Source of the DNA: an uncultured Gammaproteobacteria bacterium
Lineage (GTDB): Bacteria > Patescibacteriota > Patescibacteriia > UBA11705 > JABHMO01
Assembly: GCA_964590105.1 (NCBI GenBank)
Contig: CAZPYM010000003.1
Span: 8,179 to 72,178, forward strand
DNA length: 64,000 nucleotides
Reading direction: 5' to 3'
In this document: in pieces, positions 1 to 64,000 of the stretch
How the letters are laid out: each line of letters opens with the position of its first letter
How positions within the stretch are numbered: position 1 is the first letter of the stretch
Made by a program: the position numbers and the translations under genes
The notes under the pieces: generated by a model
What the model saw: the letters and a program-made list of their open reading frames with translations, nothing else
The model's database searches: none
Told to the model about the DNA's origin: nothing

Positions 1-9
1 GATCAGATT

Positions 10-918
10 ATGAAGTTGCTCCTTGATCTGGAGTTGAATCTGAATATAAAAAAAGAATTTGCGCCAACTTCTCCTTTCCTCCGAACAATTTTATTTAGCA
101 AAGCAATTGCCAATCATTCCGGTTATGCCAATTTGCCGGAAGCAATGTCTATGGGCGAAGAACCAACACTTGAGAGCTTACATTACATAAAAGATATTAT
201 TCAGAACATGATTAAACAACATATTATTTTGACCGGCGAGCTTCGTCAGGGGAAAAAGGAAGAACCAACCGAGACAAGAGAAAAAAGATTGGTTGAAGCC
301 GCCGCATATTTTGACGAGGGGTATGCGCCGGGCGCGCCGGAATCAAAAAGGTTGGCCAAAGTTTTTTCCGTTCCTAATATAAATGAATTTTTGCAAAACA
401 GAGAAGAAAAAGCAACCGGTCAGGAGCAGGAGATTTCCATGATTCCGGACAGAGGCGTAGTCGGTGAACTGAGTGGGTACTATGCCGATGCCTGTTGGAC
501 GTCGCAATATATGTTCTTGCGAGATTGGCCAAATATTACTCCCTATAAATTTGTTATGGAGACGGAAGACGATGTCCAGAAAATTATTGGCTCGGTTCTC
601 TTGATTGAAACTGAATCAAGGAGCGGTGAAAAAGTTTTGGTTGTGCGCGGTCTCAATCCTCGTGACGAATTTCTAAATGGGTTTCAAGCAGCTGATTTTT
701 GTGAAAAGGTTTTTGAGAAAGTAAAAAGTACCGCTGAAAGAATTGGGGCGAAAAAAGTATTGGTCGCATTGAAATCTGGATCAACAAGCAATCGCGGTAG
801 TATAAATAGCTATGCTTCGAATTATGGAAAAGATGAATTTTTTGTTCCATTGCAAGAATCTGTTAATTTTAATAATTATGAAATTCAGGAAGCTTGTTAT
901 CAGGTGAGGACAGTTTAG
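10..918 (+). CDS. hypothetical protein (possibly 5'-partial; the frame is open to the window start)
   Basis: 302-aa ORF from the track; no motif recognised; the next gene starts 15 nt downstream. Confidence 0.5.
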   Translation: MKLLLDLELNLNIKKEFAPTSPFLRTILFSKAIANHSGYANLPEAMSMGEEPTLESLHYIKDIIQNMIKQHIILTGELRQGKKEEPTETREKRLVEAAAYFDEGYAPGAPESKRLAKVFSVPNINEFLQNREEKATGQEQEISMIPDRGVVGELSGYYADACWTSQYMFLRDWPNITPYKFVMETEDDVQKIIGSVLLIETESRSGEKVLVVRGLNPRDEFLNGFQAADFCEKVFEKVKSTAERIGAKKVLVALKSGSTSNRGSINSYASNYGKDEFFVPLQESVNFNNYEIQEACYQVRTV

Positions 919-932
919 TCTAAATAGATTGT

Positions 933-2252
933 ATGCGTATTATCGCTGACTTTCATATCCATTCCAAATATTCCCGAGCCACTTCTCCGCAGATGGAAGT
1001 GGGTGTTTTAGATTTGTGGGCGACAAAAAAGGGAATTGACATCATGGCGACGGGGGATTTCACGCATCCGCAGTACTTGAAGGAATTAAAAGAAAAGTTG
1101 GTTGAAGATGGAACTGGGCTTCTGAAACTCAAAGCACAAAACCCAAAATCCAAAGGAAATTTAAAATTTAAAAACCAAAGTTTAAAATTTGTATTAAGCG
1201 GGGAGATAAGTTGTATCTATAAAGACAAAGATAAAACGCGGCGATTGCATATTTTAATTTTAGCGCCGGATTTTCAGACAGTTGATAAAATAAACTCAGC
1301 TTTGAATAAATTAAATTGTAATCTAAAATCGGACGGTCGACCAATTATTGGTTTGTCGGCAAAAAAACTGGCGGAAATTTGTTTTGCGGCCAATGAAAAA
1401 ACAATGGTCATTCCGGCGCACGTCTGGACGCCGTGGTTTGCGATTTTTGGATCTAAATCAGGTTATGATTCGCTGGAAGAGTGTTTCGAAGAATTAACGC
1501 CGAGGATTTTTGCGATCGAAACAGGTCTAAGCTCTGATCCGGAAATGAATTGGCGCTTGTCGCAGTTGGACAACATCACTTTGATTTCCAATTCCGACGC
1601 TCATTCGCCCCAAAACATCGGACGCGAAGCAAATGTTTTTGATTTGCAAGAAGTTACTTATGATGAGATTCGAGAAATTTTAAAAACAAAAGACTCCGTC
1701 TCCGCCAAGGCTTCGACGGACAAGCAAAAAAGATTTTTATATACGGTTGAATTTTATCCGCAGGAAGGGCGATATCATTTTGACGGCCATCGCGACTGTA
1801 AATTTTCCTGTTCGCCGCAGGAAAGCAAAAGCAAACACAAAAACATCTGCCCTGTTTGCAAGCGGGCATTGGTCCTTGGCGTGGAACATCGCGTTGATGA
1901 TTTGGCTGACAGAAAACTTGGATTCAAACCGGGAAATTCAATACCATTCAAAAGTTTGGTTCCGCTTCGAGAAATAATTGCCGAGTGCCTGCAAAAAGGC
2001 AAAGCAACCAAAGGAGTTCAGGGGCTATATGAAAAAATGTTGGAACAAAAAACCGAATTTGAAATTTTGCTGGATTTGAATAGGAGCCAAATAAAAGAAA
2101 TCTCCAATGAAATTATTGCCGAAGCTATTATGCGTGTGCGTGAGGGAAAAATTGTGATTAAGCCAGGGTTTGACGGCGAGTACGGAGTGGTAAAAGTTTT
2201 TAATGAGAAAGAAATAAAAAATTTATTGCCAACACAGAATAAGTTGATTTGA
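933..2252 (+). CDS. PHP (polymerase/histidinol phosphatase) domain protein, endonuclease Q-like
   Basis: The N-terminus 'IADFHIHSKYSRA' is the classic PHP metal-binding start. A C-terminal Cys cluster 'CPVCKRALVLGVEHRVDD' (zinc-finger-like) and the ~440-aa length resemble EndoQ-type PHP nucleases. Confidence 0.6.
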   Translation: MRIIADFHIHSKYSRATSPQMEVGVLDLWATKKGIDIMATGDFTHPQYLKELKEKLVEDGTGLLKLKAQNPKSKGNLKFKNQSLKFVLSGEISCIYKDKDKTRRLHILILAPDFQTVDKINSALNKLNCNLKSDGRPIIGLSAKKLAEICFAANEKTMVIPAHVWTPWFAIFGSKSGYDSLEECFEELTPRIFAIETGLSSDPEMNWRLSQLDNITLISNSDAHSPQNIGREANVFDLQEVTYDEIREILKTKDSVSAKASTDKQKRFLYTVEFYPQEGRYHFDGHRDCKFSCSPQESKSKHKNICPVCKRALVLGVEHRVDDLADRKLGFKPGNSIPFKSLVPLREIIAECLQKGKATKGVQGLYEKMLEQKTEFEILLDLNRSQIKEISNEIIAEAIMRVREGKIVIKPGFDGEYGVVKVFNEKEIKNLLPTQNKLI

Positions 2253-2253
2253 A

Positions 2254-2302
2254 TTTATAATTTATAATCTATAATCTATAATCTATAATCTATAATTTAT
2301 TA
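2254..2302. repeat. tandem heptamer repeat (ttataat/ctataat) x7
   Basis: Seen directly: aatttataatttataatctataatctataatctataatctataatttat, immediately after the stop codon of the PHP gene. Each unit contains a TATAAT hexamer. Confidence 0.8.
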
Positions 2303-2315
2303 TTTGTTGTTTACC

Positions 2316-2342
2316 AAAAAAGCCCCGAATGGGGCTTTTTTA
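2316..2342. terminator. bidirectional intrinsic terminator
   Basis: aaaaa-AGCCCCgaatGGGGCT-tttttt: a GC hairpin flanked by an A-run and a T-run. It serves the + gene ending at 2252 and the - strand small ORF ending at 2356. Confidence 0.7.
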
Positions 2343-2355
2343 GTTATAGGGCTAT

Positions 2356-2508
2356 TTATCTCTTCTTGCGTTTTGCCGCTTTCTTTTTCTTAGGAGCAGC
2401 TTTTCTCTTTTTTGGAGCAGCTTTCCTTTTCTTAGGAGCCGCTTTTCTCTTTTTTGGAGCAGCTTTCCTTTTCTTAGGAGCCGCTTTCTTTCTTTTTTTT
2501 GCTGGCAT
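2356..2508 (-). CDS. small lysine-rich tandem-repeat protein (50 aa; histone H1/Hc-like basic repeat)
   Basis: Not in the ORF track (under 60 aa). Hand translation of the minus strand gives MPAKKRKKAAPKKRKAAPKKRKAAPKKRKAAPKKRKAAKRKKR*. The start codon is preceded by AAGGAAAAAATT (Shine-Dalgarno, SD) and followed by the terminator above. The nucleotide sequence shows 4 perfect 21-nt repeats. Confidence 0.5.
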   Translation of the reverse strand: MPAKKRKKAAPKKRKAAPKKRKAAPKKRKAAPKKRKAAPKKKKAAKRKKR

Positions 2509-2805
2509 AATTTTTTCCTTAAAACTTTTTAAGTAGAAAATAAATTTTCTTTCCTAAAAAATTTATAAAGATTTTTTTATTTTTTATTAATTTTTATTTT
2601 TAATCGGCCTTTCAATTTAATTATAAATCTTTTTTGCGAGATTAACAATAGTTTTTTGGAAAAAAAATAAAAAATGGGGATAACTTTTTAAATTGAGGTT
2701 GACGACAACAAAACACTGAAGCGACGAAACAAGAAAATAAAAAGAAAAAATAAAACAGCTCGCATGGGCGAGCTGTGAAGAAAAAGGAAATGAATTACTT
2801 GAATT

Positions 2806-3369
2806 TTAGTCGTTTGATTTTTTATAAATGAATATTTGCACGGAATTTTTTTTGTTCGGGAGAGTGTCAACGACTTTTTGGGGCCGCCAGGTGGGAAAGT
2901 AGCTTTCATTAGCAATAACAATCGCGCCGGGTTTTAATTCAGCCAGTAATTTTTTTTCCAGGGGCGGCATTGTCGAATACCATAGGTAAGTAAAAATAAT
3001 ATCTGTCTTGCTTAGGTCCAGATTAAAAATATTTGCCCTTGAAAAGTTTACTCCGCGTTTGAAGAATTTATTTTTGAGCTTGGCCAGGCTAATGCGTAAA
3101 AAATTGTTGTCGCTGGCGTAAACATTTAGTTTTGGAAACCTTTTTTTTAGATTCAGCGAAAACGTGCCGCGCGCGCAACCCAGATCGTAAAAAGTTTTGT
3201 CTTGCAAGCTGTTTTGTTCAATGATTCGATAAACAATATTCTGCGCTTCCCGGTTTGAATTGACGTCATGGCCCAGTATTACCAAATCAAGTAAAAAGAT
3301 AAAACAAAGCAGGGAGATAATTATTAGAATTAGTCCCAAGAAAATTAGAAACACCATGAATAGTGTCAT
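2806..3369 (-). CDS. class I SAM-dependent methyltransferase with N-terminal TM helix
   Basis: Motif I 'YDLGCARGTFSL' (GxGxG-type SAM binding). The N-terminus is hydrophobic. A 4-nt ATGA overlap with the upstream ATP-grasp gene indicates an operon. Confidence 0.7.
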   Translation of the reverse strand: MTLFMVFLIFLGLILIIISLLCFIFLLDLVILGHDVNSNREAQNIVYRIIEQNSLQDKTFYDLGCARGTFSLNLKKRFPKLNVYASDNNFLRISLAKLKNKFFKRGVNFSRANIFNLDLSKTDIIFTYLWYSTMPPLEKKLLAELKPGAIVIANESYFPTWRPQKVVDTLPNKKNSVQIFIYKKSND

Positions 3370-4586
3370 AAATAATATTTTAGTACCATGTTAACTAAAG
3401 CTTTGGCCGGATTTTGCGGCTGGCCATAAGTTGGTCGATGATGCATTTCAATGCAAGGCAGACTATTTAGCTCGAGCACGGCAGACGGCTGATTTTTCCA
3501 GGACTTGGAAATGTCAGCTGTGATAAAATCAAGGCCAACGACCCTGGAGTCAAAATATTTAGCAATGTCAAAGAAAAGTTTAGAATTATCAGGATGCACT
3601 TGATCAGTCACCTCGGCAATGTCGCCGCCATATTTCATAAAAGGATCTTTTTGCAAAAAAATTGTTTTATCCGATTGCGGAATGCTTTGCAAGGTTAGTC
3701 CTTGCTCTGTTAAAAGTGATTCAGAGGCGGTATTAAATTTTAATTTGTGCAAAAATTTTTCATCGCGGCGCGGATCATTGTTTTTTTTCCGGATTAATTC
3801 TTCGATGCAATCTTGTCCGTTCCCTATTACGTGAGCGGAAATTTGTTTGGCGCAGGCCAGAAACGTAAAATCAATTATTGTTGCTCTATGCACGAAGCTA
3901 TTCGGAACAAATTTTTCAATAATAAAGGCCGGTGAGTATTGTCCGGATTTTTTTATGGCCGCGCGCAATTGTTCTGTGTTGTTAATATTGGTTGTGACGT
4001 GCCGACTGACCGAGCCGCTGCGAGGTTTAACAACCAAGGGAAACCCAAGCTGGCTTTCGCCGTAATTTAGGGCTTTGTTTTTTTGCCAAAGCCAGAAAGC
4101 GCGCCCCTCCGCCACCGGAAAGCCGCCTTGCTTCAGTAGTTGTTTGCATTTATGCTTGTCGTCAATCACGGCGGCATTTTTGGAATTGGCGAATTGTGCA
4201 GTCGGCAGATTGTCAAAACGAATTTTTTTACCTTGATAAAACATTTGAAAATGATTGGTCACGCCAAATCGACTGCGTAGAATATTAAAAGTAAATCCGT
4301 GCTTTTTTGCTTCTTCAATAAAATAAAAAGTGCGTAATTGCAATTCGTCATCTGAAAAAGTCTCATCAATCTTTGCGAGATTGATGGCGGTAAAAACATT
4401 TTCCATGATCGCGTCGATTTGACCATCCAGTTTTCTTGACCAATTTCCTGTTGCTTTTGGCAGGAAAACATTGGTAATCAATTCTTCCAGCCAGGTGTGG
4501 ATGTGATGCGACCGCGGCATTTCGCAGTCAGGGCAGTATTTATTGTTGGTATTATTTTGCATAATTAAGCTTGTTTGCTCTTTCAT
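3366..4586 (-). CDS. ATP-grasp domain protein (RimK/cyanophycin-synthetase-like peptide ligase fold)
   Basis: 'GFPLVVKPRSGSVSRHVT' is the typical ATP-grasp phosphate-binding segment, with a later 'VVGLDFI...LELNSLP' segment. 406 aa. Confidence 0.65.
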   Translation of the reverse strand: MKEQTSLIMQNNTNNKYCPDCEMPRSHHIHTWLEELITNVFLPKATGNWSRKLDGQIDAIMENVFTAINLAKIDETFSDDELQLRTFYFIEEAKKHGFTFNILRSRFGVTNHFQMFYQGKKIRFDNLPTAQFANSKNAAVIDDKHKCKQLLKQGGFPVAEGRAFWLWQKNKALNYGESQLGFPLVVKPRSGSVSRHVTTNINNTEQLRAAIKKSGQYSPAFIIEKFVPNSFVHRATIIDFTFLACAKQISAHVIGNGQDCIEELIRKKNNDPRRDEKFLHKLKFNTASESLLTEQGLTLQSIPQSDKTIFLQKDPFMKYGGDIAEVTDQVHPDNSKLFFDIAKYFDSRVVGLDFITADISKSWKNQPSAVLELNSLPCIEMHHRPTYGQPQNPAKALVNMVLKYYL

Positions 4587-4744
4587 CTTAGCAAAAAAAA
4601 ACGGATAATACTAGCGTCGGCAACTTGACGGAGGCCTTGGAAACTGCTAGTATGTAATTACTTATTTTGTTGGAATCAGAAACAAAATAAATTATTTCAT
4701 TTACAATAGGTTTATCCAGAGCCTGAATTAATGAAGTATATAAG

Positions 4745-4821
4745 GGGCCCGTAGCTCAGTTGGCTAGAGCGCCTCGCTTGCACCGAGGAGGTCACAGGTT
4801 CGATTCCTGCCGGGTCCACCA
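4745..4821 (+). tRNA. tRNA-Ala (anticodon TGC)
   Basis: A cloverleaf can be drawn by hand: acceptor gggcccg/cgggtcc with the G3:U70 Ala identity pair, anticodon loop ctTGCac, T-loop ttcgatt, and CCA encoded. Confidence 0.9.
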
Positions 4822-4980
4822 AAAACCATTCACTTTTTTAGAAAGTGGATGGTTTTTGAATTGAGAGGAGTTCAGGTTCGTGGTAAACCATGAACTACTT
4901 ATTTTTTCTGAAAGTGGGTGGTTTTTCGTTATGGGTAAGGACATTAAAGGAGCGTTTTCGCTAAAATTAAATAATACATA

Positions 4981-5009
4981 TTGACAAAAGCATAAAAGTA
5001 TGCTACAAT
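4981..5009 (+). promoter_or_regulatory. sigma70-like promoter TTGACA-N17-TACAAT
   Basis: ttgacaaaagcataaaagtatgctacaat, located 44 nt upstream of the GGAGG SD and ATG of the 5053 gene. Confidence 0.55.
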
Positions 5010-5052
5010 TAAAATTGTAATTTGAATATTGACAATTAATGGAGGAAGAAAG

Positions 5053-5889
5053 ATGAAGGAATTCGTACTGGATTCTGTGACCAAGATGGATGCGGTGTGC
5101 TGGCTGTTTGTCCTGGCCTTTTTCTGCGGCTGCGCTCTGCTGTGCGGCGGTGATGTCAGAATGGCGTTCATCGGAGCCTGGGGCGTGATCGGCACGATGT
5201 TTCTGATCAGCGTCTCAATCGAGATGATCATCGAAACGCTGAAGAACATGCGCGGACTTGGGACTATCGTAGGATTCATTACAAATGGTCCGGAAGCCCT
5301 GTGTCTGATCGTCGGCTTACTGGCTGGCGACGTGCTGTTCGCGGCTTCCACGCCGCTCGGCTCGAACTTCATGAATCCAGTTCTTTTGGTGATTGCCGCG
5401 ATAGTGACAAAGCGAGCGATCGCTACCTGGCGGACGAACAGAGCGTACAGTCTGACCTGCATTGGACTCACGGCTGCATTTGCCGCGGAGTTTTATTTCC
5501 TGCCGGAAAAGCTTTATTGGATTTGGTGGGGAGCGGCGGCGATCATGACGGCTGTCCTGTTTTTTTGGCGGCCGAAAGAGAAAGAGCCTGAGAGCAAGGA
5601 AGAAGCCGCTTTTTCCAAGCTGTGGCTGATTCCCGCAGTGGCAGTAATGCTTACGGCCGGATATTTCCTGGATCCGGTCGTGTCATTCGCTTCGGCGCAA
5701 TCACATGCGCCGAAAAATCTCATCGGGTTCTTGGTTTTGGCCACGCTTACCAGCTGGCCGGAATTCAAGTCCTGCCTGGTCCTTTTCCGAAGGGGCCGAG
5801 TGCTCTCCGCGATTCTCAATATCACGGTGAGCAACATTACCAACATCTGGCTGGCAATGCTCGGTGCCGGGATCTACCTCGTTTTCTAA
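5053..5889 (+). CDS. multi-pass membrane protein, Ca2+/cation antiporter (CaCA)-like; GC-rich gene
   Basis: Start taken at the ATG (5053) preceded by GGAGGAAGAAAG, rather than the track's 5029. Two alpha-repeat-like segments, 'GFITNGPEALCLIVGLLAG' and 'ATLTSWPEF', resemble the G(T/S)SxPE motifs of YrbG/CaCA exchangers. GC content is visibly about 55%, against about 38% in the surroundings. Confidence 0.55.
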   Translation: MKEFVLDSVTKMDAVCWLFVLAFFCGCALLCGGDVRMAFIGAWGVIGTMFLISVSIEMIIETLKNMRGLGTIVGFITNGPEALCLIVGLLAGDVLFAASTPLGSNFMNPVLLVIAAIVTKRAIATWRTNRAYSLTCIGLTAAFAAEFYFLPEKLYWIWWGAAAIMTAVLFFWRPKEKEPESKEEAAFSKLWLIPAVAVMLTAGYFLDPVVSFASAQSHAPKNLIGFLVLATLTSWPEFKSCLVLFRRGRVLSAILNITVSNITNIWLAMLGAGIYLVF

Positions 5890-5908
5890 ATTTCACAAAA
5901 AGAAAAAA

Positions 5909-5943
5909 GGGAGTCATGCATCGCCATGTGTGACTCCTTTTTG
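5909..5943 (+). terminator. intrinsic terminator
   Basis: GGGAGTCA-tgcatcgccatgtg-TGACTCC-TTTTT, directly after the stop at 5889. Confidence 0.7.
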
Positions 5944-5952
5944 ATTTCATTA

Positions 5953-5981
5953 TTGACATTGCAAAGCCTGCCTGATATTAT
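5953..5981 (+). promoter_or_regulatory. consensus promoter TTGACA-N17-TATTAT driving a non-coding transcript
   Basis: ttgacattgcaaagcctgcctgatattat. No ORF with an RBS follows; a terminator lies about 200 nt downstream. Confidence 0.55.
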
Positions 5982-5988
5982 GATAGCG

Positions 5989-6196
5989 ACAACCTCAAAA
6001 GCGCTTGATCTTAGCTATCCCTAAGAGAGCTCAAAAAGCGCGCTGCCAAAAGAACCCTTTCGACGTTGCTCAGGGGGAGCGCGGAGAATCGTTAGTAGAT
6101 TTGGCCGGGTAAGCCCGTAACAGCCGTTAATTAAGTAAAAGCTCAAGCTGGTACCTTCTGGCATTGCAGAAGCTTGGCACGCCGAGCTTTTTTTGT
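5989..6196 (+). ncRNA. candidate small structured RNA (~200 nt; identity unresolved, SRP RNA or 6S-like possible)
   Basis: Bounded by the promoter above and by the hairpin AGCTTGG-cacg-CCGAGCT plus T7 terminator (6171-6196). It is GC-rich relative to its flanks. It contains GGCCGGG-UAAG-CCCG-UAACAGCC, a short hairpin with a 3' asymmetric UAACA bulge, loosely reminiscent of SRP domain IV. The only ORF here (6021..6209, minus strand) has no support. Confidence 0.4.
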
Positions 6197-6214
6197 TTGT
6201 ATAAGACAAGATAA

Positions 6215-6275
6215 GGGTACTTAGCTCAGTCGGTTAGAGCGTACGGTTCACATCCGTAAGATCACAGGTTCGAGC
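6215..6275 (+). pseudogene. truncated tRNA-Val(CAC)-like 5' fragment (acceptor 5' half through T-loop; no 3' T-stem or acceptor strand)
   Basis: gggtact-ta-gctc-agtcggtta-gagc-g-tacgg-ttCACat-ccgta-agatc-acagg-ttcgagc is followed by ataatgcc..., not by cctgt + agtaccc. The cloverleaf cannot be closed. Confidence 0.55.
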
Positions 6276-6384
6276 ATAATGCCTCACGGTTTATAAATGG
6301 AAGCTAAAATCGATAAGATAGAGTTTAGTAGTTTTCGGTCTCCATGTCACTATTTATTAGGCAGTTAAATTTTTATAATTTTAT

Positions 6385-6885
6385 ATGATAGATATTAAGC
6401 CAATTAAACAATCTGTGGGAATGTGTGGCCCTATTTCCTTTAAGATGGTTATGGATTTTTACGGATTTGACAGGCCCGTAGAGTATTGGAAAGAGGTAAC
6501 TGGAAAAGAGTTTATCAATGGTGATACTGGAGCCGTTGAATTTGGATACTGGGATGAAATGTTTGTAGACAACGTCAAGAAATTAGGTTATCAAGGTTTT
6601 TGTAAGGACAATTCTAGCATTGACGAGATTAAAGATTATATTAGTAGAGAGATTCCGGTAATTGTTAATTGGTTTTCTCCTGAACAAGGCTCTCATTTCT
6701 CGGTGGTGTCGGGTGTTGAGGGAGATAAAATTTATTTTGCTGATCCATGCTTTGGTGAAATCAAGGAATATAACGTAAATTGGTTTTTGGAAAGATGGTC
6801 GGACCATGGATTGGTGCCAATGGATTATCCAGATAATGATCCAGGCTGGGTGCATAGAATATGCGTAGTTTATCCTAATAAGTAA
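6385..6885 (+). CDS. peptidase C39-like (papain-fold cysteine peptidase) domain protein
   Basis: 'SVGMCGPISFKMVMDFYG' matches the C39 catalytic-Cys region (nDCGpaaL..l.yyG), and the downstream 'GSHFSVVSGVEGDKIYFADP' matches the His region. 166 aa, standalone, with no ABC transporter fused. Confidence 0.55.
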   Translation: MIDIKPIKQSVGMCGPISFKMVMDFYGFDRPVEYWKEVTGKEFINGDTGAVEFGYWDEMFVDNVKKLGYQGFCKDNSSIDEIKDYISREIPVIVNWFSPEQGSHFSVVSGVEGDKIYFADPCFGEIKEYNVNWFLERWSDHGLVPMDYPDNDPGWVHRICVVYPNK

Positions 6886-6971
6886 AAGTATGGCCATAAC
6901 TCTTTGCAAAAAAACATTGAAGCAATTAGAGAAGTCAATACTCAGGGCTGGTTAGGGCGCAGTTTTTTTAT

Positions 6972-7048
6972 GGTTGCTTAGCTCAGTTGGTTAGAGCGCT
7001 GCACTCACATTGCAGAGGTCCTGGGTTCAAATCCCAGAGCAACCACCA
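6972..7048 (+). tRNA. tRNA-Val (anticodon CAC)
   Basis: Acceptor ggttgct/agcaacc, D-arm gctcagttggttagagc, anticodon stem-loop ctgca-ctCACat-tgcag, T-arm ctggg-ttcaaat-cccag, CCA encoded. Confidence 0.9.
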
Positions 7049-7136
7049 AACTTTTAATCATTTAAACAAAAAACATTTATTTACTACTGGTTTTACTTAT
7101 TTTTTTTATAATTCATTATTAATTTATATTTATTTT

Positions 7137-10100
7137 ATGAAGGAAAAATCGCTGTTTGCGCAAAATGAAGAAAAAATAATTAATTATTGGGAAGAGAAAA
7201 ATATTTTCCAAAAAACTTTGGACAAAAAATCAGCCAAAGGCAATTTTATTTTTTTTGAAGGCCCGCCGACCGCCAATGGGAAACCTGGTATTCATCATAT
7301 TCTAGCGCGCGCTTTCAAAGATGTTATTCCGCGGTTCAAAACAATGCAAGGCTATCATGTTGAAAGAAAAGCCGGCTGGGATACGCACGGCCTGCCGGTT
7401 GAGCTTCAGGTTGAAAAAGAACTGAAAATTTCTGGTAAACCGGACATTGAAAAATATGGGATTGAAGAATTTAATACTAAATGCAAGGAAAGCGTTTGGA
7501 AATATAAAAAAGAATGGGAAGAAATGACTCGACGGATTGCTTTTTGGTTGGACATGGAAGATCCATATGTCACTTATTCCAATGATTATATTGAAACGCT
7601 GTGGTGGATTTTGAGTGAAGCAAATAAAAAGGGTTTGGTTTATAAAGGTTACAAAGTTGTTCCTCAATGTCCGCGTTGCGGCACGGCTCTTTCTTCGCAC
7701 GAAGTGGCACAAGGTTACAAAAACGTGGAGGAAAATTCAGTTTATCTTAAATTCAAAGTTAAAGGCGAACAAAATACTTATATTCTTTCGTGGACAACAA
7801 CGCCGTGGACATTGCCCGGAAATGTGGCGCTCGCAGTTGGAGAAAAAATTGATTATGTGAAAGTTGATTATCAGGGAGACAAATTAATTTTAGCCAAGGC
7901 TTTGATTAATGATGTTTTTGACGGGCCAGTAAAAGTTGTTGAAGAAATAAAAGGAGCAGATTTGGTTGGCTTGGAATATGAACCATTGTTCCCGGGCGCA
8001 TTAGATCCCGGCGACAAAAAAGCCTGGTACGTTGGCAAGGCGGATTTTGTTTCAATTACAGACGGCACGGGCGTGGTGCATACGGCGGTAATGTATGGTG
8101 AAGATGATTTTCAATTTGGTTTGGAAAATGATTTGCCGTTTGTTCATACTGTGGAAGAAGACGGGACGTTCAAGCCGAGTGTTGCAAAGTGGGCGGGAAA
8201 GTTTGTCAAAGATCCGGAAGTTGAAAAACAAATTGTTAATGATTTAAAAGAACGCGGTTTATTATTCAAGGAAAAAATATACGCGCATGATTATCCTTTT
8301 TGCTGGCGTTGCGACAGTCCGCTCCTTTATTACGCGAAAGATTCTTGGTTTATAAAAATGACAGCCTTGAAAAATGAGATGATTGATAATAATGAGCAAA
8401 CCAACTGGGTGCCTGAACATATTAAGCACGGTCGTTTTGGTGAATGGTTGGAAAATATCAAAGACTGGGCAATTTCGCGGCAGCGATATTGGGGTACGCC
8501 GATCCCGATCTGGGAATGCGAAGATTGCAAAGCGTTTGAAGTGATTGGTAGTTTTGAAGATTTGGGCCAAAAAGCGTGTAAAAAAATTACCAGCCTGCTT
8601 TTTGTGAGACATGCGGAGAGCGAGAAAAACGTTCTGGGTTTTAAATCCTGTAGCTTAGACAAGCATCCGCTCACGAAAAAGGGAATTAAACAGGCGGAGC
8701 AAATGTCCGGACAATTGAACAAAGTTGATTTAATTATTTCGTCGCCGGTTTTGCGGGCGAGGCAAACGGCGGAAATAATAAGTAAAAAACTAAAAGTGGA
8801 GGTTGTTTTTGACGAATTGATTTCTGAGCATAATGTCGGGAAGTGGAATGATATTTTGAAAGAGGATTTGGAGAAAGATAATAAAGAGTATGGCGAATAC
8901 AGCCAGTTGCAGGGAGAACGAAAATATGATTTCAAGTCCGGCATTGATGGAGAATCTCGCCGGGAAGTTGTGGCGCGGGCAGAAAAATTTATAAAGAACG
9001 TAGTATCAAAGTACGCTGGTAAAACGGTCCTGATTGTTGGGCACGGTTGTACCTACGGAGCCTTTTCCAAAGTAATAAATAATTGCAGTTATGAGGAGTT
9101 TTTCCAAAAAGAAAACATTAAATTCCAAAACGTAAAAAGTTTTCAATTGGATGAGGATGGAAAATTGTTTGATCCGCACAAGCCGTTCATTGATTCATAT
9201 GAGTACGGTTGCAAATGCGGTGGCCGGATGAAGCGCGTGCCGGATGTTTTTGATTGTTGGTTTGATTCCGGCGCCATGCCTTTTGCTCAGTATCATTATC
9301 CGTTTGAAAATAAAAAATTAATTGACGCGGGCGAGCAGTATCCAGCGGAATATATTTCCGAAGCAATTGATCAGACGCGGGGCTGGTTTTACACTTTGCT
9401 CGCGATTTCCACTTTGCTTGGCAAGGGCGCCTGTTATAAAAATGTGATTTGCCTGGGGCATATTCGCGATAAGGAAGGAAAGAAAATGAGTAAATCAAAA
9501 GGCAATGTTATTGATCCCATGACAATCATTGACCAGTATGGAGTTGATGCTTTGCGCATGCATTTGTATACGATCAATCAGCCGGGCGATCCAAAGAATT
9601 TTGATGAGAACTCGGTTAAAGATGTTTTGCGGAAAACTGTAATGCTTCTTGGAAACGTGGTTAACTTCTATATGATGTATGGGGAAGGTAAAAGTCCAAA
9701 GATAAAAGGTAAAAGTAATAATGTGCTGGATGTATGGATCGGAGCAAAATTAAATTTGTTGATTCAAGATGTGACAAAAGATTTGGAAGATTATCATATT
9801 TTCGAGGCGGCCAGAAATATTATTGAATTTATTGATGAGCTTTCGACCTGGTACGTGCGGCGTTCGCGCGAGCGATTTAAAGCTGAGGGCGAAGATAAGG
9901 AAAATGCGGTGGCAACTTTGAATTTAGTTTTGGGTGAACTGGTGAAATTAATCGCGCCGTTTATGCCATTTGCCGCGGAAAGTTTTTATCAGAAACTTGG
10001 CAATGAAAAAGAATCAGTCCATTTGGAAGACTGGCCGGTGTTTGATGAAAAATTAATTGATGAAACTGTTTTGAAAGACATGGAATTAGCTCGGCAAGTT

Positions 10101-10583
10101 GTTGAACTTGGATTGTCTGCGCGTGATGAAAAACAAATTAAGGTTCGACAGCCATTGCAAACACTTGAATACGATGGAAAGAAATTTGACAAGGATTTAG
10201 AACAAATAATTGCGGAAGAGCTGAATGTTAAAAACGTTGAAAATGTAAAAGTTGTACAAGGTGATAATTTGGTTATCAAAGAAGCGGGGGGCGTTGTAGT
10301 TGGATTAAACATTGAATTAACTGAAGAACTTAAACTTGAAGGACTGGTTCGTGAATTAACTCGTCAGATAAACAATCTTCGCAAAAATCAGGGATTAACC
10401 AGGGATGATCAGGTTAAATTGATTTATAGCACAGAGGGCGAGCAGTTGAAAAAACTTTTTGCCAATGCCGAATCAGTTGAAAGGTTGAAGCAGGCGACTT
10501 TGTTGTCCGGAGTTGAAGAGGGTAAGGGAGCGAATAAGGTTAAAGTGAATGATGAAGAGGTTGAAGTAGAACTATTGAAATAA
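7137..10583 (+). CDS. ileS: isoleucine--tRNA ligase (type 2 / eukaryote-like IleRS) with an inserted histidine-phosphatase (PGAM-like) domain
   Basis: The track ORF (6987..) begins inside the tRNA-Val; the ATG at 7137 (MKEKSLFAQNEEKIINYWEE) is the plausible start. Class I motifs are present: 'PTANGKPGIHH' (HIGH), 'WDTHGLP', 'WISRQRYWGTPIPIW', 'DCWFDSGAMPFAQ', 'GIDQTRGWFYT', 'KMSKSKGN'. Between 'IGSFEDL' and 'DPHKPFID...CKCGGRMKRVP' lies a roughly 190-aa insert containing 'LLFVRHAESEKN...PLTKKGIKQAEQ...SSPVLRARQTAEII...LIVGHGCTYGAF'. Confidence 0.9.
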   Translation: MKEKSLFAQNEEKIINYWEEKNIFQKTLDKKSAKGNFIFFEGPPTANGKPGIHHILARAFKDVIPRFKTMQGYHVERKAGWDTHGLPVELQVEKELKISGKPDIEKYGIEEFNTKCKESVWKYKKEWEEMTRRIAFWLDMEDPYVTYSNDYIETLWWILSEANKKGLVYKGYKVVPQCPRCGTALSSHEVAQGYKNVEENSVYLKFKVKGEQNTYILSWTTTPWTLPGNVALAVGEKIDYVKVDYQGDKLILAKALINDVFDGPVKVVEEIKGADLVGLEYEPLFPGALDPGDKKAWYVGKADFVSITDGTGVVHTAVMYGEDDFQFGLENDLPFVHTVEEDGTFKPSVAKWAGKFVKDPEVEKQIVNDLKERGLLFKEKIYAHDYPFCWRCDSPLLYYAKDSWFIKMTALKNEMIDNNEQTNWVPEHIKHGRFGEWLENIKDWAISRQRYWGTPIPIWECEDCKAFEVIGSFEDLGQKACKKITSLLFVRHAESEKNVLGFKSCSLDKHPLTKKGIKQAEQMSGQLNKVDLIISSPVLRARQTAEIISKKLKVEVVFDELISEHNVGKWNDILKEDLEKDNKEYGEYSQLQGERKYDFKSGIDGESRREVVARAEKFIKNVVSKYAGKTVLIVGHGCTYGAFSKVINNCSYEEFFQKENIKFQNVKSFQLDEDGKLFDPHKPFIDSYEYGCKCGGRMKRVPDVFDCWFDSGAMPFAQYHYPFENKKLIDAGEQYPAEYISEAIDQTRGWFYTLLAISTLLGKGACYKNVICLGHIRDKEGKKMSKSKGNVIDPMTIIDQYGVDALRMHLYTINQPGDPKNFDENSVKDVLRKTVMLLGNVVNFYMMYGEGKSPKIKGKSNNVLDVWIGAKLNLLIQDVTKDLEDYHIFEAARNIIEFIDELSTWYVRRSRERFKAEGEDKENAVATLNLVLGELVKLIAPFMPFAAESFYQKLGNEKESVHLEDWPVFDEKLIDETVLKDMELARQVVELGLSARDEKQIKVRQPLQTLEYDGKKFDKDLEQIIAEELNVKNVENVKVVQGDNLVIKEAGGVVVGLNIELTEELKLEGLVRELTRQINNLRKNQGLTRDDQVKLIYSTEGEQLKKLFANAESVERLKQATLLSGVEEGKGANKVKVNDEEVEVELLK

Positions 10584-10652
10584 TTTGCAGGTAAATATAA
10601 AAAAGAATGGGATTTTCCCGTTCTTTTTTATTAGCGGAAATAGTTAGTCTGA

Positions 10653-11918
10653 TTATTTTTTATATAATTTCCTAAATATTTTCGTTTCGCCGGCTTTTTT
10701 AAGGGCACTTAAAAATCTTGACCTTAGTTGTTCATTGGCGATCAAAAATTTTGCGGGACTTAGCGCGAGCAAAATACCCAGAAGGCGACGCAAGAGCTCA
10801 TTTGTCCATAGGGCATAATTGTCAAAAATATAATTTTGCAGTTTGCCTTTTTCAATAGCATTCAAAACACATCTTTCAAAAGTATTTTTTGGAACAAAGG
10901 CGGTTTTTGGGCGTCTTTTTATTTCAATCGCCTTGGTATTGCAATCTCGATGACAGACACCGCAACCCAGGCATTCGGATAAATCAATTTCCGCTTTTTT
11001 ATTTTTAATTTTAATAATTTCAAGCGGACATTTCTGGGCGCACAGTCCGCAACCGGTGCATTTTTCTAAATTAACTTCAGCAAAAAAACTGCTGCTCAGC
11101 CGATCATAATCACCGATTTTTTTGTACGCCAATATCGCCTCGCAACAACAGCCGCAGCAATTGCAAATCCAGCCCACACCCTCTTGGGTATTGTCGCCGA
11201 TCTGAACGAGACCATAATCAACGCACTGGTCCAGTATCCGGTGAGATTCTTCCCTGGAAATTTTTCTGGCAATGCCGTGTTTAGTCAAGGTTTTTGCGGC
11301 GTTATTAAAAGTCAGGCAAACATCCTGCGGTGCCTCGCACGCTTTGCCTATGTGTTCCATTTTGTGTCGGCAATAACAGATGCCCACTGCGTGGCAAGTT
11401 GCAGTATTAATTACTTCACTGGCTTTTTCATAATTAAGAATTTCGGAATTTTCGGTCAGGCTTTTTTCGTGAACAAAGGTGCGCGCCATAGAAGTTTTTT
11501 GATTCATGGTTTGCTCGACAAAGTCATCCTCTACATTAATATATTGATAATAAAGCTCTGACAATACCTGGCGGTCAAACTTGCCGTCCGTTCTCATCAG
11601 GGAAAATTCAAAAAACCCGGCCATGGTCGGTGCCATTGTATAGGTTTGGTTTTTCCCATCATAAATATCGAATAAAATTCCTTTATCTGCCAGCTCGTTT
11701 AGAGTTTTTTGAGCTTCAGTCGCTGAAGTCTCCCAGCGTTTAGCGGCCAGCTCAACTGAAAATGGTTTTATCGGCAATAGTGAAACTTTTTCAGCTTCGT
11801 CTTTGGTAAATAAGATTTCCAGAATTTTAAACAACGTTTCTGACTCGGGCGCGCCTTGGGCATTCATGTCAAGACGTTTTTGAAGTTTTAAAAATGATTT
11901 GGAGGTTATGTGGCCCAT
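10653..11918 (-). CDS. 4Fe-4S cluster-binding protein (two ferredoxin-type CxxCxxCxxxCP motifs plus an extra Cys cluster)
   Basis: 'CTGCGLCAQKCP', 'CLGCGVCHRDC' and 'CNCCGCCCE' are present; the N-terminal half is non-Cys. Confidence 0.6.
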   Translation of the reverse strand: MGHITSKSFLKLQKRLDMNAQGAPESETLFKILEILFTKDEAEKVSLLPIKPFSVELAAKRWETSATEAQKTLNELADKGILFDIYDGKNQTYTMAPTMAGFFEFSLMRTDGKFDRQVLSELYYQYINVEDDFVEQTMNQKTSMARTFVHEKSLTENSEILNYEKASEVINTATCHAVGICYCRHKMEHIGKACEAPQDVCLTFNNAAKTLTKHGIARKISREESHRILDQCVDYGLVQIGDNTQEGVGWICNCCGCCCEAILAYKKIGDYDRLSSSFFAEVNLEKCTGCGLCAQKCPLEIIKIKNKKAEIDLSECLGCGVCHRDCNTKAIEIKRRPKTAFVPKNTFERCVLNAIEKGKLQNYIFDNYALWTNELLRRLLGILLALSPAKFLIANEQLRSRFLSALKKAGETKIFRKLYKK

Positions 11919-12168
11919 AGATTTTCAATTGTTCGTGATAAAAATCAACTCAAAAGTAAAGTGATTGTATTTTAACTTAAATCCAAGATTTTTTCAATGA
12001 ATTGCCCGGGGTTTGTCGGTGGAGTTTGTGATTATAGAAGGAAATTAGTTAATCCTCGATAAATTGAAGTTTGAAAGAGTTGATAAAAAAATATATGGTT
12101 TTTTTGTTGTATAATTACCATAATTTTGGAGCCAAAATGGAAATATGTGCGTACGCATAATCCAGCCC

Positions 12169-12197
12169 TTGACAAAATTATAGTTATGTGCTATACT
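12169..12197 (+). promoter_or_regulatory. consensus promoter TTGACA-N17-TATACT
   Basis: ttgacaaaattatagttatgtgctatact, immediately upstream of a roughly 600-nt GC-rich non-coding stretch. Confidence 0.55.
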
Positions 12198-12203
12198 GTG
12201 GGC

Positions 12204-12808
12204 GCGATTGTAGCTGATGAGAGCTGGCTACGCAACGTCTTTGTGAAGGGCTTCGGCACCCTAAATATGGGGTGCGGGAGCATGGTCAAAAACCTGCGGC
12301 GAAAAAGGAGGAAAGAATGTGTCGATAGAGGAAGCGTCTCGGAATTGTAAGCCGCCGAGGCGTGGATACAGGGGATGAAAATTCCTGAGGGTTTACCGGC
12401 GCAAGTGCATAAGCGCGCAATATGTGCGTGGGATGTGGCCTGTTGGATCAGTGAAAGCAAGTAAGCGGCCAGCAAAAAACTGAATGCCGTTTGAAAGCAA
12501 GTAATTGGGTTAATGGGCTCCCTGGTGACAGGGAATGACTGCATCCATGTCGGAGTCTCTTTCCCGTGGCTCGCGGCGGCTGTAATAGTCCACCGTAAAT
12601 CGCACTGGGAAATGTCAGGTTCCGGCGCGTCGTTAGGTTCGCCACCAAAGCACTCGAGGCGCAAGTTTGTCAGCGGCGCTGTGCCGGTTAAACAGCGAAA
12701 CTGAATAGGTTTTTCCTGGACGCCGAGAATGAGATCAGGACTCCGGACGCGGAGGCAAATAATACGTTTCTGGGACGAGTCGCAACATGCGGCTCGTCCC
12801 AATTTTTT
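12204..12808 (+). ncRNA. rnpB: candidate RNase P RNA (bacterial type A-like), possibly with leader/insertions
   Basis: A GC-rich block of ~600 nt (~55% GC) with no convincing ORF, framed by the promoter and a strong terminator (GGGACGAG-tcgcaacatgcgg-CTCGTCCC-aaTTTTTTT, 12772-12809). Several segments resemble conserved E. coli M1 RNA regions:
- AGGAGGAAAG, near CR-I GGAAAG
- GGAUCAGUGAAAGCAAGUAAGCGG, compared with GGAUCAGGUAAGGGUGAAAGGGUGCGGUAAGAGCG
- GGCUGUAAUAGUCCACCGUAAAUCGCAC, compared with GGCUGGUAACAGUCCGUGGCACGGUAAACUCCAC
- ACAGCGAAACUGAAUAGG, compared with GCAAGGCCAAAUAGGGG
- CAGGACUCCGGAC, compared with ACAGAACCCGGCU
The P4 pairing could not be verified by hand. Confidence 0.5.
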
Positions 12809-12962
12809 TGTTTGTAAAAAATGAAGTTTGTGATAGTATTAAAGAAGATAAGGTGGACTTCTTGGCCGTGCGGCGGATCGCCGCAAAAGCGTTGTTGAAT
12901 TTATAGTTTTTAATTTTGGATTTTGTTTGGACTTTGGACTTTGAACTTTGAGTTTTAAAAAT

Positions 12963-13592
12963 ATGGACATTGGGATTGAAAGAGCTGTTACTAATTCAAA
13001 AAAAGGATTTTCCAGATTCGGGAGAAGAGTAATTTTTATTTTTTTGATTTTTTGTTTTATTGTTTTATTGATTTTGTGGCGCGTTCAGTTTAAATACAGT
13101 TACAAAATAATTAATGGTAATGATCTGACTCCGCCAAACATTGGTTTGGTTTTTGGCGCGGGGCTGAAAGCCAAGGGCGTGCCGGGAGCAGTTCTGGAAG
13201 ATCGAATTTTAACTGCGATTAAACTTTATCAGGACGGAAAGATCGGAAAGTTTATTTTTAGCGGCGACAACAGCACCGCCGGACATAATGAAGTAAAGGC
13301 CATGAAGAATCTGGCGATAGAACTGGGATTGCCGGAAGACGCTATTTTGGAAGACCATGCCGGCCTTAGTACGCGGGAAAGCTGTTTGCATGTGAAAGAA
13401 AATTTTGGATTAAGCGAAATAATTTTAATAACTCAGAAATATCATTTGCGTCGGGCGCTTTATACTTGTAATGAACTTGGAATTGACGCGGAGGGCGTAG
13501 CGGCGGAAAATCGCGGCTATCCTAATCAATGGAAATACAGCCTTCGCGAGCTTGGCGCCAGCGTAGCGGCGTGGCTTAAAATAAAAGGCTGA
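12963..13592 (+). CDS. DUF218 / YdcF-SanA family protein with N-terminal TM
   Basis: 'GDNSTAGHNEVKAMK' and 'LITQKYHLRRAL' are typical of the YdcF/ElyC fold. The ATG at 12963 is preferred over the upstream TTG at 12948. Confidence 0.6.
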   Translation: MDIGIERAVTNSKKGFSRFGRRVIFIFLIFCFIVLLILWRVQFKYSYKIINGNDLTPPNIGLVFGAGLKAKGVPGAVLEDRILTAIKLYQDGKIGKFIFSGDNSTAGHNEVKAMKNLAIELGLPEDAILEDHAGLSTRESCLHVKENFGLSEIILITQKYHLRRALYTCNELGIDAEGVAAENRGYPNQWKYSLRELGASVAAWLKIKG

Positions 13593-13667
13593 TTGGTTGT
13601 TGGCTGAGGCAGTTTCATTTTGATCAACCAATTAACCAATTAACTAATTAACCAATTAATAATAATT

Positions 13668-14609
13668 ATGACTGTAGAACAAATTTTCAACCTGGCAATT
13701 CAACTTGGAATCAAGGCTGACCTGCGCGGCGAGAAGCGCGTCTTGCATTTGCAAAAAAAGCTGAAAGAAAAATACGAAAAATTAACAGCGGACAAGAAAA
13801 AAGATTTTGACAAAAGTCGATTAGATAATCCGTATCCTGATTCGCAGATTTTGTTTGATTCAAAAAAAGAAGTTAAGAAAGTTTTGTGCGGCATTGATAT
13901 TGACACTTCAGAATTGCTGTTAGCCAAGGAATTGGGCGACATTGATTTGGTAATATCGCATCATCCTATTGGTAAGGGACTGGCTAATTTGGCGGACGTC
14001 ATGCCTTTGCAGGTGGAAGTTCTGGCGGATTACGGCGTGCCGATTAATATTGCGGAGGGCTGTTTTAAAATGCGAATTGACGAGGTGGCGCGCGGCGTCA
14101 GTCCGATCAATCATTACAAAACCGTTGATTCGGCGACTCTTTTGAAGATCAGCCTCATGTGCGCGCATACGCCGTGCGACAATTTAGTGGCGTCATTTTT
14201 GAAAGATAAAATTCTCCGTAAAAAATTTGAATATGTATCTGAGGTTCTGGAATTATTGGAAAGTATCCCGGAATATGCCGAAGCAAAAAAAAGAGGCGCG
14301 GGGCCCAGGTTGTTTGCCGGGTCGTCGGAAAATTTTTGCGGCAAAATCGCCTTGACCGAAATTACCGGCGGCACGGAAGGCTCGGCAAAAATTTATGAAA
14401 AAATGGCGCAGGCTGGGATCGGCACGATCATTGGCATGCATATGAGCGAGGAGCACAAAAAAGAAGCGGAAAAAAATCATATCAACGCCATTGTCGCCGG
14501 CCATATTTCTTCGGATTCAATCGGTGTGAATTTATTTTTGGATCAATTGGAGAAAAAAGGGATTAAAGTGATAACAAATTCCGGTTTGATTCGGGTGAAG
14601 CGGAAATAA
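13668..14609 (+). CDS. Nif3-like dinuclear metal centre protein (GTP cyclohydrolase 1 type 2 homolog)
   Basis: 'DLVISHHP' (metal-binding HH, compare E. coli YbgI 'VIVHHG') and C-terminal 'AGHISSDS' (compare AGHHATE). Confidence 0.65.
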   Translation: MTVEQIFNLAIQLGIKADLRGEKRVLHLQKKLKEKYEKLTADKKKDFDKSRLDNPYPDSQILFDSKKEVKKVLCGIDIDTSELLLAKELGDIDLVISHHPIGKGLANLADVMPLQVEVLADYGVPINIAEGCFKMRIDEVARGVSPINHYKTVDSATLLKISLMCAHTPCDNLVASFLKDKILRKKFEYVSEVLELLESIPEYAEAKKRGAGPRLFAGSSENFCGKIALTEITGGTEGSAKIYEKMAQAGIGTIIGMHMSEEHKKEAEKNHINAIVAGHISSDSIGVNLFLDQLEKKGIKVITNSGLIRVKRK

Positions 14610-14675
14610 TTAAATAGAGGATACAAAAAGATGCTGTTGAAAATTCAGCATCTTTTTTATTAAAGATGTTTGGGA

Positions 14676-15080
14676 TTAGTCTACGGTTTGGAGGATAGCT
14701 TGTGAAGAAACCGTCTGAGCTTTCCCTAAATATTTTTTATTCAGATCTTCGATTGCCAGATAATATTCATCCCAGAGGTTGTCTTTGCTTGTCAGGTCAG
14801 TCGGAGGAATAGCTTTTATTTTTAGGCGCAGAGCGTCGGCCAGAGCTTTTTTCTTTTGTTTTAATTCTAATGACAGTTCATCAAAGCCCGTACTGATTGT
14901 CGCTGTTGCGGTCAGCGCTTTTGTTGTCCTATTTTCAACTTCTCTCGCCAAGGCGGCATCGAGCGCCTGATAAAAAGAATCAGTAGCGCCTTCTTTTTCA
15001 AATAAATCAATAAAGGTCCTTTTTTCATCATCTGTTAAAAAGGAGGTATTAATGAAATCGATTATAGTTTTTTCTTCCAT
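14676..15080 (-). CDS. hypothetical protein
   Basis: 134-aa ORF immediately downstream of the 15082 gene on the same strand; acidic/helical; no motif. Confidence 0.45.
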   Translation of the reverse strand: MEEKTIIDFINTSFLTDDEKRTFIDLFEKEGATDSFYQALDAALAREVENRTTKALTATATISTGFDELSLELKQKKKALADALRLKIKAIPPTDLTSKDNLWDEYYLAIEDLNKKYLGKAQTVSSQAILQTVD

Positions 15081-15081
15081 A

Positions 15082-15951
15082 TTATTTTCTAAAAGTGTTT
15101 AGATACAAAGCTGCGGTTTTTCCGCTGGCCCCAAATAGTTTGGCGGCGGCGGCTGTGCCTGCGCCAAGAGCTTTTAGTGAAGATTTCATGGCTGAGAAAA
15201 AACCATTGAGATTCCTTTGTTGCAATACCTGCCACGCTCCGCCCAGAATACCGCCGAGCATTTTCATCGGCGCATCCAGGAGCATTACTTGTAACGATTC
15301 AGCGGAAGTTTTTTTGAGTTGTTCAAGGGATTTTTCAAATTGCAATTCCCTTCCAAACATTCGTTCGTGTTTTTCCAGGTTTTGTTTTGATTGAAAAAGT
15401 TTTCCGATATCAGCGCCCATTTCCGGATGGGATCGTAAAAGTGCTTCAAGGTCGTCCGTATTAGACATATTGCTTGTGATGTCCAGATTTAGGCGCCTTA
15501 ATAATCGATTCATCATTTCAATGTTTTCAGCTGAATCCTCAATAATCGCCCGGTCAGGTGCGTCGCCGTTAAATTTTTTTTGATAATATTTTTCTTGTTG
15601 TTTTTCCTGAGCCGCTGAAACAGAGAAAGTTAAATTGCGAAATACGGCCGGATTTTTAGCATCTGTTGTTGCCCTGTCTGTTGCTGATTTTGATAAAGTT
15701 TCATTAATTGCCGCTTGGAAATCGCGCCATTTTTTTGAATCAGAATCCAGGGCGCCAGTTCTGGTTTCCCGGCCGACGGAGCTAATGTAATCGTTAAAAA
15801 TTTTTTTTTCTGCAACTTCTCTTGTCGTGCCATGATCTCGCGCATAGTCATCAACCGTATTGCGGAATTTTACCTCCGGTCCGCGACCGACGATTTTTTC
15901 GCCGGTTTCCTTGAGAAATTTGCCTGCTTTTTCGAACACCATATGATTCAA
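15082..15951 (-). CDS. hypothetical protein
   Basis: 289-aa ORF with coiled-coil-like composition; no motif recognised. Confidence 0.45.
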   Translation of the reverse strand: MNHMVFEKAGKFLKETGEKIVGRGPEVKFRNTVDDYARDHGTTREVAEKKIFNDYISSVGRETRTGALDSDSKKWRDFQAAINETLSKSATDRATTDAKNPAVFRNLTFSVSAAQEKQQEKYYQKKFNGDAPDRAIIEDSAENIEMMNRLLRRLNLDITSNMSNTDDLEALLRSHPEMGADIGKLFQSKQNLEKHERMFGRELQFEKSLEQLKKTSAESLQVMLLDAPMKMLGGILGGAWQVLQQRNLNGFFSAMKSSLKALGAGTAAAAKLFGASGKTAALYLNTFRK

Positions 15952-16420
15952 GAATTATATCTGTAATATGTTTCGATTATAGCTGAAATAACTGTTGTTG
16001 TAAATAAGATTCGATCTTTATCGACTTATGACAAAAGAGTGGCGATTTCATCGTCTATGCCATAGAACCATTTGGATTTTATATAATGAAAAAGGTATTA
16101 TTGACAAATTGCAGCATTTTAGCTATTATTTAATGTTGACGTAACAGATTAAATTTAGTTTCGTCATATATAATGTATGAATTGGAATAAACACAATTAT
16201 CTTATGGTCATGGGCACTGATTGCACATCAGCTGCTGTTTTTGGCATTCAGCCGAAAACAAGCAAAGCTGGTTTGACCAGAAAGATTATTGGGATAATTG
16301 TGTTTAAATATTTAAACTAGATTCTTCTTCCATAACCAATAATGCGTCTGGCCGGATCGGCTTGACGCATTTTTGATTGCGTACAGGACGGTTTGCCAAA
16401 AAAACAATGGAGGTGTCGCT

Positions 16421-17596
16421 ATGGTGCGAAAAATTGTCCGCAGCTATCTGATTTTTAATGTTCTTTTCAATTTAGCTTTTTCTTTTCACTTCGCTACGTT
16501 TGTGCTGTTTTTGCGCCGCAATGATATGAGTATAACGCAAATCGGCTTTATTAATTTTGCTTTTATGATTGCGGTTTTTTTGTTTGAAATTCCGACCGGC
16601 GTGGTGGCGGATCGTTTTGGCCGCAAAGTATCGGTTGTGCTCGGCACGTTTGTGGCCAGTCTCGGGTTTTTGTTTTATTTTTTGAGCAATGGTTTTTGGC
16701 AATTTATTTTGTCGGAAAGCACGATCGCTCTCGGATCCAGTTTAATTTCAGGCGCGCTGGATGCTTGGATTAAGGATTCGCTGGATTTAAATGGCTACAA
16801 AAAAGACATTGGCGTTATTTTTTCCTGGGGCGATATAGCTATCAAGGGCGCCAGCTTGGCCGGCGGAGTGGTCGGCGGAATTATTGCCGTGGGAAATATC
16901 CGATTGCCCTGGCTCATGTCATCAATCGGGCTCGTGATTTGCGGAATTGTGGCGTTGAAAATAATTCGCGAGGATTATTTTACCGACAAAAAAACATCCA
17001 TGATGGATATTTGTCGGCAAAGCGTGCGCTATGGATATAAAAACAAACAGATCTGGACATTGATCTTGATAGGAAGCCTGCTGATGTTTTTTTTCCAGCC
17101 CTTAAACATGCAGTGGTCAATTCTGTTTGACCAAGCTTATGGAATCGGCGTTCTTTGGTTGGTCTGGACCGGTATCAGAGTTTTTGAGATGGTCGGTATT
17201 TTTATTGCCGGCAAACTAATGAATAGAGGATTTGATCGAGCTCGGATCATGTCATTCTCTATAATTCTGACCGGCGCGGCGATTGTTCTGGCGTCTATTG
17301 TGCCTTATGCTGGCCTGACACTGTTCGCTTTCTGGATTCACGAATCCGGAAGAGGATTTTTCGCGCCGACGCAAAAAGCCTATCTGCATGACAATATTCC
17401 GTCGGACAAGCGGGCGACCATTGGTTCTTTTAATTCAATGATTGCAAAGCTTGGCGCGGCCGCAGGTTGGCTCGGCGGCGGACTTCTTGCCGAAGTGATA
17501 GGCATTAAACCATGCTGGCTTTTGGCCGGAATATTGCTTTTCGTCGTATTGCCATTGGTTGGAAAATTAAAAAATAAATCCAACCGGGCAATTTAA
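16421..17596 (+). CDS. MFS transporter
   Basis: 'FEIPTGVVADRFGRKVSVVLG' is the MFS signature between TM2 and TM3, with roughly 12 hydrophobic segments. The start is taken at the ATG (MVRKIV) preceded by GGAGG. Confidence 0.75.
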   Translation: MVRKIVRSYLIFNVLFNLAFSFHFATFVLFLRRNDMSITQIGFINFAFMIAVFLFEIPTGVVADRFGRKVSVVLGTFVASLGFLFYFLSNGFWQFILSESTIALGSSLISGALDAWIKDSLDLNGYKKDIGVIFSWGDIAIKGASLAGGVVGGIIAVGNIRLPWLMSSIGLVICGIVALKIIREDYFTDKKTSMMDICRQSVRYGYKNKQIWTLILIGSLLMFFFQPLNMQWSILFDQAYGIGVLWLVWTGIRVFEMVGIFIAGKLMNRGFDRARIMSFSIILTGAAIVLASIVPYAGLTLFAFWIHESGRGFFAPTQKAYLHDNIPSDKRATIGSFNSMIAKLGAAAGWLGGGLLAEVIGIKPCWLLAGILLFVVLPLVGKLKNKSNRAI

Positions 17597-17642
17597 AAAA
17601 ATAAAGGACGCAGTCTCAAGGAGATATGCGTCCTTTTCTTGT

Positions 17643-19139
17643 TTATGCAATGCCCTCTACGTATTCGGGCTTGCATTCGTCAATTGCAATCGGTCGCAGA
17701 ATGGCCTGCGCCTGTTCTGCCACTATTTGCGGTGTCAGTGTTGTGCCGCCTTTGATATAGATGACAAACTTCGTCGGCTGAAATAGGAAAATGTCCGCTG
17801 TCGGATCCATTTCACTCAGCCGTTGATACAGATCATCCATGCCGTTCAAGCGGTTGTCCTGTACCCTTGTTACTCCGAGATTAAACGTGTTGTTTTTCAT
17901 GTCACGATAGGTCGCGACAACCACATCAATCTCATCTCGGTAGTACCGACGAAGTTGATACCGGATTACCTTGCTCGTAAGCGTTGTTTCCGGCAATAGC
18001 GCAAAGGTCAGGCCGCCTGCCCTGGTAATCTGCGCCGTTTCGAGCAGTTTTTGTACTTTTCCTCGAATTGCCTTTTTGTGATGCCAGGCCTTCAGCATGA
18101 AAAGCCCGATCATGGTGCGAACCAGTTCCTGGTAGCTGTCGTCCGGCAGTAACCGGAGGATTTCCCAGGGCCCCTTTCGGAGAACCACGGGGACCACCTT
18201 GTTGTCTCGGCCGGCATTGAAATCAGCCAGCTGGTCAGTCAGCATCTGTCGAAAGCTACCGGTTTCAGTTGTTTCGCCAAAGGGCGAACCCTCGGCCTGC
18301 ATCTGATTCACGAAAGCCACAAGTTCTTTCAGGACTGGGTCGTCTTGAAGTTTTTCGTTTCGTTCGAAAACTACCTGTGTGGCGCTCGGAAGCACTGAAG
18401 CGTCAAAGCGTTCACACTGCTTTTGTACTGCTTCTCTCTCATTTGGCTTATTGGGCCAATCGCCCCAGGTGAGCAAAGTGAGATAAGTTGCAGTGAGTTT
18501 GTCGAACGAATCAATCTGATCCTCGGAAAACGGAGGCAGCTCGGTGGTCCGGCGTTGATTCTTGTGCCAGGCCTCGAGCATGATCAGCCCGACTGCCAGC
18601 TTTTCCTCGTCGCGAACCTCATTGGTCTCCACTTCAAGGTTGGCCACAAGATCAATCAATTCCCATGGACCTTTTTGCTCGGTAATCAAAATCACCGGCT
18701 CCTCGCGGCCCTGGTTGTATTCTTTCAACTGTTCATTGAAAGCTGACCGTAGTTTACGCGCGTCAGCGTCCTCGGTGTTAACTGAGCTACCGCTGTCCAC
18801 CCGATCTGTCAGAGACACTATGTCCCCGACAAATGGATCGTGGCTCAGCTCAGGAAATCTTTCAACAACGGTTCCCGCCGCGCTTGGCCAGCGTCGACGA
18901 TTTTGATGATGATCAAATTCAAATGTCCCAAACCGTCCGCCGGTATCTAGATGGACAACCCTTGTGTTTCGGTTCAAATCTCTCTCATAAAAACGCTTCC
19001 CCGGAGGTACGAAAACGTACTCCAGTCGGTAGTCGCTAATATGAAAACTATTTGCCAAAAGCCACAAGTAAGTTGTCGCAATGGAATCAAAATCCGGCGA
19101 CTGGTGATTCACCAGTATATACCGAGTTTCGGGATTCAT
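17643..19139 (-). CDS. DHH-family phosphoesterase-like N-terminal domain protein with an internally duplicated C-terminal domain; GC-rich
   Basis: 'LVNHQSPDFDSIATTY' (DHH motif I/II-like) and 'FEFDHHQN' (DHH motif III) are present. Two paralogous internal segments ('...KGPWELIDL...LEAWHKNQRR' and '...KGPWEILRL...LKAWHHKKAIR') are seen. GC is visibly about 50%. Confidence 0.5.
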   Translation of the reverse strand: MNPETRYILVNHQSPDFDSIATTYLWLLANSFHISDYRLEYVFVPPGKRFYERDLNRNTRVVHLDTGGRFGTFEFDHHQNRRRWPSAAGTVVERFPELSHDPFVGDIVSLTDRVDSGSSVNTEDADARKLRSAFNEQLKEYNQGREEPVILITEQKGPWELIDLVANLEVETNEVRDEEKLAVGLIMLEAWHKNQRRTTELPPFSEDQIDSFDKLTATYLTLLTWGDWPNKPNEREAVQKQCERFDASVLPSATQVVFERNEKLQDDPVLKELVAFVNQMQAEGSPFGETTETGSFRQMLTDQLADFNAGRDNKVVPVVLRKGPWEILRLLPDDSYQELVRTMIGLFMLKAWHHKKAIRGKVQKLLETAQITRAGGLTFALLPETTLTSKVIRYQLRRYYRDEIDVVVATYRDMKNNTFNLGVTRVQDNRLNGMDDLYQRLSEMDPTADIFLFQPTKFVIYIKGGTTLTPQIVAEQAQAILRPIAIDECKPEYVEGIA

Positions 19140-19370
19140 CGCGCCCCCCTTTCCTTTTCTGGATGGTTAAATTGTACAATGATCTAAGAAGTTATTATAG
19201 CTTATTTAATTGGATTTGTCAATGATTTTGAAGGGATATGAAGATCTTTATATGTAATTGTGTAAAATTAGTCAAAAAGTCTTATATAAATGAGCCGGAT
19301 TTGCATAATTACTGATTACCTATATAATTTAGGATAATGTTGCCTGAAGTTTATTATCTATTTAATAATT

Positions 19371-20633
19371 ATGGAATTAGTCGCCCCAGCAGGAAATTTG
19401 AATAAACTTAAAACTGCAATCGCTTTTGGCGCCGACGCGGTTTATTGCGGTATTCCGGAGTTTTCTTTGCGAACCAGAATCAATCAATTTGACCTGAAAA
19501 TATTACGGCAAGGAATTGAATATGCGCACAAACATGGCAAAAAAGTATTTGTCACCGCAAATATTGTTGCGCACAATCGGCATTTGAGAGCGTTTGAAAA
19601 ATATTTTTCCGCGTTAAAAAAGATCAAACCGGATGCAATCATAGTTTCTGATCCGGGCATTTTTTTATTGGCAAAAAAAATCTGGCCCAAAGCAAAACTC
19701 CATCTTTCTACTCAGGCCAATTGCACTAATTGGCAAGCGGCGAAATTTTGGTATGATCTCGGAGTGTCAAGAATTATTCTGGGCCGAGAAGTTACTCTCA
19801 GAGAGATAAAAGAGATTCACAAAAAAGTTTCAAAAGTTGAGCTGGAATATTTTGTTCACGGCGCCATGTGCATGTCGTATTCAGGCCGTTGTTTGTTATC
19901 AAAATATTATACGGATCGAAGCGCTAATTTGGGCGATTGTACCCAGCCGTGTCGTTGGAAATATAATGTTTCTAACGTAGGGGCAGAACATTATTCTGCC
20001 CACCTTCAAGAAATTCAACGGCCGGAGGAGTTGTTAAAAATAGAAGAAGACCAGCACGGTTCATATATAATGAATTCAAAAGATTTGTGTTTGGTAGAAT
20101 ATTTAAAAGAATTAAAAAATGCCGGCATTAGCGCCTTCAAAATAGAGGGCCGAGCTAAAAGTTTTTACTATGTTGGCAACACAGTAAAGGTATATCGAGA
20201 AATAATGGATCATGGAACGCGAAATATTAAACAACCTTTTGAAGAATTGAAAAAAACGCAGAACCGAGGCTTTACCACCGGATTTTTATTTGGCCAAGAA
20301 AAATGTGAACAAAATATTACCAGCAGTCATGAAAATTGCGGCTGGGAATTCTGCGGGGTGGTTACTACTTACGAATCTGCTACGAATCTACAAAACGCTA
20401 CTGATAAAAATCAGATTGTAATAAAAGTGCATAATAAGATTCGGGTCGGGGATCAGGTGGAGTTTATTGTGCCGTTCGGGGAAAATTTTAAATACAAAAT
20501 AAAAAAAATGTTTGACGATAATATGCGGGAGATTGATAGCGCCCACGGCGGGCAGGGGCAGGTAATTTTTTTGCCGTTAAAAAAGAAATTGCCGGAATAC
20601 ACTTTGGTGCGTAGAAAGGTGGGGAAAGCATAG
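19371..20633 (+). CDS. peptidase U32 family protein (collagenase-like; tRNA 5-hydroxyuridine synthase TrhP-like)
   Basis: 'EYFVHGAMCMSYSGRCLLS' matches the U32 signature E-x-F-x2-G-[SA]-[LIVM]-C-x4-G-x-C-x-[LIVM]-S. Confidence 0.8.
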   Translation: MELVAPAGNLNKLKTAIAFGADAVYCGIPEFSLRTRINQFDLKILRQGIEYAHKHGKKVFVTANIVAHNRHLRAFEKYFSALKKIKPDAIIVSDPGIFLLAKKIWPKAKLHLSTQANCTNWQAAKFWYDLGVSRIILGREVTLREIKEIHKKVSKVELEYFVHGAMCMSYSGRCLLSKYYTDRSANLGDCTQPCRWKYNVSNVGAEHYSAHLQEIQRPEELLKIEEDQHGSYIMNSKDLCLVEYLKELKNAGISAFKIEGRAKSFYYVGNTVKVYREIMDHGTRNIKQPFEELKKTQNRGFTTGFLFGQEKCEQNITSSHENCGWEFCGVVTTYESATNLQNATDKNQIVIKVHNKIRVGDQVEFIVPFGENFKYKIKKMFDDNMREIDSAHGGQGQVIFLPLKKKLPEYTLVRRKVGKA

Positions 20634-20825
20634 TTTAATATAAAGTACGGCGGTCAATAGAAAGGATTAGGTTGGACTGGCGGTTATAAAGTTTGTTTTT
20701 TATGGCGATTGTTCGTGGAAAAAAAGTTAAATTTCAAGTTTGCGGCATAACTGTGGATGCCTTTGCGAAGTTTACTTTTTTTGAGATTTTTATTACAATA
20801 AAATTATAATTCATAAGTTTGATTT

Positions 20826-21191
20826 ATGGACAAAAGACAAGGTGGAGCAGGTTCTTTTGAAGTACCATCTGATGACGTGGTAGTTCATGATAGGGCTACA
20901 ACGAAAGATAGTTTTTACGTTGAAGTGGCGCCGGGAGAGTTGCGCGACGCCATTGATTTCTTGGGACATGAAGAGGCGGATCTTTTTTATGTCATGGAAG
21001 ACAAGCCAGGCATGACTTATGAGGTCAGGAAGGCTCAGGCTACAAAGCTGGCGGAAAAATTTCGTGATCCTAAGGTCCGGGAAAAAGTATTAGAATTAGC
21101 AGAAAAAAAGAGAAAATTGCAAACAGAAATTGAGGCAACGGAATTGGAATTTCATAAATTGGTTGGCAAAACAAATGCTTGGCTGGGCTAA
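20826..21191 (+). CDS. hypothetical protein
   Basis: 121-aa charged ORF; no motif. Confidence 0.45.
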   Translation: MDKRQGGAGSFEVPSDDVVVHDRATTKDSFYVEVAPGELRDAIDFLGHEEADLFYVMEDKPGMTYEVRKAQATKLAEKFRDPKVREKVLELAEKKRKLQTEIEATELEFHKLVGKTNAWLG

Positions 21192-21342
21192 TTAGTGGTT
21201 TGTAGATAAAAAAAAGATTCTTGGAGTCTTTTTTTATACATGCGAGTGGCTTTTCCTACGGCGCATTCAATAAAAGCAGCTCATCCCAGTGTGCCGTAAA
21301 AGCTGTCCGACTGAGTAAATGTCTGGCCGCTTTGGACATGTT

Positions 21343-21713
21343 TTGCCGTTAAAAAAGCAATTGTCGGAATATACTTTGGTGCGCCGGCTGATGTTTTGTT
21401 GAAAGCAAAACAGGGCGATGAAGTTGAGCTTTTTTCTCATCAGTACGTGCGCGAGGCCGTCATTCAGCTGTTTGATTTTTTCAAATATGAAGAACTGCAT
21501 TTGTTTGAACAGCTAATTTCTGTTTTCGGCATTGGCCCGAAAACTGCCATGGCGGTATTTGTTGAAGCTAAATTGGAAGATATTATTTTTGCCATTATGC
21601 ATGGCGATTTTTTTCTAATCGTGGGAATGAGGAGAACTAATGGTTACCTAGAAGGAGAAGATTTGGCGATTGACAACGCTTGCCCTCGTGGTATACTCAT
21701 GGTGGATATTTGA
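21343..21713 (+). pseudogene. chimeric remnant: 3' end of the U32 peptidase gene fused to an internal ruvA fragment
   Basis: 21343-21388 (ttttgccgttaaaaaagcaattgtcggaatatactttggtgcg) copies 20569-20612, the end of the U32 gene. It is joined directly to a roughly 210-nt stretch about 80% identical to ruvA 23206-23420. The 105-aa ORF 21396..21713 reads 'QGDEVELFSHQYVREAVIQLF..EQLISVFGIGPKTAMAVFVEAKLEDII', against RuvA 'QDDEVALFTHQHVREDAIQLF..EQLISVSGIGPKTALAVFAEAKLEDII', then diverges and terminates. Confidence 0.6.
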
Positions 21714-21726
21714 AAGGAGAAATGCT

Positions 21727-22056
21727 ATGGGTAAAATATTGGTAAAGCTTCGGCGATTTTTAAATCAGCCAGCCACTTGGAAATTAAAAGTGGTTGATTG
21801 CTCGGGTTTGGATTTGTCGTTGTTTTATGGGAGCCTCGGAAATTTTTTTGAGGAGGTGTTCTTCAATGCGGAGAAATACCCGCAGTATGTTTTGCCCCGA
21901 GAAGGCGTCGTTTATATCGGCGCGGACGATGGCAAAATGGCAAGCGGAGATTTGTCTTGCACTTGTCTTAATGTGTCCTTTGAAGAAAAGGAAATATCGT
22001 TGAATGAAATTCGTAATGCGTTAGACAAATTAGGAATCAAGACCGTTGTGGTGTAA
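21727..22056 (+). CDS. hypothetical protein
   Basis: The start is taken at the ATG (MGKILVKL) preceded by AAAGGAG, rather than the track's 21670. Confidence 0.4.
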   Translation: MGKILVKLRRFLNQPATWKLKVVDCSGLDLSLFYGSLGNFFEEVFFNAEKYPQYVLPREGVVYIGADDGKMASGDLSCTCLNVSFEEKEISLNEIRNALDKLGIKTVVV

Positions 22057-22121
22057 CGTTGCCATCAAGAGGCATGAAATACATGTCTATTGCGGGGTAA
22101 CCTCAGATAGCGGGGGCTGAC

Positions 22122-22796
22122 ATGAAGAAGTTTGCTCAGTATCTGTGTCTGGCGGGGATTCTTTTTGGATTTCTCTTCGTCGGTTCCTGCGCGTCGCAGG
22201 AAGACGAAGAAGATGCAACCGTTGTTCAGGAGGAGCTCAGTGTTCAGCTCACGATGGATAACGAACAGAACGTCGTCGCGGAGTTCAGCAACGGGCAGGC
22301 GGCTTACGGATGGGTCGAGTACGAGGAGATGGTGCAAAGCCTCTATGCAGAGGGCCAGTTTCTCACGAACGTGGCGATCCAGTATGAATCAAGCCCCGAA
22401 CAGACGTCTGTGGGCGACGGATTTGAAACGCAGCTGAATCCGCTTACCGTCAAGGTGCCGTTCACGTCATACTACATCACCATCACGAGCCCGCATAAGA
22501 ATTATGTTGGCGGGTGCATCGGTAAGACGGTAACGCATGTGAATTTCATCATCAACCAAAAAGGAGGAACGTTGTATTTGGATCTGCATCTCGCTGTTTG
22601 GATGAGCAATGGCAAGCCCTGCGTTGGTGTTTACATCACGCCTTCCAAGTGGTGCTCGAAAATCTGCGGGCCATCGATGGATCAGATCAGAAAGGCAATA
22701 AAATCAGCGTTGGTTGCCGCAGGTATCTCTGCCGCGGCGGCGGCTGTCATTGCCGAGGTCTTGGCACCCATCGGAGTGGCGGCGCTGGCGCTGTAA
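22122..22796 (+). CDS. putative lipoprotein, GC-rich
   Basis: Signal peptide with lipobox 'FLFVGSC', an Ala/Gly-rich hydrophobic C-terminus, and visibly high GC (about 55-60%). Confidence 0.5.
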   Translation: MKKFAQYLCLAGILFGFLFVGSCASQEDEEDATVVQEELSVQLTMDNEQNVVAEFSNGQAAYGWVEYEEMVQSLYAEGQFLTNVAIQYESSPEQTSVGDGFETQLNPLTVKVPFTSYYITITSPHKNYVGGCIGKTVTHVNFIINQKGGTLYLDLHLAVWMSNGKPCVGVYITPSKWCSKICGPSMDQIRKAIKSALVAAGISAAAAAVIAEVLAPIGVAALAL

Positions 22797-23119
22797 AGCG
22801 GCACGCGAAAAGAAATCAGGCCGTCTTAGGACATTGTTCTCAGGCGGCTTTTTGTTTTGACCGGGGAAGAACGGGGGAGAGCGAGGCAAAACGGGGCGAA
22901 ATAAGGCGCAATGAGGCAATGGGATCTATAAATGAAAAGGGAAAACAGGGGAATATAAAATTTTGATACGTTGTTTTGAAGGCGACTTTTCGTTTTTGTC
23001 TTGTGGCGCCTGTTGCCATATTGCCTTTTTTTGCCATTTAATCCTATTCCTCCCTGTGCGTGCGTGTTGAAAACGCCCGAACATTGTGTTACGATTACCA
23101 TTGTTAAACCAAGAAAAAT

Positions 23120-23695
23120 ATGATTGCATATATTAAAGGAAAAGTCAGGATGAAAACTGGAAATTTTTTGGTAATTGAAGCTGGTGATATCGGTTACAAG
23201 GTTTTTGCGCCGGCTGATGTTTTATTGAAGACAAAGCAGGACGATGAAGTGGCGCTTTTCACGCATCAGCATGTGCGCGAGGACGCGATACAGCTTTTTG
23301 GTTTTTTAAAATTTGAAGAATTGAATTTGTTTGAGCAGCTTATTTCCGTTTCAGGTATCGGGCCGAAAACCGCTTTGGCTGTTTTTGCGGAGGCCAAATT
23401 GGAGGATATTATTTCAGCCATTGTGAACGGCGATGCTTCAATTCTCAAGCGCGTTTCCGGCATTGGTTCGAAAACAGCAGAGCGCATTGTGCTCGAGCTC
23501 AAAAACAAAATCGCGGCCGGCGCGGCAATTGAAAATATTAAAACCGGACAAGAGCTCGGCGCTGACGCTGACGCGGTGGAGGCCCTAGTCAGTCTTGGGT
23601 ATTCAGTGAGTCAGTCGCGCGAAGCTTTGAAGCGAGTGTCGGTTGAAATAACCGACGCTGGAGAAAAGGTGCGAGAAGCATTGAAGAATATATGA
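23120..23695 (+). CDS. ruvA: Holliday junction branch migration complex subunit RuvA
   Basis: N-terminal OB domain, two HhH motifs ('SGIGPKTA', 'VSGIGSKTAERI') and a C-terminal RuvB-interaction domain. 191 aa. Confidence 0.85.
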   Translation: MIAYIKGKVRMKTGNFLVIEAGDIGYKVFAPADVLLKTKQDDEVALFTHQHVREDAIQLFGFLKFEELNLFEQLISVSGIGPKTALAVFAEAKLEDIISAIVNGDASILKRVSGIGSKTAERIVLELKNKIAAGAAIENIKTGQELGADADAVEALVSLGYSVSQSREALKRVSVEITDAGEKVREALKNI

Positions 23696-23696
23696 C

Positions 23697-23893
23697 AAAT
23701 ATTAAAACAAATATTGAACGAATATTAAAACAAATATTGAACGAATATTGAACGAATATTAAAACAAATATTGAACGAATATTAAAACAAATATTAAAAC
23801 AAATATTGAACGAATATTAAAACAAATATTAAAACAAATATTGAACGAATATTAAAATAAATATTGAAACAAATATTGAACAAATATTGTAGA
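23697..23893. repeat. tandem array of ~17 AATATT-core 11/12-nt units (caaatattgaac / gaatattaaaa)
   Basis: Seen directly, filling the whole ruvA-to-next-gene spacer up to the start codon at 23899. Confidence 0.85.
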
Positions 23894-23898
23894 AATAC

Positions 23899-24279
23899 AT
23901 GACGGATAAATATATTCCAATTGAAGAAGTTTTTGTTTATAAAATATCTAGGGAATTGTGTGATTTAGGCTGGGAAATTTATGAACCTTTGGATTGGCGT
24001 GATAAAAAGACCATGGGGGATCAATTTATCTCAGCAGTAGATTCAAATGCTGCCAATATTGTCGAAGGTTATGGTCGTTTTCACTATCTTGATAGAATAA
24101 AATTTTATTACAATGCTCGCGCTTCATTAATGGAGTCAAAGCATTGGTGTGAATTGCTATATGTGAGAGATAAGATTTTAGAAGAAAAATATAAGCAGTT
24201 TATAGAACGAGCAGGACAGGTGCATTATCAATTAAACAAATGGATAAAATTAACTTATTCTTCAAAGGATTCAAAGTAA
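23899..24279 (+). CDS. four-helix-bundle protein (TIGR02436 / 23S rRNA IVS protein / bAvd-like family)
   Basis: 'IVEGYGRFHYLDRIKFYYNARASLMESKHW' is the family signature (GYGRFhy..k..FyynARGSl.E). It is a paralog of the 63045..63464 ORF ('IAEGYGRFHYGDKNKFYYNARGSLLESRHW'). Confidence 0.7.
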   Translation: MTDKYIPIEEVFVYKISRELCDLGWEIYEPLDWRDKKTMGDQFISAVDSNAANIVEGYGRFHYLDRIKFYYNARASLMESKHWCELLYVRDKILEEKYKQFIERAGQVHYQLNKWIKLTYSSKDSK

Positions 24280-24282
24280 AGA

Positions 24283-24396
24283 ACGAATATTAAAATAAAT
24301 ATTGTCGAATATTGAACTAATATTTAAATAATATTTGTGTAATATCTGCGTAATATTTGAGTAATATTAGTGTAATATTTGAGTAATATCTGATTT
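24283..24396. repeat. second tandem array of ~10 AATATT/AATATC-core 11-nt units
   Basis: gaatattaaaata aatattgtc gaatattgaac taatatttaaa taatatttgtg taatatctgcg taatatttgag taatattagtg taatatttgag taatatctg, ending at the ATG of the femAB-like gene. Confidence 0.8.
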
Positions 24397-24397
24397 T

Positions 24398-25471
24398 ATG
24401 CAAATCCGCGAAGCCACAATTAACGATAAAGAAAGATGGAACGAATTCATCCGCGCCAATCAGGGCGGTTCTTTTTTGCAATCGTGGGAATGGGGGGAAT
24501 TAATGGCTACGCAGAAGGAGAAAATCTGGAGATTGATTGTATGTAATGCGAATGCCGTGAATCTTCATGCAAATGATGCGAATAGCGAATATGCAAATGA
24601 CTCAAATGAAGAATGGCTGGCGGTAATTTTTTTATTCAAGTCAAAATTAAAATTCGGCCGGTCAATATTGTACGCTCCGCGCGGACCGGTGGTTAATGAC
24701 AATTGTAAAATGGCGGATGACAAATTGATGGCCTTGATCATGGAAAAAATTGATTTGGTTGCAAAGCAGGAGCAGGTGATGAATTTCCAGCTGGACCCGT
24801 ATTCAAATGACGCGGACTGGGAAAGAATTTTTGATGAGCAGGGTTTTGAAAAATCAGAACGCGATATTCAGCCGCGCCACACCTTGCTCCTTGACGTGCG
24901 CGCCGGCGAAGAAGAACTGCTCGCGCAAATGAATCAGAAAACTCGGTACAATATCGGGTTGGCGCGCAAAAAAGGAGTTGAAATCGAAGTGGACAATGGC
25001 GCTTACAAAGGATTTTATGAATTGTTGAAAAAAACAGAAGTGCGGCAAAAAATAAAATTTTTTCAAGCTGATTATTTCAAAGAAATTTTGAAAGTCCCGT
25101 TTGTTAAGCTGTGTTTGGCAAAATATCAGGGAAAGGTTATTGCCGCGAATATAATGATTTTCTGGAATGACACCGCCACCTATTTATTCGGCGCCTCTGA
25201 TTATGAATATAGAAATGTAATGGCCCCGCACCTCTTGCAGTGGCAAGCGATCAAGGATGCCAAGAAAGAAGGCTTGTGGTTTTACGATTTTTGGGGCGCC
25301 GCGCCGCCGGAGTCAAAGGGCCGCGAACAAAATTGGGCTGGATTCACTAAATTCAAAATGGGATTTTCTCCGGAAGCTGAAATAACTGAATATATTGGCA
25401 CTTATGAAAAAAAATATCAGCCTGTTAAGCTGGGATTGTATCGGTTTCTTCAGTATCGTTTCAAAAAATAA
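24398..25471 (+). CDS. FemAB-family peptidoglycan bridge aminoacyltransferase (lipid II:amino acid transferase)
   Basis: 'ILYAPRGPVV', 'NQKTRYNIGLARKKGVEI' and 'APHLLQWQAIKDAKKEGLWFYDFWGA' are typical FemX/FemA motifs. Confidence 0.7.
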   Translation: MQIREATINDKERWNEFIRANQGGSFLQSWEWGELMATQKEKIWRLIVCNANAVNLHANDANSEYANDSNEEWLAVIFLFKSKLKFGRSILYAPRGPVVNDNCKMADDKLMALIMEKIDLVAKQEQVMNFQLDPYSNDADWERIFDEQGFEKSERDIQPRHTLLLDVRAGEEELLAQMNQKTRYNIGLARKKGVEIEVDNGAYKGFYELLKKTEVRQKIKFFQADYFKEILKVPFVKLCLAKYQGKVIAANIMIFWNDTATYLFGASDYEYRNVMAPHLLQWQAIKDAKKEGLWFYDFWGAAPPESKGREQNWAGFTKFKMGFSPEAEITEYIGTYEKKYQPVKLGLYRFLQYRFKK

Positions 25472-25477
25472 AAATAT

Positions 25478-26515
25478 ATGGCCAGAATTATTTACAGTTT
25501 GGCCGGCCAAGGCGCCGGGCATGGCTCCAGATCAAAAGAAATAATTACGCATCTGATCAGTCGGGGGCATGAGCTGAAAATTTTGTCTCATAATCAGGGG
25601 TATGATTTGTTGAAAAAGTTTTTTAAGGTTGAAAAGATTTTTGGTTTAACTTTTGATTACCGCCACAACAAAGTGCGCATCTTGCCGACGGTGTATAAGA
25701 ATACTCTGTGTCTGCCGGAGGCCAGGGTCAGTTTGCAAAAGATTCTTAAACTGATTAAAAGTTTTAAGCCGGATTTGATTATTACTGACTTTGAACCGCT
25801 GTCTTGTATTGCGGCAAATTTAAAAAATATTCCCCTGATTTCCATTGACAATCAGCACGTCTTGACTGATACGGTTGTTCAATATCCGCGTCAGTATAAA
25901 AAAGACGCCACCTTGGCTAAAACAGTAACAAAGTTAATGATTTTCAATACCAAAATAAATTTAACAACTTCTTTTTTTAAAGCTAAGGTAAAAAATAAAA
26001 AAACTTTTGTTTTCCCTCCGATTTTGAGAGCAGAAGTTTTGCGAGCCAAATCAAAACAGGGTGATTATGTCTTGGTTTATGTTACTTCGCCAATGGACAA
26101 TCTGGAACAGTTATTACAAAAAATTAATTGTAAATTTATTTGTTATGGTTTTAATAAAGACGGAAAGGACGAGAATCTGATTTTTAAGCAACCAAACAAA
26201 GAACAATTTTTTAAGGATTTGGCCAATTGTCGAGCGGTAATCGCGAGCTCAGGTTTTACTTTGATCGGTGAAGCGTTGTATCTGGGGAAACCCTATCTGG
26301 CTTGTCCAGTCCAGGCGCAGTTTGAACAAATTTTCAATGCCTATTATATTGATAAGTTGGGTTATGGCAAATATGTAATCAAATTGGAACAGCCGGCAAT
26401 TGAGAATTTTTTAAAAAACATTGCGAAATACAAGCAAAATCTGAAAAAATACCCCCGGCAAGACAATAGTGAAATCTTGAAAAAGGTTGATCAGATTGTC
26501 GCGGCTTACAGTTAG
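25478..26515 (+). CDS. glycosyltransferase (GT28 / MurG-like fold)
   Basis: N-terminal 'GQGAGHGSRS' Gly-rich loop and C-terminal 'ASSGFTLIGEALYLGKP' (MurG/GT-B C-terminal motif). Confidence 0.6.
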   Translation: MARIIYSLAGQGAGHGSRSKEIITHLISRGHELKILSHNQGYDLLKKFFKVEKIFGLTFDYRHNKVRILPTVYKNTLCLPEARVSLQKILKLIKSFKPDLIITDFEPLSCIAANLKNIPLISIDNQHVLTDTVVQYPRQYKKDATLAKTVTKLMIFNTKINLTTSFFKAKVKNKKTFVFPPILRAEVLRAKSKQGDYVLVYVTSPMDNLEQLLQKINCKFICYGFNKDGKDENLIFKQPNKEQFFKDLANCRAVIASSGFTLIGEALYLGKPYLACPVQAQFEQIFNAYYIDKLGYGKYVIKLEQPAIENFLKNIAKYKQNLKKYPRQDNSEILKKVDQIVAAYS

Positions 26516-26519
26516 CAAT

Positions 26520-27599
26520 ATGAGCGAATATTTAGAATTAGCCAGACAATTAATGGCAGTCCCTTCGGTGACACAAGATCAAGCCAAAGTAAAACTTTGC
26601 GCGCAAATTATTATTGATTATCTGGGGCCTGATTTTCAAGTTCAAACAGTTGAGTCCGAAGGATTTACTTCATATGTTGTCAGTCGACATCTAATCAAAG
26701 ACTTTGACGTATTTTTATATGGTCATTTGGACGTGGTTCCTGGCGATGTTAATAGCTTTAATCCCAAAGTTAGTGATGAAAAATTATTGGGTCGTGGCGG
26801 ATTTGACATGAAGGCAGCTACTGCGGTTGAAGCTGAATTAATTAAAAAAGTTGGCTTGAATAATTTAAAGGTTGCTTTAGTTCTAGTTCCGGATGAAGAA
26901 GTGGGCGGACAGAATGGTTTACGCAAAGTGCTGGAAGCCGGCTATACGGCCAAAGTTGCGATCGTGCCGGATGGCGGTTTTGGCGACAGTATTGTGATTG
27001 CGGAAAAAGGCGTTAGTATTTACAAATTAAAATCTCGCGGCAGTGGTGGCCATTCTTCCAGGCCTTGGGAAGGTGAAAATCAAATTGAAAAGCTATATCG
27101 AGTTTATCAGACGTTATTAAGTGATTTGACAATAAAAAATGATTATCAGGATTTTGGTTTGACCGTCAACCTGGGAGTTATGCGAGGTGGCGATAAGTTT
27201 AATTCAATTCCCGAGTGGGCTGAAATGGAGCTGGACTTTCGTTATTATTCTGAGGAAGATAAAGCGAGGATTGAAAATTATTTTACTGGAATGAATGATC
27301 AGGGCATTGAGTATGAAAAGGGTGTTGAGGCGGATATTTTTAAGATTGCGCCTGAAAATAAATTTTTGCAGATATTTAAACCGATAGCGGAAAAACATTT
27401 TGTTAAAGAATTGCCATTTACTAAACAATTTGGCTCTTCCGATGCTAGGTATTTTTCAGCTTATAATATTCCGGCAATTAACTTCCAGCCAACGGGCGCG
27501 GATAACCATAAAAAAAATGAATGGGTCTCTCTCTTGGGTTTAAGCCGATTTTATCAGACCGTGCAAGATTTTTTATTGCAATTAGACAGTTATGCTTAA
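26520..27599 (+). CDS. M20 family metallopeptidase (ArgE/DapE-like)
   Basis: 'LYGHLDVVPG', 'PDEEVGG' and 'GGHSSRPW' are M20 metal-binding motifs. The ATG at 26520 is chosen, directly after the upstream stop. Confidence 0.7.
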   Translation: MSEYLELARQLMAVPSVTQDQAKVKLCAQIIIDYLGPDFQVQTVESEGFTSYVVSRHLIKDFDVFLYGHLDVVPGDVNSFNPKVSDEKLLGRGGFDMKAATAVEAELIKKVGLNNLKVALVLVPDEEVGGQNGLRKVLEAGYTAKVAIVPDGGFGDSIVIAEKGVSIYKLKSRGSGGHSSRPWEGENQIEKLYRVYQTLLSDLTIKNDYQDFGLTVNLGVMRGGDKFNSIPEWAEMELDFRYYSEEDKARIENYFTGMNDQGIEYEKGVEADIFKIAPENKFLQIFKPIAEKHFVKELPFTKQFGSSDARYFSAYNIPAINFQPTGADNHKKNEWVSLLGLSRFYQTVQDFLLQLDSYA

Positions 27600-29523
27600 T
27601 CAAAGGAAAATAACAATTGCGACGATTTTTTATCTTATATTACTTTTTCTTAATGTGATCTATTTTTTTATTTATTTTTCCCTACTTAATTTGCCGTTCA
27701 ATCTATTGCAATTATTTTTTATTGTAATCTCTACAGCCAGTTATTTCCTGTTGCTAAGTTTTTTGCGTCATCCGCTGTGGCAGGCAGTCTGCTATGGCGT
27801 GGCGTTCATGCTGTATATCTCTTCCCTAGCAAATTTTGCCTATTACCAAGTATTTCGAGCTTTTATCGATTTTAGTTTGAATCAAGCCGGGCAACTTGGC
27901 TCAGGCGGAATGATAAATCAGTTAAAGGATTTTTACTTTTTAGTCCCAGCAAAACTGTATTGGTTTTCCGCGATCATATTTCTGAGTGTTTTATTTAATT
28001 CAGTGCTTTATCTAAAGTTTTCCAGCCGAGAAGTTGAAAAGTTTTTGTTTAATTTTTCTTGGTGGACGGTAGTTTCAAAAAAAGGACCGCGATCCGCGCG
28101 ACAAATATTGGTTTTGGTGATGCTTTTTTGCGCTGTTAATTTAATGGCTTTCGGCGCTTCGTCATATTTGTATAATAATCCGCGGGAGACCTGGTGGGAT
28201 CTCAAAAATCAGTTTTCAGATTTGGGCTTTTTGGGATATTTTTACACGCAGGTTTACGCCAAGTCAGGGGATGAAGAAAAAGTAGCGGCTGATTGTAGTT
28301 ATTTCGAACAAACAAAAGCTGACTATGCCATGATGGCTGATCTTGGCGGGGGGGCGGGCGAGAGCCTGACTTTGCCGGCTTATGACAGCCCGCCGAATAT
28401 TTTGGTTATTCAGTTGGAATCGGCCGGCAGTTGGGCGATCGAAAACAATCCTTCGCCAATGCCATATTTGCGGGAGCTTATGAACAACAATGTTTCATTT
28501 GAAAATTTTCAGGCCAATAGCTGCGAAACAGTCAATGCTGAATTTAGTTCTTTGTGCAGTTTTTGGCCCAATTCATATGAGCCGGTCGGCTATTCTCATC
28601 AGAAAAATGATTATAATTGTTTGCCGAGAATTTTGAAACAAGATTATGGGTATGAAAGTTATTATTTCCATTCTGATACGCCGGAATTTTGGAATCGCGA
28701 TGTCCTGATTCCAAAGTGGGGATTTGAAAATACTTTTTTTACTCCATATTTTAGACAGAAGCAGGATGACGCAAGCGTGTTCAGTCAGTCTATTGAAGTC
28801 CTGGCTGATTCACCGAAACCGTTTTTCGGTTATATGATCAGTTTCACCAGCCACTCACCGCACAATCAGGAGCTAATTGATTATCAGGCGGAGAAAAACA
28901 ATTTACAGATAGCGCCGTTCAAGGGAAAACTTGATCCGTGGCTTATAGAAAACTCCGAATTGTCGGAAAAGGAAATTCGTTTGTATTTTGGATTCTTGCG
29001 CTCGGTTGACGACGCTCTCAAAATTACCTTTGATAAATTAGAACAAAAAAAATTACTGAAAAATACAATTGTTATTATTTATAATGATCATCGGTATTAT
29101 AGCTTTAAAGAGGATGAACAATTGGCCGCGTTCAAGGCGTACAATCGGAGCCCTATGGTGATTGTTTTCCCGCATGGCCGCCGGCAGAAGATCAGCGCGC
29201 CGGTTTCCCATCTGGATATTGCTCCGACAATCCTGAATTTGATTGAAGGCGAAAATTATCAGCCGCCGGAAAATTTTTTGGGCGCGAGTTTGTTTTCAAC
29301 CGACCGTCCGGCGCAGATTTTAAACAAATGTTTAGGGCAAATTTATTTTGTTAATGATAATCTGATCATTGCGGGTAGCGCCAAAGCAGATAGGTATCAG
29401 ATTCTGGATTCAAAAAAAGAATTGCGTGGGATTGAAAAAGATCGTTGGCTTGATTTAATTAGTGAGCTGGTAAAAGATAGCGACCAGGCTATTTACAATA
29501 ATGAACTCGTGGTGGAGGATTAG
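27592..29523 (+). CDS. LTA synthase / sulfatase (alkaline-phosphatase superfamily) membrane protein
   Basis: About five N-terminal TM helices, then 'VIQLESAGSW' and 'FTSHSPH' sulfatase-domain motifs. 8-nt overlap with the upstream gene. Confidence 0.65.
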   Translation: MLNQRKITIATIFYLILLFLNVIYFFIYFSLLNLPFNLLQLFFIVISTASYFLLLSFLRHPLWQAVCYGVAFMLYISSLANFAYYQVFRAFIDFSLNQAGQLGSGGMINQLKDFYFLVPAKLYWFSAIIFLSVLFNSVLYLKFSSREVEKFLFNFSWWTVVSKKGPRSARQILVLVMLFCAVNLMAFGASSYLYNNPRETWWDLKNQFSDLGFLGYFYTQVYAKSGDEEKVAADCSYFEQTKADYAMMADLGGGAGESLTLPAYDSPPNILVIQLESAGSWAIENNPSPMPYLRELMNNNVSFENFQANSCETVNAEFSSLCSFWPNSYEPVGYSHQKNDYNCLPRILKQDYGYESYYFHSDTPEFWNRDVLIPKWGFENTFFTPYFRQKQDDASVFSQSIEVLADSPKPFFGYMISFTSHSPHNQELIDYQAEKNNLQIAPFKGKLDPWLIENSELSEKEIRLYFGFLRSVDDALKITFDKLEQKKLLKNTIVIIYNDHRYYSFKEDEQLAAFKAYNRSPMVIVFPHGRRQKISAPVSHLDIAPTILNLIEGENYQPPENFLGASLFSTDRPAQILNKCLGQIYFVNDNLIIAGSAKADRYQILDSKKELRGIEKDRWLDLISELVKDSDQAIYNNELVVED

Positions 29524-29664
29524 TGATTAGTGAGTTTCGACTTACCACCTGCCACTTATTACTCAAAGGTCCCGCAAGTCGGGTTTTCTTTCTTGTGTGT
29601 CCGGTTTTTGATTCGCCACTTATCTTCTGTTATGATATTAGTAATTATTTATCACTCTTAACGT

Positions 29665-30681
29665 ATGTCATTGACTCTAAAAGAAAGAAAGATTTTAAAA
29701 TCCATTATCGTGGCTTCGGAAAATAATCCGCGAAAGCCGGAGTTTCCGCCCGATGATCCGAAATTTCCCGCTACGCCGACTTATAAAATTAAAGTTCCGG
29801 GCTTTACAAACGTTTGGCTGAAAGATGAAAGCAAAAATTTGACCGGCACGCACAAGGATCGCATGGCGTGGGAAATGGTGGTAACATATAAAGAATTTTT
29901 AAGCGCCAAGCAAAAAGGCATTATTGGCAAGCTGCCGGAATTGTCAATTTTAAGTTCCGGTTCAGCTGCTCTGGCCATCCAAACTCAACTCCGAAAATAT
30001 GGCTTGCCGGACTTGCGCGTTTTAATGGATTTGCACGCAGATCCGAAGATTTTGAAAAGTTTAAAAAAAATCGGATGCAAGATGTTTCTAAAAGATTTGG
30101 TGCGCGGTATATTAATGTGGGAACAAATTTTGAAATACACGAAAAACAAAAACGGTTTTGATATTACCTCCAATGAAGCGTATGATCCGACGATCAGATT
30201 TTATGATTGGTTGAGCTATGAGATTATCAATAGCAAAGCTGAGTATGTTTTTGTGCCGTTCGGCACGGGCCAGCTTTATGAAAATATAATGAACATCATC
30301 AAGCGCGAATTGGGGTACAAAGTTCACGACCCGAGATTTCAGGGCCGATTAAAAAATTTGGAGCGGACTTCGATCCTCGGCGCCACTACGAGTAATCCAA
30401 AGAGCAAAGCTGATAAACTTTACGCGCCGTTTTTGCCCTTTGCCAATTATTCACAGCAATGGATCAGGTTTTATCGTTGCACGGGATTGACCGGCGAGCT
30501 TAGCCGGGTTTATAATTTGCAGGAAAAATATCTTGACGAAGCGATCGAACTTGCGAAGAGTCAGGGGATTGATTGCGAGCCGTCGGGGATTGCCGGTCTG
30601 GGACTTCTTTTGCAAATGAAAAATAAAATTCCGAAAAATAAAAAGATTTTGATTGTAAATACCGGCAAGACAAAGATTTAA
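29665..30681 (+). CDS. PLP-dependent enzyme, fold-type II (threonine-synthase / cysteine-synthase-like)
   Basis: 'ESKNLTGTHKDRMAW' matches the PALP lysine motif (xSFKDRG-like). Confidence 0.55.
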   Translation: MSLTLKERKILKSIIVASENNPRKPEFPPDDPKFPATPTYKIKVPGFTNVWLKDESKNLTGTHKDRMAWEMVVTYKEFLSAKQKGIIGKLPELSILSSGSAALAIQTQLRKYGLPDLRVLMDLHADPKILKSLKKIGCKMFLKDLVRGILMWEQILKYTKNKNGFDITSNEAYDPTIRFYDWLSYEIINSKAEYVFVPFGTGQLYENIMNIIKRELGYKVHDPRFQGRLKNLERTSILGATTSNPKSKADKLYAPFLPFANYSQQWIRFYRCTGLTGELSRVYNLQEKYLDEAIELAKSQGIDCEPSGIAGLGLLLQMKNKIPKNKKILIVNTGKTKI

Positions 30682-30746
30682 CAAATTAAATGATTTAAAA
30701 TGAAAAAGCCCTGGCGCGTTGCGTCGGGGCTTTGCGGTTGAGCGCG

Positions 30747-31376
30747 TTACACCCTTTCATTCCATGCCAGATCTTCCAGCCTGTCGTGGATTATCCGGAA
30801 TAGAGGCATAGTCAAAAACACATTATCCTCCGTGTGTTCGAGATGGAATTTTTCGATTCCTTCGAAAAAGCGAATCGAGCGTGTCCGCTCGAAAGTGCCT
30901 CTGACGGTCTGCGTGAGGGCTGCGAGGCACTGGTTTAGCGCATCTGTCCACGCCTTTGATACAACATCAGCATGGGCGCTGACAAACGATTGGAGCACTT
31001 GAAGTGCCCGTCCGCGGCTGTAATCGCCGCGGACGGGCATGGGCTCATGGCCGAACTCATGCAACTTGTCGCCGAGCTTGAACAGCTCGTTGGCAAGCAT
31101 GGCTTTGAGTTCGGCCTGTTCGGGAAGGGCGGCCTCGGGCCCGGCGAAGAATTTCTTCAGCTTCTCGTTAAAATGAATGTTCAAGTCGGGGATTTTTTCG
31201 TCCCGGAACTTCACTACGAGGCAAGGCTCCGACAAGATAGCCTCAATATAGGAGGTGAGATCCTGGCGAAATTGTTCGGGCAGATCTTTTCTGTCTTGAA
31301 TTACCGTGCAAAGAAGCAGTGCAGTGTCTTCGCAGTTTACCTCGCCATGAAAATTCGCAACTAAAGTGTATAACAT
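30747..31376 (-). CDS. hypothetical protein (contains HEFGH); GC-rich
   Basis: The start is taken at the ATG (MLYTLVANFHGE) preceded by AAAGGAGG, rather than the track's 31457. It contains 'LHEFGHEP' (an HExxH-like motif). GC is visibly above 50%. Confidence 0.45.
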   Translation of the reverse strand: MLYTLVANFHGEVNCEDTALLLCTVIQDRKDLPEQFRQDLTSYIEAILSEPCLVVKFRDEKIPDLNIHFNEKLKKFFAGPEAALPEQAELKAMLANELFKLGDKLHEFGHEPMPVRGDYSRGRALQVLQSFVSAHADVVSKAWTDALNQCLAALTQTVRGTFERTRSIRFFEGIEKFHLEHTEDNVFLTMPLFRIIHDRLEDLAWNERV

Positions 31377-31396
31377 TTGCGGTCCTCCTTTGATTT

Positions 31397-31738
31397 TTAT
31401 TTCCACGGTGACGAATATAAATTGTCCAGCGCCTGGGCGAAAAACTGCAAGTCCCACATGATGGTTTTGTAAATCGGCAGGTCCGGTAGTTGTTGATCTC
31501 CGAAGGCGAGTTTTTGCCGGAATTTGTGGAAAGTCCAGTCATGAATGTGCTCGGCGTATCTCATTTTGACAGCCAGTCCGGCTACATCGCAAGTCAGTGT
31601 CTGGTATAGAAACTCGTCGATCAGAAGCCGCTTCCATTTGGGAATGAGGTCTGACTGAGCAATAAAACCGGCGAGAACGTCCCATTTTTGTCTGGCAAAT
31701 TCGTCTAAAATGAAAGGCTTTTCGTAATTATGTGACAT
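31397..31738 (-). CDS. hypothetical protein; GC-rich, co-transcribed with 30747..31376
   Basis: 113-aa ORF with a 20-nt gap to the downstream gene that contains its SD. No motif recognised. Confidence 0.45.
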   Translation of the reverse strand: MSHNYEKPFILDEFARQKWDVLAGFIAQSDLIPKWKRLLIDEFLYQTLTCDVAGLAVKMRYAEHIHDWTFHKFRQKLAFGDQQLPDLPIYKTIMWDLQFFAQALDNLYSSPWK

Positions 31739-31794
31739 TTTCTTTCTCCTTTTGTTATTGTTAATGAACTTTCAATTGAGCATTATAGCACGTA

Positions 31795-31823
31795 TTGACA
31801 ATTTTGTCGAGGCATGCTATAAT
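31795..31823 (+). promoter_or_regulatory. perfect consensus promoter TTGACA-N17-TATAAT
   Basis: ttgacaattttgtcgaggcatgctataat, upstream of the TrmB-like gene. A divergent extended -10 (gTGcTATAAT) is present on the other strand for the minus-strand pair. Confidence 0.6.
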
Positions 31824-31894
31824 GGTTGTGTTATTGTGTGCGATATTACATTTAATTTTACATAATTGATTGTCGGTGGTAAATCTACAACAAT

Positions 31895-32665
31895 ATGAAT
31901 AAAAACATCAAACCATTGCTAGCAGAGCTGGGATTTATGGAAAAAGAAGCGGCTATTTACATCGCGCTACTTGAAAATGGAAGCTCTAAAGCTTCTGACT
32001 TGGCTAAAATCACCGACCTAAATCGCGTGAGCGTTTATGATCAATTGGAAGCTTTGATCAAGCGTGGGGTGGTGAGCAAGTTCAAAAAGGAATCAGCAAC
32101 TTTTTACAGCGCCCATGATCCGGGCCAGCTTTTGAATTATTTGGATCGGGAAAAGGATGAGCAAGTCAAACGAATTGAAAAACAAAAAAGCCGTGTGGAA
32201 AGCGTCCTGCCAGACTTGAAGGGGATGATGAATTTCGCGCGCAAAACGCGGCCGCAGGTTAGATTCTTTGAGGGTGAGAAAGGCATGCGCGAAGCATATG
32301 AAGATACGCTCACCTCGTCCGAGCCGATTATGGCTTTTGCCAATATCAAAACCATGCGCGAAGGTTTGCCTGGATTTTTTCCGGATTATTTCAAGCGCCG
32401 CGCGGCGAAAAAACTTTATATTCGTGGTATTGTGCCGAAAAATGAAGAATGGATTGAGCAAGCCAAACACAACAAGGAAGAAATGCGCGATATTCGTTAT
32501 TTACCCGAGGGAAAAACTTTTTCGCCGGAAGTTAATTTTTACGATAATAAAATGTTGATTGCTTCATGGAAAGAAAAAATGGCGATTATCATTGAATCGA
32601 AAGAACTGGTTGAGCTGATGAAGCTGAATTATGAACTTTTGTGGCAGAGTTTGTCAAAGGAATAA
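31895..32665 (+). CDS. TrmB-family transcriptional regulator
   Basis: N-terminal wHTH 'LGFMEKEAAIYIALLENGSSKASDLAKITDLNRVSVYDQLEALIKRGVV'. It is a paralog of the 51130..51906 ORF. Confidence 0.6.
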   Translation: MNKNIKPLLAELGFMEKEAAIYIALLENGSSKASDLAKITDLNRVSVYDQLEALIKRGVVSKFKKESATFYSAHDPGQLLNYLDREKDEQVKRIEKQKSRVESVLPDLKGMMNFARKTRPQVRFFEGEKGMREAYEDTLTSSEPIMAFANIKTMREGLPGFFPDYFKRRAAKKLYIRGIVPKNEEWIEQAKHNKEEMRDIRYLPEGKTFSPEVNFYDNKMLIASWKEKMAIIIESKELVELMKLNYELLWQSLSKE

Positions 32666-32698
32666 GAAATAACACTGACCCCACTGAAGTGGCGGGAT

Positions 32699-34003
32699 AT
32701 GAAACTCACCAAATCCCAAAATTTTTTTTGCGCCTGTTTAATCGTTATTCTGCTGGAAATATGCTGGGCGATTTTTTATTCGCCGACATTCAACGAGAAG
32801 CACATTTCTTTTTATAATGACACACAGCAAACTTTTCAGGCGGTTGTTTCCGAAGAGCCGGATGTGCGGCTGGATCATCAGAAGTTAACAGTCGAGCCGA
32901 CAGAATTGAAAGGAAAAGTTCTTTTGCGGACTCAGCTGTATCCGGAATATGAATATGGGGACTTATTGGAAGTAAATTGTAAACTGCAAACTCCGGAACC
33001 AATTGAAAATTTTAAATACGATAAATATTTGGCGCGAAGCGGGATCTATTCGGTTTGTTATTCGCCTCAAATAAAAGTAATTGAAAAAAATAAAGCCGGT
33101 CGTTTCGTTGCCGGAATCCTGCGATTCAAGAAAAACATTGAAAAGAAAATTAACCGTACTGTTGCCGAGCCGGAAGCCGCGCTGGTCGGCGGCATTTTGC
33201 TCGGCACGCGCCAGGGAATTCCGCAGAATTTGCTAAGCAAATTCAACACAACGGGAATCACTCATATTATCGCTATTTCCGGTTATAACATTACTATCAT
33301 TGTGGTGGTGCTGTTGAATTTTTTCATTTCCTTGCGAATTAATCGCAAGAAAGCGACCTGGGGAATCCTCGCGGCTTTATTTTTCTTTGTAATTTTAACC
33401 GGTGCCAGCGCCTCAGTTGTCCGTGCGGCAATAATGGGGAGTCTGGTTTTGCTGGCCGGGTATTTGGGACGCAAGGGCAATATTCGAAACGCTTTAATTC
33501 TTTCCGCGGCAATCATGGCCTTGTTTAATCCTAAAATTTTAATCTGGGACGCGGGCTTTCAGCTTTCGTTTTTGTCAACAATCGGCCTGGTGTATTTATC
33601 GCCAAAGCTTTTGAAGTATTTTAAATGGGCGCCGGAAAAATTTGGCTTGCGAGAAAATTTAACTTCAACTTTATCCGCTATTATTTTTACTCTGCCTTTA
33701 ATCCTGTTCCAGTTCGGCCGGTTGTCAATTGTAGCGCCGATTGTTAATTTGCTTGTTTTGCCAATAATCCCCATCGCCATGCTGGCCGGCTTTGTTCAGT
33801 TCATCTGCGCTTCAATTCATTTATTCCTTGGCCAGATCGTCGGTTGGTTTAGCTGGCTTTTGCTTGGGTTTGTTGTAAAGGTGGTTGAAATTTTTTCATC
33901 ATTTTCATGGGCGTCGATTGAAATAAAAATAAGCTGGTGGGTGATGGTTGCTTTGTATTTACTTTTATTTGCAGTTATAATAAGAAGAGACTTAAATAAA
34001 TGA
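32699..34003 (+). CDS. comEC: ComEC/Rec2 family competence membrane protein (DUF4131 + competence domain, no MBL domain)
   Basis: 'GITHIIAISGYNITIIV' and 'SASVVRAAIMGSLVLLAGYLGR' are typical of the ComEC competence domain, with multiple TM helices. Confidence 0.7.
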   Translation: MKLTKSQNFFCACLIVILLEICWAIFYSPTFNEKHISFYNDTQQTFQAVVSEEPDVRLDHQKLTVEPTELKGKVLLRTQLYPEYEYGDLLEVNCKLQTPEPIENFKYDKYLARSGIYSVCYSPQIKVIEKNKAGRFVAGILRFKKNIEKKINRTVAEPEAALVGGILLGTRQGIPQNLLSKFNTTGITHIIAISGYNITIIVVVLLNFFISLRINRKKATWGILAALFFFVILTGASASVVRAAIMGSLVLLAGYLGRKGNIRNALILSAAIMALFNPKILIWDAGFQLSFLSTIGLVYLSPKLLKYFKWAPEKFGLRENLTSTLSAIIFTLPLILFQFGRLSIVAPIVNLLVLPIIPIAMLAGFVQFICASIHLFLGQIVGWFSWLLLGFVVKVVEIFSSFSWASIEIKISWWVMVALYLLLFAVIIRRDLNK

Positions 34004-34009
34004 TAATCT

Positions 34010-34972
34010 TTGTTTATGACACAAGGTAAGGAGCTCTTCATGCACCACCTGCATGAAGATGTGCTAAAAAAGGGTTTTCGCGAGGCTATGAGGAGCCCTG
34101 AAGATATTCAAAATTTGCTGGCCGCCGTTGGTCTGGAAAACCTGCCGAAGGGTATTGCAGAGAGGCTAAGTAAACTTTCTGAATTAAAAGAAGGGAGACG
34201 GAACTCTCATTTTCAGGATGCTCTCGAAATTTCAGAAATCATTGACAATTTGGTGGTCGGCGATTTGTCGGAAAAGGAAATGAATGAGTTGCGGCAGGCA
34301 AGCCTGCTTCATGATGTTGGAAAGTCCGGGCCGGCCGAAGCATTGCTTGAGGAACAGGATGCTTATGTTGAAGTTTTTAATTTTAATTTTATACATGATC
34401 ATTATCAAATAAATGACAGACAAGTTGTGGTGCCTAATCTACCGCTGAAACAAGCGTTAAGAATAAAAGTTGAAGAAGGCGTTTTGTCGCAGGAAAGGGC
34501 GGATGATATCTTAAAAAAAATTCTTTCTGCCGGCAAAAGACAGAAAAGATTAAACCTCAAAACCAGTATAAACGCCACTACGCCCATGATCAAGTTTTGG
34601 TCAGCGCATGTTTACTGGACATATGATATACTCCAGGCAGAGGGAATTAAAGAAAGAGTAACTGAAGTTGCGGCCAGTCATCATTTGATTGACGGACATG
34701 ATCCGGCCGGGGTGGGATTGGAAAGGGCTGATATTTCCATTGCTTCACTCGAGATGGCTGACAAATACCAGGCTTTTCGAATAAGATTGATTTTGGCCGA
34801 CAAATATCAGGCTTTCCGAACCAGGAGCGCCAAAAACCATGAGGAAGCAGTTGCGATTTTGGAAAAAATTATTTTGGAAAAATTATTCGGTAAAGTGCAA
34901 TCGCTTTATCTCGGCGTTTTAAAACTTATTGATGAAAACAAAGAGCTTCTTGAAAAAGAGCTGGAACTGTAA
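34010..34972 (+). CDS. HD domain protein
   Basis: 'ASLLHDVGKSG' matches the HD motif, with a later 'AASHHLIDGHDP'. It carries an in-frame tandem duplication, ADKYQAFRIRLILADKYQAFRTR. Confidence 0.55.
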   Translation: MFMTQGKELFMHHLHEDVLKKGFREAMRSPEDIQNLLAAVGLENLPKGIAERLSKLSELKEGRRNSHFQDALEISEIIDNLVVGDLSEKEMNELRQASLLHDVGKSGPAEALLEEQDAYVEVFNFNFIHDHYQINDRQVVVPNLPLKQALRIKVEEGVLSQERADDILKKILSAGKRQKRLNLKTSINATTPMIKFWSAHVYWTYDILQAEGIKERVTEVAASHHLIDGHDPAGVGLERADISIASLEMADKYQAFRIRLILADKYQAFRTRSAKNHEEAVAILEKIILEKLFGKVQSLYLGVLKLIDENKELLEKELEL

Positions 34973-35034
34973 AAGCGCGAATCGTATATTATTTTTTTAC
35001 TTTCAACTTTTTAACTTTTAACCTTTAACTTATT

Positions 35035-35553
35035 ATGTCTATTTACAAAGAACAGCGCGTCGGAGTTTTAATTGATATTCAAAACCTGTATTACAGCGCC
35101 CGCGTGTTGTATCAGAGCAAGGTTAATTTTGCCGCGGTTGTTAAAGAAAGCGTCGGCGACAGAAAATTGATCCGCACTATTGCCTACGGCATCAAAACAA
35201 TGGAAGGCCTGGAAAAAAACTTTTTTGAAGCCCTAGAAAAAGCCGGCATTGAAGTCAAAACAAAAGATTTGCAGATTTTTCCCGGCGGAGCGAAAAAAGG
35301 CGACTGGGACGTGGGTATTGCCATTGACGCGATCAAATTTTCTAAAAGCTTGGATGTGATTGTCTTGGCTTCGGGTGACGGCGACTATATTCCGCTGGTT
35401 GAATATATTCAGACTACTAGCGGCTGCCGCGTGGAAGTGATTGCTTTTGCCGAATCAACCAGCGCCAAGCTGATAGAAGCGGCGGATAGCTTTATGAATA
35501 TCAGTGAGAACAAGCGTAAATTTTTAATTTCTGGTATAATAAAAAGGAAGTAA
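35035..35553 (+). CDS. NYN domain protein (LabA/DUF88-like)
   Basis: 'VGVLIDIQNLYYS' and 'VIVLASGDGDYIPLVEYIQ' match the NYN/LabA motifs. Confidence 0.65.
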   Translation: MSIYKEQRVGVLIDIQNLYYSARVLYQSKVNFAAVVKESVGDRKLIRTIAYGIKTMEGLEKNFFEALEKAGIEVKTKDLQIFPGGAKKGDWDVGIAIDAIKFSKSLDVIVLASGDGDYIPLVEYIQTTSGCRVEVIAFAESTSAKLIEAADSFMNISENKRKFLISGIIKRK

Positions 35554-35615
35554 TGTGTTGATCTATAAATAAATATAATATATCGAAGTAAGTAATTACT
35601 ATCAAATTTTAATTT

Positions 35616-37991
35616 ATGCAAACGCAAACAACAACAGAGACAAAATCAAAAGTCCGAACTGGTGTAGTCACGGCAGTTATTGGCGCGGCCCTGATCGCCG
35701 CCGCCGCCGCCGGTCTAGTTATTAAAAGTCAGGACACGGGGCTTAGTATTGGTGGCAGCACTTTTAATTTTGGTAAAGTAATGACCAAGGAAACCGTGGA
35801 AAAGGTTTTTGTTTTACAAAACACTGAAAAGCGAGGCGATTTTCAATTGAAGATAGCAGAACCGGGTGGCGCTTTTGTTATTAATAAGGAAGTAAGCACA
35901 TGTCAGACGACGCTGGCGGCGGGTAAGTCGTGCAAGTTGGCTGTTAAGTTCACGCCGAGCAAAGCGGTTAAATACAAAAAAACATTTATCGTGCGTTATG
36001 TTTTTAATAAAAAAACAAAGAGCGTGACTTTGAAATTACAGGGTGAAGGCGTGCCAAGTGAAACTGACGGCGCCTGCGTGGATAGCGATGTGACCGACAA
36101 AAATTTTGCCGGTATGTCGATCCAGACTTATAAATATGTAAATGTTTTTAAGATGGGCCATGTCAAGGGCTTGAATCCAAGTACGCAGAAATTTATGGAA
36201 GCTGATGATAAGTGCTGGAACGAAAAAAGAATCTTAGAATATTATTGTAATGAAAAAACCGGATTAGTCAGTTGGAACAGTTATGATTGTCCAGGCATTT
36301 GTGAAGATGGCGAATGCAAGGAAGTTGAATGTAGTTCAGAATTGCCTAATTCAAAAGGAGTCGCTCTTAACGGCAGTTGTTCCTGGGAATGCAGTGATCC
36401 ATGGACAAATGAAGATGGAAAAGAAGAAAATGGCTGTGAATGCAATACTGAAACCAAAGAAGGCTGTCCAGTTTCAAAATGCAATGACAGCGATGGCGGC
36501 ATTGTTTTTGAAAAAATGGGGATGATCCAGGGTCTAAATCCTGTGACAGGGGAAATAATTGTAAAAACAGATAGCTGCCCTGACATTTTTAAGGTGTCAG
36601 AATATTATTGCGACGGAGACTATGTTGCGGTAGACAATCAAACACCGGGCGCTCCGCCGCTAACCAGCGACGGAACAAAATGTCCTGAAGGCATGGCTTG
36701 TTATGATAATGCCTGCAAACCTTGTGTTTGGAAAGACTTGGGCTATACAGCATGTAAGAAAATTGGTAATAAATATTATGAATCCAAAGTGTCGCTAACT
36801 CCTAATTGTGAAATATCTGCAACAAATAGTGTGGACGGTATTAAGTATTGTGGAGATACTGCAACTTCGTGTGTCGACGGCAAATGCGTTCAGATGTGCC
36901 AGGATTCTGATAATGGAGAAGATATTTATACTCAAGGAATCGTTAAAGGTCATTGGGGTTGTCCTGAAGAAAATGAACCTATTGTTAAAGAAGAAGACGT
37001 CTGTGTCGACGAGAATCATGTTACAGAATTTATATGTAATGCTGGTTGTGATAATATTTTAAGTACGGAAATAGAATGTCCGACTGGAACATCTTGTAGT
37101 CAGGGGGCGTGCAAAGAATTGGCTACTGCCACCCAAATGCCAGATGATAATACGCCTACGCCAGCAGAATTGCCGGTACCTTCACAAGCCATGGCTGATT
37201 TGGCATTTATAGCTGATCCAACTTTTAATGTTTCAGGCACGAGCGAGCAACATTATATTAATTCGAAATTAGAAATTCAAAATATTGGTACGGCCTCTGT
37301 TTCATCTCCGTTTTATGTCTCATTAGCTTTAAAAAGAGGAAACGGAGAAGAAGTAAAGTTGGTTACGACCGGAGGAATCAAGGCTGACTGGTATGACGAA
37401 CAAGAAGGATGGAAGAATTATAATCTTAGTTTGTTATCGGATGGCCGTGTTGGTATATATGTAGACAAGGATATCGCTGCCGGTTCGAATATTAGTATTA
37501 CTGTGAGATTGCCAAGCAGTATTGTTAGAAGTGGTGTTGAAGAAATTTTAGCAATTATTGATCCTACTAATGAAATAACAGAGATTGAGAAAGCTAATAA
37601 TTCAAAGGTAATAAATTTTAGTAGCATATTAGTGGATTATGAGATTACAAACGTGACGTTCAATCTGAGTGCTACCCAATCAATTTATAAGAGTGCGGTA
37701 GTCGAAGTCACTAATAAAGGCAACGGCCCGGCGACTTATCTAAGTCAAGGATTGTATGTTATATGGAAAGATGCTTCTCAAAAAATTCTTTTCACGCAAA
37801 CATATCCATTGAGGGCGATGAATCCTGGAGCAGTGGAACAATACTTCATAAACTTTCCGCCATATGAAGAGGATGCCGCTATGGTAAATTCTTTGGATAT
37901 CAGGGTCGCAGCAAATGCATCAGCGGGGGTAGCTCTTGTAATGGAAACTAATTTCTCCAATAATATTCAGGAGAATGTTATAGTAGAGTAG
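35616..37991 (+). CDS. large membrane-anchored cysteine-rich surface protein with C-terminal CARDB-like domains
   Basis: N-terminal TM anchor, repeated Cys-rich modules (CxDSD, EYYC...), and two C-terminal segments with the CARDB-like pattern ('LEIQNIGTASVSSPFYVSLAL', 'VEVTNKGNGPA'). Confidence 0.5.
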   Translation: MQTQTTTETKSKVRTGVVTAVIGAALIAAAAAGLVIKSQDTGLSIGGSTFNFGKVMTKETVEKVFVLQNTEKRGDFQLKIAEPGGAFVINKEVSTCQTTLAAGKSCKLAVKFTPSKAVKYKKTFIVRYVFNKKTKSVTLKLQGEGVPSETDGACVDSDVTDKNFAGMSIQTYKYVNVFKMGHVKGLNPSTQKFMEADDKCWNEKRILEYYCNEKTGLVSWNSYDCPGICEDGECKEVECSSELPNSKGVALNGSCSWECSDPWTNEDGKEENGCECNTETKEGCPVSKCNDSDGGIVFEKMGMIQGLNPVTGEIIVKTDSCPDIFKVSEYYCDGDYVAVDNQTPGAPPLTSDGTKCPEGMACYDNACKPCVWKDLGYTACKKIGNKYYESKVSLTPNCEISATNSVDGIKYCGDTATSCVDGKCVQMCQDSDNGEDIYTQGIVKGHWGCPEENEPIVKEEDVCVDENHVTEFICNAGCDNILSTEIECPTGTSCSQGACKELATATQMPDDNTPTPAELPVPSQAMADLAFIADPTFNVSGTSEQHYINSKLEIQNIGTASVSSPFYVSLALKRGNGEEVKLVTTGGIKADWYDEQEGWKNYNLSLLSDGRVGIYVDKDIAAGSNISITVRLPSSIVRSGVEEILAIIDPTNEITEIEKANNSKVINFSSILVDYEITNVTFNLSATQSIYKSAVVEVTNKGNGPATYLSQGLYVIWKDASQKILFTQTYPLRAMNPGAVEQYFINFPPYEEDAAMVNSLDIRVAANASAGVALVMETNFSNNIQENVIVE

Positions 37992-38169
37992 GTTAGAATT
38001 AGTATCTTAAAAAATTGCTCCAGAAATGGGGCAATTTTGTTTTAAGTTGCGGCTTGGTTGCGTTTAGTAGCTACCCTCTGGTTTCGTAGTATATCCGGGC
38101 GGCGTGGAGCGTGCGATATCAAATTAACAATAAATTTATTATCCTGCCGAATTTTGATATAATAAAGGC

Positions 38170-39177
38170 ATGAAGAACAAAATTACAAAAATAGTATTTG
38201 GATTATTGATATTGGTTTTGGTTTTGATTGGAATCACGCTTTTGAATGGCTCACGTGGCGGTGATGACGTCGCTGATGTAGCCGATGTGAGGGGTCAAAA
38301 GCTGGAACCCTTACAGCAGAATGAGAGATTGCAGGTATATTTTTTGGATGTTGGCCAGGGCGATTCGATCTATATCCGTACGCCGGGTGAGCAGGATATT
38401 TTAATTGATGGCGGACCGGACAAAAGCGTTTTGAATCAGCTGGGCGAAGTAATGCCTTTTTGGGATCGGGAAATTGATGTGATGATTTTAACTCATCCGC
38501 ATTCGGATCATGTTACCGGATTAGTTGAAGTGCTTCGCAGATACAGCGTAAAACAAATTTATTATACGGGCGCTTTGCACACAGCGCCGGATTATTTGGC
38601 TTGGCTCGAAGAAATAAAAAAGCAAAATCTGGATTTAAAAATTGTTGAGCATCCTTTTGAAATTGATTTTGGTAATGAAGTTAAACTGCAGTTTTTGTTT
38701 CCGCAAAAAAGTTTGCTTAATCAAAAGATGGAGGAGCTGAACAACAGTTCCATTGTCAATAAATTGGTTTACAAAAATGTCAGTTTTTTATTTATGGGCG
38801 ACGTGGAGGAGCCGGTTGAAGAAGAGTTGCTGAAAAGCTCTCCGGCCGCTGTTGTCATTTCGACCGAAGTGGAGAAATCTACAACAGCGATCGGAATGAC
38901 AACTGCGACCGAGCAAGACGATCAGTTCTTGAGTTTGAAGGCCGATGTTTTGAAAGTCGGACATCACGGCAGTTCGAGCTCAAGCAGTGAAGAATTTCTT
39001 GAAGCGGTTAGTCCGCAAATTGCTGTTATCCAAGTTGGAAAAGACAATGAGTTCGGCCATCCGCATTTGAAAATTTTGAAAAGATTGGAGAGGCTCGGCG
39101 TCAAAATATGGAGAAATGATGAAGATGGTCGGATTTTGTTGGCAAGTGACGGTAATCAAATCTTTATTGACGAATAG
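38170..39177 (+). CDS. ComEC-type metallo-beta-lactamase domain protein (standalone, N-terminal TM)
   Basis: 'VYFLDVGQGDSIYIRTPGEQDILIDGGP' is the characteristic start of the ComEC MBL domain, with 'ILTHPHSDHVTGL' (HxHxDH) and 'VGHHGS'. Confidence 0.7.
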   Translation: MKNKITKIVFGLLILVLVLIGITLLNGSRGGDDVADVADVRGQKLEPLQQNERLQVYFLDVGQGDSIYIRTPGEQDILIDGGPDKSVLNQLGEVMPFWDREIDVMILTHPHSDHVTGLVEVLRRYSVKQIYYTGALHTAPDYLAWLEEIKKQNLDLKIVEHPFEIDFGNEVKLQFLFPQKSLLNQKMEELNNSSIVNKLVYKNVSFLFMGDVEEPVEEELLKSSPAAVVISTEVEKSTTAIGMTTATEQDDQFLSLKADVLKVGHHGSSSSSSEEFLEAVSPQIAVIQVGKDNEFGHPHLKILKRLERLGVKIWRNDEDGRILLASDGNQIFIDE

Positions 39178-39239
39178 TTCTTTTTACCTTAAGTTTATGT
39201 TATAATGTCGATATATTAATATTCTAAATTTTAAATTGT

Positions 39240-41042
39240 ATGGAAAACCAATTGCCGGTTATTGAACCTCGAATCCCAAATCCAAGCAAGTGGCCGATGG
39301 TAGTTTTAATCGTTGTTATTGCCCTGCTGGTAATTTCAAATTCTCTGACGATCCATTTTTTAATTAATCAAAAACCAAAAGTTGTTGTAATAGATCCCAT
39401 GGAAGGGGCTCTAGTTATTGAGGATAAAGAAGTCGAGCCAGTTTTGGATCAACCGGAGGAGGCGATTGCGGTGGAAATAAAAAAAGACTTGATGGCCGGG
39501 GAGGTCGCCGTTGAGTGGCTGGAGTTTCCCAAGTCGGTTTATACAGACAATTTGCTTGATTATCAACAGTTAAAAGGAAATTTCAGTACAGTCAATGAAA
39601 AACTGAAAGAAGCGGTTTCATCGATTGTTTTGGCCGGTACAGCGCAATCAACGCCTTATGAAAATTCAGCAGTTTATTTGATTGAAGAAACGCAGGAAGG
39701 AATGGCTTTGCACGGGAATTATTTGTGGGTTATCAAAGAACCTGAAACAAGCAAATTAATTGTTTTGGGAAAATACTCTGATGGAGGAGGTTGGCCGATT
39801 CTGCAGGAATTATTTGTTTTTAACGATCAATTAACATTTAAGAACTGGGAAACGTCGAAGACTATTGCTGTTCCAAATAGCAAATATGAATTAGTGAAAT
39901 CAGAAATGGGATATACAAAAATGCTTTCGAGTTATGACTTGATTAAGCAGTTTAAATTCAACGATGATGAATATGTTTACTGGGATAAAATGTCAGGCTG
40001 TTTTGTGATCAGGCGACCGGGTAATACGGCGCAGGAATATTATATAAATATAGACTTTCTGGCCGGTAATAGAACATCCGGTTACAATACTGAAGCGATG
40101 AGTCAAGTGATTGATTTTACTTGGAGTGACGGTTCAAAAAATGAAATTGAATACCAGACAACTTCTCTGACCGGCTGTGGAACCAACGGCTGTTATTCTT
40201 ATCCGGAAAATATTAACACCAAAGAATTAATTGTTGTTGGTAAAACAAAAAATGATGGTAATATTTACGCTTACAAAATTGACCTTGCGGAAAAGTCCCT
40301 CAGCAAGGAACATCGATTGTCTTTGACTTATGAACATTATTACCCTGGTTATAATAATGAAACCAATGGCGCTTTAGAAAAAAAGCCTTTCAAAGAATTT
40401 GTCGAAGATTACCCGCTGCTTTACTGGCAGGATCCGTTCGGCCGTTGGATGGAGTTTTTGAACATTAAATATCAGCCGGCTGTGGAATGCGGCAAGCCGG
40501 TAATTTATCTTTATCCGGAAGAAGATATGAATGTTAATGTTAAAGTTGAACCGAACGGTGGCATTCGATTGAGCGAACCAAGTTATGGCCGCGGTTGGTC
40601 AGTGTTTGCTTCGACTAAAAGCGAACTTTATAATTTTAGCGACCGCCAAACTTATCCTTATTTGTTCTGGGAAGGCTTTGGTTATGATTATTCTCAATCA
40701 GACAAGGGCTATGTTGTTACGGAGAGAGAAGTTGAGCCTTTCTTGAAATATATTTTGGCTGAGCTTGGTCTGAATGAAAAAGAAACCGCTCACTTCAATA
40801 AATTTTGGGTGCCGAAAATAAAAGAACAAAAAAAGCCGTATTATTTTATTACCTTTTTACCAAAAAATGAATTTGATAAAATTGCTCCATTGACTGTTGA
40901 GCCAAAGCCGGATACAGTGATTCGCGTATTCATGGATTATCAGGGGTTGGATCAGTTTAAAAATGTAGAACCTTTGCGAATTGTAACTCCGGAGCGGAAA
41001 GGCTTCACTGTAGTTGAATGGGGCGGCGCTTTGCATGACTAA
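39240..41042 (+). CDS. hypothetical membrane-anchored protein
   Basis: 600-aa ORF with an N-terminal TM; no motif recognised. Confidence 0.45.
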   Translation: MENQLPVIEPRIPNPSKWPMVVLIVVIALLVISNSLTIHFLINQKPKVVVIDPMEGALVIEDKEVEPVLDQPEEAIAVEIKKDLMAGEVAVEWLEFPKSVYTDNLLDYQQLKGNFSTVNEKLKEAVSSIVLAGTAQSTPYENSAVYLIEETQEGMALHGNYLWVIKEPETSKLIVLGKYSDGGGWPILQELFVFNDQLTFKNWETSKTIAVPNSKYELVKSEMGYTKMLSSYDLIKQFKFNDDEYVYWDKMSGCFVIRRPGNTAQEYYINIDFLAGNRTSGYNTEAMSQVIDFTWSDGSKNEIEYQTTSLTGCGTNGCYSYPENINTKELIVVGKTKNDGNIYAYKIDLAEKSLSKEHRLSLTYEHYYPGYNNETNGALEKKPFKEFVEDYPLLYWQDPFGRWMEFLNIKYQPAVECGKPVIYLYPEEDMNVNVKVEPNGGIRLSEPSYGRGWSVFASTKSELYNFSDRQTYPYLFWEGFGYDYSQSDKGYVVTEREVEPFLKYILAELGLNEKETAHFNKFWVPKIKEQKKPYYFITFLPKNEFDKIAPLTVEPKPDTVIRVFMDYQGLDQFKNVEPLRIVTPERKGFTVVEWGGALHD

Positions 41043-41901
41043 ATTAAACGCAATCTTAATGGTTATAGTAATTCTCCTTGTGATCTTGCAGGGAGGATTG
41101 CTTTTTTTTATTTTTACGTCGGAGCCACCGGTTAGAGATGAACATCGAAGTCTTTATATTACGCGCGGTTTTTATGATGAAGCTTATGAATTGGCAGGAG
41201 CTGGATTTGAATTGAAAAATAATAAAGTGGTGGCGGCGATTGTTCCGCATCACTTATTTGTCAAAGACAGAATTGCGAGGCTGTTTAAAAGTTTAGAAAA
41301 ATTTGATTATGACCAGATAATAATGATCGGGCCGGATCATTTGAATGACGCGGGTTTTGATATTGTAACTTCAAGCGCGGATTGGGCCACTCCTTACGGA
41401 AAGTTAAACGGTAATTCTGGGTTCACCGATCAATTGCTGCAAACTGAGTTTGTTGATCTGAATGAAAAAGCCATGGCCAGAGAATTTGCCATTAGCGGTT
41501 TGGTTCCTTTCGTCAAAAAAACCTGGCCCAAAGCCAAGTTTGTTCCGTTAATTTTATCTTCAAAAGTTAAAAAAGAAAAACTTGATCAGCTTATAAATTT
41601 TATTCAAAATGATAAAAGTCAGAAAACCTTGTTGATTGCCAGTGTAGATTTTTCTCATTATCAATCACCGGAAGCGGCGGAAAAGGAAGATGAAGTCAGT
41701 AATCTCGTAATAAAAAATTTTGAGGTGGAGAAAGCGCTGGAAATCCCCGTTGATTCGCCGCAGTCCATTTATGTAATTCTAAATTATGCTCTGCAAAATG
41801 GAGCGAGCAATTCTGAATTATTGTCCCACACTAATACCGGATTGATTCAACCCTGGTCATCGGAAACTGCAGTGACGCATAATGTCTGGATTTTTTATTA
41901 A
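41035..41901 (+). CDS. MEMO1 / AmmeMemoRadiSam system protein B-like
   Basis: 'AAIVPHHLFV' (compare Memo 'vPHAGy') and 'ASVDFSHYQSPE' (compare 'sADfSHy'). The ATG at 41035 overlaps the upstream stop (ATGACTAA). Confidence 0.45.
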   Translation: MTKLNAILMVIVILLVILQGGLLFFIFTSEPPVRDEHRSLYITRGFYDEAYELAGAGFELKNNKVVAAIVPHHLFVKDRIARLFKSLEKFDYDQIIMIGPDHLNDAGFDIVTSSADWATPYGKLNGNSGFTDQLLQTEFVDLNEKAMAREFAISGLVPFVKKTWPKAKFVPLILSSKVKKEKLDQLINFIQNDKSQKTLLIASVDFSHYQSPEAAEKEDEVSNLVIKNFEVEKALEIPVDSPQSIYVILNYALQNGASNSELLSHTNTGLIQPWSSETAVTHNVWIFY

Positions 41902-41925
41902 AATCGGTTTTATATTATTTTTTTA

Positions 41926-41954
41926 TTGACAGTCAAAGCCAGATATCATACGAT
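41926..41954 (+). promoter_or_regulatory. promoter TTGACA-N17-TACGAT
   Basis: ttgacagtcaaagccagatatcatacgat, upstream of the GC-rich MBL gene. Confidence 0.5.
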
Positions 41955-42027
41955 TAAATTGAGAGATGCTGGTCTCTCGCGCCCAATGCTCCTGTCCTTC
42001 GCCTGTAAGCCGCGAAAGGAGGGCAAG

Positions 42028-43017
42028 ATGAGGGTAACAACCTACGGTACCAGGGGATCAATCCCCATTGCGAACGCAAAAAGTGTCAGGTACGGCGGTA
42101 ACACCACCTGCTTGCGGGTGGAATCATGTTGTTTGCCGGATGGCCAGTGGTTGATCATTGATGCCGGTTCCGGCTATGTTCCGGCGTCGACAGATGCTTT
42201 GAAAAGTGGAGTGAAGCAGGTCAACCTGTTCTTCACCCACCATCACCACGATCACAATCAGGGACTGCCCCTGTCTCCTTTGACCTTTATCAAAGCCATT
42301 CCGGTCCATGTGTACGGGCCGGTGGATAATGGTTGGGGGCCGAAGGAAGTGATCGAATCTGTCATGCAAAAACCGGTTTTTCCGGTACCTTTCAAGATCG
42401 TGGCTTCGCACTTTCACTTCCACCGGTTGGAGTATCCGACAACCCTGGTGATCTTGATCCACCCGCGCGGCGGCTTCAAGACACTCGGCGTGGATGTGTT
42501 TGAGCGGCTCCTTGCCAAAGGAGAGCCCATTCCTTTCAGACAAAAGATGTCGTTCCCCGTGGCGGAATGTCTGGTGGTCTGGATGCATCGCACTGATCAT
42601 CCGGAAGCCACCATTTCGTACCGCTTTGAGGAGCGTCCGACAGGCAAAGTGTTTTGCCTGCTGACAGATCATGAAAACCAGGACGGAGTGCCGCAGAGCC
42701 TGCTCGCTCACCTGGCGAATGCGGATTTCCTGATTCAAGACGCCCAGTATGATCCGGACACGTACGCGAAAAGGACGGCCGGCTTTGGCCACGCCACTCC
42801 CACGTACGCAGTTCGCCTGGCTAATCAGGCTGGGGTTAAGAAGCTGGGATTCACCCACCACGATCCGGGCGCTGACGACGAGGCAGTGGACAGGATCGTG
42901 GAGATCGGACGAACTCTGGCCAAAGAGGCACGGGAAGACGACGGCAAAAAGAAGAGCAATCTTCTTCAGCCGGCTGACATCTTTGCCTGCGCCGATTATC
43001 AGGTTTACGAAGTCTAA
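42028..43017 (+). CDS. MBL-fold metallo-hydrolase (RNase Z/PhnP-like); GC-rich gene
   Basis: The start is taken at the ATG (MRVTTYGTRGS) preceded by AAAGGAGGG. 'THHHHDHNQGLP' is the HxHxDH motif. GC is visibly about 58%. The antisense ORF 42124..42861 is considered spurious. Confidence 0.6.
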   Translation: MRVTTYGTRGSIPIANAKSVRYGGNTTCLRVESCCLPDGQWLIIDAGSGYVPASTDALKSGVKQVNLFFTHHHHDHNQGLPLSPLTFIKAIPVHVYGPVDNGWGPKEVIESVMQKPVFPVPFKIVASHFHFHRLEYPTTLVILIHPRGGFKTLGVDVFERLLAKGEPIPFRQKMSFPVAECLVVWMHRTDHPEATISYRFEERPTGKVFCLLTDHENQDGVPQSLLAHLANADFLIQDAQYDPDTYAKRTAGFGHATPTYAVRLANQAGVKKLGFTHHDPGADDEAVDRIVEIGRTLAKEAREDDGKKKSNLLQPADIFACADYQVYEV

Positions 43018-43091
43018 CCCACAGCGCCAAGCGCGCCTGGCGGAAAAAGACGGACATTGAAAAGCGAATGACCAGCTCTCGTGGGCCTTTC

Positions 43092-43128
43092 CTCGGAAAG
43101 GCCCTTTTTCTTTTTTTTTACGAATTGC
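43092..43128 (+). terminator. intrinsic terminator
   Basis: GGGCCTTTCC-tcg-GAAAGGCCC-TTTTTCTTTTTTTTT. Confidence 0.75.
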
Positions 43129-43308
43129 AAACTATTCTAAATATTGGGCTATAATTACGACGGTTATTTAAATCCTTGATTTTACCGGCATATTTGCTAT
43201 ACTGTGCTCAGATTCAGTGAAAAATTATAATGAAAAAATGACCAATGACAAATAATAAATTATAGACATGAAGTTTGTTATTTGATTTTTGGCATTTGAT
43301 ATTAAATT

Positions 43309-44388
43309 ATGCGCGATTATGAAAAAAATTATCCATTAGTCTCGACTAAAGTGGAGGGTTTAGGTAAAAAATTTGATTTGTCCGACAAAGCGGACAGAGC
43401 TGATTATTTTCAACAAAAAGTTGGCGCTGAAATTGCCAAGTTAAGGGAATTCATGTCCAATAATGTCTTTGTTGGGTTTTGGCTGGGAAAGAAAAATTCA
43501 GGAAAAGGAACTTATTCCAAATTAATGGCTGAAATTTTTGGTGAGGATAAAATTGGGCATATTTCAGTTGGCGATGTTGTTCGAGCTGCGCACGCGGACA
43601 TGGAAGATGAGGTGAAGAAAGCCGAGATTGTTGATTATTTAAAAAAGAATTACCGTGGCTATATTTCAGTGGAGCAAGCGCTGGACGCTTTGCTCGGACG
43701 AGACACGAAAACTCTTTTGCCAACTGAATTTATCATGGCGCTGGTAAAAAGACAGGTTGAAAGTATGCCGCACAAAACTTTATTTCTTGACGGATTTCCT
43801 CGGGAAATTGACCAGGTCTCATATTCTTTATTTTTCCGCAAATTGATTGGTTATGACAAGGACCAGGATTTATTTATTTGCATTGATATTCCGGAAGCGG
43901 TGATTGACGAGCGCATGAAATACCGGGTTGTTTGTCCAAAATGCAAAACTCCGCGAAACTTGAAATTACTAGCAACTAAATTTGTCGGTTATGACAAGGA
44001 AACCGGTAAGTTCAAAATGATGTGTGATAATCCTGAGTGCGAAAAAGCAGTAATGGTTTCAAAAGAAGGAGATGAACTTGGCATTGAAACAATTCGCGAG
44101 CGTTTGAATCTGGATCAAAGTCTGATTGAGAAGGTAATGTCTATTTACGGCGTTCCAAAAATTCTGCTTCGTAATGCCGTGCCGGCTGATAGAACTACTG
44201 AATTAACCGATGATTATGAAGTGACGCCGGAATACGTCTTTAAGTATAATGAAGCGACTGATCAAGTGGATGTTTCTGAAAAACCATGGTCAATAAAAGA
44301 CGATTTTGGCATTGAATCGAACAGTTTGCTGTCTCCGCCAGTGGTAGTTTCATTGATCCGGCAGCTGGCAAAGGTTTTGGGTTTGTAG
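43309..44388 (+). CDS. adenylate kinase family protein (long, atypical NMP kinase with Cys4 LID)
   Basis: 'LGKKNSGKGTYSKLM' (P-loop), 'HISVGDVVRAA' (compare ISTGDmLR), 'LFLDGFPREIDQV' (compare LLDGFPRT), and a LID with 'CPKCKT...CDNPEC'. 359 aa with N- and C-terminal extensions. Confidence 0.55.
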   Translation: MRDYEKNYPLVSTKVEGLGKKFDLSDKADRADYFQQKVGAEIAKLREFMSNNVFVGFWLGKKNSGKGTYSKLMAEIFGEDKIGHISVGDVVRAAHADMEDEVKKAEIVDYLKKNYRGYISVEQALDALLGRDTKTLLPTEFIMALVKRQVESMPHKTLFLDGFPREIDQVSYSLFFRKLIGYDKDQDLFICIDIPEAVIDERMKYRVVCPKCKTPRNLKLLATKFVGYDKETGKFKMMCDNPECEKAVMVSKEGDELGIETIRERLNLDQSLIEKVMSIYGVPKILLRNAVPADRTTELTDDYEVTPEYVFKYNEATDQVDVSEKPWSIKDDFGIESNSLLSPPVVVSLIRQLAKVLGL

Positions 44389-44461
44389 GAGGGCGAAAGA
44401 AGAATAGGTGTTTCTAAAATTTAATGTTTTGCATTTGTTATTCACTTTGTTACAATATAAT

Positions 44462-44600
44462 TGAACCCCAATCTTGCTGGTGTTATTTCGGGTCAAACAT
44501 GATTCCATGGGAGGCTCATATCTCTGCGTTCCGTGGAGCGCATTTGCGGCCACCCACCTGGCTTTTAGCCGGAATCGTCCAGCTGAGGGGTTCTTTTAGT
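44462..44600 (+). ncRNA. candidate small structured RNA (unknown class)
   Basis: A GC-enriched ~140-nt stretch in a 445-nt AT-rich spacer. The 5' GAACCCCaaucuuGCUGG pairs with the 3' CCAGCugaGGGGUUC, followed by UUUU; there is an internal CCGGAA-containing hairpin. A weak TTGCAT-N16-TACAAT promoter lies upstream. The only ORF (44424..44606) is Cys/aromatic-rich with no RBS. Confidence 0.3.
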
Positions 44601-44833
44601 TTGTAATGCCTGAAAAAGTATTATAATATAGTAGGCGCGGAAATTTGAATTTATTCTCATTATAAAATGGGCTTGAACAAGGCTAAATAGGGAAATAAGA
44701 TAGAGCGGAAATATATTCAGGTTTAACTGTTTGTTTAGTTTTTTACTTCTAGAACTTTTATCATTTCTATCACATCTTTTTCCTCTATCTTTTTCCTCTA
44801 TCTTTTTCCGTCTCTTATTATTAATTTTATCTT

Positions 44834-45556
44834 ATGCCGGAGCAATCTCAAATTAATAACGAAAAAACAAACGTGGGCAGGCCGCAAAATATGCCGGCCA
44901 AAAAATTGCGGCACGATGATGCCGCCAGAGAAGAGTTTGAAGCGGGATTTGAAAAGGGAGGAGTTGATGTCGAGGGAGAAAAAAGAGAACGGTCAATCGA
45001 CCCCGTGGTCAGATTTGTGCGGGCGATTGAAGAGCATGATTTGTATGAAGCTTACGTTGAATTGCGCGGTTTGCGCTTTTCCTCGCGAAAGTATACTGAT
45101 TTGAAAGAAGACTTTGTTGATTTGGTTGATCATTTTTTAAATCAGGAAGGAGCTGATTTGGTGGAGAAATACAGATCAGATTTAATGCTTCTTCGCGAGA
45201 GCGTGAGACAAAATAAGCTGGATTATCTTATTATCAGCGAAGGAATGTTAAAGGGCCTGTCTGAATTTGGCAGGTTAAAATTTCAGCAACAGCTGGAAGA
45301 AAAAGTAGAAAAAGTTGAACGAGAAATAGTGATTACCCGTTTTCGAGCTTTGATGGAGCAGGAAAACGTTGATGCTTATGATATCTTTTTCCAACTGGTA
45401 AAAGCGCGCGAAAAGGCAATGCCTGAATTTGAAGAAATGAAAATAAAATTTTTGGAATGGCTGGATAAAGAAATATTAGCTGATTCGCGGGACTTGGAAA
45501 AGGCAACAAAAGTGCATTTAGTGAAATTGCGTCAGAGGCTTCGTGAGCAAGAATAA
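44834..45556 (+). CDS. hypothetical acidic coiled-coil protein
   Basis: 240-aa ORF; no motif. Confidence 0.45.
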   Translation: MPEQSQINNEKTNVGRPQNMPAKKLRHDDAAREEFEAGFEKGGVDVEGEKRERSIDPVVRFVRAIEEHDLYEAYVELRGLRFSSRKYTDLKEDFVDLVDHFLNQEGADLVEKYRSDLMLLRESVRQNKLDYLIISEGMLKGLSEFGRLKFQQQLEEKVEKVEREIVITRFRALMEQENVDAYDIFFQLVKAREKAMPEFEEMKIKFLEWLDKEILADSRDLEKATKVHLVKLRQRLREQE

Positions 45557-45565
45557 AAAAACAAG

Positions 45566-45597
45566 CCGGCGCGAGGGCCGGGCTTGATTGTGGAAAT
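45566..45597 (-). terminator. intrinsic terminator for the minus-strand gene
   Basis: The minus strand reads CAAGCCCGGCC-ctcg-CGCCGGCTTG-TTTTTTTATT. Confidence 0.65.
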
Positions 45598-45599
45598 GT

Positions 45600-45920
45600 T
45601 TAAGAATATTGTTCCAGGTATTTCCTGGGATTTACGCGGCCATTCGGCCGCGACGTTCGCTGAGTGATGTTTCCGGCCAGCTCACCGGTCTGGCAGTTGC
45701 CGGCTTCGTCGAGCTGACGCAGGATCCGGATGACTTCATCGTTGTTCATGCACGGTTCTTGGTTAAACCCCCGGCTTTCATCCGGCGACTTTGGCGGCAG
45801 TTTACCGCGTTCCGAGGAATCATCCTGCTTGTCCGCTGATGTCTGCTTGGCAGAGAGTTCGCCGGCAAACGTACCGAGAAAAAAACAACAGAGCAGTGCC
45901 GTCCACAGGATTTTGGTCAT
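45600..45920 (-). CDS. small secreted protein (signal peptide); GC-rich
   Basis: 'MTKILWTALLCCFFLGTFAGELSA' signal peptide; GC about 57%; no motif. Confidence 0.45.
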   Translation of the reverse strand: MTKILWTALLCCFFLGTFAGELSAKQTSADKQDDSSERGKLPPKSPDESRGFNQEPCMNNDEVIRILRQLDEAGNCQTGELAGNITQRTSRPNGRVNPRKYLEQYS

Positions 45921-46090
45921 GTTCTCCTCCGTTTGATTTGAAAAAGTATCATTGAACTAAACTAGTATACACGGTTATAAACGATTTGTCAATACTTGCG
46001 TCAATTTCAAGTAAATTTAGATATCGAGAATAGGCGCAAGCGTCTTGATTTTTTGTATTGGAAGTGTAATAATAGCGATGAAATCAAAGT

Positions 46091-46166
46091 CGGGCTGTAG
46101 CGCAGTTGGTAGCGCGCGTCGTTCGGGACGACGAGGCCGGCGGTTCAAGTCCGCTCAGCCCGACCA
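46091..46166 (+). tRNA. tRNA-Pro (anticodon CGG)
   Basis: Acceptor cgggctg/cagcccg, anticodon stem-loop cgtcg-ttCGGga-cgacg, T-arm gcggttcaagtccgc, CCA encoded. Confidence 0.9.
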
Positions 46167-46184
46167 ATTTTTTAGAATTATTAT

Positions 46185-47204
46185 ATGAAAAAAAATAAAA
46201 AACAAAATATAAACAATCATTCATTACCAATTGTTGATTTCCCGGTTAACTCTGCCGCCAGGATCATGACAAAAGCCGTGCCCGTTGTCTCGCCGCAGGC
46301 GACAATTGCGGACATTGAAAAGCTTTTGCTGGATAAACCCAATGAATTTGAATCGATCAATTATGTTTATGTAGTTAATTCTGACGGTATTTTGAAAGGC
46401 GCCATTTCTGTAAAGGAAATTTTTCGTCAGTCAAAATCAGCCAAGGTGGCGGACATAATGGTGAAGGATTTGATTGTGGCAAAACAAAGCTCAAGCCAAT
46501 TAAAGGCAGCTTATTTGGCGCTTCAACACAATATTAAGGCCGTGCCTGTAGTTGATAAAGGTGGGAAATTTGTGGGAGTGGTTATGAGTGAGGATATAAT
46601 GGATATTATTTATGCGGAAACCAATCGTCACGTGTTTGCTTTTTCTGGTCAGCAAAGGCCTGAAATGTTTATTGATAATGTTTTTTCAATGTCAATTTGG
46701 AAATCTTTAAAACACCGTTTGCCGTGGCTTTTGATTGGGCTTCTTGGGGGACTACTAGCGGCGAAAATTATTGGCGGATTTGAATCAACGCTCGGACAAA
46801 ACCTTATTTTGGCGGCGTTCATTCCTTTGATTGTTTACATGGCTGACGCAGTCGGCACGCAGGTTGAGGCGTTTTTCATTCGCGATTCGGCGATTCATTT
46901 GGATTTAAATTTTCTTGCTTATTTCTTACGCCAGATGTTGATTGTATTTTTGATTGCCGTGGTTTCAGGCGTGGTTTTGATGAGCATTAGTTCAGTTTTA
47001 TATAATGACTTTACCATTGGCATAGTTTTGGCAATTTCCTTGTTTTGCGCTATTATGTCAGCGGTTTTGTCCGGCTTGATCGTACCGTATTTTTTGAGCA
47101 AAATGCGTCTAGATCCGGCCAATGCCAGCGGGCCGATTGCCACGATTATTCAGGATATTTTGAGCGTAACAATTTATTTTAGCGTAGCCGCCTGGTTATT
47201 GTGA
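46185..47204 (+). CDS. mgtE: magnesium transporter MgtE
   Basis: Tandem CBS domains followed by 5 TM helices with 'AAFIPLIVYMADAVGTQ' and 'PANASGPIATIIQDI' (MgtE TM motifs). Confidence 0.8.
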   Translation: MKKNKKQNINNHSLPIVDFPVNSAARIMTKAVPVVSPQATIADIEKLLLDKPNEFESINYVYVVNSDGILKGAISVKEIFRQSKSAKVADIMVKDLIVAKQSSSQLKAAYLALQHNIKAVPVVDKGGKFVGVVMSEDIMDIIYAETNRHVFAFSGQQRPEMFIDNVFSMSIWKSLKHRLPWLLIGLLGGLLAAKIIGGFESTLGQNLILAAFIPLIVYMADAVGTQVEAFFIRDSAIHLDLNFLAYFLRQMLIVFLIAVVSGVVLMSISSVLYNDFTIGIVLAISLFCAIMSAVLSGLIVPYFLSKMRLDPANASGPIATIIQDILSVTIYFSVAAWLL

Positions 47205-47236
47205 TTTGAAGAGATTTTTTTGAATGAAAAAGTTCT

Positions 47237-47312
47237 GGGCCCGTAGCTCATCTGGTAGAGCGCGGCATTCGCATTGCCGAGGTAAGGGGTTCGAGTCCCC
47301 TCGGGTCCACCA
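47237..47312 (+). tRNA. tRNA-Ala (anticodon CGC)
   Basis: Acceptor gggcccg/cgggtcc with G3:U70, anticodon stem-loop cggca-ttCGCat-tgccg, T-arm aggggttcgagtcccct, CCA encoded. Confidence 0.9.
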
Positions 47313-47443
47313 GACTCTTTCCGCCTACTGCGAAAAGAGAAATTACAAATTACAAGCTACAAATTACAAAAAATAAAAAACAAATTACCCCAAGAGGATC
47401 CCTTTGGGACAAAAAAATAAATAGTAAATAAGATATAAATCAT

Positions 47444-47532
47444 GTCGCGGTGGTGAAATTGGTATACACGTATGCTTCAGGAGCATATGGGGGCAACCCC
47501 GTGGAGGTTCAAGTCCTCTCCGCGGCACCATG
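47444..47532 (+). tRNA. tRNA-Leu (anticodon CAG), type II with long variable arm
   Basis: Acceptor gtcgcgg/ccgcggc, anticodon stem-loop tatgc-ttCAGga-gcata, variable arm tgggggcaaccccg, T-arm ggaggttcaagtcctct, CCA encoded. Confidence 0.85.
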
Positions 47533-47617
47533 AACCATTCCCCCGCCAGGGCGGGGTCAGGTTTATGGTAAACCATGTTTTTAGAGGTTTATAATAAACA
47601 ATTTAAGAGGGTTTATT

Positions 47618-48208
47618 ATGAAAACAGAATTTGAAGCGACTTTCATTGATATTGATGTCAATGAGGTACGGAAAAAATTAAAAGCGCTTGGCGCGAAATT
47701 AATCAGACCGGAGGCATTGATGCGCCGGGTTAATTTTTATCCGCCAATTGACGATAATACCGGCTGGATGCGGGTACGCGATGAGGGAAACCGGATTACA
47801 TTAAGTTACAAAAGATTTTTGGGTTATAAAAAGGGCAATGATGAAATGAAAAATCAGCAGGAAATTTTTTTGGAAATAAATGATTTTGGTCAGGGCGTTC
47901 AATTGCTTGAAGTTTGCGGCGCCAGAAAAAAGTCGTATCAGGAAACAAAAAGAGAAGATTGGGAATACCAAGGTTTGGAAGTCTCTATTGATACCTGGCC
48001 CGGGCTGGAGCCTTTTGTGGAAATTGAAGGCAGGGACGAGCAAACTGTGAAACAAGCGGCGGAAGAATTGGGTTTTGATTATTCAAAAGCGATTTTTGGT
48101 CCGGTTGGATTGATTTATGAAAAAAAACTGGGCATTCCTCCTCAAGTTATTAATAATGAAACACCGGAAATTACTTTTGAAAATCCACCTGAAAAATATA
48201 ACAGCTGA
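47618..48208 (+). CDS. CYTH domain protein (class IV adenylyl cyclase / triphosphatase-like)
   Basis: N-terminal 'MKTEFEATFIDID' (EXEXK-type start), 'RVR', and 'FVEIEGRDE' are typical of CYTH/CyaB. Confidence 0.6.
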   Translation: MKTEFEATFIDIDVNEVRKKLKALGAKLIRPEALMRRVNFYPPIDDNTGWMRVRDEGNRITLSYKRFLGYKKGNDEMKNQQEIFLEINDFGQGVQLLEVCGARKKSYQETKREDWEYQGLEVSIDTWPGLEPFVEIEGRDEQTVKQAAEELGFDYSKAIFGPVGLIYEKKLGIPPQVINNETPEITFENPPEKYNS

Positions 48209-48310
48209 TGTTTCTTTGCGATTTGTTTTAAGTCTATGTATTGAGTTTTTATTTTTTTTAATTTAAATTTGTTTTGGACTTTGAGTTTTTGACTTTGTGT
48301 TTTGAAATGT

Positions 48311-48388
48311 CGGGGCGTGGCTCAGCTGGTCTAGAGTGCCGGGCTGGGGGTCCGGAGATCGTGAGTTCAAATCTCACCGCCCCGACCA
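48311..48388 (+). tRNA. tRNA-Pro (anticodon GGG)
   Basis: Acceptor cggggcg/cgccccg, anticodon stem-loop ccggg-ctGGGgg-tccgg, T-arm gtgagttcaaatctcac, CCA encoded. Confidence 0.85.
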
Positions 48389-48415
48389 AAAAATTTAAAA
48401 CTAAAATAAAAAATT

Positions 48416-49399
48416 ATGAAAAATGAATCAACTTTGAAGAATGAGGCGCATGAACTCTCGGCGGTGAAAGGACCGAAAGCTCTGTTTTGGTTTTTGTCGC
48501 TGTTTTTTTCCCTCGGCGTAACAGCTTTTTCCACCGGCGGACTGTGGTTTCAGTTTATAAACAAATGGTTCCCGACGGAAGTTAATTACGGTTTGGTGAT
48601 GCAGCCGTTCAGCCAATCGATTTTGAAAATGCAAATCGCTTCGCTCCTTGTCGCGGTGCCGGTTTTTGTGATTTTGAGCATTCTTATCCGCCGCGCGCTT
48701 GGCAGTGGCCTGCTCGCGGTCGCGAATAAAGTGCGACTTTGGATTACTTACATTATTTTGTTCGCCACAGTGGCAACCGCTGTTGGCGATTTGATTCGAA
48801 TTGTTTTTTCGCTTTTGAATGGCGACTTTACAGCCAGATTTTTACTCAAGGCGGCGGTGGTGCTTATTATCGTGTGCTGGGTTTTTATTTACTATTGGTT
48901 GGAAATTCGTTCCGCGAGTGCGTTGACTGCTTCCCGCTTCCCGAAAATCGCCATGATTGTTTCGCTGGTCGTGGTGATTTTATCCTTTTTGGGCAGTTTC
49001 CTAATTGTCGAATCGCCGCTGCAAGCAAGACGTAATGCTTTTGATCGGACGCGCGTCAGTGATTTACAGCAGATCAAATACGCGGCCGATGATTATTATC
49101 GAGAATACGATAAATTGCCTGCTTCACTTGATGACTTGAAAAACGCGCGTGGCTATATCAAAATTGTAGATTCCAAGAGCGGCCAGATTTACGAATATGC
49201 TGTAAAAGACAAAGACAAGTTTGAATTGTGCGCCGACTTTGAAGCTTCCAATAAAGTTGTTTCTCCTGATTATGCTTATGACACGGCTTATACGGAATTT
49301 TTGCATGATGCCGGCCGAGTCTGCTTTTCACGAGAAGTGAGCAAAGATCTTGGCGTCGATAAGATGGGAGTACCGATTCCTGTGCCAGTTAATAAATAA
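48416..49399 (+). CDS. membrane protein with C-terminal type IV pilin/pseudopilin-like domain
   Basis: About five TM helices, then 'ARRNAFDRTRVSDLQQIKYAADDYYREYDKLPASLDDL', which matches the conserved pilin-fold segment (ARd.qR.sDl..i..al..Yy.d.g.yP). Confidence 0.45.
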   Translation: MKNESTLKNEAHELSAVKGPKALFWFLSLFFSLGVTAFSTGGLWFQFINKWFPTEVNYGLVMQPFSQSILKMQIASLLVAVPVFVILSILIRRALGSGLLAVANKVRLWITYIILFATVATAVGDLIRIVFSLLNGDFTARFLLKAAVVLIIVCWVFIYYWLEIRSASALTASRFPKIAMIVSLVVVILSFLGSFLIVESPLQARRNAFDRTRVSDLQQIKYAADDYYREYDKLPASLDDLKNARGYIKIVDSKSGQIYEYAVKDKDKFELCADFEASNKVVSPDYAYDTAYTEFLHDAGRVCFSREVSKDLGVDKMGVPIPVPVNK

Positions 49400-49440
49400 G
49401 CAGATTTAATCAAGTCGGGTCAGCAGACTATAAATAATTT

Positions 49441-49779
49441 ATGCAACAAATAACTTGGGATGAGTTTGAGAAAGTTGAGTTGAGAGTCGGTACAATTACA
49501 AAAGTAGAAGATTTTCCCGAGGCTAATAAACCCGCTTATAAATTGGAAGTTGATTTTGGTTTAGAAATTGGAACAAAGAAATCCAGCGCTCGAATTGTTG
49601 ATTTGTATTCCAAGTCGGAGTTACTTGGCAAGCAGATTGTTGGTGTAGTTAATTTTCCTCCAAAACAAATCGGACCGTTTGTTTCAGAATGTTTAATTAC
49701 GGGATTTTATAATCAAAAGGGGGAAGTTGTGCTCGCGGTGCCGGAAAAGAATGTTGATAATGGCGCCAAGCTTGGTTAG
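49441..49779 (+). CDS. tRNA-binding protein (CsaA/Trbp111-like OB fold)
   Basis: 'VELRVGTITKVEDFPEANKPAYKLEVDFG' matches the myf/EMAP tRNA-binding domain. Confidence 0.65.
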   Translation: MQQITWDEFEKVELRVGTITKVEDFPEANKPAYKLEVDFGLEIGTKKSSARIVDLYSKSELLGKQIVGVVNFPPKQIGPFVSECLITGFYNQKGEVVLAVPEKNVDNGAKLG

Positions 49780-49884
49780 GGTTTTATTTTAGAAGTTTGC
49801 AATAGTAGTTCACTGTCTGTGTAATATTTGTCAATTTTTTTGAATAATGAAAAAACAGGCTATCGTTGATAGCCTGTTTTGTGT

Positions 49885-50148
49885 TTAGCGTTCCTTTTTT
49901 CGAAATGACATTGCAATCAGTGCGGTTACTCCGAGGAGGGTAAATGTTGCCGGCGCGTAGATGCCTTTGCTCAGGAGGCCGAGCGAGCTGATGGGAATCG
50001 CAATTGTAATAAACGTTCCGACAATGATGGCCCCTCCTTCGAGAAGCTTGTGGCTTTCTGAGTCAACCAAGTAGCTCGCGCCATAGAGGAAGCCAACCGA
50101 CGCTATCCAAATTAGAGCCGCAATAAGTTCAATCATTTTTTTCTCCAT
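49885..50148 (-). CDS. small membrane protein; GC-rich
   Basis: 87 aa with two hydrophobic helices; GC about 52%. Confidence 0.4.
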   Translation of the reverse strand: MEKKMIELIAALIWIASVGFLYGASYLVDSESHKLLEGGAIIVGTFITIAIPISSLGLLSKGIYAPATFTLLGVTALIAMSFRKKER

Positions 50149-50243
50149 TGTTTATAAATGTTCAAGTCTCCAACTTCTAATTCCTTACAAGAGAAATAAG
50201 CAGTTGAAGAGGGGAATCGCGTTGCGATTCCCCTCGGTTGGGG

Positions 50244-50840
50244 TTAGAAGCTGAACTTGACGCCGAAGAGGGAATTTTTCGGATCAAACTTAGCCTTTTC
50301 GCTGGCAAGTGGCGCCCAGCTGGCCCAGAGTGTGGCCTTGCCGACCGTAACTTCAGCCAGCGGACCTACTCCGGATGGACGTCGATCTTTGAGACCTATC
50401 GTCAGATAGGGAAGAACTTTGTACTTTAACGCTAGGTCGTACCAGAGAGCAGAGTCGTCACCGCTGTAGGCAACTTTTCCCGCTTCTACGATTCCGAGGA
50501 AGCTGACCTTGTCGTGGCCCAGCCAAAGCGAGTAGGCTGTTCGCAGGTCGAAACCTTCAACGCCCTGTTCCATGCCGACACTCAGTCCGAGCGTCATCCA
50601 GTCGGTGGGCGACCATTCCGGCCCGGCATAGGCTTCTGCCCAGCCGGCGGTAGTCAGGAAAAAGCTGCTGACTGACCAGTGCGAATCGAGCTTGTGCGTG
50701 AGGTAGCTGTCTACCGTTAGGCTTTTGAAAGCCTTGGGCGTCGCAGACTGCAACTCTCCGAAGCCTCTCGTCTGGGCGGTAGCGGTAAGGGATGCGCAAA
50801 GGTAAACAAGTACAGTCAGCGGCTGGAGGAACTTTCTCAT
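50244..50840 (-). CDS. outer-membrane beta-barrel-like protein (signal peptide, C-terminal ...GVKFSF); GC-rich
   Basis: The start is taken at the ATG (MRKFLQPLTVLVYLCASLTATAQT) preceded by AAGGGAG. The protein shows alternating hydrophobic beta-strand-like segments and ends in an aromatic residue (F), as OMPs do. GC is about 57%. A TTGACA-N17-TACAAT promoter lies on the minus strand at 50937-50965. Confidence 0.45.
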   Translation of the reverse strand: MRKFLQPLTVLVYLCASLTATAQTRGFGELQSATPKAFKSLTVDSYLTHKLDSHWSVSSFFLTTAGWAEAYAGPEWSPTDWMTLGLSVGMEQGVEGFDLRTAYSLWLGHDKVSFLGIVEAGKVAYSGDDSALWYDLALKYKVLPYLTIGLKDRRPSGVGPLAEVTVGKATLWASWAPLASEKAKFDPKNSLFGVKFSF

Positions 50841-51020
50841 AATTTTCTCCCTTTGCCCCTTGGGGCTTTGCAAAAGTTATTTAATGAACCGCACTTAAGA
50901 TGGATTGTCTCCTTGACTTTCTCATCTTGACATTGCATTGTATCACGAAATGGGCATTTTGTCAATGTCGGCTCAACAAATATTATTTCTCATTGTCTAA
51001 ATATAAATAAAAAAATGCTG

Positions 51021-51049
51021 TTGACGTGACTTCAACAACATGCTATAAT
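51021..51049 (+). promoter_or_regulatory. promoter TTGACG-N17-TATAAT with 5'-UTR octamer repeats
   Basis: ttgacgtgacttcaacaacatgctataat. The -10 context 'catgctataatgg' is identical to that of the other TrmB-like gene's promoter (31813-31826). It is followed by taatctct/taatcact x7 (51071-51118). Confidence 0.55.
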
Positions 51050-51129
51050 GGATGTAGGAGGTTGCGTTATTACTAATCTTTAATCTCTAATCTCTAATCA
51101 CTAATCACTAATCACTAATCACTAGAACA

Positions 51130-51906
51130 ATGATTGAAGATACATTGAAACAGCTCGGCTTTAATGAAAAAGAAACCAGCGTTTACTTGGCCGTTCTTCA
51201 GCATGGCAAGATGGCGCCGGTTGATATTGCTAAATTAACACGAATAAATCGAACGACTGTTTATAGTACAGCTAAGGAATTAGTAAAAAAGGGCGTATTA
51301 ATAGAGGATTTAGGCGGGATAACCAGATCATTTATTGCGGTTCCGCCTGAGCAGTTTGAACAGCTTATTAAAAAAGAAGAAGAAAAACTGGAAAACAAGA
51401 AGTTAATAACAATGAGGGCAATTCGCGAGCTCGGCGCTTATGCGCAAGATGCAAAATACGCTGTGCCGAAAATTGTTTTTGTGGAGGAACAGGATATTGA
51501 AAGTCATTTATATAAACAATCGCCGATCTGGAATCAAAGTATAATTGAGAGGAATTCAGATTGGTGGGGTTTTCAGGACAGCAGTTTTGTAGAACATTAT
51601 CAGAAATGGATTGACTGGTATTGGACCGAGGAGCCGACTTCAGAAAAAATTAATTTGAAATTATTAAGTACTGTTGAAGCGGAAAAAATTAAAAAAAAGA
51701 AATTCGAACGCCGGCAGATCAAATTTTGGAAAAAAGCAAAAGATTTTTCCGCGACGACTTGGATAATGGGGGACTATATTACTTCGATTGTTACAAATAC
51801 AAAACCGCACTACCTGGTGGAAATTCATGATCAAACATTAGCTCACAATATGCGCGAGGTTTACACTGGGTTGTGGGAAGAGTTGTTTGCTGATAAGAAG
51901 AAGTAA
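51130..51906 (+). CDS. TrmB-family transcriptional regulator (paralog of 31895..32665)
   Basis: 'LGFNEKETSVYLAVLQHGKMAPVDIAKLTRINRTTVYSTAKELVKKGVL' wHTH. Confidence 0.6.
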   Translation: MIEDTLKQLGFNEKETSVYLAVLQHGKMAPVDIAKLTRINRTTVYSTAKELVKKGVLIEDLGGITRSFIAVPPEQFEQLIKKEEEKLENKKLITMRAIRELGAYAQDAKYAVPKIVFVEEQDIESHLYKQSPIWNQSIIERNSDWWGFQDSSFVEHYQKWIDWYWTEEPTSEKINLKLLSTVEAEKIKKKKFERRQIKFWKKAKDFSATTWIMGDYITSIVTNTKPHYLVEIHDQTLAHNMREVYTGLWEELFADKKK

Positions 51907-51986
51907 GGAAATTGTTCTCTTGTAAATTTAATTTTGGATATTAAAAAGACTCTCGTTCGGAGAGTCTTTTTCAAAAAGAGTAAAAT

Positions 51987-52454
51987 CTATCTTTGTACGC
52001 TGATTGCCGCGCCGCCTTCCGGGTCGCAGGCGCCGATTGTCAGAGTGCCGGTTGCCGCTCTCATCATGTAATAATCAGTCATAGCGGCTGTACCTGTGCT
52101 CGGATCCATTGGCACTAACGGAAGATAGCCTTCTGTCGCAAGCGCGGTAAGATCAGCGCAGGCCGCTTGAGTTACTTGCGCGGTGCAGCCAGCATCGCCA
52201 CCAGCGGCGCAGGTGCCGATGGTGTAAAAACTACCGGCTGTTAAGTTGGCAATAGCCGCGACATAGGTGCCGCCGTTGTCAACCTGGTCCAGCTTAGCTG
52301 AGTCCAAAACAGCTGCCACATCGCTCCAGCGCTCTGCATCGCGAGCATCCTGAAAACGAGTCAGCGGATCAAGCGCGACAAAAACAATCACTGCCAAGAT
52401 TGCAATAATGGCAATGACAATTAATAACTCAATTAATGTAAAACCTTTTTTCAT
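51987..52454 (-). CDS. type IV pilin (prepilin-type N-terminal cleavage/methylation domain)
   Basis: The start is taken at MKKGFTLIELLIVIAIIAILA (class III signal, G|FTLIE). 'ARDAERWSDVAAVLDSAKL' is the pilin-fold motif. Confidence 0.75.
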   Translation of the reverse strand: MKKGFTLIELLIVIAIIAILAVIVFVALDPLTRFQDARDAERWSDVAAVLDSAKLDQVDNGGTYVAAIANLTAGSFYTIGTCAAGGDAGCTAQVTQAACADLTALATEGYLPLVPMDPSTGTAAMTDYYMMRAATGTLTIGACDPEGGAAISVQR

Positions 52455-52543
52455 AGATTTTGGCTTATTTATATTAGTAATTATTTTGTTTGAATAGTAT
52501 AGCATTTTTTCCTTTGTTTGTAAAAACGTTTTATCAACAAGCT

Positions 52544-52936
52544 CTAATTATCCCAGCTTTGGCTGGCAATATTAATGTTCAGTGTTCGGTAATAATTATT
52601 TAAGCTTCCTGTAATTATTAGATCAGCGTCATATCCTTCGCCGGCCACTGAAACATCGCATGTCCCTTCGCTAATGTTGAAAATTCCGCCGGTATAAGAA
52701 GGATCGCGGTGATACTGGATTAGGCTTTCCTGAATACAGCCTTCAGTAAAATATTGCACTTCAAGGTCGCGCAGAGAAATATCGGAAACAGTCAAGCCGG
52801 TGATTGAATTCAAGGCTGTTTTGATCATAATAACCGAAACAATGGCGGCAATAATAATTACAATAATAATCATTGCGATCCCTTTATTGTCTTTTGCGGA
52901 CAGTGATTGAAGTTGTCCATGAGTTTTGCGCTTCAT
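52544..52936 (-). CDS. pilus-associated small membrane protein (putative minor pseudopilin)
   Basis: Hydrophobic N-terminus 'IAMIIIVIIIAAIVSVIM'. The start is ambiguous (52936 or the internal ATG at about 52873), and the ORF overlaps the upstream gene's end. Confidence 0.4.
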   Translation of the reverse strand: MKRKTHGQLQSLSAKDNKGIAMIIIVIIIAAIVSVIMIKTALNSITGLTVSDISLRDLEVQYFTEGCIQESLIQYHRDPSYTGGIFNISEGTCDVSVAGEGYDADLIITGSLNNYYRTLNINIASQSWDN

Positions 52937-53417
52937 AGGATTTTGTTTCCGATGGATTAATCGCGGACAGAGTTAATTCAATATTTATTGTGACGGCGCT
53001 CGCGTTTGACGAGTCGGTAATTACAAAATTTGAAACATTGATTTTGTCGCCGGTCAAATCAACGGCCAGATTAGCGCCGCGCGTCAAGCGCAGTTTTGTT
53101 ATTGTCAAATCGGTGCCGCCTAAAGTTATTTGTTTGTCGTAAGTGTCAATAATCATCTGCGGGTTGGCAATATATGAGAGAATTAATTTTCCCGGATTGG
53201 CGTCATATATCGAACCGGCTTCAATGGCGTTAGATCTTTTTGTGTTATAAGTTATTTTGTCCAGAATAAATCTGCCTGCATTATTGACTTCGCTCAAATT
53301 CTCTTGCTTTGTTTGGTCGTTGATTATTGTCCAGGCAAAATTAAGTGAGGCGATGAGGATAGTCGTTATGATCGCCAGATAGATGATAATTTCGATTAGA
53401 GTAAAGCCTTTTTGCAT
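52884..53417 (-). CDS. prepilin-type pseudopilin (minor pilin)
   Basis: 'MQKGFTLIEIIIYLAIITTIL' N-terminal methylation motif. Confidence 0.65.
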   Translation of the reverse strand: MQKGFTLIEIIIYLAIITTILIASLNFAWTIINDQTKQENLSEVNNAGRFILDKITYNTKRSNAIEAGSIYDANPGKLILSYIANPQMIIDTYDKQITLGGTDLTITKLRLTRGANLAVDLTGDKINVSNFVITDSSNASAVTINIELTLSAINPSETKSYEAQNSWTTSITVRKRQ

Positions 53418-53423
53418 ATAATT

Positions 53424-54308
53424 TTATGGCACAAAAGGAGGCGTGGTCACTTCTGTAACTGAACTGCCGTCATTCATTGTTGCCGTAATAGTAAAGGTTG
53501 AGCTGTCAACTTTTTCATTGAAGCGGAATGCATCCACGTCATAGCTTTGTCCGGCGTCAAGGCCAAAGTTCACAATATCAAGCTCAGTGCCTGATGGTTG
53601 GGCGCCCTGGGGCGTGCCAATTCCATTTGTGGCGTGCCAGTAGTTGGTGGTATTGATTTTTATGTAGGTAATTTCTCCCGGTTTAGTCCAGGTCAGGGTC
53701 ATTTTGTCGATAGTAATAGGAACGGTTCCATTATTGTGCAACATAACACCTATGAGTGATTTTTGGGTGGCGTCTATTCGTGCGTTCGACACGTCAATTT
53801 CCAGACTGCCCGCTTCTCCGGCGGCGGAACAAGTGGTCGGATCATACCAGCGAGCGTAGAGCTTACTGAAGAATTTTGTTTTTGCGCCTTTGGCGGAGTT
53901 CCAGTTTACGTTGACAGTAATCATCTTGGTATCGGGATCCGGCGTGCCACCGCTTTCAATCAAATCGCAGTTGCCGTCGCGCTGAACCGGCGCAATAATA
54001 ATTGAGCGTGTATATTTTTCTTTGATTAAATTTGGTTCTGCCTGAAGTTGCCACTCGCCGGATGAATTGTTAATGCCGGATGTCCCGTCAGCCAGAGATA
54101 GCCAGGAATTGTAGCTGATACTTTGCACTGCTTCAAATCCCTGCTGGGCAATATATTTAACCTGCGTCAATTCGGCGGTAGCTGTAAAGGTGTCCAGGTA
54201 TCGGACAAGAATCATCATGCTGCCGGCGGCCACAATTAAAAAAAGACCAATGGCGATAATAATTTCAATCAGGTTTTGGCCTTGTTGATTTTTTTGTTGA
54301 ATATTCAT
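53424..54308 (-). CDS. minor pilin-like protein with degenerate prepilin N-terminus
   Basis: 'GQNLIEIIIAIGLFLIVAAGSM' resembles the GFxxxE prepilin helix. Confidence 0.5.
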   Translation of the reverse strand: MNIQQKNQQGQNLIEIIIAIGLFLIVAAGSMMILVRYLDTFTATAELTQVKYIAQQGFEAVQSISYNSWLSLADGTSGINNSSGEWQLQAEPNLIKEKYTRSIIIAPVQRDGNCDLIESGGTPDPDTKMITVNVNWNSAKGAKTKFFSKLYARWYDPTTCSAAGEAGSLEIDVSNARIDATQKSLIGVMLHNNGTVPITIDKMTLTWTKPGEITYIKINTTNYWHATNGIGTPQGAQPSGTELDIVNFGLDAGQSYDVDAFRFNEKVDSSTFTITATMNDGSSVTEVTTPPFVP

Positions 54309-54313
54309 GTTCT

Positions 54314-54742
54314 TTAATAAACTAATCCTTCGGCGTTTACCGTAATATTTTCAATGTCGGTCAGGGCGTTATGGATTATTGAAATGCTTTTTGGCGCCGC
54401 GGGTAGGGCGGATTTTATAGCAAAGTCGATTTCTTTAGTTTCGGAAAAGCTGACATTGGCGGGTAATGAGTAAATCACGTCTTCAGCTTGGTCGCGCGAA
54501 GCGTAAGTGGTCCCTTGAAAAACAATAAATTGATTATTACTAAAATAAACGCCGTGGCTTGAATCCTGATAGCCGCTTTTGGCTTTTTCTTGCGCCAGAA
54601 TGACTTGCTGGGTTACTTCTGATTTGGCTGATTCCAATAAACTGAAGGTTTGAAAATAAATATAAAAAGGCACGGTTACGCCAGCAATCATGGCGACAAT
54701 CGCCATAACTATTATTATTTCAATTAAAGTGAAGCCGTTCAT
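54314..54742 (-). CDS. prepilin-type pseudopilin (GspG/PilE-like)
   Basis: 'MNGFTLIEIIIVMAIVAMIAGV'. Confidence 0.7.
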   Translation of the reverse strand: MNGFTLIEIIIVMAIVAMIAGVTVPFYIYFQTFSLLESAKSEVTQQVILAQEKAKSGYQDSSHGVYFSNNQFIVFQGTTYASRDQAEDVIYSLPANVSFSETKEIDFAIKSALPAAPKSISIIHNALTDIENITVNAEGLVY

Positions 54743-54744
54743 AA

Positions 54745-55842
54745 TTAGCGATTAAATTGGCCGGTGATTGAATAAATTGGCGTAATGATTGACAGCGCGA
54801 GTAGGGCGACCATCAGGCCGAGAAATATGAACAAAATGGGTTCCAAGAGAGTCGTTAAATTTTGAGTGATATCATCAAGTTCATCATCATGAATACTGGC
54901 GCTGTAAGCAAGGGCATTGGCCATGGACCCCGATTCTTCGCCAACGGTAATGATCTGAACGTCGGTTGCCGGAAATAATTTCGGGTGATCCGTGAGCGCG
55001 TCGAATAGCGATCCGCCGCTTTTTATTTTTGAATTGACTATTTCCAAATGTTTTTGATAATGCACGTTGTTGATTGTTTTGGTACAGATGCGCATTCCTT
55101 CGTCAATAGTCACTCCGCTGTTGAGCAGGATGCTCAAACTGCGGTAGAACATTGACAAGTTAGAATTTCGAGAAATCTGTTTGATGAGCGGGATCATTAG
55201 AAATAATTTATGTGTAAATGGCTTGACGAATTTTTGGCGGGATAGAAATATGAACAAAACAATAATCATCACCGCAACTATTAGAGTCAGCAAGCCGTGA
55301 TTTTGAATGAAATCAGAAACAGCGATCAGCGCTTTTGTTGACCAGGGCAGTTCAACGCGAAAGCTTTTAAATAACCGACTGATTTTTGGCAGAATAAAAA
55401 CAGCGATTCCTATGCCGAGAAAAAGAATGCCGGTTATCACTATGGCCGGATAGAGCATGGCGCTGACAATTTTTTTATGCAGCTTGTAGCTTTTGTCCAG
55501 CTGATCAGCTAGATATTCCAGATTTTTTTCCAGTGTGCCTGATTGTTCTCCGATTTTTATAATATTGATGTAGATTTCAGAAAAAGTTTTTGGATATTTT
55601 GATAGTGCCAGACTAAATTCAACCCCTTTGTTTGTTTTTTCAATAATGCCGGTTAAAAGAATTTTTAGCTTGGCTGTCGCCTGTTTTTGCAGAACAGCCA
55701 ATGCTTCCGACAGAGTGGATCCGGATTTCAGCATTATGGCCAGATTTTTGGTAAATAAAAGAATTGCTTTTTGAGAAATTCCACCAAAAACGATTGGCTG
55801 GCGAAGTTTGTTTTTTCTTTTGGAATTCATAATTTTGTCCAT
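54745..55842 (-). CDS. pilC: type IV pilus assembly platform protein PilC (GspF family)
   Basis: Two T2SF repeats, 'LSRLLKSG', 'GEESGSMANAL'-type motifs, and TM helices. Confidence 0.8.
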   Translation of the reverse strand: MDKIMNSKRKNKLRQPIVFGGISQKAILLFTKNLAIMLKSGSTLSEALAVLQKQATAKLKILLTGIIEKTNKGVEFSLALSKYPKTFSEIYINIIKIGEQSGTLEKNLEYLADQLDKSYKLHKKIVSAMLYPAIVITGILFLGIGIAVFILPKISRLFKSFRVELPWSTKALIAVSDFIQNHGLLTLIVAVMIIVLFIFLSRQKFVKPFTHKLFLMIPLIKQISRNSNLSMFYRSLSILLNSGVTIDEGMRICTKTINNVHYQKHLEIVNSKIKSGGSLFDALTDHPKLFPATDVQIITVGEESGSMANALAYSASIHDDELDDITQNLTTLLEPILFIFLGLMVALLALSIITPIYSITGQFNR

Positions 55843-55851
55843 AAGAGATTG

Positions 55852-57531
55852 TTATTCGCGCGTTACCCGCAGGATTTCTTCAATAGTGGTACCGCCTTCA
55901 AGCATTCGTAAAAGGCCATCCTCCATCATTGGTAGCATGCCGAGTTCAACAGCTTTGGCTTTGATGGTTGAGGCATTGGCTTTCTCCATGATTAGTTTTT
56001 TTATTTCTTCGTTCATCTCCAAAATTTCAAATATTCCTTGCCGGCCCTGGTAGCCTGTTTGCTGGCAGGCGGCGCAACCTTTGCCATAGTAAAGAACAAG
56101 GTTTTGATCAAGTTTATACTTTTTTATAATTTCGGCGGAAAGTTGTTTTTGAATCAGTGCCAATGTTTCAGGACTGGCTTTGGTTTTATAGCGGCACTTT
56201 GGACAGATTTTTCTGACCAGGCGCTGGGCAATGGCAATGTTGATGGTTGAGGCGATTAAAAACGGTTTGACTCCCATGTCTGAGAGACGTGGGAGAGTGG
56301 TGGCCGCGTCATTGGTGTGGAGCGTGGACAGCACCAAATGGCCGGTCATGGCGGAATTAATCGCGATTTTGGCCGTTTCTTCGTCGCGGATTTCGCCGAC
56401 CATGATAATGTCCGGATCCTGCCGCACGATGGCGCGGAGCCCTTTGGAAAAGGTCAGGTTTGTTTTTGAATTGACCTGAATCTGATTGATGCCTTCAATA
56501 TCGTATTCCACCGGATCTTCAATGGTTGAAATGTTTACTTCTTCTTTGTTAAGAATTTTTATAATCGAATAAAGCGTGGTTGTTTTACCGCAGCCCGTCG
56601 GCCCGGTAACAAGGATCATGCCCCACGGCTTATCAATATTGTTTTTTATCAGCTTAAGATCACGCGGATTGAAGCCTAAATTTTCCAGATCATATTGCCG
56701 CGCTTTTTCTGACAGCAGGCGCATGACAACTTTTTCGCCGTAAATTACCGGCACGATTGATACTCTGACGTCAACTTTTATTTTATCCGCTATGAAGCGC
56801 AGTCGTCCGTCTTGGGCCGCGCGGTGTTCGTCAGTCCGCAGGCGGGACAGGATTTTAATCCTGGTGACGAGCAGGTCATGAAGATGCTTTGGCAGAACGC
56901 TTATTTCATGCAAAATTCCGTCAATGCGCAGGCGCACAACGGTTTTATCTTCATGAGGCTCAATGTGGATGTCAGACGCTTTGTTGGCGTAGCCGAGCTG
57001 GAGCAGTTTATCAACAATTTTGATAATCGGTAGATCCTCGGCTTTTGACAGCCGGTTGTCAAGCCTGGTAACCAGATCTTCAAGTTTAGAGTCCTTGGCT
57101 GAGCTAGGATATTGGTTTAGAATTTTGCTGATGCTTTCCTGGTCGGCAAAATATAAAATAACTTTCTGGTCAACGCGTTTGGAGAAGTTGTCTATGAATT
57201 CTTGGTCAGCGGGGTTATTCATCGCCAGATGGATACCGTTTTTATCTTTGCCAAAAACAACAGCCAGGCTTTTTTTTGCCACGATTTCCGGCATAATTTG
57301 CAGAATTTGGGGATCGATTTTTATTTCATCCAGGCTGATGTAATTGACATTGAAGTGTTCGGCAATCATCCTGGCCAGTTTTTCTCTGTCGATTGTTTCC
57401 TGAGTAATAACCAAATCATACAAAGAAATGGCTTCTTTCTGTGCTTGTTCCAGATATTTTTCAACTTTTCCTTGCCGGAGGATTTTATTTTTGATCAATA
57501 TTTTCCCCAGTGTTTGATCAGGTAATCTCAT
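55852..57531 (-). CDS. pilB: type IV pilus assembly ATPase PilB (GspE family)
   Basis: N-terminal T2SE_N domain, Walker A 'GPTGCGKTTTLYS', Asp/His boxes, and tetracysteine 'CPKCRYK...CAAC'. Confidence 0.85.
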   Translation of the reverse strand: MRLPDQTLGKILIKNKILRQGKVEKYLEQAQKEAISLYDLVITQETIDREKLARMIAEHFNVNYISLDEIKIDPQILQIMPEIVAKKSLAVVFGKDKNGIHLAMNNPADQEFIDNFSKRVDQKVILYFADQESISKILNQYPSSAKDSKLEDLVTRLDNRLSKAEDLPIIKIVDKLLQLGYANKASDIHIEPHEDKTVVRLRIDGILHEISVLPKHLHDLLVTRIKILSRLRTDEHRAAQDGRLRFIADKIKVDVRVSIVPVIYGEKVVMRLLSEKARQYDLENLGFNPRDLKLIKNNIDKPWGMILVTGPTGCGKTTTLYSIIKILNKEEVNISTIEDPVEYDIEGINQIQVNSKTNLTFSKGLRAIVRQDPDIIMVGEIRDEETAKIAINSAMTGHLVLSTLHTNDAATTLPRLSDMGVKPFLIASTINIAIAQRLVRKICPKCRYKTKASPETLALIQKQLSAEIIKKYKLDQNLVLYYGKGCAACQQTGYQGRQGIFEILEMNEEIKKLIMEKANASTIKAKAVELGMLPMMEDGLLRMLEGGTTIEEILRVTRE

Positions 57532-57667
57532 AATGAAGCATTATATTTTAACGTTTTAATTATAACATATTTGAGGGCAAAGCAAAATGGTTCTGGTTGA
57601 TTTTTTATGATTTATTTTGTTTAAATTAATAAAAAACGCCCTCTCGAGATAATCGAGAGGGCGGAAA

Positions 57668-58702
57668 CTAAATGTTTTTATATTTTTCGCTTCGGTTGCG
57701 GGCGATTTCCTCAGTGATCAGATCTTTTTCAAGCAATAGATTTATGGTTTGCGCCATGGAGATCATACCGTCTTTTCTCCCCGTCTGGATGGCTGAATAT
57801 ATCTGGCTGATTTTGTTTGACCGTATCTGATTGCCAATCGCCGGATTGTTAAGTAAAATTTCTCTCGCCGCTATCAGTCCTCCGCTCTTGGCTGGCAAAA
57901 GTTGCTGAGCGACAACTCCGCGCAGAACAGAGCTCAGCTGGACCAGCACTTGTTTTTGTTTATCGCCTGAGAAAACATCAACAATGCGTTCAATAGTTTC
58001 CGCGGCAGAGGAAGTGTGCAGGGTGGAGAAAACCAGGTGGCCGGTTTCTGCGGCTGTTAGCACGGTGGCAATGGTTTCCGGGTCTCTCATTTCTCCGACC
58101 ATAATTACGTCCGGATCCTGGCGCAGGACATGCTTGAGCGCGGCGGAAAAAGATTTTGTGTCGGTGCCGATTTCTCTTTGCTCAATTAAGCTTTGTTGAT
58201 CTTTGAAAATAAATTCAATCGGATCCTCAATGGTAATTATGTGGGCTTTTCTGGTCTGATTGATTTGTTCAATCAGGCTGGCAATGGTGGTTGATTTCCC
58301 GCAGCCGGCCGGACCAACAATCAGGACCAATCCGTCAATCAGGGTGGTAAAGTCGAGTAGCGGCTTTTCAAGCCCCAATTCTTTCGGGGAGGGGATTTGT
58401 TCAGGAATAAGTCTGGCGGCTAAGCCTATTTTTCCTTGTTGCCGATGCAAATTTATTCTAAATCGATAGTTTTCCAATTCATAACCAAAATCAAGCTCAA
58501 GATTTTTTTCAAAAGCTTTTTTTTGTTTATCATTTAAAATTTTCATTATGGCCGATTCGAGCTCAGCGCTTGGCAATAGGGAGTCTTCGATCGGGTTTAA
58601 TTCTTCCTGAATTCTCAAGATTGGTTTTTCTTCTCCAACCAGGTGCAGATCAGAAGCTTGATTTTTGACGGCCGTCAAAAAGTATTGTTTTAGCGGTTGC
58701 AT
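57668..58702 (-). CDS. pilT: type IV pilus retraction ATPase PilT
   Basis: Walker A 'GPAGCGKSTTIASLI', 'VGEMRD' and 'GHLVFSTLHT' are PilT/PilU hallmarks. 344 aa. Confidence 0.85.
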   Translation of the reverse strand: MQPLKQYFLTAVKNQASDLHLVGEEKPILRIQEELNPIEDSLLPSAELESAIMKILNDKQKKAFEKNLELDFGYELENYRFRINLHRQQGKIGLAARLIPEQIPSPKELGLEKPLLDFTTLIDGLVLIVGPAGCGKSTTIASLIEQINQTRKAHIITIEDPIEFIFKDQQSLIEQREIGTDTKSFSAALKHVLRQDPDVIMVGEMRDPETIATVLTAAETGHLVFSTLHTSSAAETIERIVDVFSGDKQKQVLVQLSSVLRGVVAQQLLPAKSGGLIAAREILLNNPAIGNQIRSNKISQIYSAIQTGRKDGMISMAQTINLLLEKDLITEEIARNRSEKYKNI

Positions 58703-58838
58703 ATAGAAGTATATTGTTAAATTGTTTTATTGTTGTAATTGTAGCATAAAGAAAGCTAAAATAAAAATGGTTGAATGAGAAGATAATTTTTAAATAAAAA
58801 AATCACCCTGGCTTGCGAGGCGATTTTTTTATTTGATT

Positions 58839-60254
58839 TTATTCAGTCGGGAAAAATTTGAATGTTGATAGGAGGTCATCTTTAAAGGAAGAGAAATCAT
58901 AGCCCTCGATGTCGCCGTTGAAAAAGAAAGTAGCGCGTCGGCCGTAGTATGAATCATTTTGGTCATAGATTTCAAAATAATGATAAGCGCTTTTGCTTGC
59001 CGGCATATTGATGCCATCTCCAACTGATGAGAGCCACTTGATATGATCAAATTCCAGTGACCAGTTGTTGTTGGTAGTGACTTGTTCAACATGATTTGTA
59101 TATTCAGATTCATTTTTTTGATTATTGTATAGCCACTGAATTTTGTCCATGTATAGATCAACGGCAAATTCACCTTGCAATTGTTTGCCGTTTTGGACAG
59201 GTGGTGTGATTTTTACTTTGTTACCATTAGCTAATGTTAATACCCAGTTCGGATCATAACAAAATTCATAATGCTCAGTGGCTTGGTAATCTTGTTTAAA
59301 GTATTTTAGATCGGCATTGGTTGGACAAGTTCCTAGAGTAATACTTGATTTCCATGCATTAACGGAATTTGCTTCAGTTTCAGTAAATTCAAAAGTATTC
59401 CAAAGGCCGTCCATAAAAAACTGCTCGTCACTATCAGCCATAAGGTAGGACAGGGTAACGAGATGTTTGCTAATTTGATTCTGGGCGACAATATGATATG
59501 CAGTGTTATCATCGAAGTCTTGAGTAATCATTTCAGCATAGGTGCCTTCTGCGTTATTTGAAGCATGCCACGTAGAGGTATTGCCCATTAGCATGGTTCG
59601 GTATTCTTGGATTGAGCTATAGAAATCAATGTCTTGACCGATTCCATCAAGAGACCCGCCTTTTAACCTTGCAAAAGAGATTGTGTGATCAGCGTTTTCT
59701 TTTACTTCGCCTTTGTCGTTATAACAAAAAGTGTATTTGTCGGTTGTGTTCGTGTAGCGTTTCATATCCATTGGACAAACTTCACCGAGATCGACATTTA
59801 AACTTGCTCCACCTGTTCCCATTTCAATTTGCTCCAGGTTCGCATTTGTGATTCCGAGCCCCATGGTTTTCATGAGTAACCAGGCATCACCTGGTTTCCC
59901 AAGTGAAAGTAGTTGTTTGTTGCTTGGGTCAATATAATAAGCCTCGCCGTTTTTTTCAACTCGTAGGACAATCCGCCCAGCGTATTGGGCCGGTGAAAAG
60001 CCGTCCCAATTATTATAGGTTTGTTCGCTGATTCCGAGCCCCAAAGTTTTCATGACATTAAAAGCGTCAATTGGGCGACCTAAATAATAGCGTTTTAAGT
60101 CAACTGGGTAAACATACCAGGCTTCGCCGTTTTCCTGAACTTGTAACAAAATTTTTCCTTTGGTGGTTTCGGCAATGGATTTCGCACTAGCAGTTGCCGC
60201 TGAACAAAAAACAATAGCCAAGATTGTGAAGAAAATTACGGTTTTCGTTTTCAT
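58839..60254 (-). CDS. secreted hypothetical protein (signal peptide), head of the pilus gene cluster
   Basis: 'MKTKTVIFFTILAIVFCSAATASA' signal. It contains two paralogous ~70-aa segments ('GRPIDAFNVMKTLGLGISEQTYNNWDG' and 'GKPGDAWLLMKTMGLGITNANLEQIEMG'). Confidence 0.5.
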   Translation of the reverse strand: MKTKTVIFFTILAIVFCSAATASAKSIAETTKGKILLQVQENGEAWYVYPVDLKRYYLGRPIDAFNVMKTLGLGISEQTYNNWDGFSPAQYAGRIVLRVEKNGEAYYIDPSNKQLLSLGKPGDAWLLMKTMGLGITNANLEQIEMGTGGASLNVDLGEVCPMDMKRYTNTTDKYTFCYNDKGEVKENADHTISFARLKGGSLDGIGQDIDFYSSIQEYRTMLMGNTSTWHASNNAEGTYAEMITQDFDDNTAYHIVAQNQISKHLVTLSYLMADSDEQFFMDGLWNTFEFTETEANSVNAWKSSITLGTCPTNADLKYFKQDYQATEHYEFCYDPNWVLTLANGNKVKITPPVQNGKQLQGEFAVDLYMDKIQWLYNNQKNESEYTNHVEQVTTNNNWSLEFDHIKWLSSVGDGINMPASKSAYHYFEIYDQNDSYYGRRATFFFNGDIEGYDFSSFKDDLLSTFKFFPTE

Positions 60255-60362
60255 AGATTTTAACTCGATTAGTTATTTGCGATTTTATTGTAACACTATG
60301 AAAAGACTTTTGAAAATTTCGATACTTCACTGCAGCCCTAAAGGGCCGTGAACTTTTTAAGG

Positions 60363-61604
60363 TTATTCATGCCTCAATGCTTCAATCGGATTTTTCTTCG
60401 CGGCCTGCCGTGCGGGATAAAGTCCGAAAATAACGCCAACAATGATTGACATTAAAACAGCAATAACTAATCCGTTCCAGGAAATTGAAAAAGCCCAGGT
60501 AAATCCTTGCGCGGTGGCGATGATGGAAACCAGCCAGGAGATTGCGATGCCGATTATAATACCAATTATGCCACCGGCTAAAGTTAAAATTATTGCTTCA
60601 GACAAAAATTGCCACAGAATATCTTTGTGCTTTGCGCCGTTAGCTTTGCGCAATCCAATTTCAAAAGTTCTCTCCGTTACAGAAACATACATGATATTCA
60701 TAATGCCTACACCGCCAACGATTAAAGAAATTGAACCGAGCGCAATTAATAAAATTTGAATTCCGTAAATCACAGTATCCATCATGGCCATCATTTGATC
60801 CATGCTGATGATTGCGAAATCATCTTTGTTTGGATCAGAAATTTTATGCTGTTCGCGCATTATTAAATTCAGGTCTTTTACTGTTTGGTCGCCTTGATCA
60901 GTGTCGTTCATTTGAGCGATTATAAAAGAAACATAATCAATGCCCAGGATTCTTTTTTGTAAAGTATTGAGTGGCATGAAAATCATATTGTCCATGTCCA
61001 TACCAAAGGAAGCGCCCTTTTCTTTCAGTGTGCCGATGACTCGGAATTTGTCTTTGTCGATTTTTATTGATTCGTTGAGCGGATCTTGTTCGCCAAACAA
61101 TTTAGATTTAATTTTAGCGCCGAGCACAACTACTTTTGTCAGACCTTTGTCTTCTTGCTCGGTAAAAAATCGGCCGGTTTCAATTTCCGCAGTATCAATG
61201 TCAATAAAATCAGCATTGGTGCCAAATAAAAGAGCTTTTTTAATTGCGCTTTCATAATTAGCTAGTTTTTGTCCCATTACGCCGGCATAATATCTTTTGA
61301 TATTTGGATGGCGGGCGACAGCTTCGGCATCTTCTTGTTTCAGTGTCGTAATAACCGAGCCGCCGATCATGGAAAAAGCATTATCTATTGAGGTTTGGGC
61401 TGTTTGCGGAGTTTTGACTTCTATTTCAATAAAGTCCGTGCCAAAAGCTTCCAGTTCACCGACGATCAAACCTTTAATCGCCTGGCCGGTTGACAGCACG
61501 ACAATTACCGCGGTGATCCCGATCACAATTCCAAGAACCGTCAGGACAGTGCGGCCCTTGTTTTTGGTGAAAGTTGATAAGGCGATTTTGATTGGGAGAA
61601 ACAT
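60363..61604 (-). CDS. ABC transporter permease, FtsX/MacB-like
   Basis: N-terminal TM plus a MacB-type periplasmic domain, and C-terminal 4-TM FtsX domain 'LRKANGAKHKDILWQFLSEAIILT'. The start is taken at the internal ATG (MFLPIKIAL). Confidence 0.7.
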   Translation of the reverse strand: MFLPIKIALSTFTKNKGRTVLTVLGIVIGITAVIVVLSTGQAIKGLIVGELEAFGTDFIEIEVKTPQTAQTSIDNAFSMIGGSVITTLKQEDAEAVARHPNIKRYYAGVMGQKLANYESAIKKALLFGTNADFIDIDTAEIETGRFFTEQEDKGLTKVVVLGAKIKSKLFGEQDPLNESIKIDKDKFRVIGTLKEKGASFGMDMDNMIFMPLNTLQKRILGIDYVSFIIAQMNDTDQGDQTVKDLNLIMREQHKISDPNKDDFAIISMDQMMAMMDTVIYGIQILLIALGSISLIVGGVGIMNIMYVSVTERTFEIGLRKANGAKHKDILWQFLSEAIILTLAGGIIGIIIGIAISWLVSIIATAQGFTWAFSISWNGLVIAVLMSIIVGVIFGLYPARQAAKKNPIEALRHE

Positions 61605-61701
61605 AGAACTGGAAACTGGAAATTTGAAATTATGGTTGAGGCAAGTTGGCGTTAACAAGATAACTTCAACCCCAGTCTCTAGTTTCTAATTTCTAGTTTT
61701 A

Positions 61702-62934
61702 TTATTCATAACGCAGAGCTGTAATCGGATCGAGCCTGGCCGCTTTTTTTGCGGGATAGATGCCGAAGATCAGGCCGATGGCAAAAGCAAAAACGCAGGA
61801 CAAAATGATTGAAAAAAGTGTAATTCTGAAATCCCAGTCGTAGTCGAGTTTATTAACGATTATTGAAATTAAATAGGAAATAAATATTCCGATCATGATT
61901 CCAATAATTGCGCCCAGAAAAGAAATTATAATTGTTTCAGTTAGAAATTGATTGGTTATCTGGTTCCCCGTGGCGCCGACTGCTTTGCGTAGACCGATTT
62001 CTTTAATTCTCTCTGTTACGGAGGCCAGCATAATATTCATGATGCCAATGCCGCCAACAATGAGCGAGATGAAAACAATGGCAATTAGAAAAAATTGTAA
62101 AGCATTAGTTACGGTGCCGAGCGCCTGCATAGCGTCGGCCGTACTACGAACAGTGAAGTCATCGTTTTCCGGATTTTCAATGTTGTGTTGATCGCGAAGC
62201 AGGAGTTTTATTTCTTCAACTGTCTGGTCCATGTTTTCTTCAGAGTCAACCCGAGCGCGGATAAATCCGAGGTGATCAATGCCGACAACTTTTTTTTGCG
62301 CGGTTGTGATTGGCAGGAAAACCATGTTGTCGATATTTTGAAAGCCGGCTGTGCCGACCGCTTCCAGCACGCCGATGACAACGAATTTATTGTTTTTTAT
62401 TTTAATTTTTTCGCCGATCGGATTTATTCCGGCAAATAACTCTTCGTTTACCTGTTGGCCGATTACTGCGCTGTCGCTAATATTGCGTTCGTCTTCTTCT
62501 GTGAAAAAACTGCCCTGAGCCGTTGTGATGTCGGCTAGTTTTGGGTAGCTGGCGGAAGTTCCGTAAATTGAAGCAGTGGTTTTTTGATTTGACCAGGAAA
62601 TGGTTTCCGTGGTGCTGACAAATGATGAGACCGCTTCTACGTGAGGAATTTTGGCGATTTCTTTTGTGTCATCGTCCGAAAGAGTGGTGATTACAATTCC
62701 CATAGCGGCCGCCGGCGGGCTGTCTTCGTCTCCGCCGCCGGGCATAATACTGATTACATTTGAGCCAATGCTTTTAAATTGATTGGTAATCAGACTTTGT
62801 GCTCCGGCAACAACAGACGTAATGATAATTATTGAAGAAATTCCGATAATAATTCCGAGCATAGTTAAAAAAGAACGCATTTTTTGAGCGCGTAGATTTT
62901 TTAGCGATTGTTTGATTGTCGTTTGGATAAACAT
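61702..62934 (-). CDS. ABC transporter permease, FtsX/MacB-like (paralog)
   Basis: Same architecture, with 'LRKAVGATGNQITNQFLTETIIIS'. Confidence 0.7.
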   Translation of the reverse strand: MFIQTTIKQSLKNLRAQKMRSFLTMLGIIIGISSIIIITSVVAGAQSLITNQFKSIGSNVISIMPGGGDEDSPPAAAMGIVITTLSDDDTKEIAKIPHVEAVSSFVSTTETISWSNQKTTASIYGTSASYPKLADITTAQGSFFTEEDERNISDSAVIGQQVNEELFAGINPIGEKIKIKNNKFVVIGVLEAVGTAGFQNIDNMVFLPITTAQKKVVGIDHLGFIRARVDSEENMDQTVEEIKLLLRDQHNIENPENDDFTVRSTADAMQALGTVTNALQFFLIAIVFISLIVGGIGIMNIMLASVTERIKEIGLRKAVGATGNQITNQFLTETIIISFLGAIIGIMIGIFISYLISIIVNKLDYDWDFRITLFSIILSCVFAFAIGLIFGIYPAKKAARLDPITALRYE

Positions 62935-63060
62935 GGGGGAATTGGAAAGTTGAAACTGGAAATTAGAAATTAGAAACTAGGGTCGAGGTTGGAAATTGAA
63001 ATTAGAAATTGGGGTTGAGGGGTACAAAAAAATCTAATTTAACCCTAATCTCCAGTTTCA
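62935..63060. repeat. intergenic repeat cluster (gaaactggaaatt / gaaattagaaa / ggggttgagg units and their inverted copies)
   Basis: Related copies occur at 61605-61700 and 63465-63530 (for example 'ctaatttccagtttcaaatttctagtttc' against 'ctaatctccagtttcaaatttctggtttc'). An inverted repeat GGTTGAGG...CTTCAACC lies at 61634-61671. Confidence 0.7.
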
Positions 63061-63464
63061 AATTTCTGGTTTCTGGTTGCTGTTTTTTTTCGATCCAGTT
63101 GTGATTTTATTAGGCCGTTCAGTTTAATTAAAATTTGTTCACTTAAGCCAATCGTTTTTTTAAATTTTTCTTTATCAATAAAGCCTCTCTCATAAAATAG
63201 TTCCAGCCAATGTCGTGATTCTAATAATGAGCCGCGAGCGTTATAATAAAATTTGTTTTTGTCCCCATAATGGAATCTTCCATATCCTTCGGCAATGTTT
63301 GCCCCGACCGAATCAGTGCTTCTAACTGCCTGATCGCCCATGATTTTTTTCATTTGCCAATCTAGCGTTTTGTAAATCTCCCAAACCAATACGCTATGTT
63401 CACGAGCTAATTTATATACATCTAAATTACATAATTCAACATAATCACGTTTTTTATTTTCCAT
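63045..63464 (-). CDS. four-helix-bundle protein (TIGR02436 / bAvd-like family), inserted between ABC transporter genes
   Basis: 'IAEGYGRFHYGDKNKFYYNARGSLLESRHW'. The start is taken at MENKKRDYVELCNL, and the gene is flanked on both sides by the repeat family above. Confidence 0.65.
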   Translation of the reverse strand: MENKKRDYVELCNLDVYKLAREHSVLVWEIYKTLDWQMKKIMGDQAVRSTDSVGANIAEGYGRFHYGDKNKFYYNARGSLLESRHWLELFYERGFIDKEKFKKTIGLSEQILIKLNGLIKSQLDRKKTATRNQKFETGD

Positions 63465-63526
63465 AGTAGTTTTATTTGAAAATTTTAGTTTCAACCCTAA
63501 TTTCCAGTTTCAAATTTCTAGTTTCT

Positions 63527-64000
63527 TTACTTCGCCAAATCGTCACCATCTTTAAAAATGTGCCGGGTTTTTACTTGTTTGTCAGTTGAAACGAGTCCGT
63601 CCCTCATGAAAATTATTCGTTTTGCCGCATCCGCCACATCTTGTTCGTGCGTAACCATGATAATTGTTTTTCCTTGTTTATTTAAATCTTGAAGTATTTT
63701 CATAATGGCGGCGCCGGATTTAGAATCAAGATTTCCCGTTGGCTCATCAGCCAGGATTACGTCCGGGTCGTTAACCAGCGCTCGCGCAATGGCTACACGT
63801 TGTTTTTCTCCGCCGGAAAGCTGATTGGAGAAATGATCTCGGCGGTGTTCCAGACCAACGGCTTTTATGGCTTTGTCTGTTTGCGTTTTGTGTTGTGAAC
63901 TTGGAAGATCGCTGTAAACAAGAGGCAATTTGACATTGTCAAAAACCGTTGTCCGGGCCAGTAGGTTAAAAGACTGAAAAACAAAACCAATTTCTTTATT
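63527..64000 (-). CDS. ABC transporter ATP-binding protein (MacB/LolD-like), 5' portion beyond the window end
   Basis: '[15 protein letters not shown]' (ABC signature), '[11 protein letters not shown]' (Walker B/D-loop) and 'MVTHEQD' (H-loop). The reading frame continues open to position 64000. Confidence 0.8.

Follow-up and report, generated by a model that had tools for sequence, protein, structure and literature searches.

The orphaned gene ends found at Rhs, CDI and type VI effector loci have been attributed to homology-facilitated illegitimate recombination (PMC5361080), a mechanism defined in PMC3240628. The locus described here lies in a chromosome segment of ~41% GC from a member of the Patescibacteria (candidate phyla radiation), and is like these systems in two respects. 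Firstly, truncated and diverged copies lie beside an intact gene, with novel genes in between, and the joints seem to fall at short or no homology. Secondly, were the same mechanism to have operated here, incoming DNA anchored in a conserved neighbouring gene would have displaced an old gene end. A further point of reference, reportedly owed to Omelchenko et al. 2003, is the in situ displacement of genes by xenologues in conserved operons.

In the 64-kb stretch of DNA that was analysed, hereafter the window, the interval between a U32-family gene and ruvA contains a 333-bp mosaic assembled from pieces of three genes. This is best explained, with a probability of roughly 65%, as a recombination scar: the defunct remnant of a second U32-ruvA-femAB block that was formerly functional.

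Anatomy of the mosaic and its locus

The genes at the locus are arranged in the order U32, orf121, the mosaic, orf109, a lipoprotein gene, ruvA, a 23S_rRNA_IVP gene and a FemAB-like gene. The three resident counterparts of the mosaic are all intact and on the plus strand: the U32-family (TrhP-like) gene at 19371-20633 (Pfam Peptidase_U32, 2.9e-90, with NCBIfam support), ruvA at 23120-23695, with all three domains (Pfam RuvA_N, HHH_5 and RuvA_C) scoring above cut-off, and the FemAB-like gene at 24398-25471 (Pfam FemAB, 4.8e-39). The GC3 of resident ruvA and fem is typical for the window, making composition uninformative as to which copy is native.

The mosaic itself, at 21341-21673, was recovered by local alignment, a repeat finder and self-BLAST, and comprises three abutting plus-strand pieces in the order U32-ruvA-fem. 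The first (21341-21383) is identical to the U32 3' end at 20569-20611 in 40 of 43 nt (93%; within-window BLAST E-value 3.9e-9), the second (21380-21608) to codons 30-105 of ruvA at 23206-23434 in 184 of 229 nt (80%; 2e-57), and the third (21609-21673) to codons 25-46 of the FemAB-like gene at 24472-24536 in 54 of 65 nt (83%; 5.6e-12). They span 14, 76 and 21 codons of genes 420, 191 and 357 codons long, respectively. An earlier note on this DNA had described a chimeric copy of two genes; both repeats that it listed, the U32 3' end and a stretch ~80% identical to ruvA, are real, but the FemAB-like fragment had been missed, and the portion in which the copy was said to diverge is that third piece.

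The U32 piece copies the last-but-seven codons of its gene, with LPLKKKLPEYTLV becoming LPLKKQLSEYTLV through one synonymous and two non-synonymous changes, and similarity to U32 breaks off sharply on its 5' side. It overlaps the ruvA piece by 4 nt, TGCG, at the joint between them; the ruvA/fem joint is associated only with an imperfect microhomology, GGCGRT, 2 nt away, and at the two outer ends of the mosaic no clear microhomology was seen. The fem piece covers the FLQSWEWGE motif of the FemAB-like gene, which relatives conserve. No other diverged gene-fragment repeats, or further remnants, were detected by sensitive self-BLAST in the inserted block or the 64-kb window.

On either side of the mosaic are units of orphan genes, which occupy a former U32-ruvA spacer of ~100 nt; orphan reading frames and a GC-rich lipoprotein gene had already been noted between U32 and ruvA, and are indeed present. 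The left unit is orf121 (20826-21191, plus strand), with a promoter-like site at 20781-20810 and a terminator-like A-tract/hairpin/T-tract at ~21207-21236 (z -3.6). It has no Pfam, PHROG or NCBIfam match, no homologue but itself among 1.84 billion representatives, and no counterpart in the relatives' loci or viral contigs. An integrative element, with the 43-nt direct repeat flanking orf121 as an att duplication, was considered and rejected: only orf121 lies between the repeats, it has no family match, and no recombinase was found among the neighbours scanned.

The right unit begins with orf109 (21727-22056, plus strand), which has an AAAGGAG ribosome-binding site. A near-consensus, extended -10 promoter-like site, TTGACA-16-TG-TATACT, lies 30 nt upstream of orf109 on the plus strand at 21670-21697, matching 11 of 12 consensus positions, although this is a consensus match only. 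Its -35 hexamer, TTGACA, straddles the right end of the mosaic, and this end may now be part of a predicted promoter. No Pfam, PHROG or NCBIfam match was found for orf109, which is absent from viral contigs and relatives' loci. The second gene of the unit (22122-22796, plus strand) encodes a predicted 224-aa lipoprotein with the lipobox LFVGSC; it is a compositional outlier (GC3 0.66), followed by a terminator-like hairpin at ~22818-22858 (z -2.9), and its only homologue among 5.8 billion proteins is itself, with none in the relatives' loci or viral contigs. Searches for a phage origin of the inserted genes gave no PHROG matches, nor any viral-contig match to orf121, orf109, the lipoprotein or the junction sequence, and no known RNA family was found in the 19-25 kb region at E<=1. 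The lipoprotein gene is one of five mutually unrelated single genes of 50-56% GC in the 41% GC background (5029-5889, 17643-19139, 22122-22796, 41926-43017 and 50244-50873); as relatives share the 498-aa gene at 17643-19139, high GC alone is no mark of foreign DNA here.

The ancestral organisation of this region can be read from relatives. The distance from U32 to the start of ruvA is 0-260 nt at 16 loci of related Patescibacteria in GTDB, and a FemAB gene follows ruvA in seven loci: six of these 16, and L014, in which ruvA lies ~880 nt 3' of U32. The contigs of the closest RuvA homologues that reach upstream of ruvA (L178, L179, L180 and L181, with RuvA 66-68% identical) have a contiguous U32-ruvA(-fem-glycosyltransferase) arrangement, and share wider synteny with the window in DUF218, NIF3, MFS and the 498-aa gene. 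The former adjacency of U32 and ruvA proposed in the earlier note is therefore well founded. Its idea that the mosaic is a junction left by splitting that adjacency is not, as the resident U32 3' end, ruvA and the sequence at 23065-23119 are all intact. These 55 nt 5' of ruvA, on the plus strand, are native and conserved, matching the corresponding sequences in L178, L182 and L183 at 76-87% identity; hence the lineage-specific block is bounded by the U32 stop codon and ~23064. Judged from this arrangement, the mosaic is a separate, internally deleted second copy of U32-ruvA-fem, and a miniature, in ancestral gene order, of the block housing it.

Two of these contigs, L180 and L181 (ENA ERZ27248922 and ERZ27248885), stem from samples that also contain the window's population, and represent a related species with RuvA 66% identical and an uninterrupted U32-ruvA-fem. 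Among the RuvA homologues, the nearest were 66-72% identical, with 72% the maximum in the protein search; U32 identity reached at most 54% in the GTDB scan, and RuvA identity at most 52% in the metagenome scan. These GTDB, metagenome and protein searches returned no donor or closer relative, and were enough for ancestral synteny only; among 35 related genomes, no similar relic was present at the same locus. The U32-ruvA spacers of L006 (11254-11332) and L019 (11265-11472) contain only small dispersed repeats of 75-208 nt, which recur elsewhere in the same contigs, and this spacer may be a recurrent landing site.

Further features of the window deserve description in their own right. Between ruvA and the FemAB-like gene is an inserted 23S_rRNA_IVP/four-helix-bundle gene (23899-24279), which the relatives do not have; no gene of the window has a GC3 below its 0.26, tandem arrays of 11-12-nt repeats flank it on both sides (23694-23900 and 24286-24392), and a paralogue of 64% nucleotide identity lies on the minus strand at 63045-63494. 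Since this gene is Avd-like, a diversity-generating retroelement TR/VR pair was considered, and was rejected as the mismatches are not confined to adenines (A 11, C 12, G 12 and T 10 in the resident; T 17, A 12, C 11 and G 5 in the fragment); no reverse transcriptase was found among the neighbours scanned. Elsewhere, a 1198-aa class I aminoacyl-tRNA synthetase ORF (6987-10583) has a His_Phos_1 domain (residues 537-707) inside its catalytic domain, and its nominal TTG start is overlapped by a tRNA-Val gene (6972-7048). A dispersed repeat of ~55-60 nt occurs in three copies of ~77% identity, one inverted (1120-1179, 12907-12960 and 48248-48307), and adjacent MacB/FtsX-type permease paralogues (60363-61100 and 61702-62439) are 59% identical over 739 nt.

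Substitution history and origin of the second copy

Across the 76 codons of the ruvA piece, 28 of the 45 differences from the resident gene are at third codon positions. Nei-Gojobori counts (Sd 27, Nd 18; pS 0.55, pN 0.10) correspond to a pN/pS of 0.18, and a dN/dS of 0.11 at a dS of ~1. The Ka/Ks comparison of fragment and ruvA suggested in the earlier note therefore does reveal purifying selection, acting for most of the divergence. Polarisation of the changes with four outgroups placed 15 on the resident branch (five at first and second positions, ten at third) and 23 on that of the fragment (11 and 12), with the assignment of seven being ambiguous. Hence the split is old, and both copies were once constrained. 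Ancestral residues persist in the fragment at four positions altered in the resident (A38, G41, E45 and Y65), and first- and second-position changes are more numerous on the fragment branch than on that of the resident (11 against 5); arithmetic on these polarised counts leaves the fragment with ~10 extra unconstrained changes, or ~4-5%.

The fem piece has a comparable history. Its 11 changes, counted in the fem frame, are six synonymous and five non-synonymous or stop changes, and it keeps ancestral synonymous states where the resident has changed. As it evolved in the fem frame, its frame-breaking fusion to ruvA must have been late. Taken together, the substitution patterns show that the copy diverged under selection and was then relaxed, its ruvA and fem having still been functional while most of the divergence accrued. 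The resident is the nearest RuvA to the fragment, sharing 59 of 76 residues, with the next best of 7,220 homologues sharing 52, and the two are sisters relative to all sampled homologues.

The U32 piece stands apart, being much less diverged (3/43, 7%) than the ruvA and fem pieces. A single synonymous change is present in it, when ~5 would be expected at the ruvA rate (P ~0.005; Fisher P 0.05 over all sites), and its divergence fits the late “neutral” phase alone; relatives show no nucleotide-level conservation of the U32 3' end. This suggests that the resident U32 was the template of the U32 piece, or that the two have a recent common ancestor, dating to roughly when the second copy died. Such asymmetry is not predicted by the import of a single block, and hence either two events or a native mosaic are needed.

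Under the reading that we favour, the second copy would have evolved apart from the resident genes, most likely in a related Patescibacteria lineage, until recombination with imported DNA brought the two copies into one genome. Redundancy would then have allowed the loss of function and the shrinkage of one copy through two deletions, the first joining the U32 tail to ruvA codon 30 at the TGCG microhomology, and the second joining ruvA codon 105 to fem codon 25, with ~4-7% of neutral, AT-biased decay following afterwards. The substitutions from resident to fragment have the corresponding GC-to-AT bias, with 18 of 45 being C>T or G>A. We infer a xenologous (foreign) origin, in preference to a long-lived internal duplicate, solely from the substitution pattern, because the homologues sampled include no donor lineage and the closest other RuvA is 72% identical. 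By analogy with the effector loci, a homology-anchored illegitimate insertion that displaced old gene ends would fit as the recombination route. Genes for ComEC (32699-34003) and a PilB-like ATPase (55852-57531) lie in the window, making DNA uptake plausible.

The polarity of this exchange could run in either direction. In one scenario, the mosaic would be the native sequence that once followed on from U32; on the left, a fresh U32 end and orf121 would have arrived by homology-anchored insertion, and a second insertion would have brought orf109-lipoprotein-ruvA-(IVP)-fem on the right, leaving the old ruvA and fem start orphaned in the middle. The intact ruvA-fem would then be the imported copy and the mosaic the displaced native, such that xenologous displacement in situ had been caught midway; we regard this as a tentative proposal, less likely than not. 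The opposite polarity, with the mosaic as the imported copy, is possible.

Rather than being imported, the second copy might have arisen by an old duplication within the lineage, with a full second ruvA-fem remaining functional for a long time before one copy recently collapsed. The substitution evidence is the same as that for the recombination scar, and an internal duplicate would account for the fragment being sister to the resident RuvA among the sampled homologues. However, no second copy or remnant exists at this locus in the related loci examined, the long retention of a redundant ruvA and fem would be unexpected in a small, streamlined genome, and the younger U32 piece would be left unexplained. 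Hence we consider this origin improbable, if worth keeping in mind.

A duplication of the resident U32-ruvA in place, with the extra copy decaying neutrally as a junction pseudogene ever since, is the history closest to that originally put forward, and now appears very unlikely. It would explain why the resident genes are the closest matches of the pieces, why the U32 piece has diverged by only 7%, and why the fem piece has acquired stops. It also predicts that non-synonymous divergence should be at least half of the synonymous; the observed pN of 0.10 and pS of 0.55 give a ratio of 0.18, against the ~0.5 or more expected of an in-place segmental duplicate. Simulations in which the resident was copied, with the copy drifting neutrally under the observed mutation spectrum and the resident evolving at an omega of 0.05-0.2, were compared with the data using pairs that had 42-48 differences (1,600-2,300 runs). 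The mean Nd was ~29, and none of the 1,600-2,300 runs gave an Nd of 18 or less (P<0.001), while at least 28 third-position changes were seen in ~0.1% (P ~0.001). The resident branch, furthermore, holds 15 of the 38 polarised changes, compared to ~21% expected under in-place duplication and decay (P 0.009). Finally, a simple tandem duplication would generate a fem-to-U32 junction, rather than a U32-ruvA-fem series flanked by unrelated DNA.

The 105-aa reading frame and the remaining alternatives

Gene finders call a 105-aa ORF with a TTG start across the mosaic, at 21396-21713 on the plus strand. This ORF exists as originally described, but it is not an in-frame join of U32 to ruvA. Read in the U32 frame, the mosaic gives HVLPLKKQLSEYTLVRRLMFC and then a stop codon at 21400-21402, such that the U32 frame ends ...LPLKKQLSEYTLVRRLMFC*, and the ORF is one base off; it follows the ruvA frame, and its TTG at 21396 falls 3' of the U32/ruvA joint. 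As the U32 and ruvA pieces are out of frame with one another, the ORF has no U32 peptide, and no U32-RuvA fusion protein is encoded. It is instead made of 71 codons in the ruvA frame, continued by frame-shifted fem and then unique sequence, these two making up its last 34 residues. Given the late, frame-breaking fusion to fem, the ORF is young in its present form.

The alternative raised in the earlier note was that of a retained, truncated RuvA-like protein. In such a case the ORF would be expressed, as a helix-hairpin-helix protein under selection of its own that might, for instance, interfere with RuvAB. The low overall dN/dS could be cited in its favour, as could the calls by gene finders, the open frame, with its possible residual constraint, and the first helix-hairpin-helix GIGPK motif (the GIGPKTA hairpin), which is kept within a segment homologous to RuvA residues 30-105. 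Yet the claim that the ORF keeps the domain I/HhH core of this Holliday-junction DNA-binding subunit does not withstand comparison with the family models, as neither domain is complete. Both Pfam matches are partial and below cut-off (RuvA_N 17.4 against 23.6, HHH_5 17.8 against 27), with none to RuvA_C; the TIGR00084 score of 64.6 is likewise short of its cut-off of 85, with the match confined to positions 41-109 of the 202 in the profile. There is thus no full-length, three-domain match. Missing are residues 1-29 at the N-terminus, half of domain II, with its second hairpin, and all of domain III.

The core that remains is altered. The fragment replaces G61, a glycine in 92 of 92 outgroups, through G61D, as well as D55 (82 of 92; D55A), T48 (79 of 92; T48S) and S78 (77 of 92; S78F), and the core motifs REDA...L[FY]GF and S-G-[IV]-G-P-K are not fully conserved. 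The tail of frame-shifted fem and unique sequence also argues for a young ORF, as opposed to a retained protein. Nor does its setting favour expression: no purine-rich (ribosome-binding) motif was seen upstream of the TTG at 21396, the start lies ~100 nt 3' of the terminator-like hairpin, and no promoter-like site was found between that hairpin and the ORF. No homologue was found besides the ORF itself; the second member of its cluster (P0125) is this ORF again, its TTG start being rendered as L. The ruvA frame is open for 126 codons across the region; in simulations, it stayed open in ~20% of runs even under heavier decay. We judge the ORF to be, in all likelihood, an accident of the ruvA frame staying open, and its retention as a truncated RuvA to be quite unlikely. 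A variant, with the ORF expressed as a mini-protein that retains one RuvA helix-hairpin-helix, was remodelled recently, came with the orphan-gene cassette, and interferes with or modulates RuvAB-dependent recombination, is more doubtful still.

The best reading of the mosaic is accordingly that of a probable non-functional sequence, and the description of it as a pseudogene holds. It combines homology to functional genes with truncation, and disabling changes with relaxed constraint: the pieces are truncated, the U32/ruvA joint is out of frame, invariant residues have been lost, and the third piece, in the fem frame, reads FF*SWE*GELMVT*KEKIWRL, with three stops in the region of the FLQSWEWGE motif. 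In practice, the 105-aa “hypothetical protein” listed in several public assemblies is to be regarded as a fragment of a pseudogene, rather than as a RuvA paralogue.

Two mechanistic alternatives carry little weight. One-step “filler” DNA, for which the resident genes would have served as successive templates in microhomology-mediated replication repair (serial template switching) during insertion of the orphan genes, would account for pieces that are short, collinear and derived from within 3 kb, as well as for the one joint with 4-nt microhomology; it is hard to credit, because with resident templates it makes the same predictions as in-place duplication, which the substitution pattern rejects, and such a mechanism survives solely with foreign template DNA. 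An assembly or binning artefact, through a collapsed repeat or a strain chimera, is suggested by the many contigs of this population that break near the region, but can be set aside, since eight independently assembled contigs, from eight samples and three sources (ENA ERZ27248920, ERZ27248895, ERZ27248922, ERZ27248953, ERZ27248939 and ERZ27248885; JGI 3300028168; Logan SRR8437218), span the whole mosaic at 100% identity, and represent one clonal population without polymorphism.

Comparison with known systems

The mosaic is a natural record of a conserved housekeeping block being opened in a tiny, streamlined Patescibacteria genome. The events recorded would be the entry of a diverged second copy of the block, and of several orphan genes, into the U32-ruvA spacer, and the collapse of the redundant copy by deletions. 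Should the recombination reading be true, the locus would provide sequence-level evidence of core-gene exchange between related uncultivated lineages, and would exemplify illegitimate joints in a group in which gene flow is hard to study.

The likeness to Rhs, CDI and type VI effector loci has three limits. Firstly, the genes here are housekeeping genes (U32, ruvA and femAB), rather than toxin-immunity modules. Secondly, the relic is composed of fragments of three genes with internal deletions. Thirdly, there is no benefit here comparable to that of keeping old immunity genes. With xenologous displacement in situ, the locus shares a conserved block with a diverged homologue, seemingly from another lineage, at the same position, and the two copies side by side, before one is lost, are the intermediate that such a process would be expected to pass through. 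It differs in that the divergence is shallow, within the same family-level clade and at an estimated ~87% protein identity before decay, and in that the displacement itself is hypothetical.

In common with ordinary bacterial pseudogenes, the mosaic has truncation, stop codons, the loss of invariant residues, AT-biased substitutions and deletions. Unlike them, it gathered most of its divergence from the functional copy under purifying selection, and it forms a collinear, three-gene miniature inside its own locus. The mosaic is ordinary in kind, but unusually legible.

Follow-up and report, generated by a model that had tools for sequence, protein, structure and literature searches.

A PF05635 gene between mutually inverted tandem-repeat arms at a ruvA-femAB junction: a probable intervening-sequence-type insertion cassette

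The very widespread PF05635 family ('four helix bundle protein') owes its discovery to rRNA intervening sequences (IVSs). In the 23S rRNA IVS of Coxiella, an S23p ORF is situated in the loop of a 28-bp terminal stem that is cut by RNase III (PMC4990558). Two to three tandem heptamers are located just 5' of its start codon, and the 5' cut falls at the first heptamer (PMC4990558). PF05635 ORFs have also been reported in CPR rRNA insertions, and a PF05635 ORF has been reported between cmr3 and cmr2. A similar fold is found in bAvd of diversity-generating retroelements (DGRs), whose solved structures are pentameric; in the DGR ribonucleoprotein entry 8ub7, Avd is complexed with RNA. The Correia/NEMIS elements of Neisseria are small inverted-repeat elements that are co-transcribed with flanking genes, form hairpins in mRNA and are processed by RNase III; their arms are unique 26-bp inverted repeats, they show a TA duplication, and many near-identical copies are present per genome. 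Foldback (FB) elements of Drosophila have terminal inverted repeats made of short-unit tandem arrays, with unequal ends and sometimes a coding loop. In Beggiatoaceae and cyanobacteria, arrays of the heptamer TAACTGA, typically of 2-6 copies, lie a few nucleotides 5' of start codons in fixed orientation; these arrays are essentially direct only, with one inverted pair, and the PF05635 family goes unmentioned in that work (PMC4679880). Our search of the full-text literature, which mostly did not extend to subscription journals, did not turn up any account of PF05635 genes in general being flanked by inverted tandem arrays, and an earlier description is possible.

In the current study, a 64-kb stretch of DNA, referred to here as the window, was analysed. 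Between ruvA and a femAB-like gene, the window contains a 126-aa ORF with a repeat array on either side. The features of this region are as follows.

23120..23695, + strand: ruvA, the upstream host gene (Pfam RuvA_N, HHH_5, RuvA_C); its stop codon abuts the left arm
23696..24397, + strand: entire inserted cassette (left arm, ORF and right arm), 702 bp; relatives have empty sites
23695..23897, + strand: left arm, about 17 tandem units, CAAATATTGAA (11 nt) alternating with CGAATATTAAAA (12 nt)
23899..24279, + strand: cassette ORF, 126 aa, four-helix-bundle protein of the S23p / 23S_rRNA_IVP family
24281..24317, + strand: three units in left-arm orientation directly 3' of the ORF stop; inverted pair I7
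24318..24393, + strand: right arm, 7 units of the TAATATTTGAG type, the reverse complement of the left-arm units; inverted pairs I3, I5 and I8-I10
24398..25471, + strand: femAB-like gene, the downstream host (Pfam FemAB, 4.8e-39)

The product of the cassette ORF contains EGYGRFHYLDRIKFYYNARASLMESKHW and matched both PF05635 (E 1.3e-16; 61.1 bits, cut-off 33.8) and TIGR02436 (E 5.6e-18; 65.1 bits, cut-off 24), in agreement with the 23S-rRNA-IVS family assignment made in an earlier, sequence-only reading of this DNA. The AF2 model of the protein (pLDDT 94.3) has helices at residues 12-28, 33-58, 63-89 and 95-121. When this model was searched with Foldseek, 2gsc (Xcc0516; TM 0.85/0.95) and 2rld (BT_0352; TM 0.78/0.90) came first, followed by bAvd 4dwl (TM 0.74/0.87, 12% identity). 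The protein is thus modelled as an up-down four-helix bundle with the bAvd-like fold that had been proposed from the letters. All three solved relatives (2gsc, 2rld and 4dwl) have five chains per entry. The protein is near-neutral (pI 6.8), unlike a typical nucleic-acid binder, which is basic. Moreover, 31 columns are invariant among 21 aligned family sequences, and the ORF is strongly conserved.

Both spacers of the cassette are filled by 11/12-nt AATATT units. The upstream array runs from the ruvA stop codon (23693-23695) to 1 nt before the ATG of the ORF, and the downstream array runs from 2 nt past the ORF stop codon to 4 nt before the femAB ATG (24398). With gaps of only 1, 2 and 4 nt to the coding ends, the earlier description of completely filled spacers holds. 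TRF reported the left arm as period 12 with 16.8 copies, together with a higher-order 35-nt period (5.9 copies, 92% matches; direct-repeat family D1). The downstream arrays (24281-24393) were reported as overlapping arrays of period 11 with 5.0 and 6.9 copies, about 10 units, the 6.9 copies being those of the right arm proper; the counts of about 17 upstream and 10 downstream units given previously were thereby reproduced. The pattern AATATT-N5-AATATT-N5-AATATT, with at most one mismatch, was found 7 times in the window, always in these arrays, and 0 times in 100 dinucleotide-preserving shuffles. The gene was recovered on ten independent contigs, drawn from ENA, JGI and Logan assemblies; 7 of them cover both arrays fully, and the other 3 start within the upstream array. 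Given that the array sequence covered by these contigs has 0 base differences from the window, an assembly artefact is ruled out as the source of the arrays. No variation in array copy number was found in this sampled population. Two pairs of related loci (L011 and L012; L018 and L019) are identical in sequence and hence uninformative on copy number.

The ruvA-femAB junction was then compared among relatives. Where ruvA is 47-67% identical, the ruvA-femAB spacers are 4 to ~60 nt long and contain no PF05635 gene. At the empty site L092, the two genes are joined as TAG-ttat-ATG, with a spacer of 4 nt, and loci L097, L100 and L101 are also without the gene and without the arrays at this junction. 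Because relatives join ruvA directly to femAB, the 702 bp represent an insertion, and the syntenic site is polymorphic for its presence, as is seen for transposable elements. It had been suggested that arrays missing from orthologous loci would point to an assembly artefact; the arrays are indeed missing, but the gene is missing with them, which indicates insertion. At the same junction, L094 and L095 carry a different, ORF-less pair. The closest homologue, L011 (80% identity), lies at an unrelated locus among unrelated neighbour genes, and has 4-5 xATATT 11-nt units upstream and 4 inverted TAATATTCGxG units downstream. The arms therefore travel with the gene. With respect to a possible target-site duplication, CAAAT occurs at both borders of the cassette, and also within femAB codons of the empty site, and is absent from the borders of L011; the relatives compared are highly diverged.

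No transposase or recombinase was identified, either in trans or in the cassette, whose sole ORF specifies the 126-aa helical bundle and matched no catalytic family. A near-identical second copy of the cassette was not found within the 64-kb window, and no homologues were found in plasmids (PLSDB), GenBank phages or IMG/VR viral contigs. The presence/absence pattern and the non-syntenic relatives are the observations that suggest that the cassette may be mobile. A plasmid-partition centromere or iteron array, in which 10-12-bp direct repeats would be bound by an adaptor protein encoded next to them with an NTPase as partner, was also considered, and was rejected on the grounds that the neighbours are ruvA and femAB, that no plasmid homologue was found, and that periods of 7 and 8 nt occur in the family as well.

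For the most part, the downstream array of the cassette repeats the upstream array in reverse complement. The arms can form a duplex of 64 bp at -41.3 kcal/mol, compared with -16.5 +/- 3.9 for shuffled sequences, and the two arms are paired in the MFE fold (z -6.1). In the centroid structure the long-range stem is lost, because many registers compete. A local hairpin between the units at 24281..24317 and the start of the right arm is also possible (predicted fold, -24.6 kcal/mol). Cassette arms are the longest inverted repeats of the entire 64 kb; their complementarity is only ~75-90%, and in the ruvA-femAB cassette they are unequal (left, ~17 units; right, 7-10). The locus thus has terminal inverted repeats able to form a stem that encloses the ORF, as is required of a 23S rRNA IVS.

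A second cassette is encoded on the other strand of the window, and an ORF-less hairpin of the same units is found near it.

63465..63526, - strand: second cassette, 5' arm, GAAAYTR 7-nt units; inverted pairs I1, I4 and I6
63045..63464, - strand: second cassette, ORF, 139-aa PF05635 paralogue, 49% identical to the first cassette protein
62935..63044, - strand: second cassette, 3' arm, inverted YAGTTTC/TAATTTC units
61612..61700, - strand: ORF-less hairpin, GAAAYTR units as in the second cassette

The paralogue matched PF05635 (E 1.8e-24, 86.5 bits; phmmer 3e-37), and its 7-nt units confirm that it is flanked by a different repeat family, as had been noted. An ABC-ATPase gene (ending at 63527) precedes the 5' arm, and the 3' arm reaches the start of a MacB-like permease gene (62934). 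The arm duplex is 32 bp at -39.1, compared with -15.6 +/- 3.0 for shuffled sequences, and the terminal stem is present in the MFE and centroid folds alike. The ORF-less hairpin lies one spacer further along this operon, with a MacB-like permease gene on either side (Pfam), and folds at -30.5 kcal/mol (z -4.25). Many solo arrays are also present in the window just 5' of start codons (for example, at 13626-13659 and 51073-51124); these resemble the TAACTGA arrays.

The generality of this architecture was assessed in 81 non-redundant homologous genes from several bacterial phyla; relatives are encoded in at least 581 stretches of GTDB species-representative genomes. A tandem array was found within 200 bp of 74 of the 81 genes, so that repeat-flanking, which the sequence-only reading had asked about, is usual but not universal. 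Arrays were present in 73% of the spacers adjoining these genes, compared with 30% of other spacers (odds ratio 6.3, p 2e-15). The upstream flank shared a mean of 12.3 7-mers with the reverse-complemented downstream flank, compared with 3.8 in direct orientation and 2.5 in displaced controls, and inverted sharing exceeded direct sharing in 70 of the 81 loci. Accordingly, the mean arm duplex energy was -38.2, versus -24.3 in the wrong orientation (Wilcoxon p 7e-12); the controls for this measure were mononucleotide shuffles and the wrong orientation, and displaced flanks, which are not composition-matched, were set aside. On the sense strand, GAAAT was enriched 8.2-fold upstream (152 versus 12 for its complement) and ATTTC 8.7-fold downstream (162 versus 17). 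The AATATT palindrome, which the sequence-only reading had pointed out in each unit, is limited to this sub-lineage; the core that is widely shared is GAAAT/ATTTC. Periods of 7 and 8 nt were about as common as periods of 10 and 11 nt (26 of 57 upstream arrays had a period of 7 or 8 nt), and the median number of units was 4.2 upstream and 4.0 downstream. Arm lengths were weakly correlated across loci (Spearman 0.31). Repeat k-mer signatures followed protein identity (Mantel r 0.35, greater than all 500 permutations). ORF-less pairs of cassette units were found in the same genomes at 16%, compared with 5% for the null. Mismatches in the arm alignments comprised 122 G.U-compatible and 100 A.C (p 0.16, not significant), and hence gave no strand-specific RNA signature; the symmetry of the arms could therefore have been selected at the level of DNA, and pairing in RNA is a proposal.

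Across the survey, the gene was co-oriented with both neighbours in 62 loci and antisense to both in 1. The neighbours are diverse (rpsB|tsf, pgk, dnaG, pth and RND efflux operons), which rules out a functional tie to the neighbour genes. An exception to this diversity is a set of ~16 Bacteroidales loci, apparently orthologous, in which the gene lies between an AcrB-family pump and an outer-membrane/HlyD efflux component; these are probably one inherited insertion, and the survey counts are to that extent not fully independent. No rRNA was found in 20 related loci that were scanned. Altogether, the sequence-only reading was right about the family, the arrays and their extent, the paralogue and the lack of a DGR in the window; it missed the mutual inversion of the arrays, the insertion and the generality of the arrangement.

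Within the ruvA-femAB cassette, promoter-like sites did not exceed their frequency in shuffled sequence, and no terminator was found, both terminator-like hits lying outside it. The only known RNA families detected in the window by Rfam were tRNAs. No RNase III gene was seen in the 64-kb window, which is uninformative.

We favour the explanation, with a probability of roughly 55%, that the locus is an IVS-type insertion cassette, in which a PF05635 gene lies between tandem-array arms and the 3' arm is the reverse complement of the 5' arm. Like the Coxiella IVS, these cassettes have an S23p/PF05635 ORF in the loop, terminal inverted repeats that give a stem of ~30 bp around it, short tandem repeats immediately 5' of the start codon (heptamers in Coxiella), and a sense orientation inside what would here also be a longer host transcript. 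They differ from it in that they occupy spacers between protein genes and not an rRNA helix (Rfam found no rRNA in the window), and in that their arms consist wholly of tandem units, in up to 17 copies. Moreover, the ORF of Coxiella is decaying, whereas the present ORF is strongly conserved, and cutting by RNase III, which has been demonstrated for the rRNA IVS, would be expected of the present cassettes by analogy. The cassette may have landed, or have survived only, in the 4-nt spacer of the ruvA-femAB transcription unit, where it has the sense orientation. Apparently devoid of a promoter or terminator of its own, it would be transcribed along with the host operon. Pairing of the arms would then give a long stem, imperfectly matched, whose loop holds the ORF. 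Stems of this kind are cut by RNase III in S23p-bearing 23S rRNA IVSs; here, cleavage would free the cassette RNA and leave the cistrons on its two sides apart from each other. The S23p-family protein, whose solved relatives are pentameric, possibly binds its own repeats; because the units travel with the gene and share the polar GAAAT/ATTTC core, it is the best candidate for a factor that recognises the arms. ORF-less hairpins of cassette units may be non-autonomous derivatives.

The alternatives differ in what they make of the arrays. They might be operator or iteron arrays that are bound, as DNA, by the pentameric protein encoded between them, serving autoregulation or local DNA organisation; some 4-5 units would be bound on each side of the gene, together with units elsewhere, and the inverted symmetry would reflect binding geometry. 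The median unit counts, the five chains of 2gsc, 2rld and 4dwl, a polar GAAAT core kept across phyla, units that follow the protein tree and differ between two paralogues of one genome, arrays of the cassette unit at other sites, and the lack of an excess of G.U over A.C mismatches are all in keeping with such binding. However, the family has no known DNA-binding motif, the first cassette protein is not basic, periods of 7, 8, 10 and 11 nt allow no common helical phasing, and there is no promoter signal for the arrays to regulate; the 62:1 sense bias and the filling of spacers between presumably co-transcribed genes favour a role at the level of the transcript. We consider operator arrays rather unlikely as the explanation, though they are compatible with an IVS-type cassette and the two may coexist. 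Phasing is also what is at issue if the arrays were curved DNA, with A-tracts every 11-12 bp that would serve the flanking genes as a structural element of the promoter or as a site of nucleoid binding. The 11-12-nt units of the first cassette do contain AAAA tracts, but the window paralogue and nearly half of the family's upstream arrays have 7- or 8-nt periods, promoter-like sites are not in excess, and inverted complementarity is left unexplained, all of which makes curvature a most improbable account.

Helically phased binding sites, curvature and slippage, each of which the sequence-only reading had offered, do not hold for the family at large, with its periods of 7, 8, 10 and 11 nt. Another possibility is that slippage in the AT-rich spacers of these small genomes generated the arrays generically, their position beside the gene being incidental; it could draw on the short tandem arrays in 30% of other intergenic regions of the sampled loci and on the many solo arrays near start codons in the window. 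Yet it is largely refuted, and in our judgement very unlikely, given the enrichment of arrays beside the gene, the inverted symmetry in 70 of 81 loci, the same units in L011 at an unrelated locus, empty sites that are without both gene and arrays, and a core of fixed polarity. Lastly, the gene could be an Avd accessory gene of a DGR, or its remnant, with the reverse transcriptase and the template/variable repeat (TR/VR) pair elsewhere in the genome. Its fold is like that of bAvd and of the Avd pentamer in the DGR ribonucleoprotein (4dwl, 8ub7), and the paralogue weakly matched PHROG 'Avd protein of DGR' (E 0.004). The first cassette protein, by contrast, had no PHROG or PADLOC match and is only 12% identical to bAvd; neither a reverse transcriptase nor a TR/VR pair nor a target gene adjoins its gene, and two paralogues with arms of their own lie within 40 kb. 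A Y/F-x-D-D reverse-transcriptase motif was absent from all ORFs of at least 200 aa in the window, and the direct repeats of at least 45 nt there are arrays, tRNAs, a coding repeat and a ruvA/femAB fragment, with no TR/VR pair among them, which upholds the view that no DGR is recognisable in the window. Among the neighbours of homologues (148 ORFs in two sets of 74, matching 62 and 74 Pfam families), the 25 most frequent families per set included no reverse transcriptase. A DGR origin therefore appears highly improbable.

Returning to the IVS-type cassette, it shares with Correia/NEMIS elements a small size, terminal inverted repeats and intergenic sites that are polymorphic for presence and absence, and would like them be co-transcribed with its neighbours and form hairpins in the mRNA. 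It differs from them in having arms built as tandem arrays, copies that are not alike within one genome, a conserved ORF and no clear target duplication. Its likeness to FB elements is architectural only; those belong to eukaryotes, are of kilobase scale, and have no relation to it in sequence or proteins. More speculatively, PF05635 proteins and GAAAT-core arms might constitute a self-contained propagating system that has no transposase, in which the pentameric bundle specifically recognises its own units as RNA or DNA and promotes the copying or insertion of hairpins, with or without an ORF, into rRNA helices and into spacers that are transcribed; a reverse transcriptase might act in trans, at which the Avd fold hints. 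The rRNA IVSs, the operon-spacer cassettes and many solo heptamer arrays would then be products of one undescribed class of mobile or regulatory element; we regard this as doubtful.

For the four-helix-bundle family outside rRNA, these results provide a concrete genetic context, that of a stem-and-loop cassette whose tandem arms have a polar core. The cassette model predicts that RNase III processes operon transcripts and that the protein specifically recognises the repeats. It also links three observations, namely rRNA intervening sequences, stray PF05635 genes in cas and other operons, and the short tandem arrays that abound between genes in CPR, Bacteroidota and other genomes, which had been treated separately. 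In practical terms, the cassettes can mislead gene callers, because the arrays are read into neighbouring ORFs. They also break assemblies: 3 of the 10 contigs end inside an array, and locus L041 has an N-gap inside its array.

The window is Patescibacteria-like (GC 41%), and its closest named homologue comes from Candidatus Falkowbacteria. Within it, ruvA and a femAB-like gene are separated by 702 bp, and this interval (cassette 1) is laid out as follows:

23120-23695, ruvA
23695-23897, upstream array (TRF: period 12 x 16.8 copies; higher-order 35-nt period, 92% matches)
23899-24279, 126-aa ORF (PF05635, 23S_rRNA_IVP, E 1.3e-16; TIGR02436, E 5.6e-18)
24281-24393, downstream arrays, 11-nt, overlapping (TRF)
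24398-25471, femAB-like gene

The upstream array extends from the ruvA stop codon to 1 nt short of the ATG of the ORF, and the downstream arrays extend from 2 nt past its stop codon to 4 nt short of the femAB ATG. These boundaries, the TRF results and the profile matches confirmed the sequence-only reading of a PF05635/TIGR02436-family gene between two AATATT-core arrays that fill both spacers. The spaced AATATT pattern occurred 7 times within the arrays, compared with 0 in 100 shuffles. Three independent assembly sources also yielded ten contigs with the gene; seven of these carry both arrays whole and three start within the upstream array, and over whatever array sequence each covers there were 0 base differences from the window. 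Repeat copy number, for which a comparison had been suggested, thus agreed among assemblies at every covered array base, and because of this identity the observation is real and an assembly artefact is ruled out.

The upstream units of cassette 1 are CAAATATTGAA and CGAATATTAAAA. On the downstream side, three units (24281-24317) are oriented as in the upstream array, and beyond them the units turn into TAATATTTGAG, which include AATATTTG, the reverse complement of CAAATATT. The sequence-only reading had described both arrays but overlooked this inverted relation. The two arms could form a 64-bp imperfect duplex (-41.3 kcal/mol, compared with -16.5 +/- 3.9 for shuffles), and when all 711 nt are folded the MFE structure pairs the two arrays (z -6.1). 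The array-array stem was not retained in the centroid fold of the same 711 nt, because many registers compete. A second cassette was found in another operon of the window, together with a related hairpin:

63045-63464, minus strand, PF05635 paralogue (PF05635 E 1.8e-24; 49% identical to the cassette 1 protein)
61612-61700, minus strand, ORF-less hairpin of inverted GAAAYTR units (-30.5 kcal/mol, z -4.25)

Cassette 2, flanked by an ABC-ATPase gene and a MacB-like permease gene, is built as cassette 1 but from a different unit (GAAAYTR, 7 nt); that its repeats are of another family had been noticed earlier. Its arms pair over 32 almost continuous bp (-39.1, compared with -15.6 +/- 3.0 for shuffles), and the terminal stem was present in the MFE and centroid folds alike. 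The arms of cassettes 1 and 2 are the longest inverted repeats of the entire 64 kb. The ORF-less hairpin occupies the next spacer of the cassette 2 operon, between two MacB-like permease genes; the TTG start at 61658 listed for the gene downstream is probably wrong, because it falls inside this hairpin. A smaller ORF-less hairpin at 13597-13659, an inverted pair of tandem units (ATTGGTTGTTGG ... then (AACCAATT)x4), ends 8 nt ahead of an ATG at 13668.

Cassette 1 is an insertion, and its arms accompany the gene. When a metagenome scan was carried out with the femAB-like protein as the query, ten related ruvA-femAB loci were returned, and none of the ten (0/10) contained a PF05635 gene. In one of them (L092, ruvA 67% identical) the ruvA-femAB junction is simply TAG-ttat-ATG, and the spacers are short in L097, L100, and L101 too. 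Moreover, the closest homologue of the cassette 1 protein (L011, 80% identity) has a different neighbourhood of hypothetical genes, with a TGT gene to one side and a penicillin-binding-protein gene to the other; 4-5 xATATT 11-nt units lie upstream of it and four inverted TAATATTCGxG units downstream. Neither a clear target duplication nor a transposase was identified, and the window has no second copy that is nearly identical. At two other related loci, L094/L095 (2890-3000), the ruvA-femAB junction contains an ORF-less hairpin, 111 nt long, whose inverted units are 7-8 nt (AGTCTAAAGTCCAAAGGTAAAAGTCAAAAGTC ... GACTTTTACCTTTAGACTATAGACTCTGGACTTAGAC); these units (AAAGTCN / GACTNTA) come from a different lineage and are unrelated in sequence to cassette 1. 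T/C-rich arrays lie immediately 5' of femAB in L093 and L096. The window itself also contains a chimera. Its first part (21380-21608) matches an internal ruvA stretch (23206-23434) at 80% identity, and the part that follows without a gap (21609-21673) matches femAB 24472-24536 at 83%. The chimera looks like an old, partly deleted ruvA-femAB copy with nothing between, the cassette site included; it reads as a 105-aa ORF (21396-21713), which gene callers predict in other assemblies too.

A scan of GTDB species representatives returned at least 581 stretches encoding relatives (581/600 among the matches listed). The best 79 of these, the window, and the L011 locus gave 81 non-redundant genes from Patescibacteria, Bacteroidales, Omnitrophota, Elusimicrobia, Nitrospirae, Campylobacterota and others, a sample that represents the subfamily with EGYGR[FY]HY and KFYYN[AS]R[AG]S motifs rather than all PF05635, and in which counts are not fully independent because some loci are orthologous. 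The sequence-only reading had raised whether such genes are always repeat-flanked: for 74 of the 81 a tandem array lay no more than 200 bp away (on the upstream side in 63, on the downstream side in 59, on both in 48), and 7 had none. Arrays occupied 73% of spacers next to PF05635 genes versus 30% elsewhere in these loci (odds ratio 6.3, p 2e-15). At most loci, reverse-complementing the upstream unit gives the downstream one, for example GAAACTA/TAGTTTC or GGAAATAAAT/ATTTATTTCT. On average the flanks shared 12.3 inverted 7-mers, compared with 3.8 direct and 2.5 in displaced controls, and inverted exceeded direct sharing in 70/81; mean duplex energy was -38.2, whereas shuffles averaged -25.1 and wrongly oriented flanks -24.3 (Wilcoxon p 7e-12). 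A typical arm has about four units (median 4.2 upstream, 4.0 downstream), relative to which cassette 1 is an unusually expanded example. Arms are unequal in length, and their lengths are weakly correlated across loci. Periods are chiefly 7, 8, 10 or 11 nt and were identical in both arms for 33 of 44 loci.

The arms also have a polar core: on the sense strand, GAAAT is enriched 8.2-fold upstream (152 versus 12 for its complement) and ATTTC 8.7-fold downstream (162 versus 17). Protein identity correlated with repeat signatures (Mantel r 0.35, above all 500 permutations), and paralogues of a single genome carry different units, as in the window and in L063. In the latter locus, about 700 bp separate two PF05635 genes (3983-4366 with AAGTAGT units, 5063-5464 with TAGAAAT units); one ORF lies between them (4425-5051), and there are more AAGTAGT arrays at 3-25 and 5890-5913. 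Among other arrays in the sampled loci, the cognate unit occurred in 16% versus 5% expected (threefold), many of these being ORF-less inverted pairs. Both neighbours were co-oriented with the PF05635 gene in 62 loci and both antisense in 1, a very large effect despite crude calling of neighbour ORFs; spacers were short, with medians of 76 nt (upstream) and 43 nt (downstream). The neighbour genes were diverse except in about 16 Bacteroidales loci, where an AcrB-family pump gene flanks the cassette on one side and a gene for an outer-membrane or HlyD component on the other, probably as one inherited insertion. In the L041 locus, whose non-pump neighbour is an outer-membrane efflux gene, the upstream GAAATAAATG/GAAATACAATT array (3690-3970) is long enough to hold an assembly gap (run of N), and the start of the ORF after the downstream (TATTTCNANG)x12 array (4378-4500) is probably a mis-call, because that array is read in frame as its N-terminus; about 15 other Bacteroidales loci are similar to L041.

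AlphaFold2 predicted the cassette 1 protein as a confident four-helix bundle (pLDDT 94.3). Its top structural matches were Xcc0516 (2gsc, TM 0.85/0.95) and BT_0352 (2rld), followed by bAvd (4dwl, TM 0.74/0.87, 12% identity) and the Avd subunits of a DGR ribonucleoprotein (8ub7). Across 21 homologues, 31 columns were invariant, clustered in helix 2, the loop after it and helix 3 (K37, G40-D41-Q42, D48-S49, N53, E56-G-Y-G-R60, H62-Y63, N72, R74, S76), and the ORF is therefore under strong constraint. This protein has a pI of 6.8, the cassette 2 paralogue one of 9.3. PADLOC gave 0 matches, the sole PHROGs match was that of the cassette 2 paralogue to 'Avd protein of DGR' (E 0.004), and searches of the IMG/VR, PLSDB, and phage collections turned up no relatives. 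The earlier statement that the window holds no recognisable DGR was borne out by motif and direct-repeat scans: a reverse-transcriptase Y/F-x-D-D motif was absent from every ORF of at least 200 aa, and there was no TR/VR-like direct repeat in the window. The DGR explanation was accordingly rejected.

The best precedent for the operon cassettes is the ORF-bearing intervening sequence (IVS) of 23S rRNA. [quoted passage not shown] PF05635 ORFs are also on record in CPR 16S and 23S insertions, and one has been reported in a cas operon between cmr3 and cmr2. Since the cassettes share the anatomy of the Coxiella IVS but, unlike it, occupy mRNA spacers, we propose that the cassette most likely works by being co-transcribed with its host operon, whereupon the arms would pair in the transcript and RNase III would remove the cassette RNA and separate the cistrons. 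Co-transcription is suggested by the 62:1 orientation bias, the lack of enrichment of promoter-like sites in the cassette, and the absence of terminator-like sites inside it. A comparison of G.U-compatible with A.C mismatches (122 versus 100, p 0.16) gave no sign of RNA-level selection on the arms; the inverted symmetry could therefore be upheld at the DNA level. Recognition of the arms by the protein they enclose is suggested by the conserved polar core and by repeat units that follow the protein tree, and the conjunction of pentameric relatives with arrays of about four units is suggestive of this, though not proof.

Full-text literature searches turned up no account of PF05635 genes that lie in operon spacers between inverted tandem-repeat arms, and subscription journals may contain one; TAACTGA heptamer arrays 5' of start codons have been described in Beggiatoaceae, in a paper that leaves the PF05635 family unmentioned (PMC4679880). 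The searches also returned the literature on rRNA IVSs. We rate the finding as an apparent IVS-type cassette outside rRNA.

Further arrays were seen in the window. A 21/42-nt tandem repeat at 2375-2517 reads on the minus strand as a lysine-/alanine-rich peptide repeat (..APKKKKA..) and may be a gene for a small histone-H1-like or basic repeat protein; it does not appear among the listed ORFs (110 aa or longer). An array of (CTAATCW)x7 (51073-51124) comes after a promoter-like site with perfect spacing (TTGACG, 17 nt, TATAAT; 51021-51049) and takes up the 5' leader as far as an ATG at 51130. The related (AATCTAT)x7 (2252-2300) lies just past a stop codon, before a terminator-like hairpin near 2318-2343. 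Two TTTGGAC/TTTGAC-type copies, 76% identical, lie just 5' of a protein start at 12948 (12907-12960) and of tRNA-Pro at 48311 (48254-48307), and (AAATTAC)x7 lies between tRNA-Ala and tRNA-Leu (47340-47388).

Follow-up and report, generated by a model that had tools for sequence, protein, structure and literature searches.

An outer-membrane-type beta-barrel, predicted from its gene, beside a TrmB-type regulator in a monoderm-type Patescibacteria genome

A well-conserved gene for a protein of the outer-membrane (OMP) type, found in a group of bacteria thought to have a single membrane, raises the question of the membrane for which its product is destined. The Patescibacteria (CPR) make up a large share of bacterial diversity, and they serve as the monoderm reference point in debates on the evolution of the outer membrane. 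They are described as monoderm and devoid of PilQ and TonB-ExbBD (PMC6744442, PMC11665869, PMC7137472, PMC12102498), and both an outer membrane and BAM are reported as missing from them (PMC6744442, PMC11665869). According to published cryo-EM work and gene censuses, Parcubacteria and Microgenomates in particular are without an outer membrane, PilQ, TonB and OMPs (PMC7137472, PMC6744442). CPR need hosts for their nutrients, which they obtain by mechanisms that are not known (PMC11665869). A conserved and regulated barrel of the OMP type is a concrete protein of which it can be asked whether a second membrane is touched or owned by these cells, and its family offers a handle on beta-barrel assembly without a known BAM.

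The gene lies in a stretch of 64 kb (the window), to which the statements on envelope genes made here apply. Markers of CPR and of monoderm cells found in the window are DUF5671, FemAB, an LtaS-like sulfatase, ComEC and type IV pilus genes (PilB, PilT, PilC and pilins). The pilus genes include no match to Secretin, and comparison of about 56 ORFs of the window with Pfam yields no outer-membrane biogenesis family. Together with homologues of the barrel in Parcubacteria and Falkowbacteria, these markers support a monoderm-type CPR/Patescibacteria setting, as the original prediction had assumed; its remarks that the pilus cluster is without a secretin or PilQ and that the window holds no LPS or Bam genes also stand.

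The barrel ORF starts with ATG. A longer version starting with TTG at 50873 is disfavored, as 90% of the members of the family alignment begin at M1. The precursor has the layout of a signal peptide: MRK (n-region), a hydrophobic core (h-region) and the site A-T-A↓Q of the A-x-A↓Q kind, which is conserved across the family (A20 in 69%, A22 in 90% and Q23 in 50%). Residues 2-16 form an isolated helix in the AF2 model. A lipoprotein is ruled out by the absence of a lipobox and by the lack of conservation of C15 in the family. Judged by its residues, the signal peptide is of the type that directs export through Sec and is removed by signal peptidase I behind an A-x-A site.

The mature 176-aa chain is predicted to fold as an OMP-type beta-barrel. 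The AF2 model, computed from a 66-sequence alignment, contains 12 beta-strands (pLDDT 95.1, pTM 0.83) and is a barrel rather than a helical or soluble protein devoid of barrel topology. A Foldseek comparison with the PDB returns outer-membrane barrels as all of the best 50 matches, 48 of them with E <= 1e-3. The best matches are 12-stranded, namely NanC (2wjq, E 6.5e-7), VhGalP (8xua, TM 0.58), intimin (4e1s, TM 0.60), KdgM (4pr7), PcoB (7pge) and a designed 12-strand barrel (9fdg). When averaged over the family, each of the 12 strands alternates between a hydrophobic and a polar face. The hydrophobic face is variable, with L, V, I and F swapping freely, and the charged face is almost invariant: E29, E69, E91, R100, E119, R153/R154 and E181 are kept (R100 and E119 in 98% of the family, R154 in 95%, E181 in 87%). 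With strands oriented according to this pattern, the hydrophobic face is read as the lipid-facing outside and the charged face as the lumen. Conserved W and Y residues are numerous along the strands (W67, Y71, W133, Y134, W172).

The chain ends in ...GVKFSF. Among the 146 full-length family members, the final residue is F in 80 and F, L or I in 113, and a G occupies position -6 in 95; the consensus reads G(-6), hydrophobic(-5), K/R(-4), hydrophobic/aromatic(-3), polar(-2), F/L/I(-1). The G-x-x-F-x-F terminus has the appearance of a beta-signal. The cleavable signal peptide, the amphipathic strand-like segments, the C-terminal aromatic OMP signature and the outer-membrane beta-barrel-like character of the protein, all of which had been proposed from the letters of the DNA, are each recovered in this analysis, as is the separate minus-strand promoter TTGACA-N17-TACAAT (Table 1).

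Searches of Pfam, NCBIfam, PADLOC and PHROGs with the barrel protein find no match, and 66 family members compared with Pfam and 43 compared with NCBIfam give only scattered chance matches. A sequence search of the PDB, with the single protein and with the family profile, finds no match at E <= 10. The suggestion that homology might lead to a named OMP family (OmpW-, OmpA- or MipA-like) is not borne out in Pfam, NCBIfam or the PDB sequences. A word-indexed protein search yields only 5-12 relatives, and it is an exhaustive profile search that reveals the family, with 541 cluster representatives at E <= 1e-3, of which 249 reach E <= 1e-10. No earlier description of a CPR beta-barrel, porin or BamA was found in the literature. 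The barrel belongs to a new, uncurated family whose fold class is known and whose presence in this clade was not to be expected; absent from Pfam and NCBIfam, the family merits a curated model.

The CPR homologues, which are carried by Parcubacteria GW2011_GWA2_40_23 and by Falkowbacteria records, were found with a degenerate DNA pattern, drawn up by hand, for the motif G-[LIV]-K-D-R-R-P-x-G-x-G-P; the species genomes scanned with the family alignment A1 gave no barrel match. Among the roughly 20 distinct gene contexts that were compared, a clearly diderm setting is seen in only two, L035 and L037, where the gene stands in a string that also holds a TonB-dependent receptor and a sensor kinase of the Y_Y_Y type. 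The family is present both in diderm bacteria and in many CPR/Patescibacteria lineages. Its neighbor-joining tree is star-like and gives no direction of transfer between the two.

The best Foldseek matches of the model, the KdgM/NanC porins (2wjq, 4pr7/4fqe, 8xua; E 6.5e-7 to 2e-5, TM 0.49-0.60), resemble it in having about 175-210 residues, 12 antiparallel strands, short loops and a barrel of the monomeric type. The enterobacterial KdgM/NanC porins are controlled by dedicated sugar-responsive repressors, and the barrel gene likewise appears to be under a dedicated regulator, of the TrmB type. However, there is no sequence relationship: identity in the structural alignments is 10-14%, the PDB sequence search with the family profile is empty as stated above, and none of 66 barrel members matches a Pfam OMP family at E <= 1. 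The lumen of the barrel combines conserved E and R, whereas that of KdgM/NanC has a basic track, and the host clade of the barrel is CPR. Intimin/invasin (4e1s/4e1t), PcoB (7pge), OEP21 (7bgh) and the designed 9fdg are alike in strand number and geometry (TM 0.44-0.60), but these are domains of larger proteins or have other functions; the barrel has neither a passenger domain nor a plug and shares no sequence similarity with them. With BAM-dependent OMPs, the barrel shares the signal peptide, the even number of strands and the C-terminal G(-6), hydrophobic/aromatic(-3) and F/L/I(-1), and the diderm members adjoin TonB-dependent receptors. In contrast to such OMPs, many of its carriers belong to a phylum reported to be without an outer membrane and BAM (PMC6744442, PMC11665869).

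The conserved partner of the barrel gene is a divergently transcribed regulator with a TrmB winged-helix domain (PF01978, E 2e-12, 47.2 bits against a cut-off of 25.6). A divergent TrmB-type gene adjoins the barrel gene in 15 distinct modules, and it lies 160-410 bp upstream in 9 of the 10 metagenome loci that have enough upstream flank; the layout is seen in the window and also in L007, L013, L017, L022, L026, L033 and L034, and L047 has two of these modules arranged in tandem. In other lineages the partner is a long form of 516-571 aa. The regulator in the window is close in length to TrmBL2 and shares the winged-helix domain with Thermococcales TrmB/TrmBL2 (3qph, 5box), but only about 100 N-terminal residues match, and weakly (TrmBL2, E 0.014, residues 8-100). 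Its differences from TrmB extend to the sugar-binding domain, which is not recognized: no C-terminal effector domain of this kind was found, and no Pfam domain past residue 74. In the intergenic region shared by the two genes, the palindrome ATGCTGTTGACGT/ACTTCAACAACAT at 51015-51041 overlaps the regulator promoter, and GTCAA/TGTTGA motifs, which are candidate operators, repeat at both promoters. From the conserved adjacency we infer that the TrmB-type regulator controls the barrel gene through this region.

In CPR, the barrel gene is a monocistronic unit with its own strong promoter, which is also present in the related locus L007, and its own terminator; the 77-nt stretch that holds the hairpin downstream of the gene has an MFE of -31.3 kcal/mol (z -5.8). 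The 87-aa ORF, which the original prediction had paired with the barrel, is rejected as its functional partner, as no homologue of it occurs next to barrel genes in any other lineage compared; a terminator hairpin lies between the two, and the conserved partner is the regulator on the opposite side. The genes downstream of the barrel differ from locus to locus (acyltransferase_3, ZIP, CsoR with HMA-DsbD, unknowns). An attempt to read the function of the barrel from them was dropped, as such varying neighbors give no hint of a substrate.

Table 1. Features of the barrel locus, in window coordinates
Feature	Position	Strand	Basis or remark
13-bp hairpin between T-runs, likely bidirectional terminator	49852..49880	.	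ends the 87-aa ORF and the convergent tRNA-binding-domain gene
87-aa ORF (83 aa in public assemblies), three predicted transmembrane helices	49885..50148	-	lineage-specific neighbor
Perfect 12-bp G+C-rich hairpin, begins 11 nt past the barrel stop codon	50209..50235	-	terminator or mRNA-stabilizing hairpin
Barrel gene, 198-aa precursor of predicted 12-stranded OMP-type beta-barrel (mature ~176 aa)	50244..50840	-	ORF, AF2, PDB fold matches, family
Signal peptide codons, residues 1-22, cleavage A-T-A↓Q	50775..50840	-	direct reading and family conservation
Shared barrel/regulator control region, 289 bp	50841..51129	.	83% identical to L007
RBS GGGAG, 6 nt 5' of the barrel ATG	50847..50851	-	direct reading
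Barrel promoter, sigma-70-type TTGACA-17-TACAAT with extended -10 TG, ~90-nt leader	50937..50965	-	11/12 matches
Regulator promoter TTGACG-17-TATAAT	51021..51049	+	conserved in L007
TrmB-family winged-helix regulator, 258 aa, conserved divergent partner of the barrel	51130..51906	+	Pfam PF01978

By combining these observations, it is possible to propose how the barrel might function. It is probably a real gene product, kept by selection, from a hitherto undescribed family of small OMP-type proteins with 12 strands. Once the precursor has been exported through Sec and signal peptidase I has cleaved it behind A-x-A, the mature 176-aa chain, with its beta-signal-like C-terminus, would fold as a barrel. 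The TrmB-type regulator would control expression through the shared intergenic region. The barrel itself may be a small, regulated channel for solutes that sits in a lipid layer beyond the cytoplasmic membrane. The identity of this layer can be proposed only tentatively. The outer membrane of an attached host is a possible, though doubtful, destination; an outer lipid layer that the CPR cell itself might have, not observed so far, is rather unlikely to be the one; and the remaining probability falls on a destination that is neither. It is conceivable, if speculative, that single-membrane CPR keep and regulate a porin for a second bilayer, which would be either that of the host, for tapping its metabolites, or a layer of their own, present in some lineages and missed by microscopy as well as by gene censuses.

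Destination in the host could be reached if the epibiont releases the barrel as an effector that inserts into the outer membrane of a diderm host at the contact site and forms a regulated metabolite channel there. The dependence of CPR on hosts for nutrients (PMC11665869), the predicted Sec export of the protein by a cell that reportedly lacks an outer membrane and the dedicated regulator are all consistent with such a route. Barrels in this small size range are also the ones known to insert unaided into bilayers in vitro. However, we know of no case in which a monomeric OMP enters a foreign outer membrane from the outside, through the LPS leaflet; these Parcubacteria have no known host, and the gene neighborhood suggests no delivery device. 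An exported effector seems rather unlikely.

Alternatively, the carriers might not be truly monoderm, and the barrel would be their own porin, placed in an outer lipid layer by an unrecognized or highly diverged insertase. The conservation of the beta-signal-like end in the CPR copies, which terminate in F, L, I or M without exception, argues for such a porin, and processing by signal peptidase I and an even number of strands suit assembly from the periplasmic side. The presence of up to three barrel-like genes within 5 kb of L047 also points in this direction. Against it stand the reports on Parcubacteria and Microgenomates, in which outer membrane, PilQ, TonB and OMPs are all missing (PMC7137472, PMC6744442), as well as the secretin-free pilus of the window and the lack of outer-membrane biogenesis families among its scanned ORFs. 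An outer layer of this kind is improbable.

The barrel might also be a recent import: a competent CPR cell would have acquired an OMP gene of diderm origin, which has little or no function in its new host. The gene has a GC content of 55.9% and a GC3 of 0.64 in a window of 41.4% GC, where ordinary genes have a GC3 of about 0.34-0.50. The original prediction had given about 55% GC for both genes of the supposed pair; the value holds for the barrel and is too high for the 87-aa ORF (48.5%, GC3 0.55). Machinery for DNA uptake, ComEC and the type IV pilus, is encoded in the same window, and diderm members of the family exist. However, across the 26 low-GC loci of CPR type that were examined, each under a record name of its own, the barrel gene is GC-rich without exception, and the GC3 of the family reaches 0.94 in genomes of 37% GC. 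At 4-fold degenerate sites, pairs of lineages are 0.37-0.44 identical where 0.25-0.35 is expected, which is near saturation, while the amino-acid motifs are invariant. As the GC excess persists across lineages that are near synonymous saturation, a recent simple transfer is inadequate to explain it. The divergent TrmB-like layout repeated in 15 modules, the control region conserved with L007, the distance of the closest non-self relative (just 58% identical among 1.84 billion representatives), the absence of mobility genes flanking the gene and the absence of copies from viral contigs, phage records and plasmid records all argue in the same direction. Recent import is largely refuted and has become very improbable. 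Of the earlier idea of a foreign gene, the compositional contrast is real; a gene that keeps its site beside the regulator in near-saturated lineages appears instead to be a long-standing resident, the GC-richness of which is a maintained property of the locus.

That the protein is secreted as a soluble beta-barrel, for example a binding protein or an enzyme scaffold, is more improbable still. The dyad pattern alone cannot separate inside from outside without coordinates, but the 50 best fold matches are without exception integral outer-membrane barrels, and conservation is the reverse of that of a soluble barrel: it is the charged face that is invariant, and the hydrophobic face varies. In addition, the lumen enclosed by 12 strands with short loops would be too wide to be filled by a hydrophobic core. 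An assembly or binning artefact, in which a diderm fragment is chimerically fused to a CPR contig as the sharp GC edges might suggest, is refuted by the identical gene with the same neighbors in at least six independent assemblies (ENA, JGI) and on a 594-kb contig, and by the same architecture in more than 20 other loci.

If single-membrane CPR indeed maintain a regulated porin for a second bilayer, the GC3 excess would mark a gene-specific process, for example a recombination hotspot with GC-biased gene conversion, which is undescribed for CPR. In an extreme variant, a partner cell of higher GC content would express the barrel gene or assemble its product; the end motif of BAM type and the codon usage, which resembles that of a genome of 60-70% GC, would then both be accounted for. 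A GC3 anomaly of one gene beside AT-rich neighbors, kept across lineages, is a clean natural case of gene-specific forces on composition, and biased gene conversion, allele replacement and selection on mRNA can be studied through it. An overlapping antisense gene was rejected as the origin of the GC-richness, as long antisense ORFs occur only at extreme GC3 and none is present in the window. Translational selection was likewise rejected: C- and G-ending codons are equally favored in all classes, and the translation GTPase in L033 has a GC3 of only 0.20.

The ORF, the signal peptide and the aromatic C-terminal residue that the original prediction had ascribed to the barrel gene are all present on direct reading of the sequence, as is a minus-strand promoter of its own. 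The N-terminus has the classic make-up of a signal peptide, in which MRK is followed by a hydrophobic core and the cleavage site A-T-A|Q; the alanines at -3 and -1 are 69% and 90% conserved in the family alignment, and a lipobox is absent. A longer TTG start at 50873 is disfavoured, as 90% of the aligned family members begin at the ATG methionine. The C-terminus reads ...GVKFSF. The last nine positions of the family (146 members) form a beta-signal-like motif with G at -6 (95 of 146), hydrophobic or aromatic residues at -5 and -3, and a final residue that is F in 80 members and F, L or I in 113. The promoter is kept in the related locus L007, whose entire intergenic region is 83% identical to that of the window. 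The 77-nt stretch around the hairpin 3' of the gene has a folding z of -5.8. With its own promoter and a hairpin after the stop codon, the gene therefore looks monocistronic.

Features of the window and of one related locus
Feature	Position	Strand	Description
Barrel gene	50244..50840	-	ATG start, 198 residues
Ribosome-binding site	6 nt upstream of barrel ATG	-	GGGAG
Barrel promoter	50965..50937	-	TTGACA-17-TACAAT + upstream TG; 11/12 positions match
Terminal hairpin	begins 11 nt past barrel stop codon	-	perfect 12 bp, G+C-rich
87-aa ORF	49885..50148	-	three predicted transmembrane helices
TrmB-family regulator	51130-51906	divergent from barrel	PF01978, E 2e-12
Tandem 7-nt units	51069-51124		about 8, TAATCTC/TAATCAC
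Second TrmB-family paralogue	31895-32665	+	PF01978, E 9.5e-16
ComEC	32699-34003		
Two GC-rich ORFs	30747-31457, 31397-31738		function unassigned
GC-rich isolated genes	5029-5889(+), 17643-19139(-), 22122-22796(+), 30747-31738(-), 41926-43017(+), 45600-45920(-)		GC 0.46-0.55, GC3 0.55-0.67
tRNAs (ARAGORN)	46091-48388, 6972-7048		six; tRNA-Val at 6972-7048
23S-rRNA-intervening-sequence proteins	23899-24279, 63045-63494		PF05635; GC 0.32-0.33, lowest in window
Candidate structured RNA	12170-12808	+	promoter TTGACA-17-TATACT, then about 610 nt of 54% GC
Class I aminoacyl-tRNA synthetase	6987-10583	+	tRNA-synt_1 + Anticodon_1 domains
Third barrel-like secreted ORF of L047	5526-6140 (contig FLOH01001639.1, region 2919-9114)		weakly related (HMM E 1.6e-6, small search)

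The amphipathic beta-strand segments noted earlier proved to belong to a predicted barrel. AlphaFold2 supplied with only five homologues gave a mediocre all-beta model (pLDDT 59); from 66 aligned sequences it built 12 strands behind a signal helix (pLDDT 95.1, pTM 0.83). The best 50 Foldseek matches of the model in the PDB are integral outer-membrane barrels only. The leading ones are 12-stranded: NanC (E 6.5e-7), VhGalP (TM 0.58), the intimin beta-domain (TM 0.60), KdgM, PcoB and a designed 12-strand transmembrane barrel. A two-residue hydropathy periodicity, taken as a family average and thus independent of the structure model, runs through all 12 strands. The hydrophobic strand face is variable across the family, where L, V, I and F swap. 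On the polar face the charges hardly vary (R100 98%, E119 98%, R154 95%, E181 87%), with E69 and E91 conserved at about 71-72%, and conserved W/Y residues are spread along the strands (W67, Y71, W133, Y134, W172). Conservation of this kind is that of a barrel which faces lipid and has a functional lumen, and in the model the conserved charged face is read as that lumen. A soluble barrel is very unlikely, as the opposite conservation of the two faces would be expected for it.

A word-indexed protein search returned five relatives only. When 1.84 billion cluster representatives were searched exhaustively with a profile, 541 matched at E <= 1e-3, 249 of them at E <= 1e-10, and nearly all of the matches are 180-210 residues long. 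No known outer-membrane protein family, such as had been envisaged, was found by profile or sequence: Pfam gave a meaningful match for none of 66 diverse members, NCBIfam for none of 43, and the family profile matched no PDB sequence. The family is therefore uncurated. At the sequence level it does not belong to the KdgM/NanC family. The family is new, its fold class is known, and its presence in this clade is unexpected.

Published work portrays CPR bacteria as monoderm and lacking PilQ, TonB-ExbBD and OMPs (PMC6744442, PMC7137472, PMC11665869, PMC12102498), and in the literature we found no earlier account of a family of OMP-type beta-barrels from CPR. Several features of the window are in keeping with a CPR/Patescibacteria cell whose envelope is of Gram-positive type: DUF5671, a FemAB-family enzyme, an LtaS-like sulfatase, ComEC, MacB-type permeases, two 23S-rRNA-intervening-sequence proteins and the pilus genes. 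The latter are PilB, PilT, PilC and five pilin-like genes with no secretin, and outer-membrane biogenesis families are absent from the approximately 56 ORFs scanned, so that the gene content first described is borne out within the window. An OMP-like barrel in a monoderm-type genome is well supported. A 594-kb contig carries the identical protein, and the same gene and neighbours occur in at least six independent assemblies, which excludes a chimeric assembly.

To locate family members in genome records, the motif G-[LIV]-K-D-R-R-P-x-G-x-G-P was turned into a degenerate DNA pattern. True members were found in Parcubacteria GW2011_GWA2_40_23, in Candidatus Falkowbacteria RIFOXYC2_FULL_48_21 and in two MAGs labelled Gammaproteobacteria, one of which (L034) has the gene order of the Parcubacteria record. 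L033 (CAZPBK010000011.1) and L034 (CAZMEQ010000009.1), both titled 'uncultured Gammaproteobacteria', combine the barrel with a long TrmB-like gene against a background of 35-38% GC; the downstream order acyltransferase, ZIP in L034 is that of the Parcubacteria record L026, and the label of both looks wrong. One member, P0060, belongs to a CPR-like contig of 62% GC, where it lies between the genes for ribosomal L1 and L11 and adjoins a DUF5671 gene. The distant members P0126 and P0159 have gene neighbours that are clearly those of a diderm, in the order TonB-dependent receptor, unknown gene, MFS/HEAT protein, Y_Y_Y sensor kinase, barrel, small protein. Family membership thus extends over both diderms and CPR.

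The barrel gene had been paired with the 87-aa ORF. This pairing did not hold: no homologue of the 87-aa ORF stands beside barrel genes in the other lineages examined, and the downstream neighbours vary by lineage (acyltransferase_3, ZIP, CsoR + HMA-DsbD, unknowns). The conserved neighbour is a divergent TrmB-family regulator, present also in L007, L013, L017, L022, L026, L033 and L034. Nine of the ten metagenome loci with at least 400 bp of upstream flank have it, always on the opposite strand and 160-410 bp away; the Falkowbacteria locus (L028/L045/L046), the diderm loci, L018 and the high-GC contig L036 are without it. L047 holds two TrmB-barrel modules in tandem and a remote third barrel-like gene. 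The regulators come in two sizes, short (254-258 aa) and long (516-571 aa). The window regulator is closest to that of L022 (56% identity), and the barrels of the two are only 27% identical. Similarities of barrels and of regulators are not congruent across loci, which suggests that barrel alleles have been exchanged at the locus. In the shared control region a palindrome overlies the -35 element of the regulator, and GTCAA/TGTTGA motifs recur at both promoters; these elements may be operators. The tandem 7-nt array lies between the TrmB-like promoter and the start codon, with a degenerate counterpart at the matching place in L007. The second TrmB paralogue, directly upstream of ComEC, is divergent from two GC-rich ORFs, which repeats the pattern of a TrmB gene beside a GC-rich gene.

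The export signal, 12-strand prediction, conserved charged face, beta-signal-like end, promoter and terminator, TrmB adjacency and kinship with diderm OMPs are supported directly. By the proposed working, the TrmB-type regulator would control the barrel gene, and the barrel would act as a small solute channel. It would need a bilayer other than the cytoplasmic membrane, because an open barrel would be harmful there. The outer membrane of an attached host is a tentative candidate for this bilayer; an outer layer of the CPR cell that has gone unrecognised is a more doubtful one. The rest of the probability goes to another function, or to none at present.

The composition of the gene was the most surprising outcome. 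The pair had been put at about 55% GC, which is right for the barrel gene (55.9%, GC3 0.64) but not for the 87-aa ORF (48.5%, GC3 0.55); the window has 41.4% GC, and its ordinary genes a GC3 near 0.40. Barrel GC exceeds flank GC in all 26 low-GC CPR-type loci examined, counted as distinct record names, some of which share one barrel sequence. Barrel GC3 and flank GC are 0.64 and 0.41 in the window, 0.69 and 0.37 in L017, 0.85 and 0.37 in L026, 0.83 and 0.36 in L034, 0.94 and 0.37-0.39 in L043/L048, and 0.89 and 0.35 in L050. The contrast is weaker in L022, L018, L033 and L042; the diderm loci and the high-GC contig do not show it, as the gene there has the composition of its genome. The bias is equal in every codon class (C over T, G over A, 4-fold-site G+C 0.59-0.93), and the codon usage looks like that of a 60-70% GC genome. 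At conserved residues, 4-fold sites are identical at 0.37 between the window and L007 (0.25 expected) and at 0.44 between L026 and L034 (0.35 expected), close to saturation between lineages sharing the module. The L026 and L034 barrels each keep about 81% G+C at those sites, and neighbouring genes 31-47%.

The anomaly is maintained and unexplained. There are four candidate causes: GC-biased gene conversion at a recombination hotspot, as would be plausible where the cells are naturally competent and the protein is exposed; alleles replaced repeatedly by those of GC-rich CPR lineages; selection acting on the mRNA; and expression in a GC-richer cell. The foreign gene first proposed has the GC contrast in its favour, but a single recent import does not fit near-saturated 4-fold sites with G+C kept high. 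An old resident at mutational equilibrium does not fit a GC kept far above that of adjacent genes. Barrel copies were not found in viral contigs, phages or plasmids. Selection driven by tRNAs is rejected, as the bias is uniform over codon classes and the translation GTPase of L033 has a GC3 of only 0.20.

Single-gene GC-rich islands may be general in this genome, and similar ones are seen in related loci. Among those of the window are a Na_Ca_ex-like membrane protein, a protein with a lipoprotein-type signal, a 106-aa secreted protein, an MBL-fold protein and a 498-aa protein without a Pfam match. Five of the six tRNAs read G- or C-ending codons (wobble C in CGG, CGC, CAG and CAC, wobble G in GGG), which is notable in a reduced, AT-rich genome with GC3-rich genes of its own.

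The stretch at 12170-12808 is a candidate large unannotated structured RNA. It lacks a credible ORF and ends in a 14-bp perfect hairpin and U-run terminator; its transcript has an MFE of -232 kcal/mol (z -3.5 against 20 shuffles). Rfam gave no match there at the gathering score or at E <= 1, and ARAGORN no tmRNA. In the class I synthetase, a His_Phos_1 histidine-phosphatase domain (aa 537-707, E 2.5e-31) is inserted inside the catalytic domain; the true start of the synthetase ORF probably lies downstream of the listed one, which overlaps tRNA-Val.
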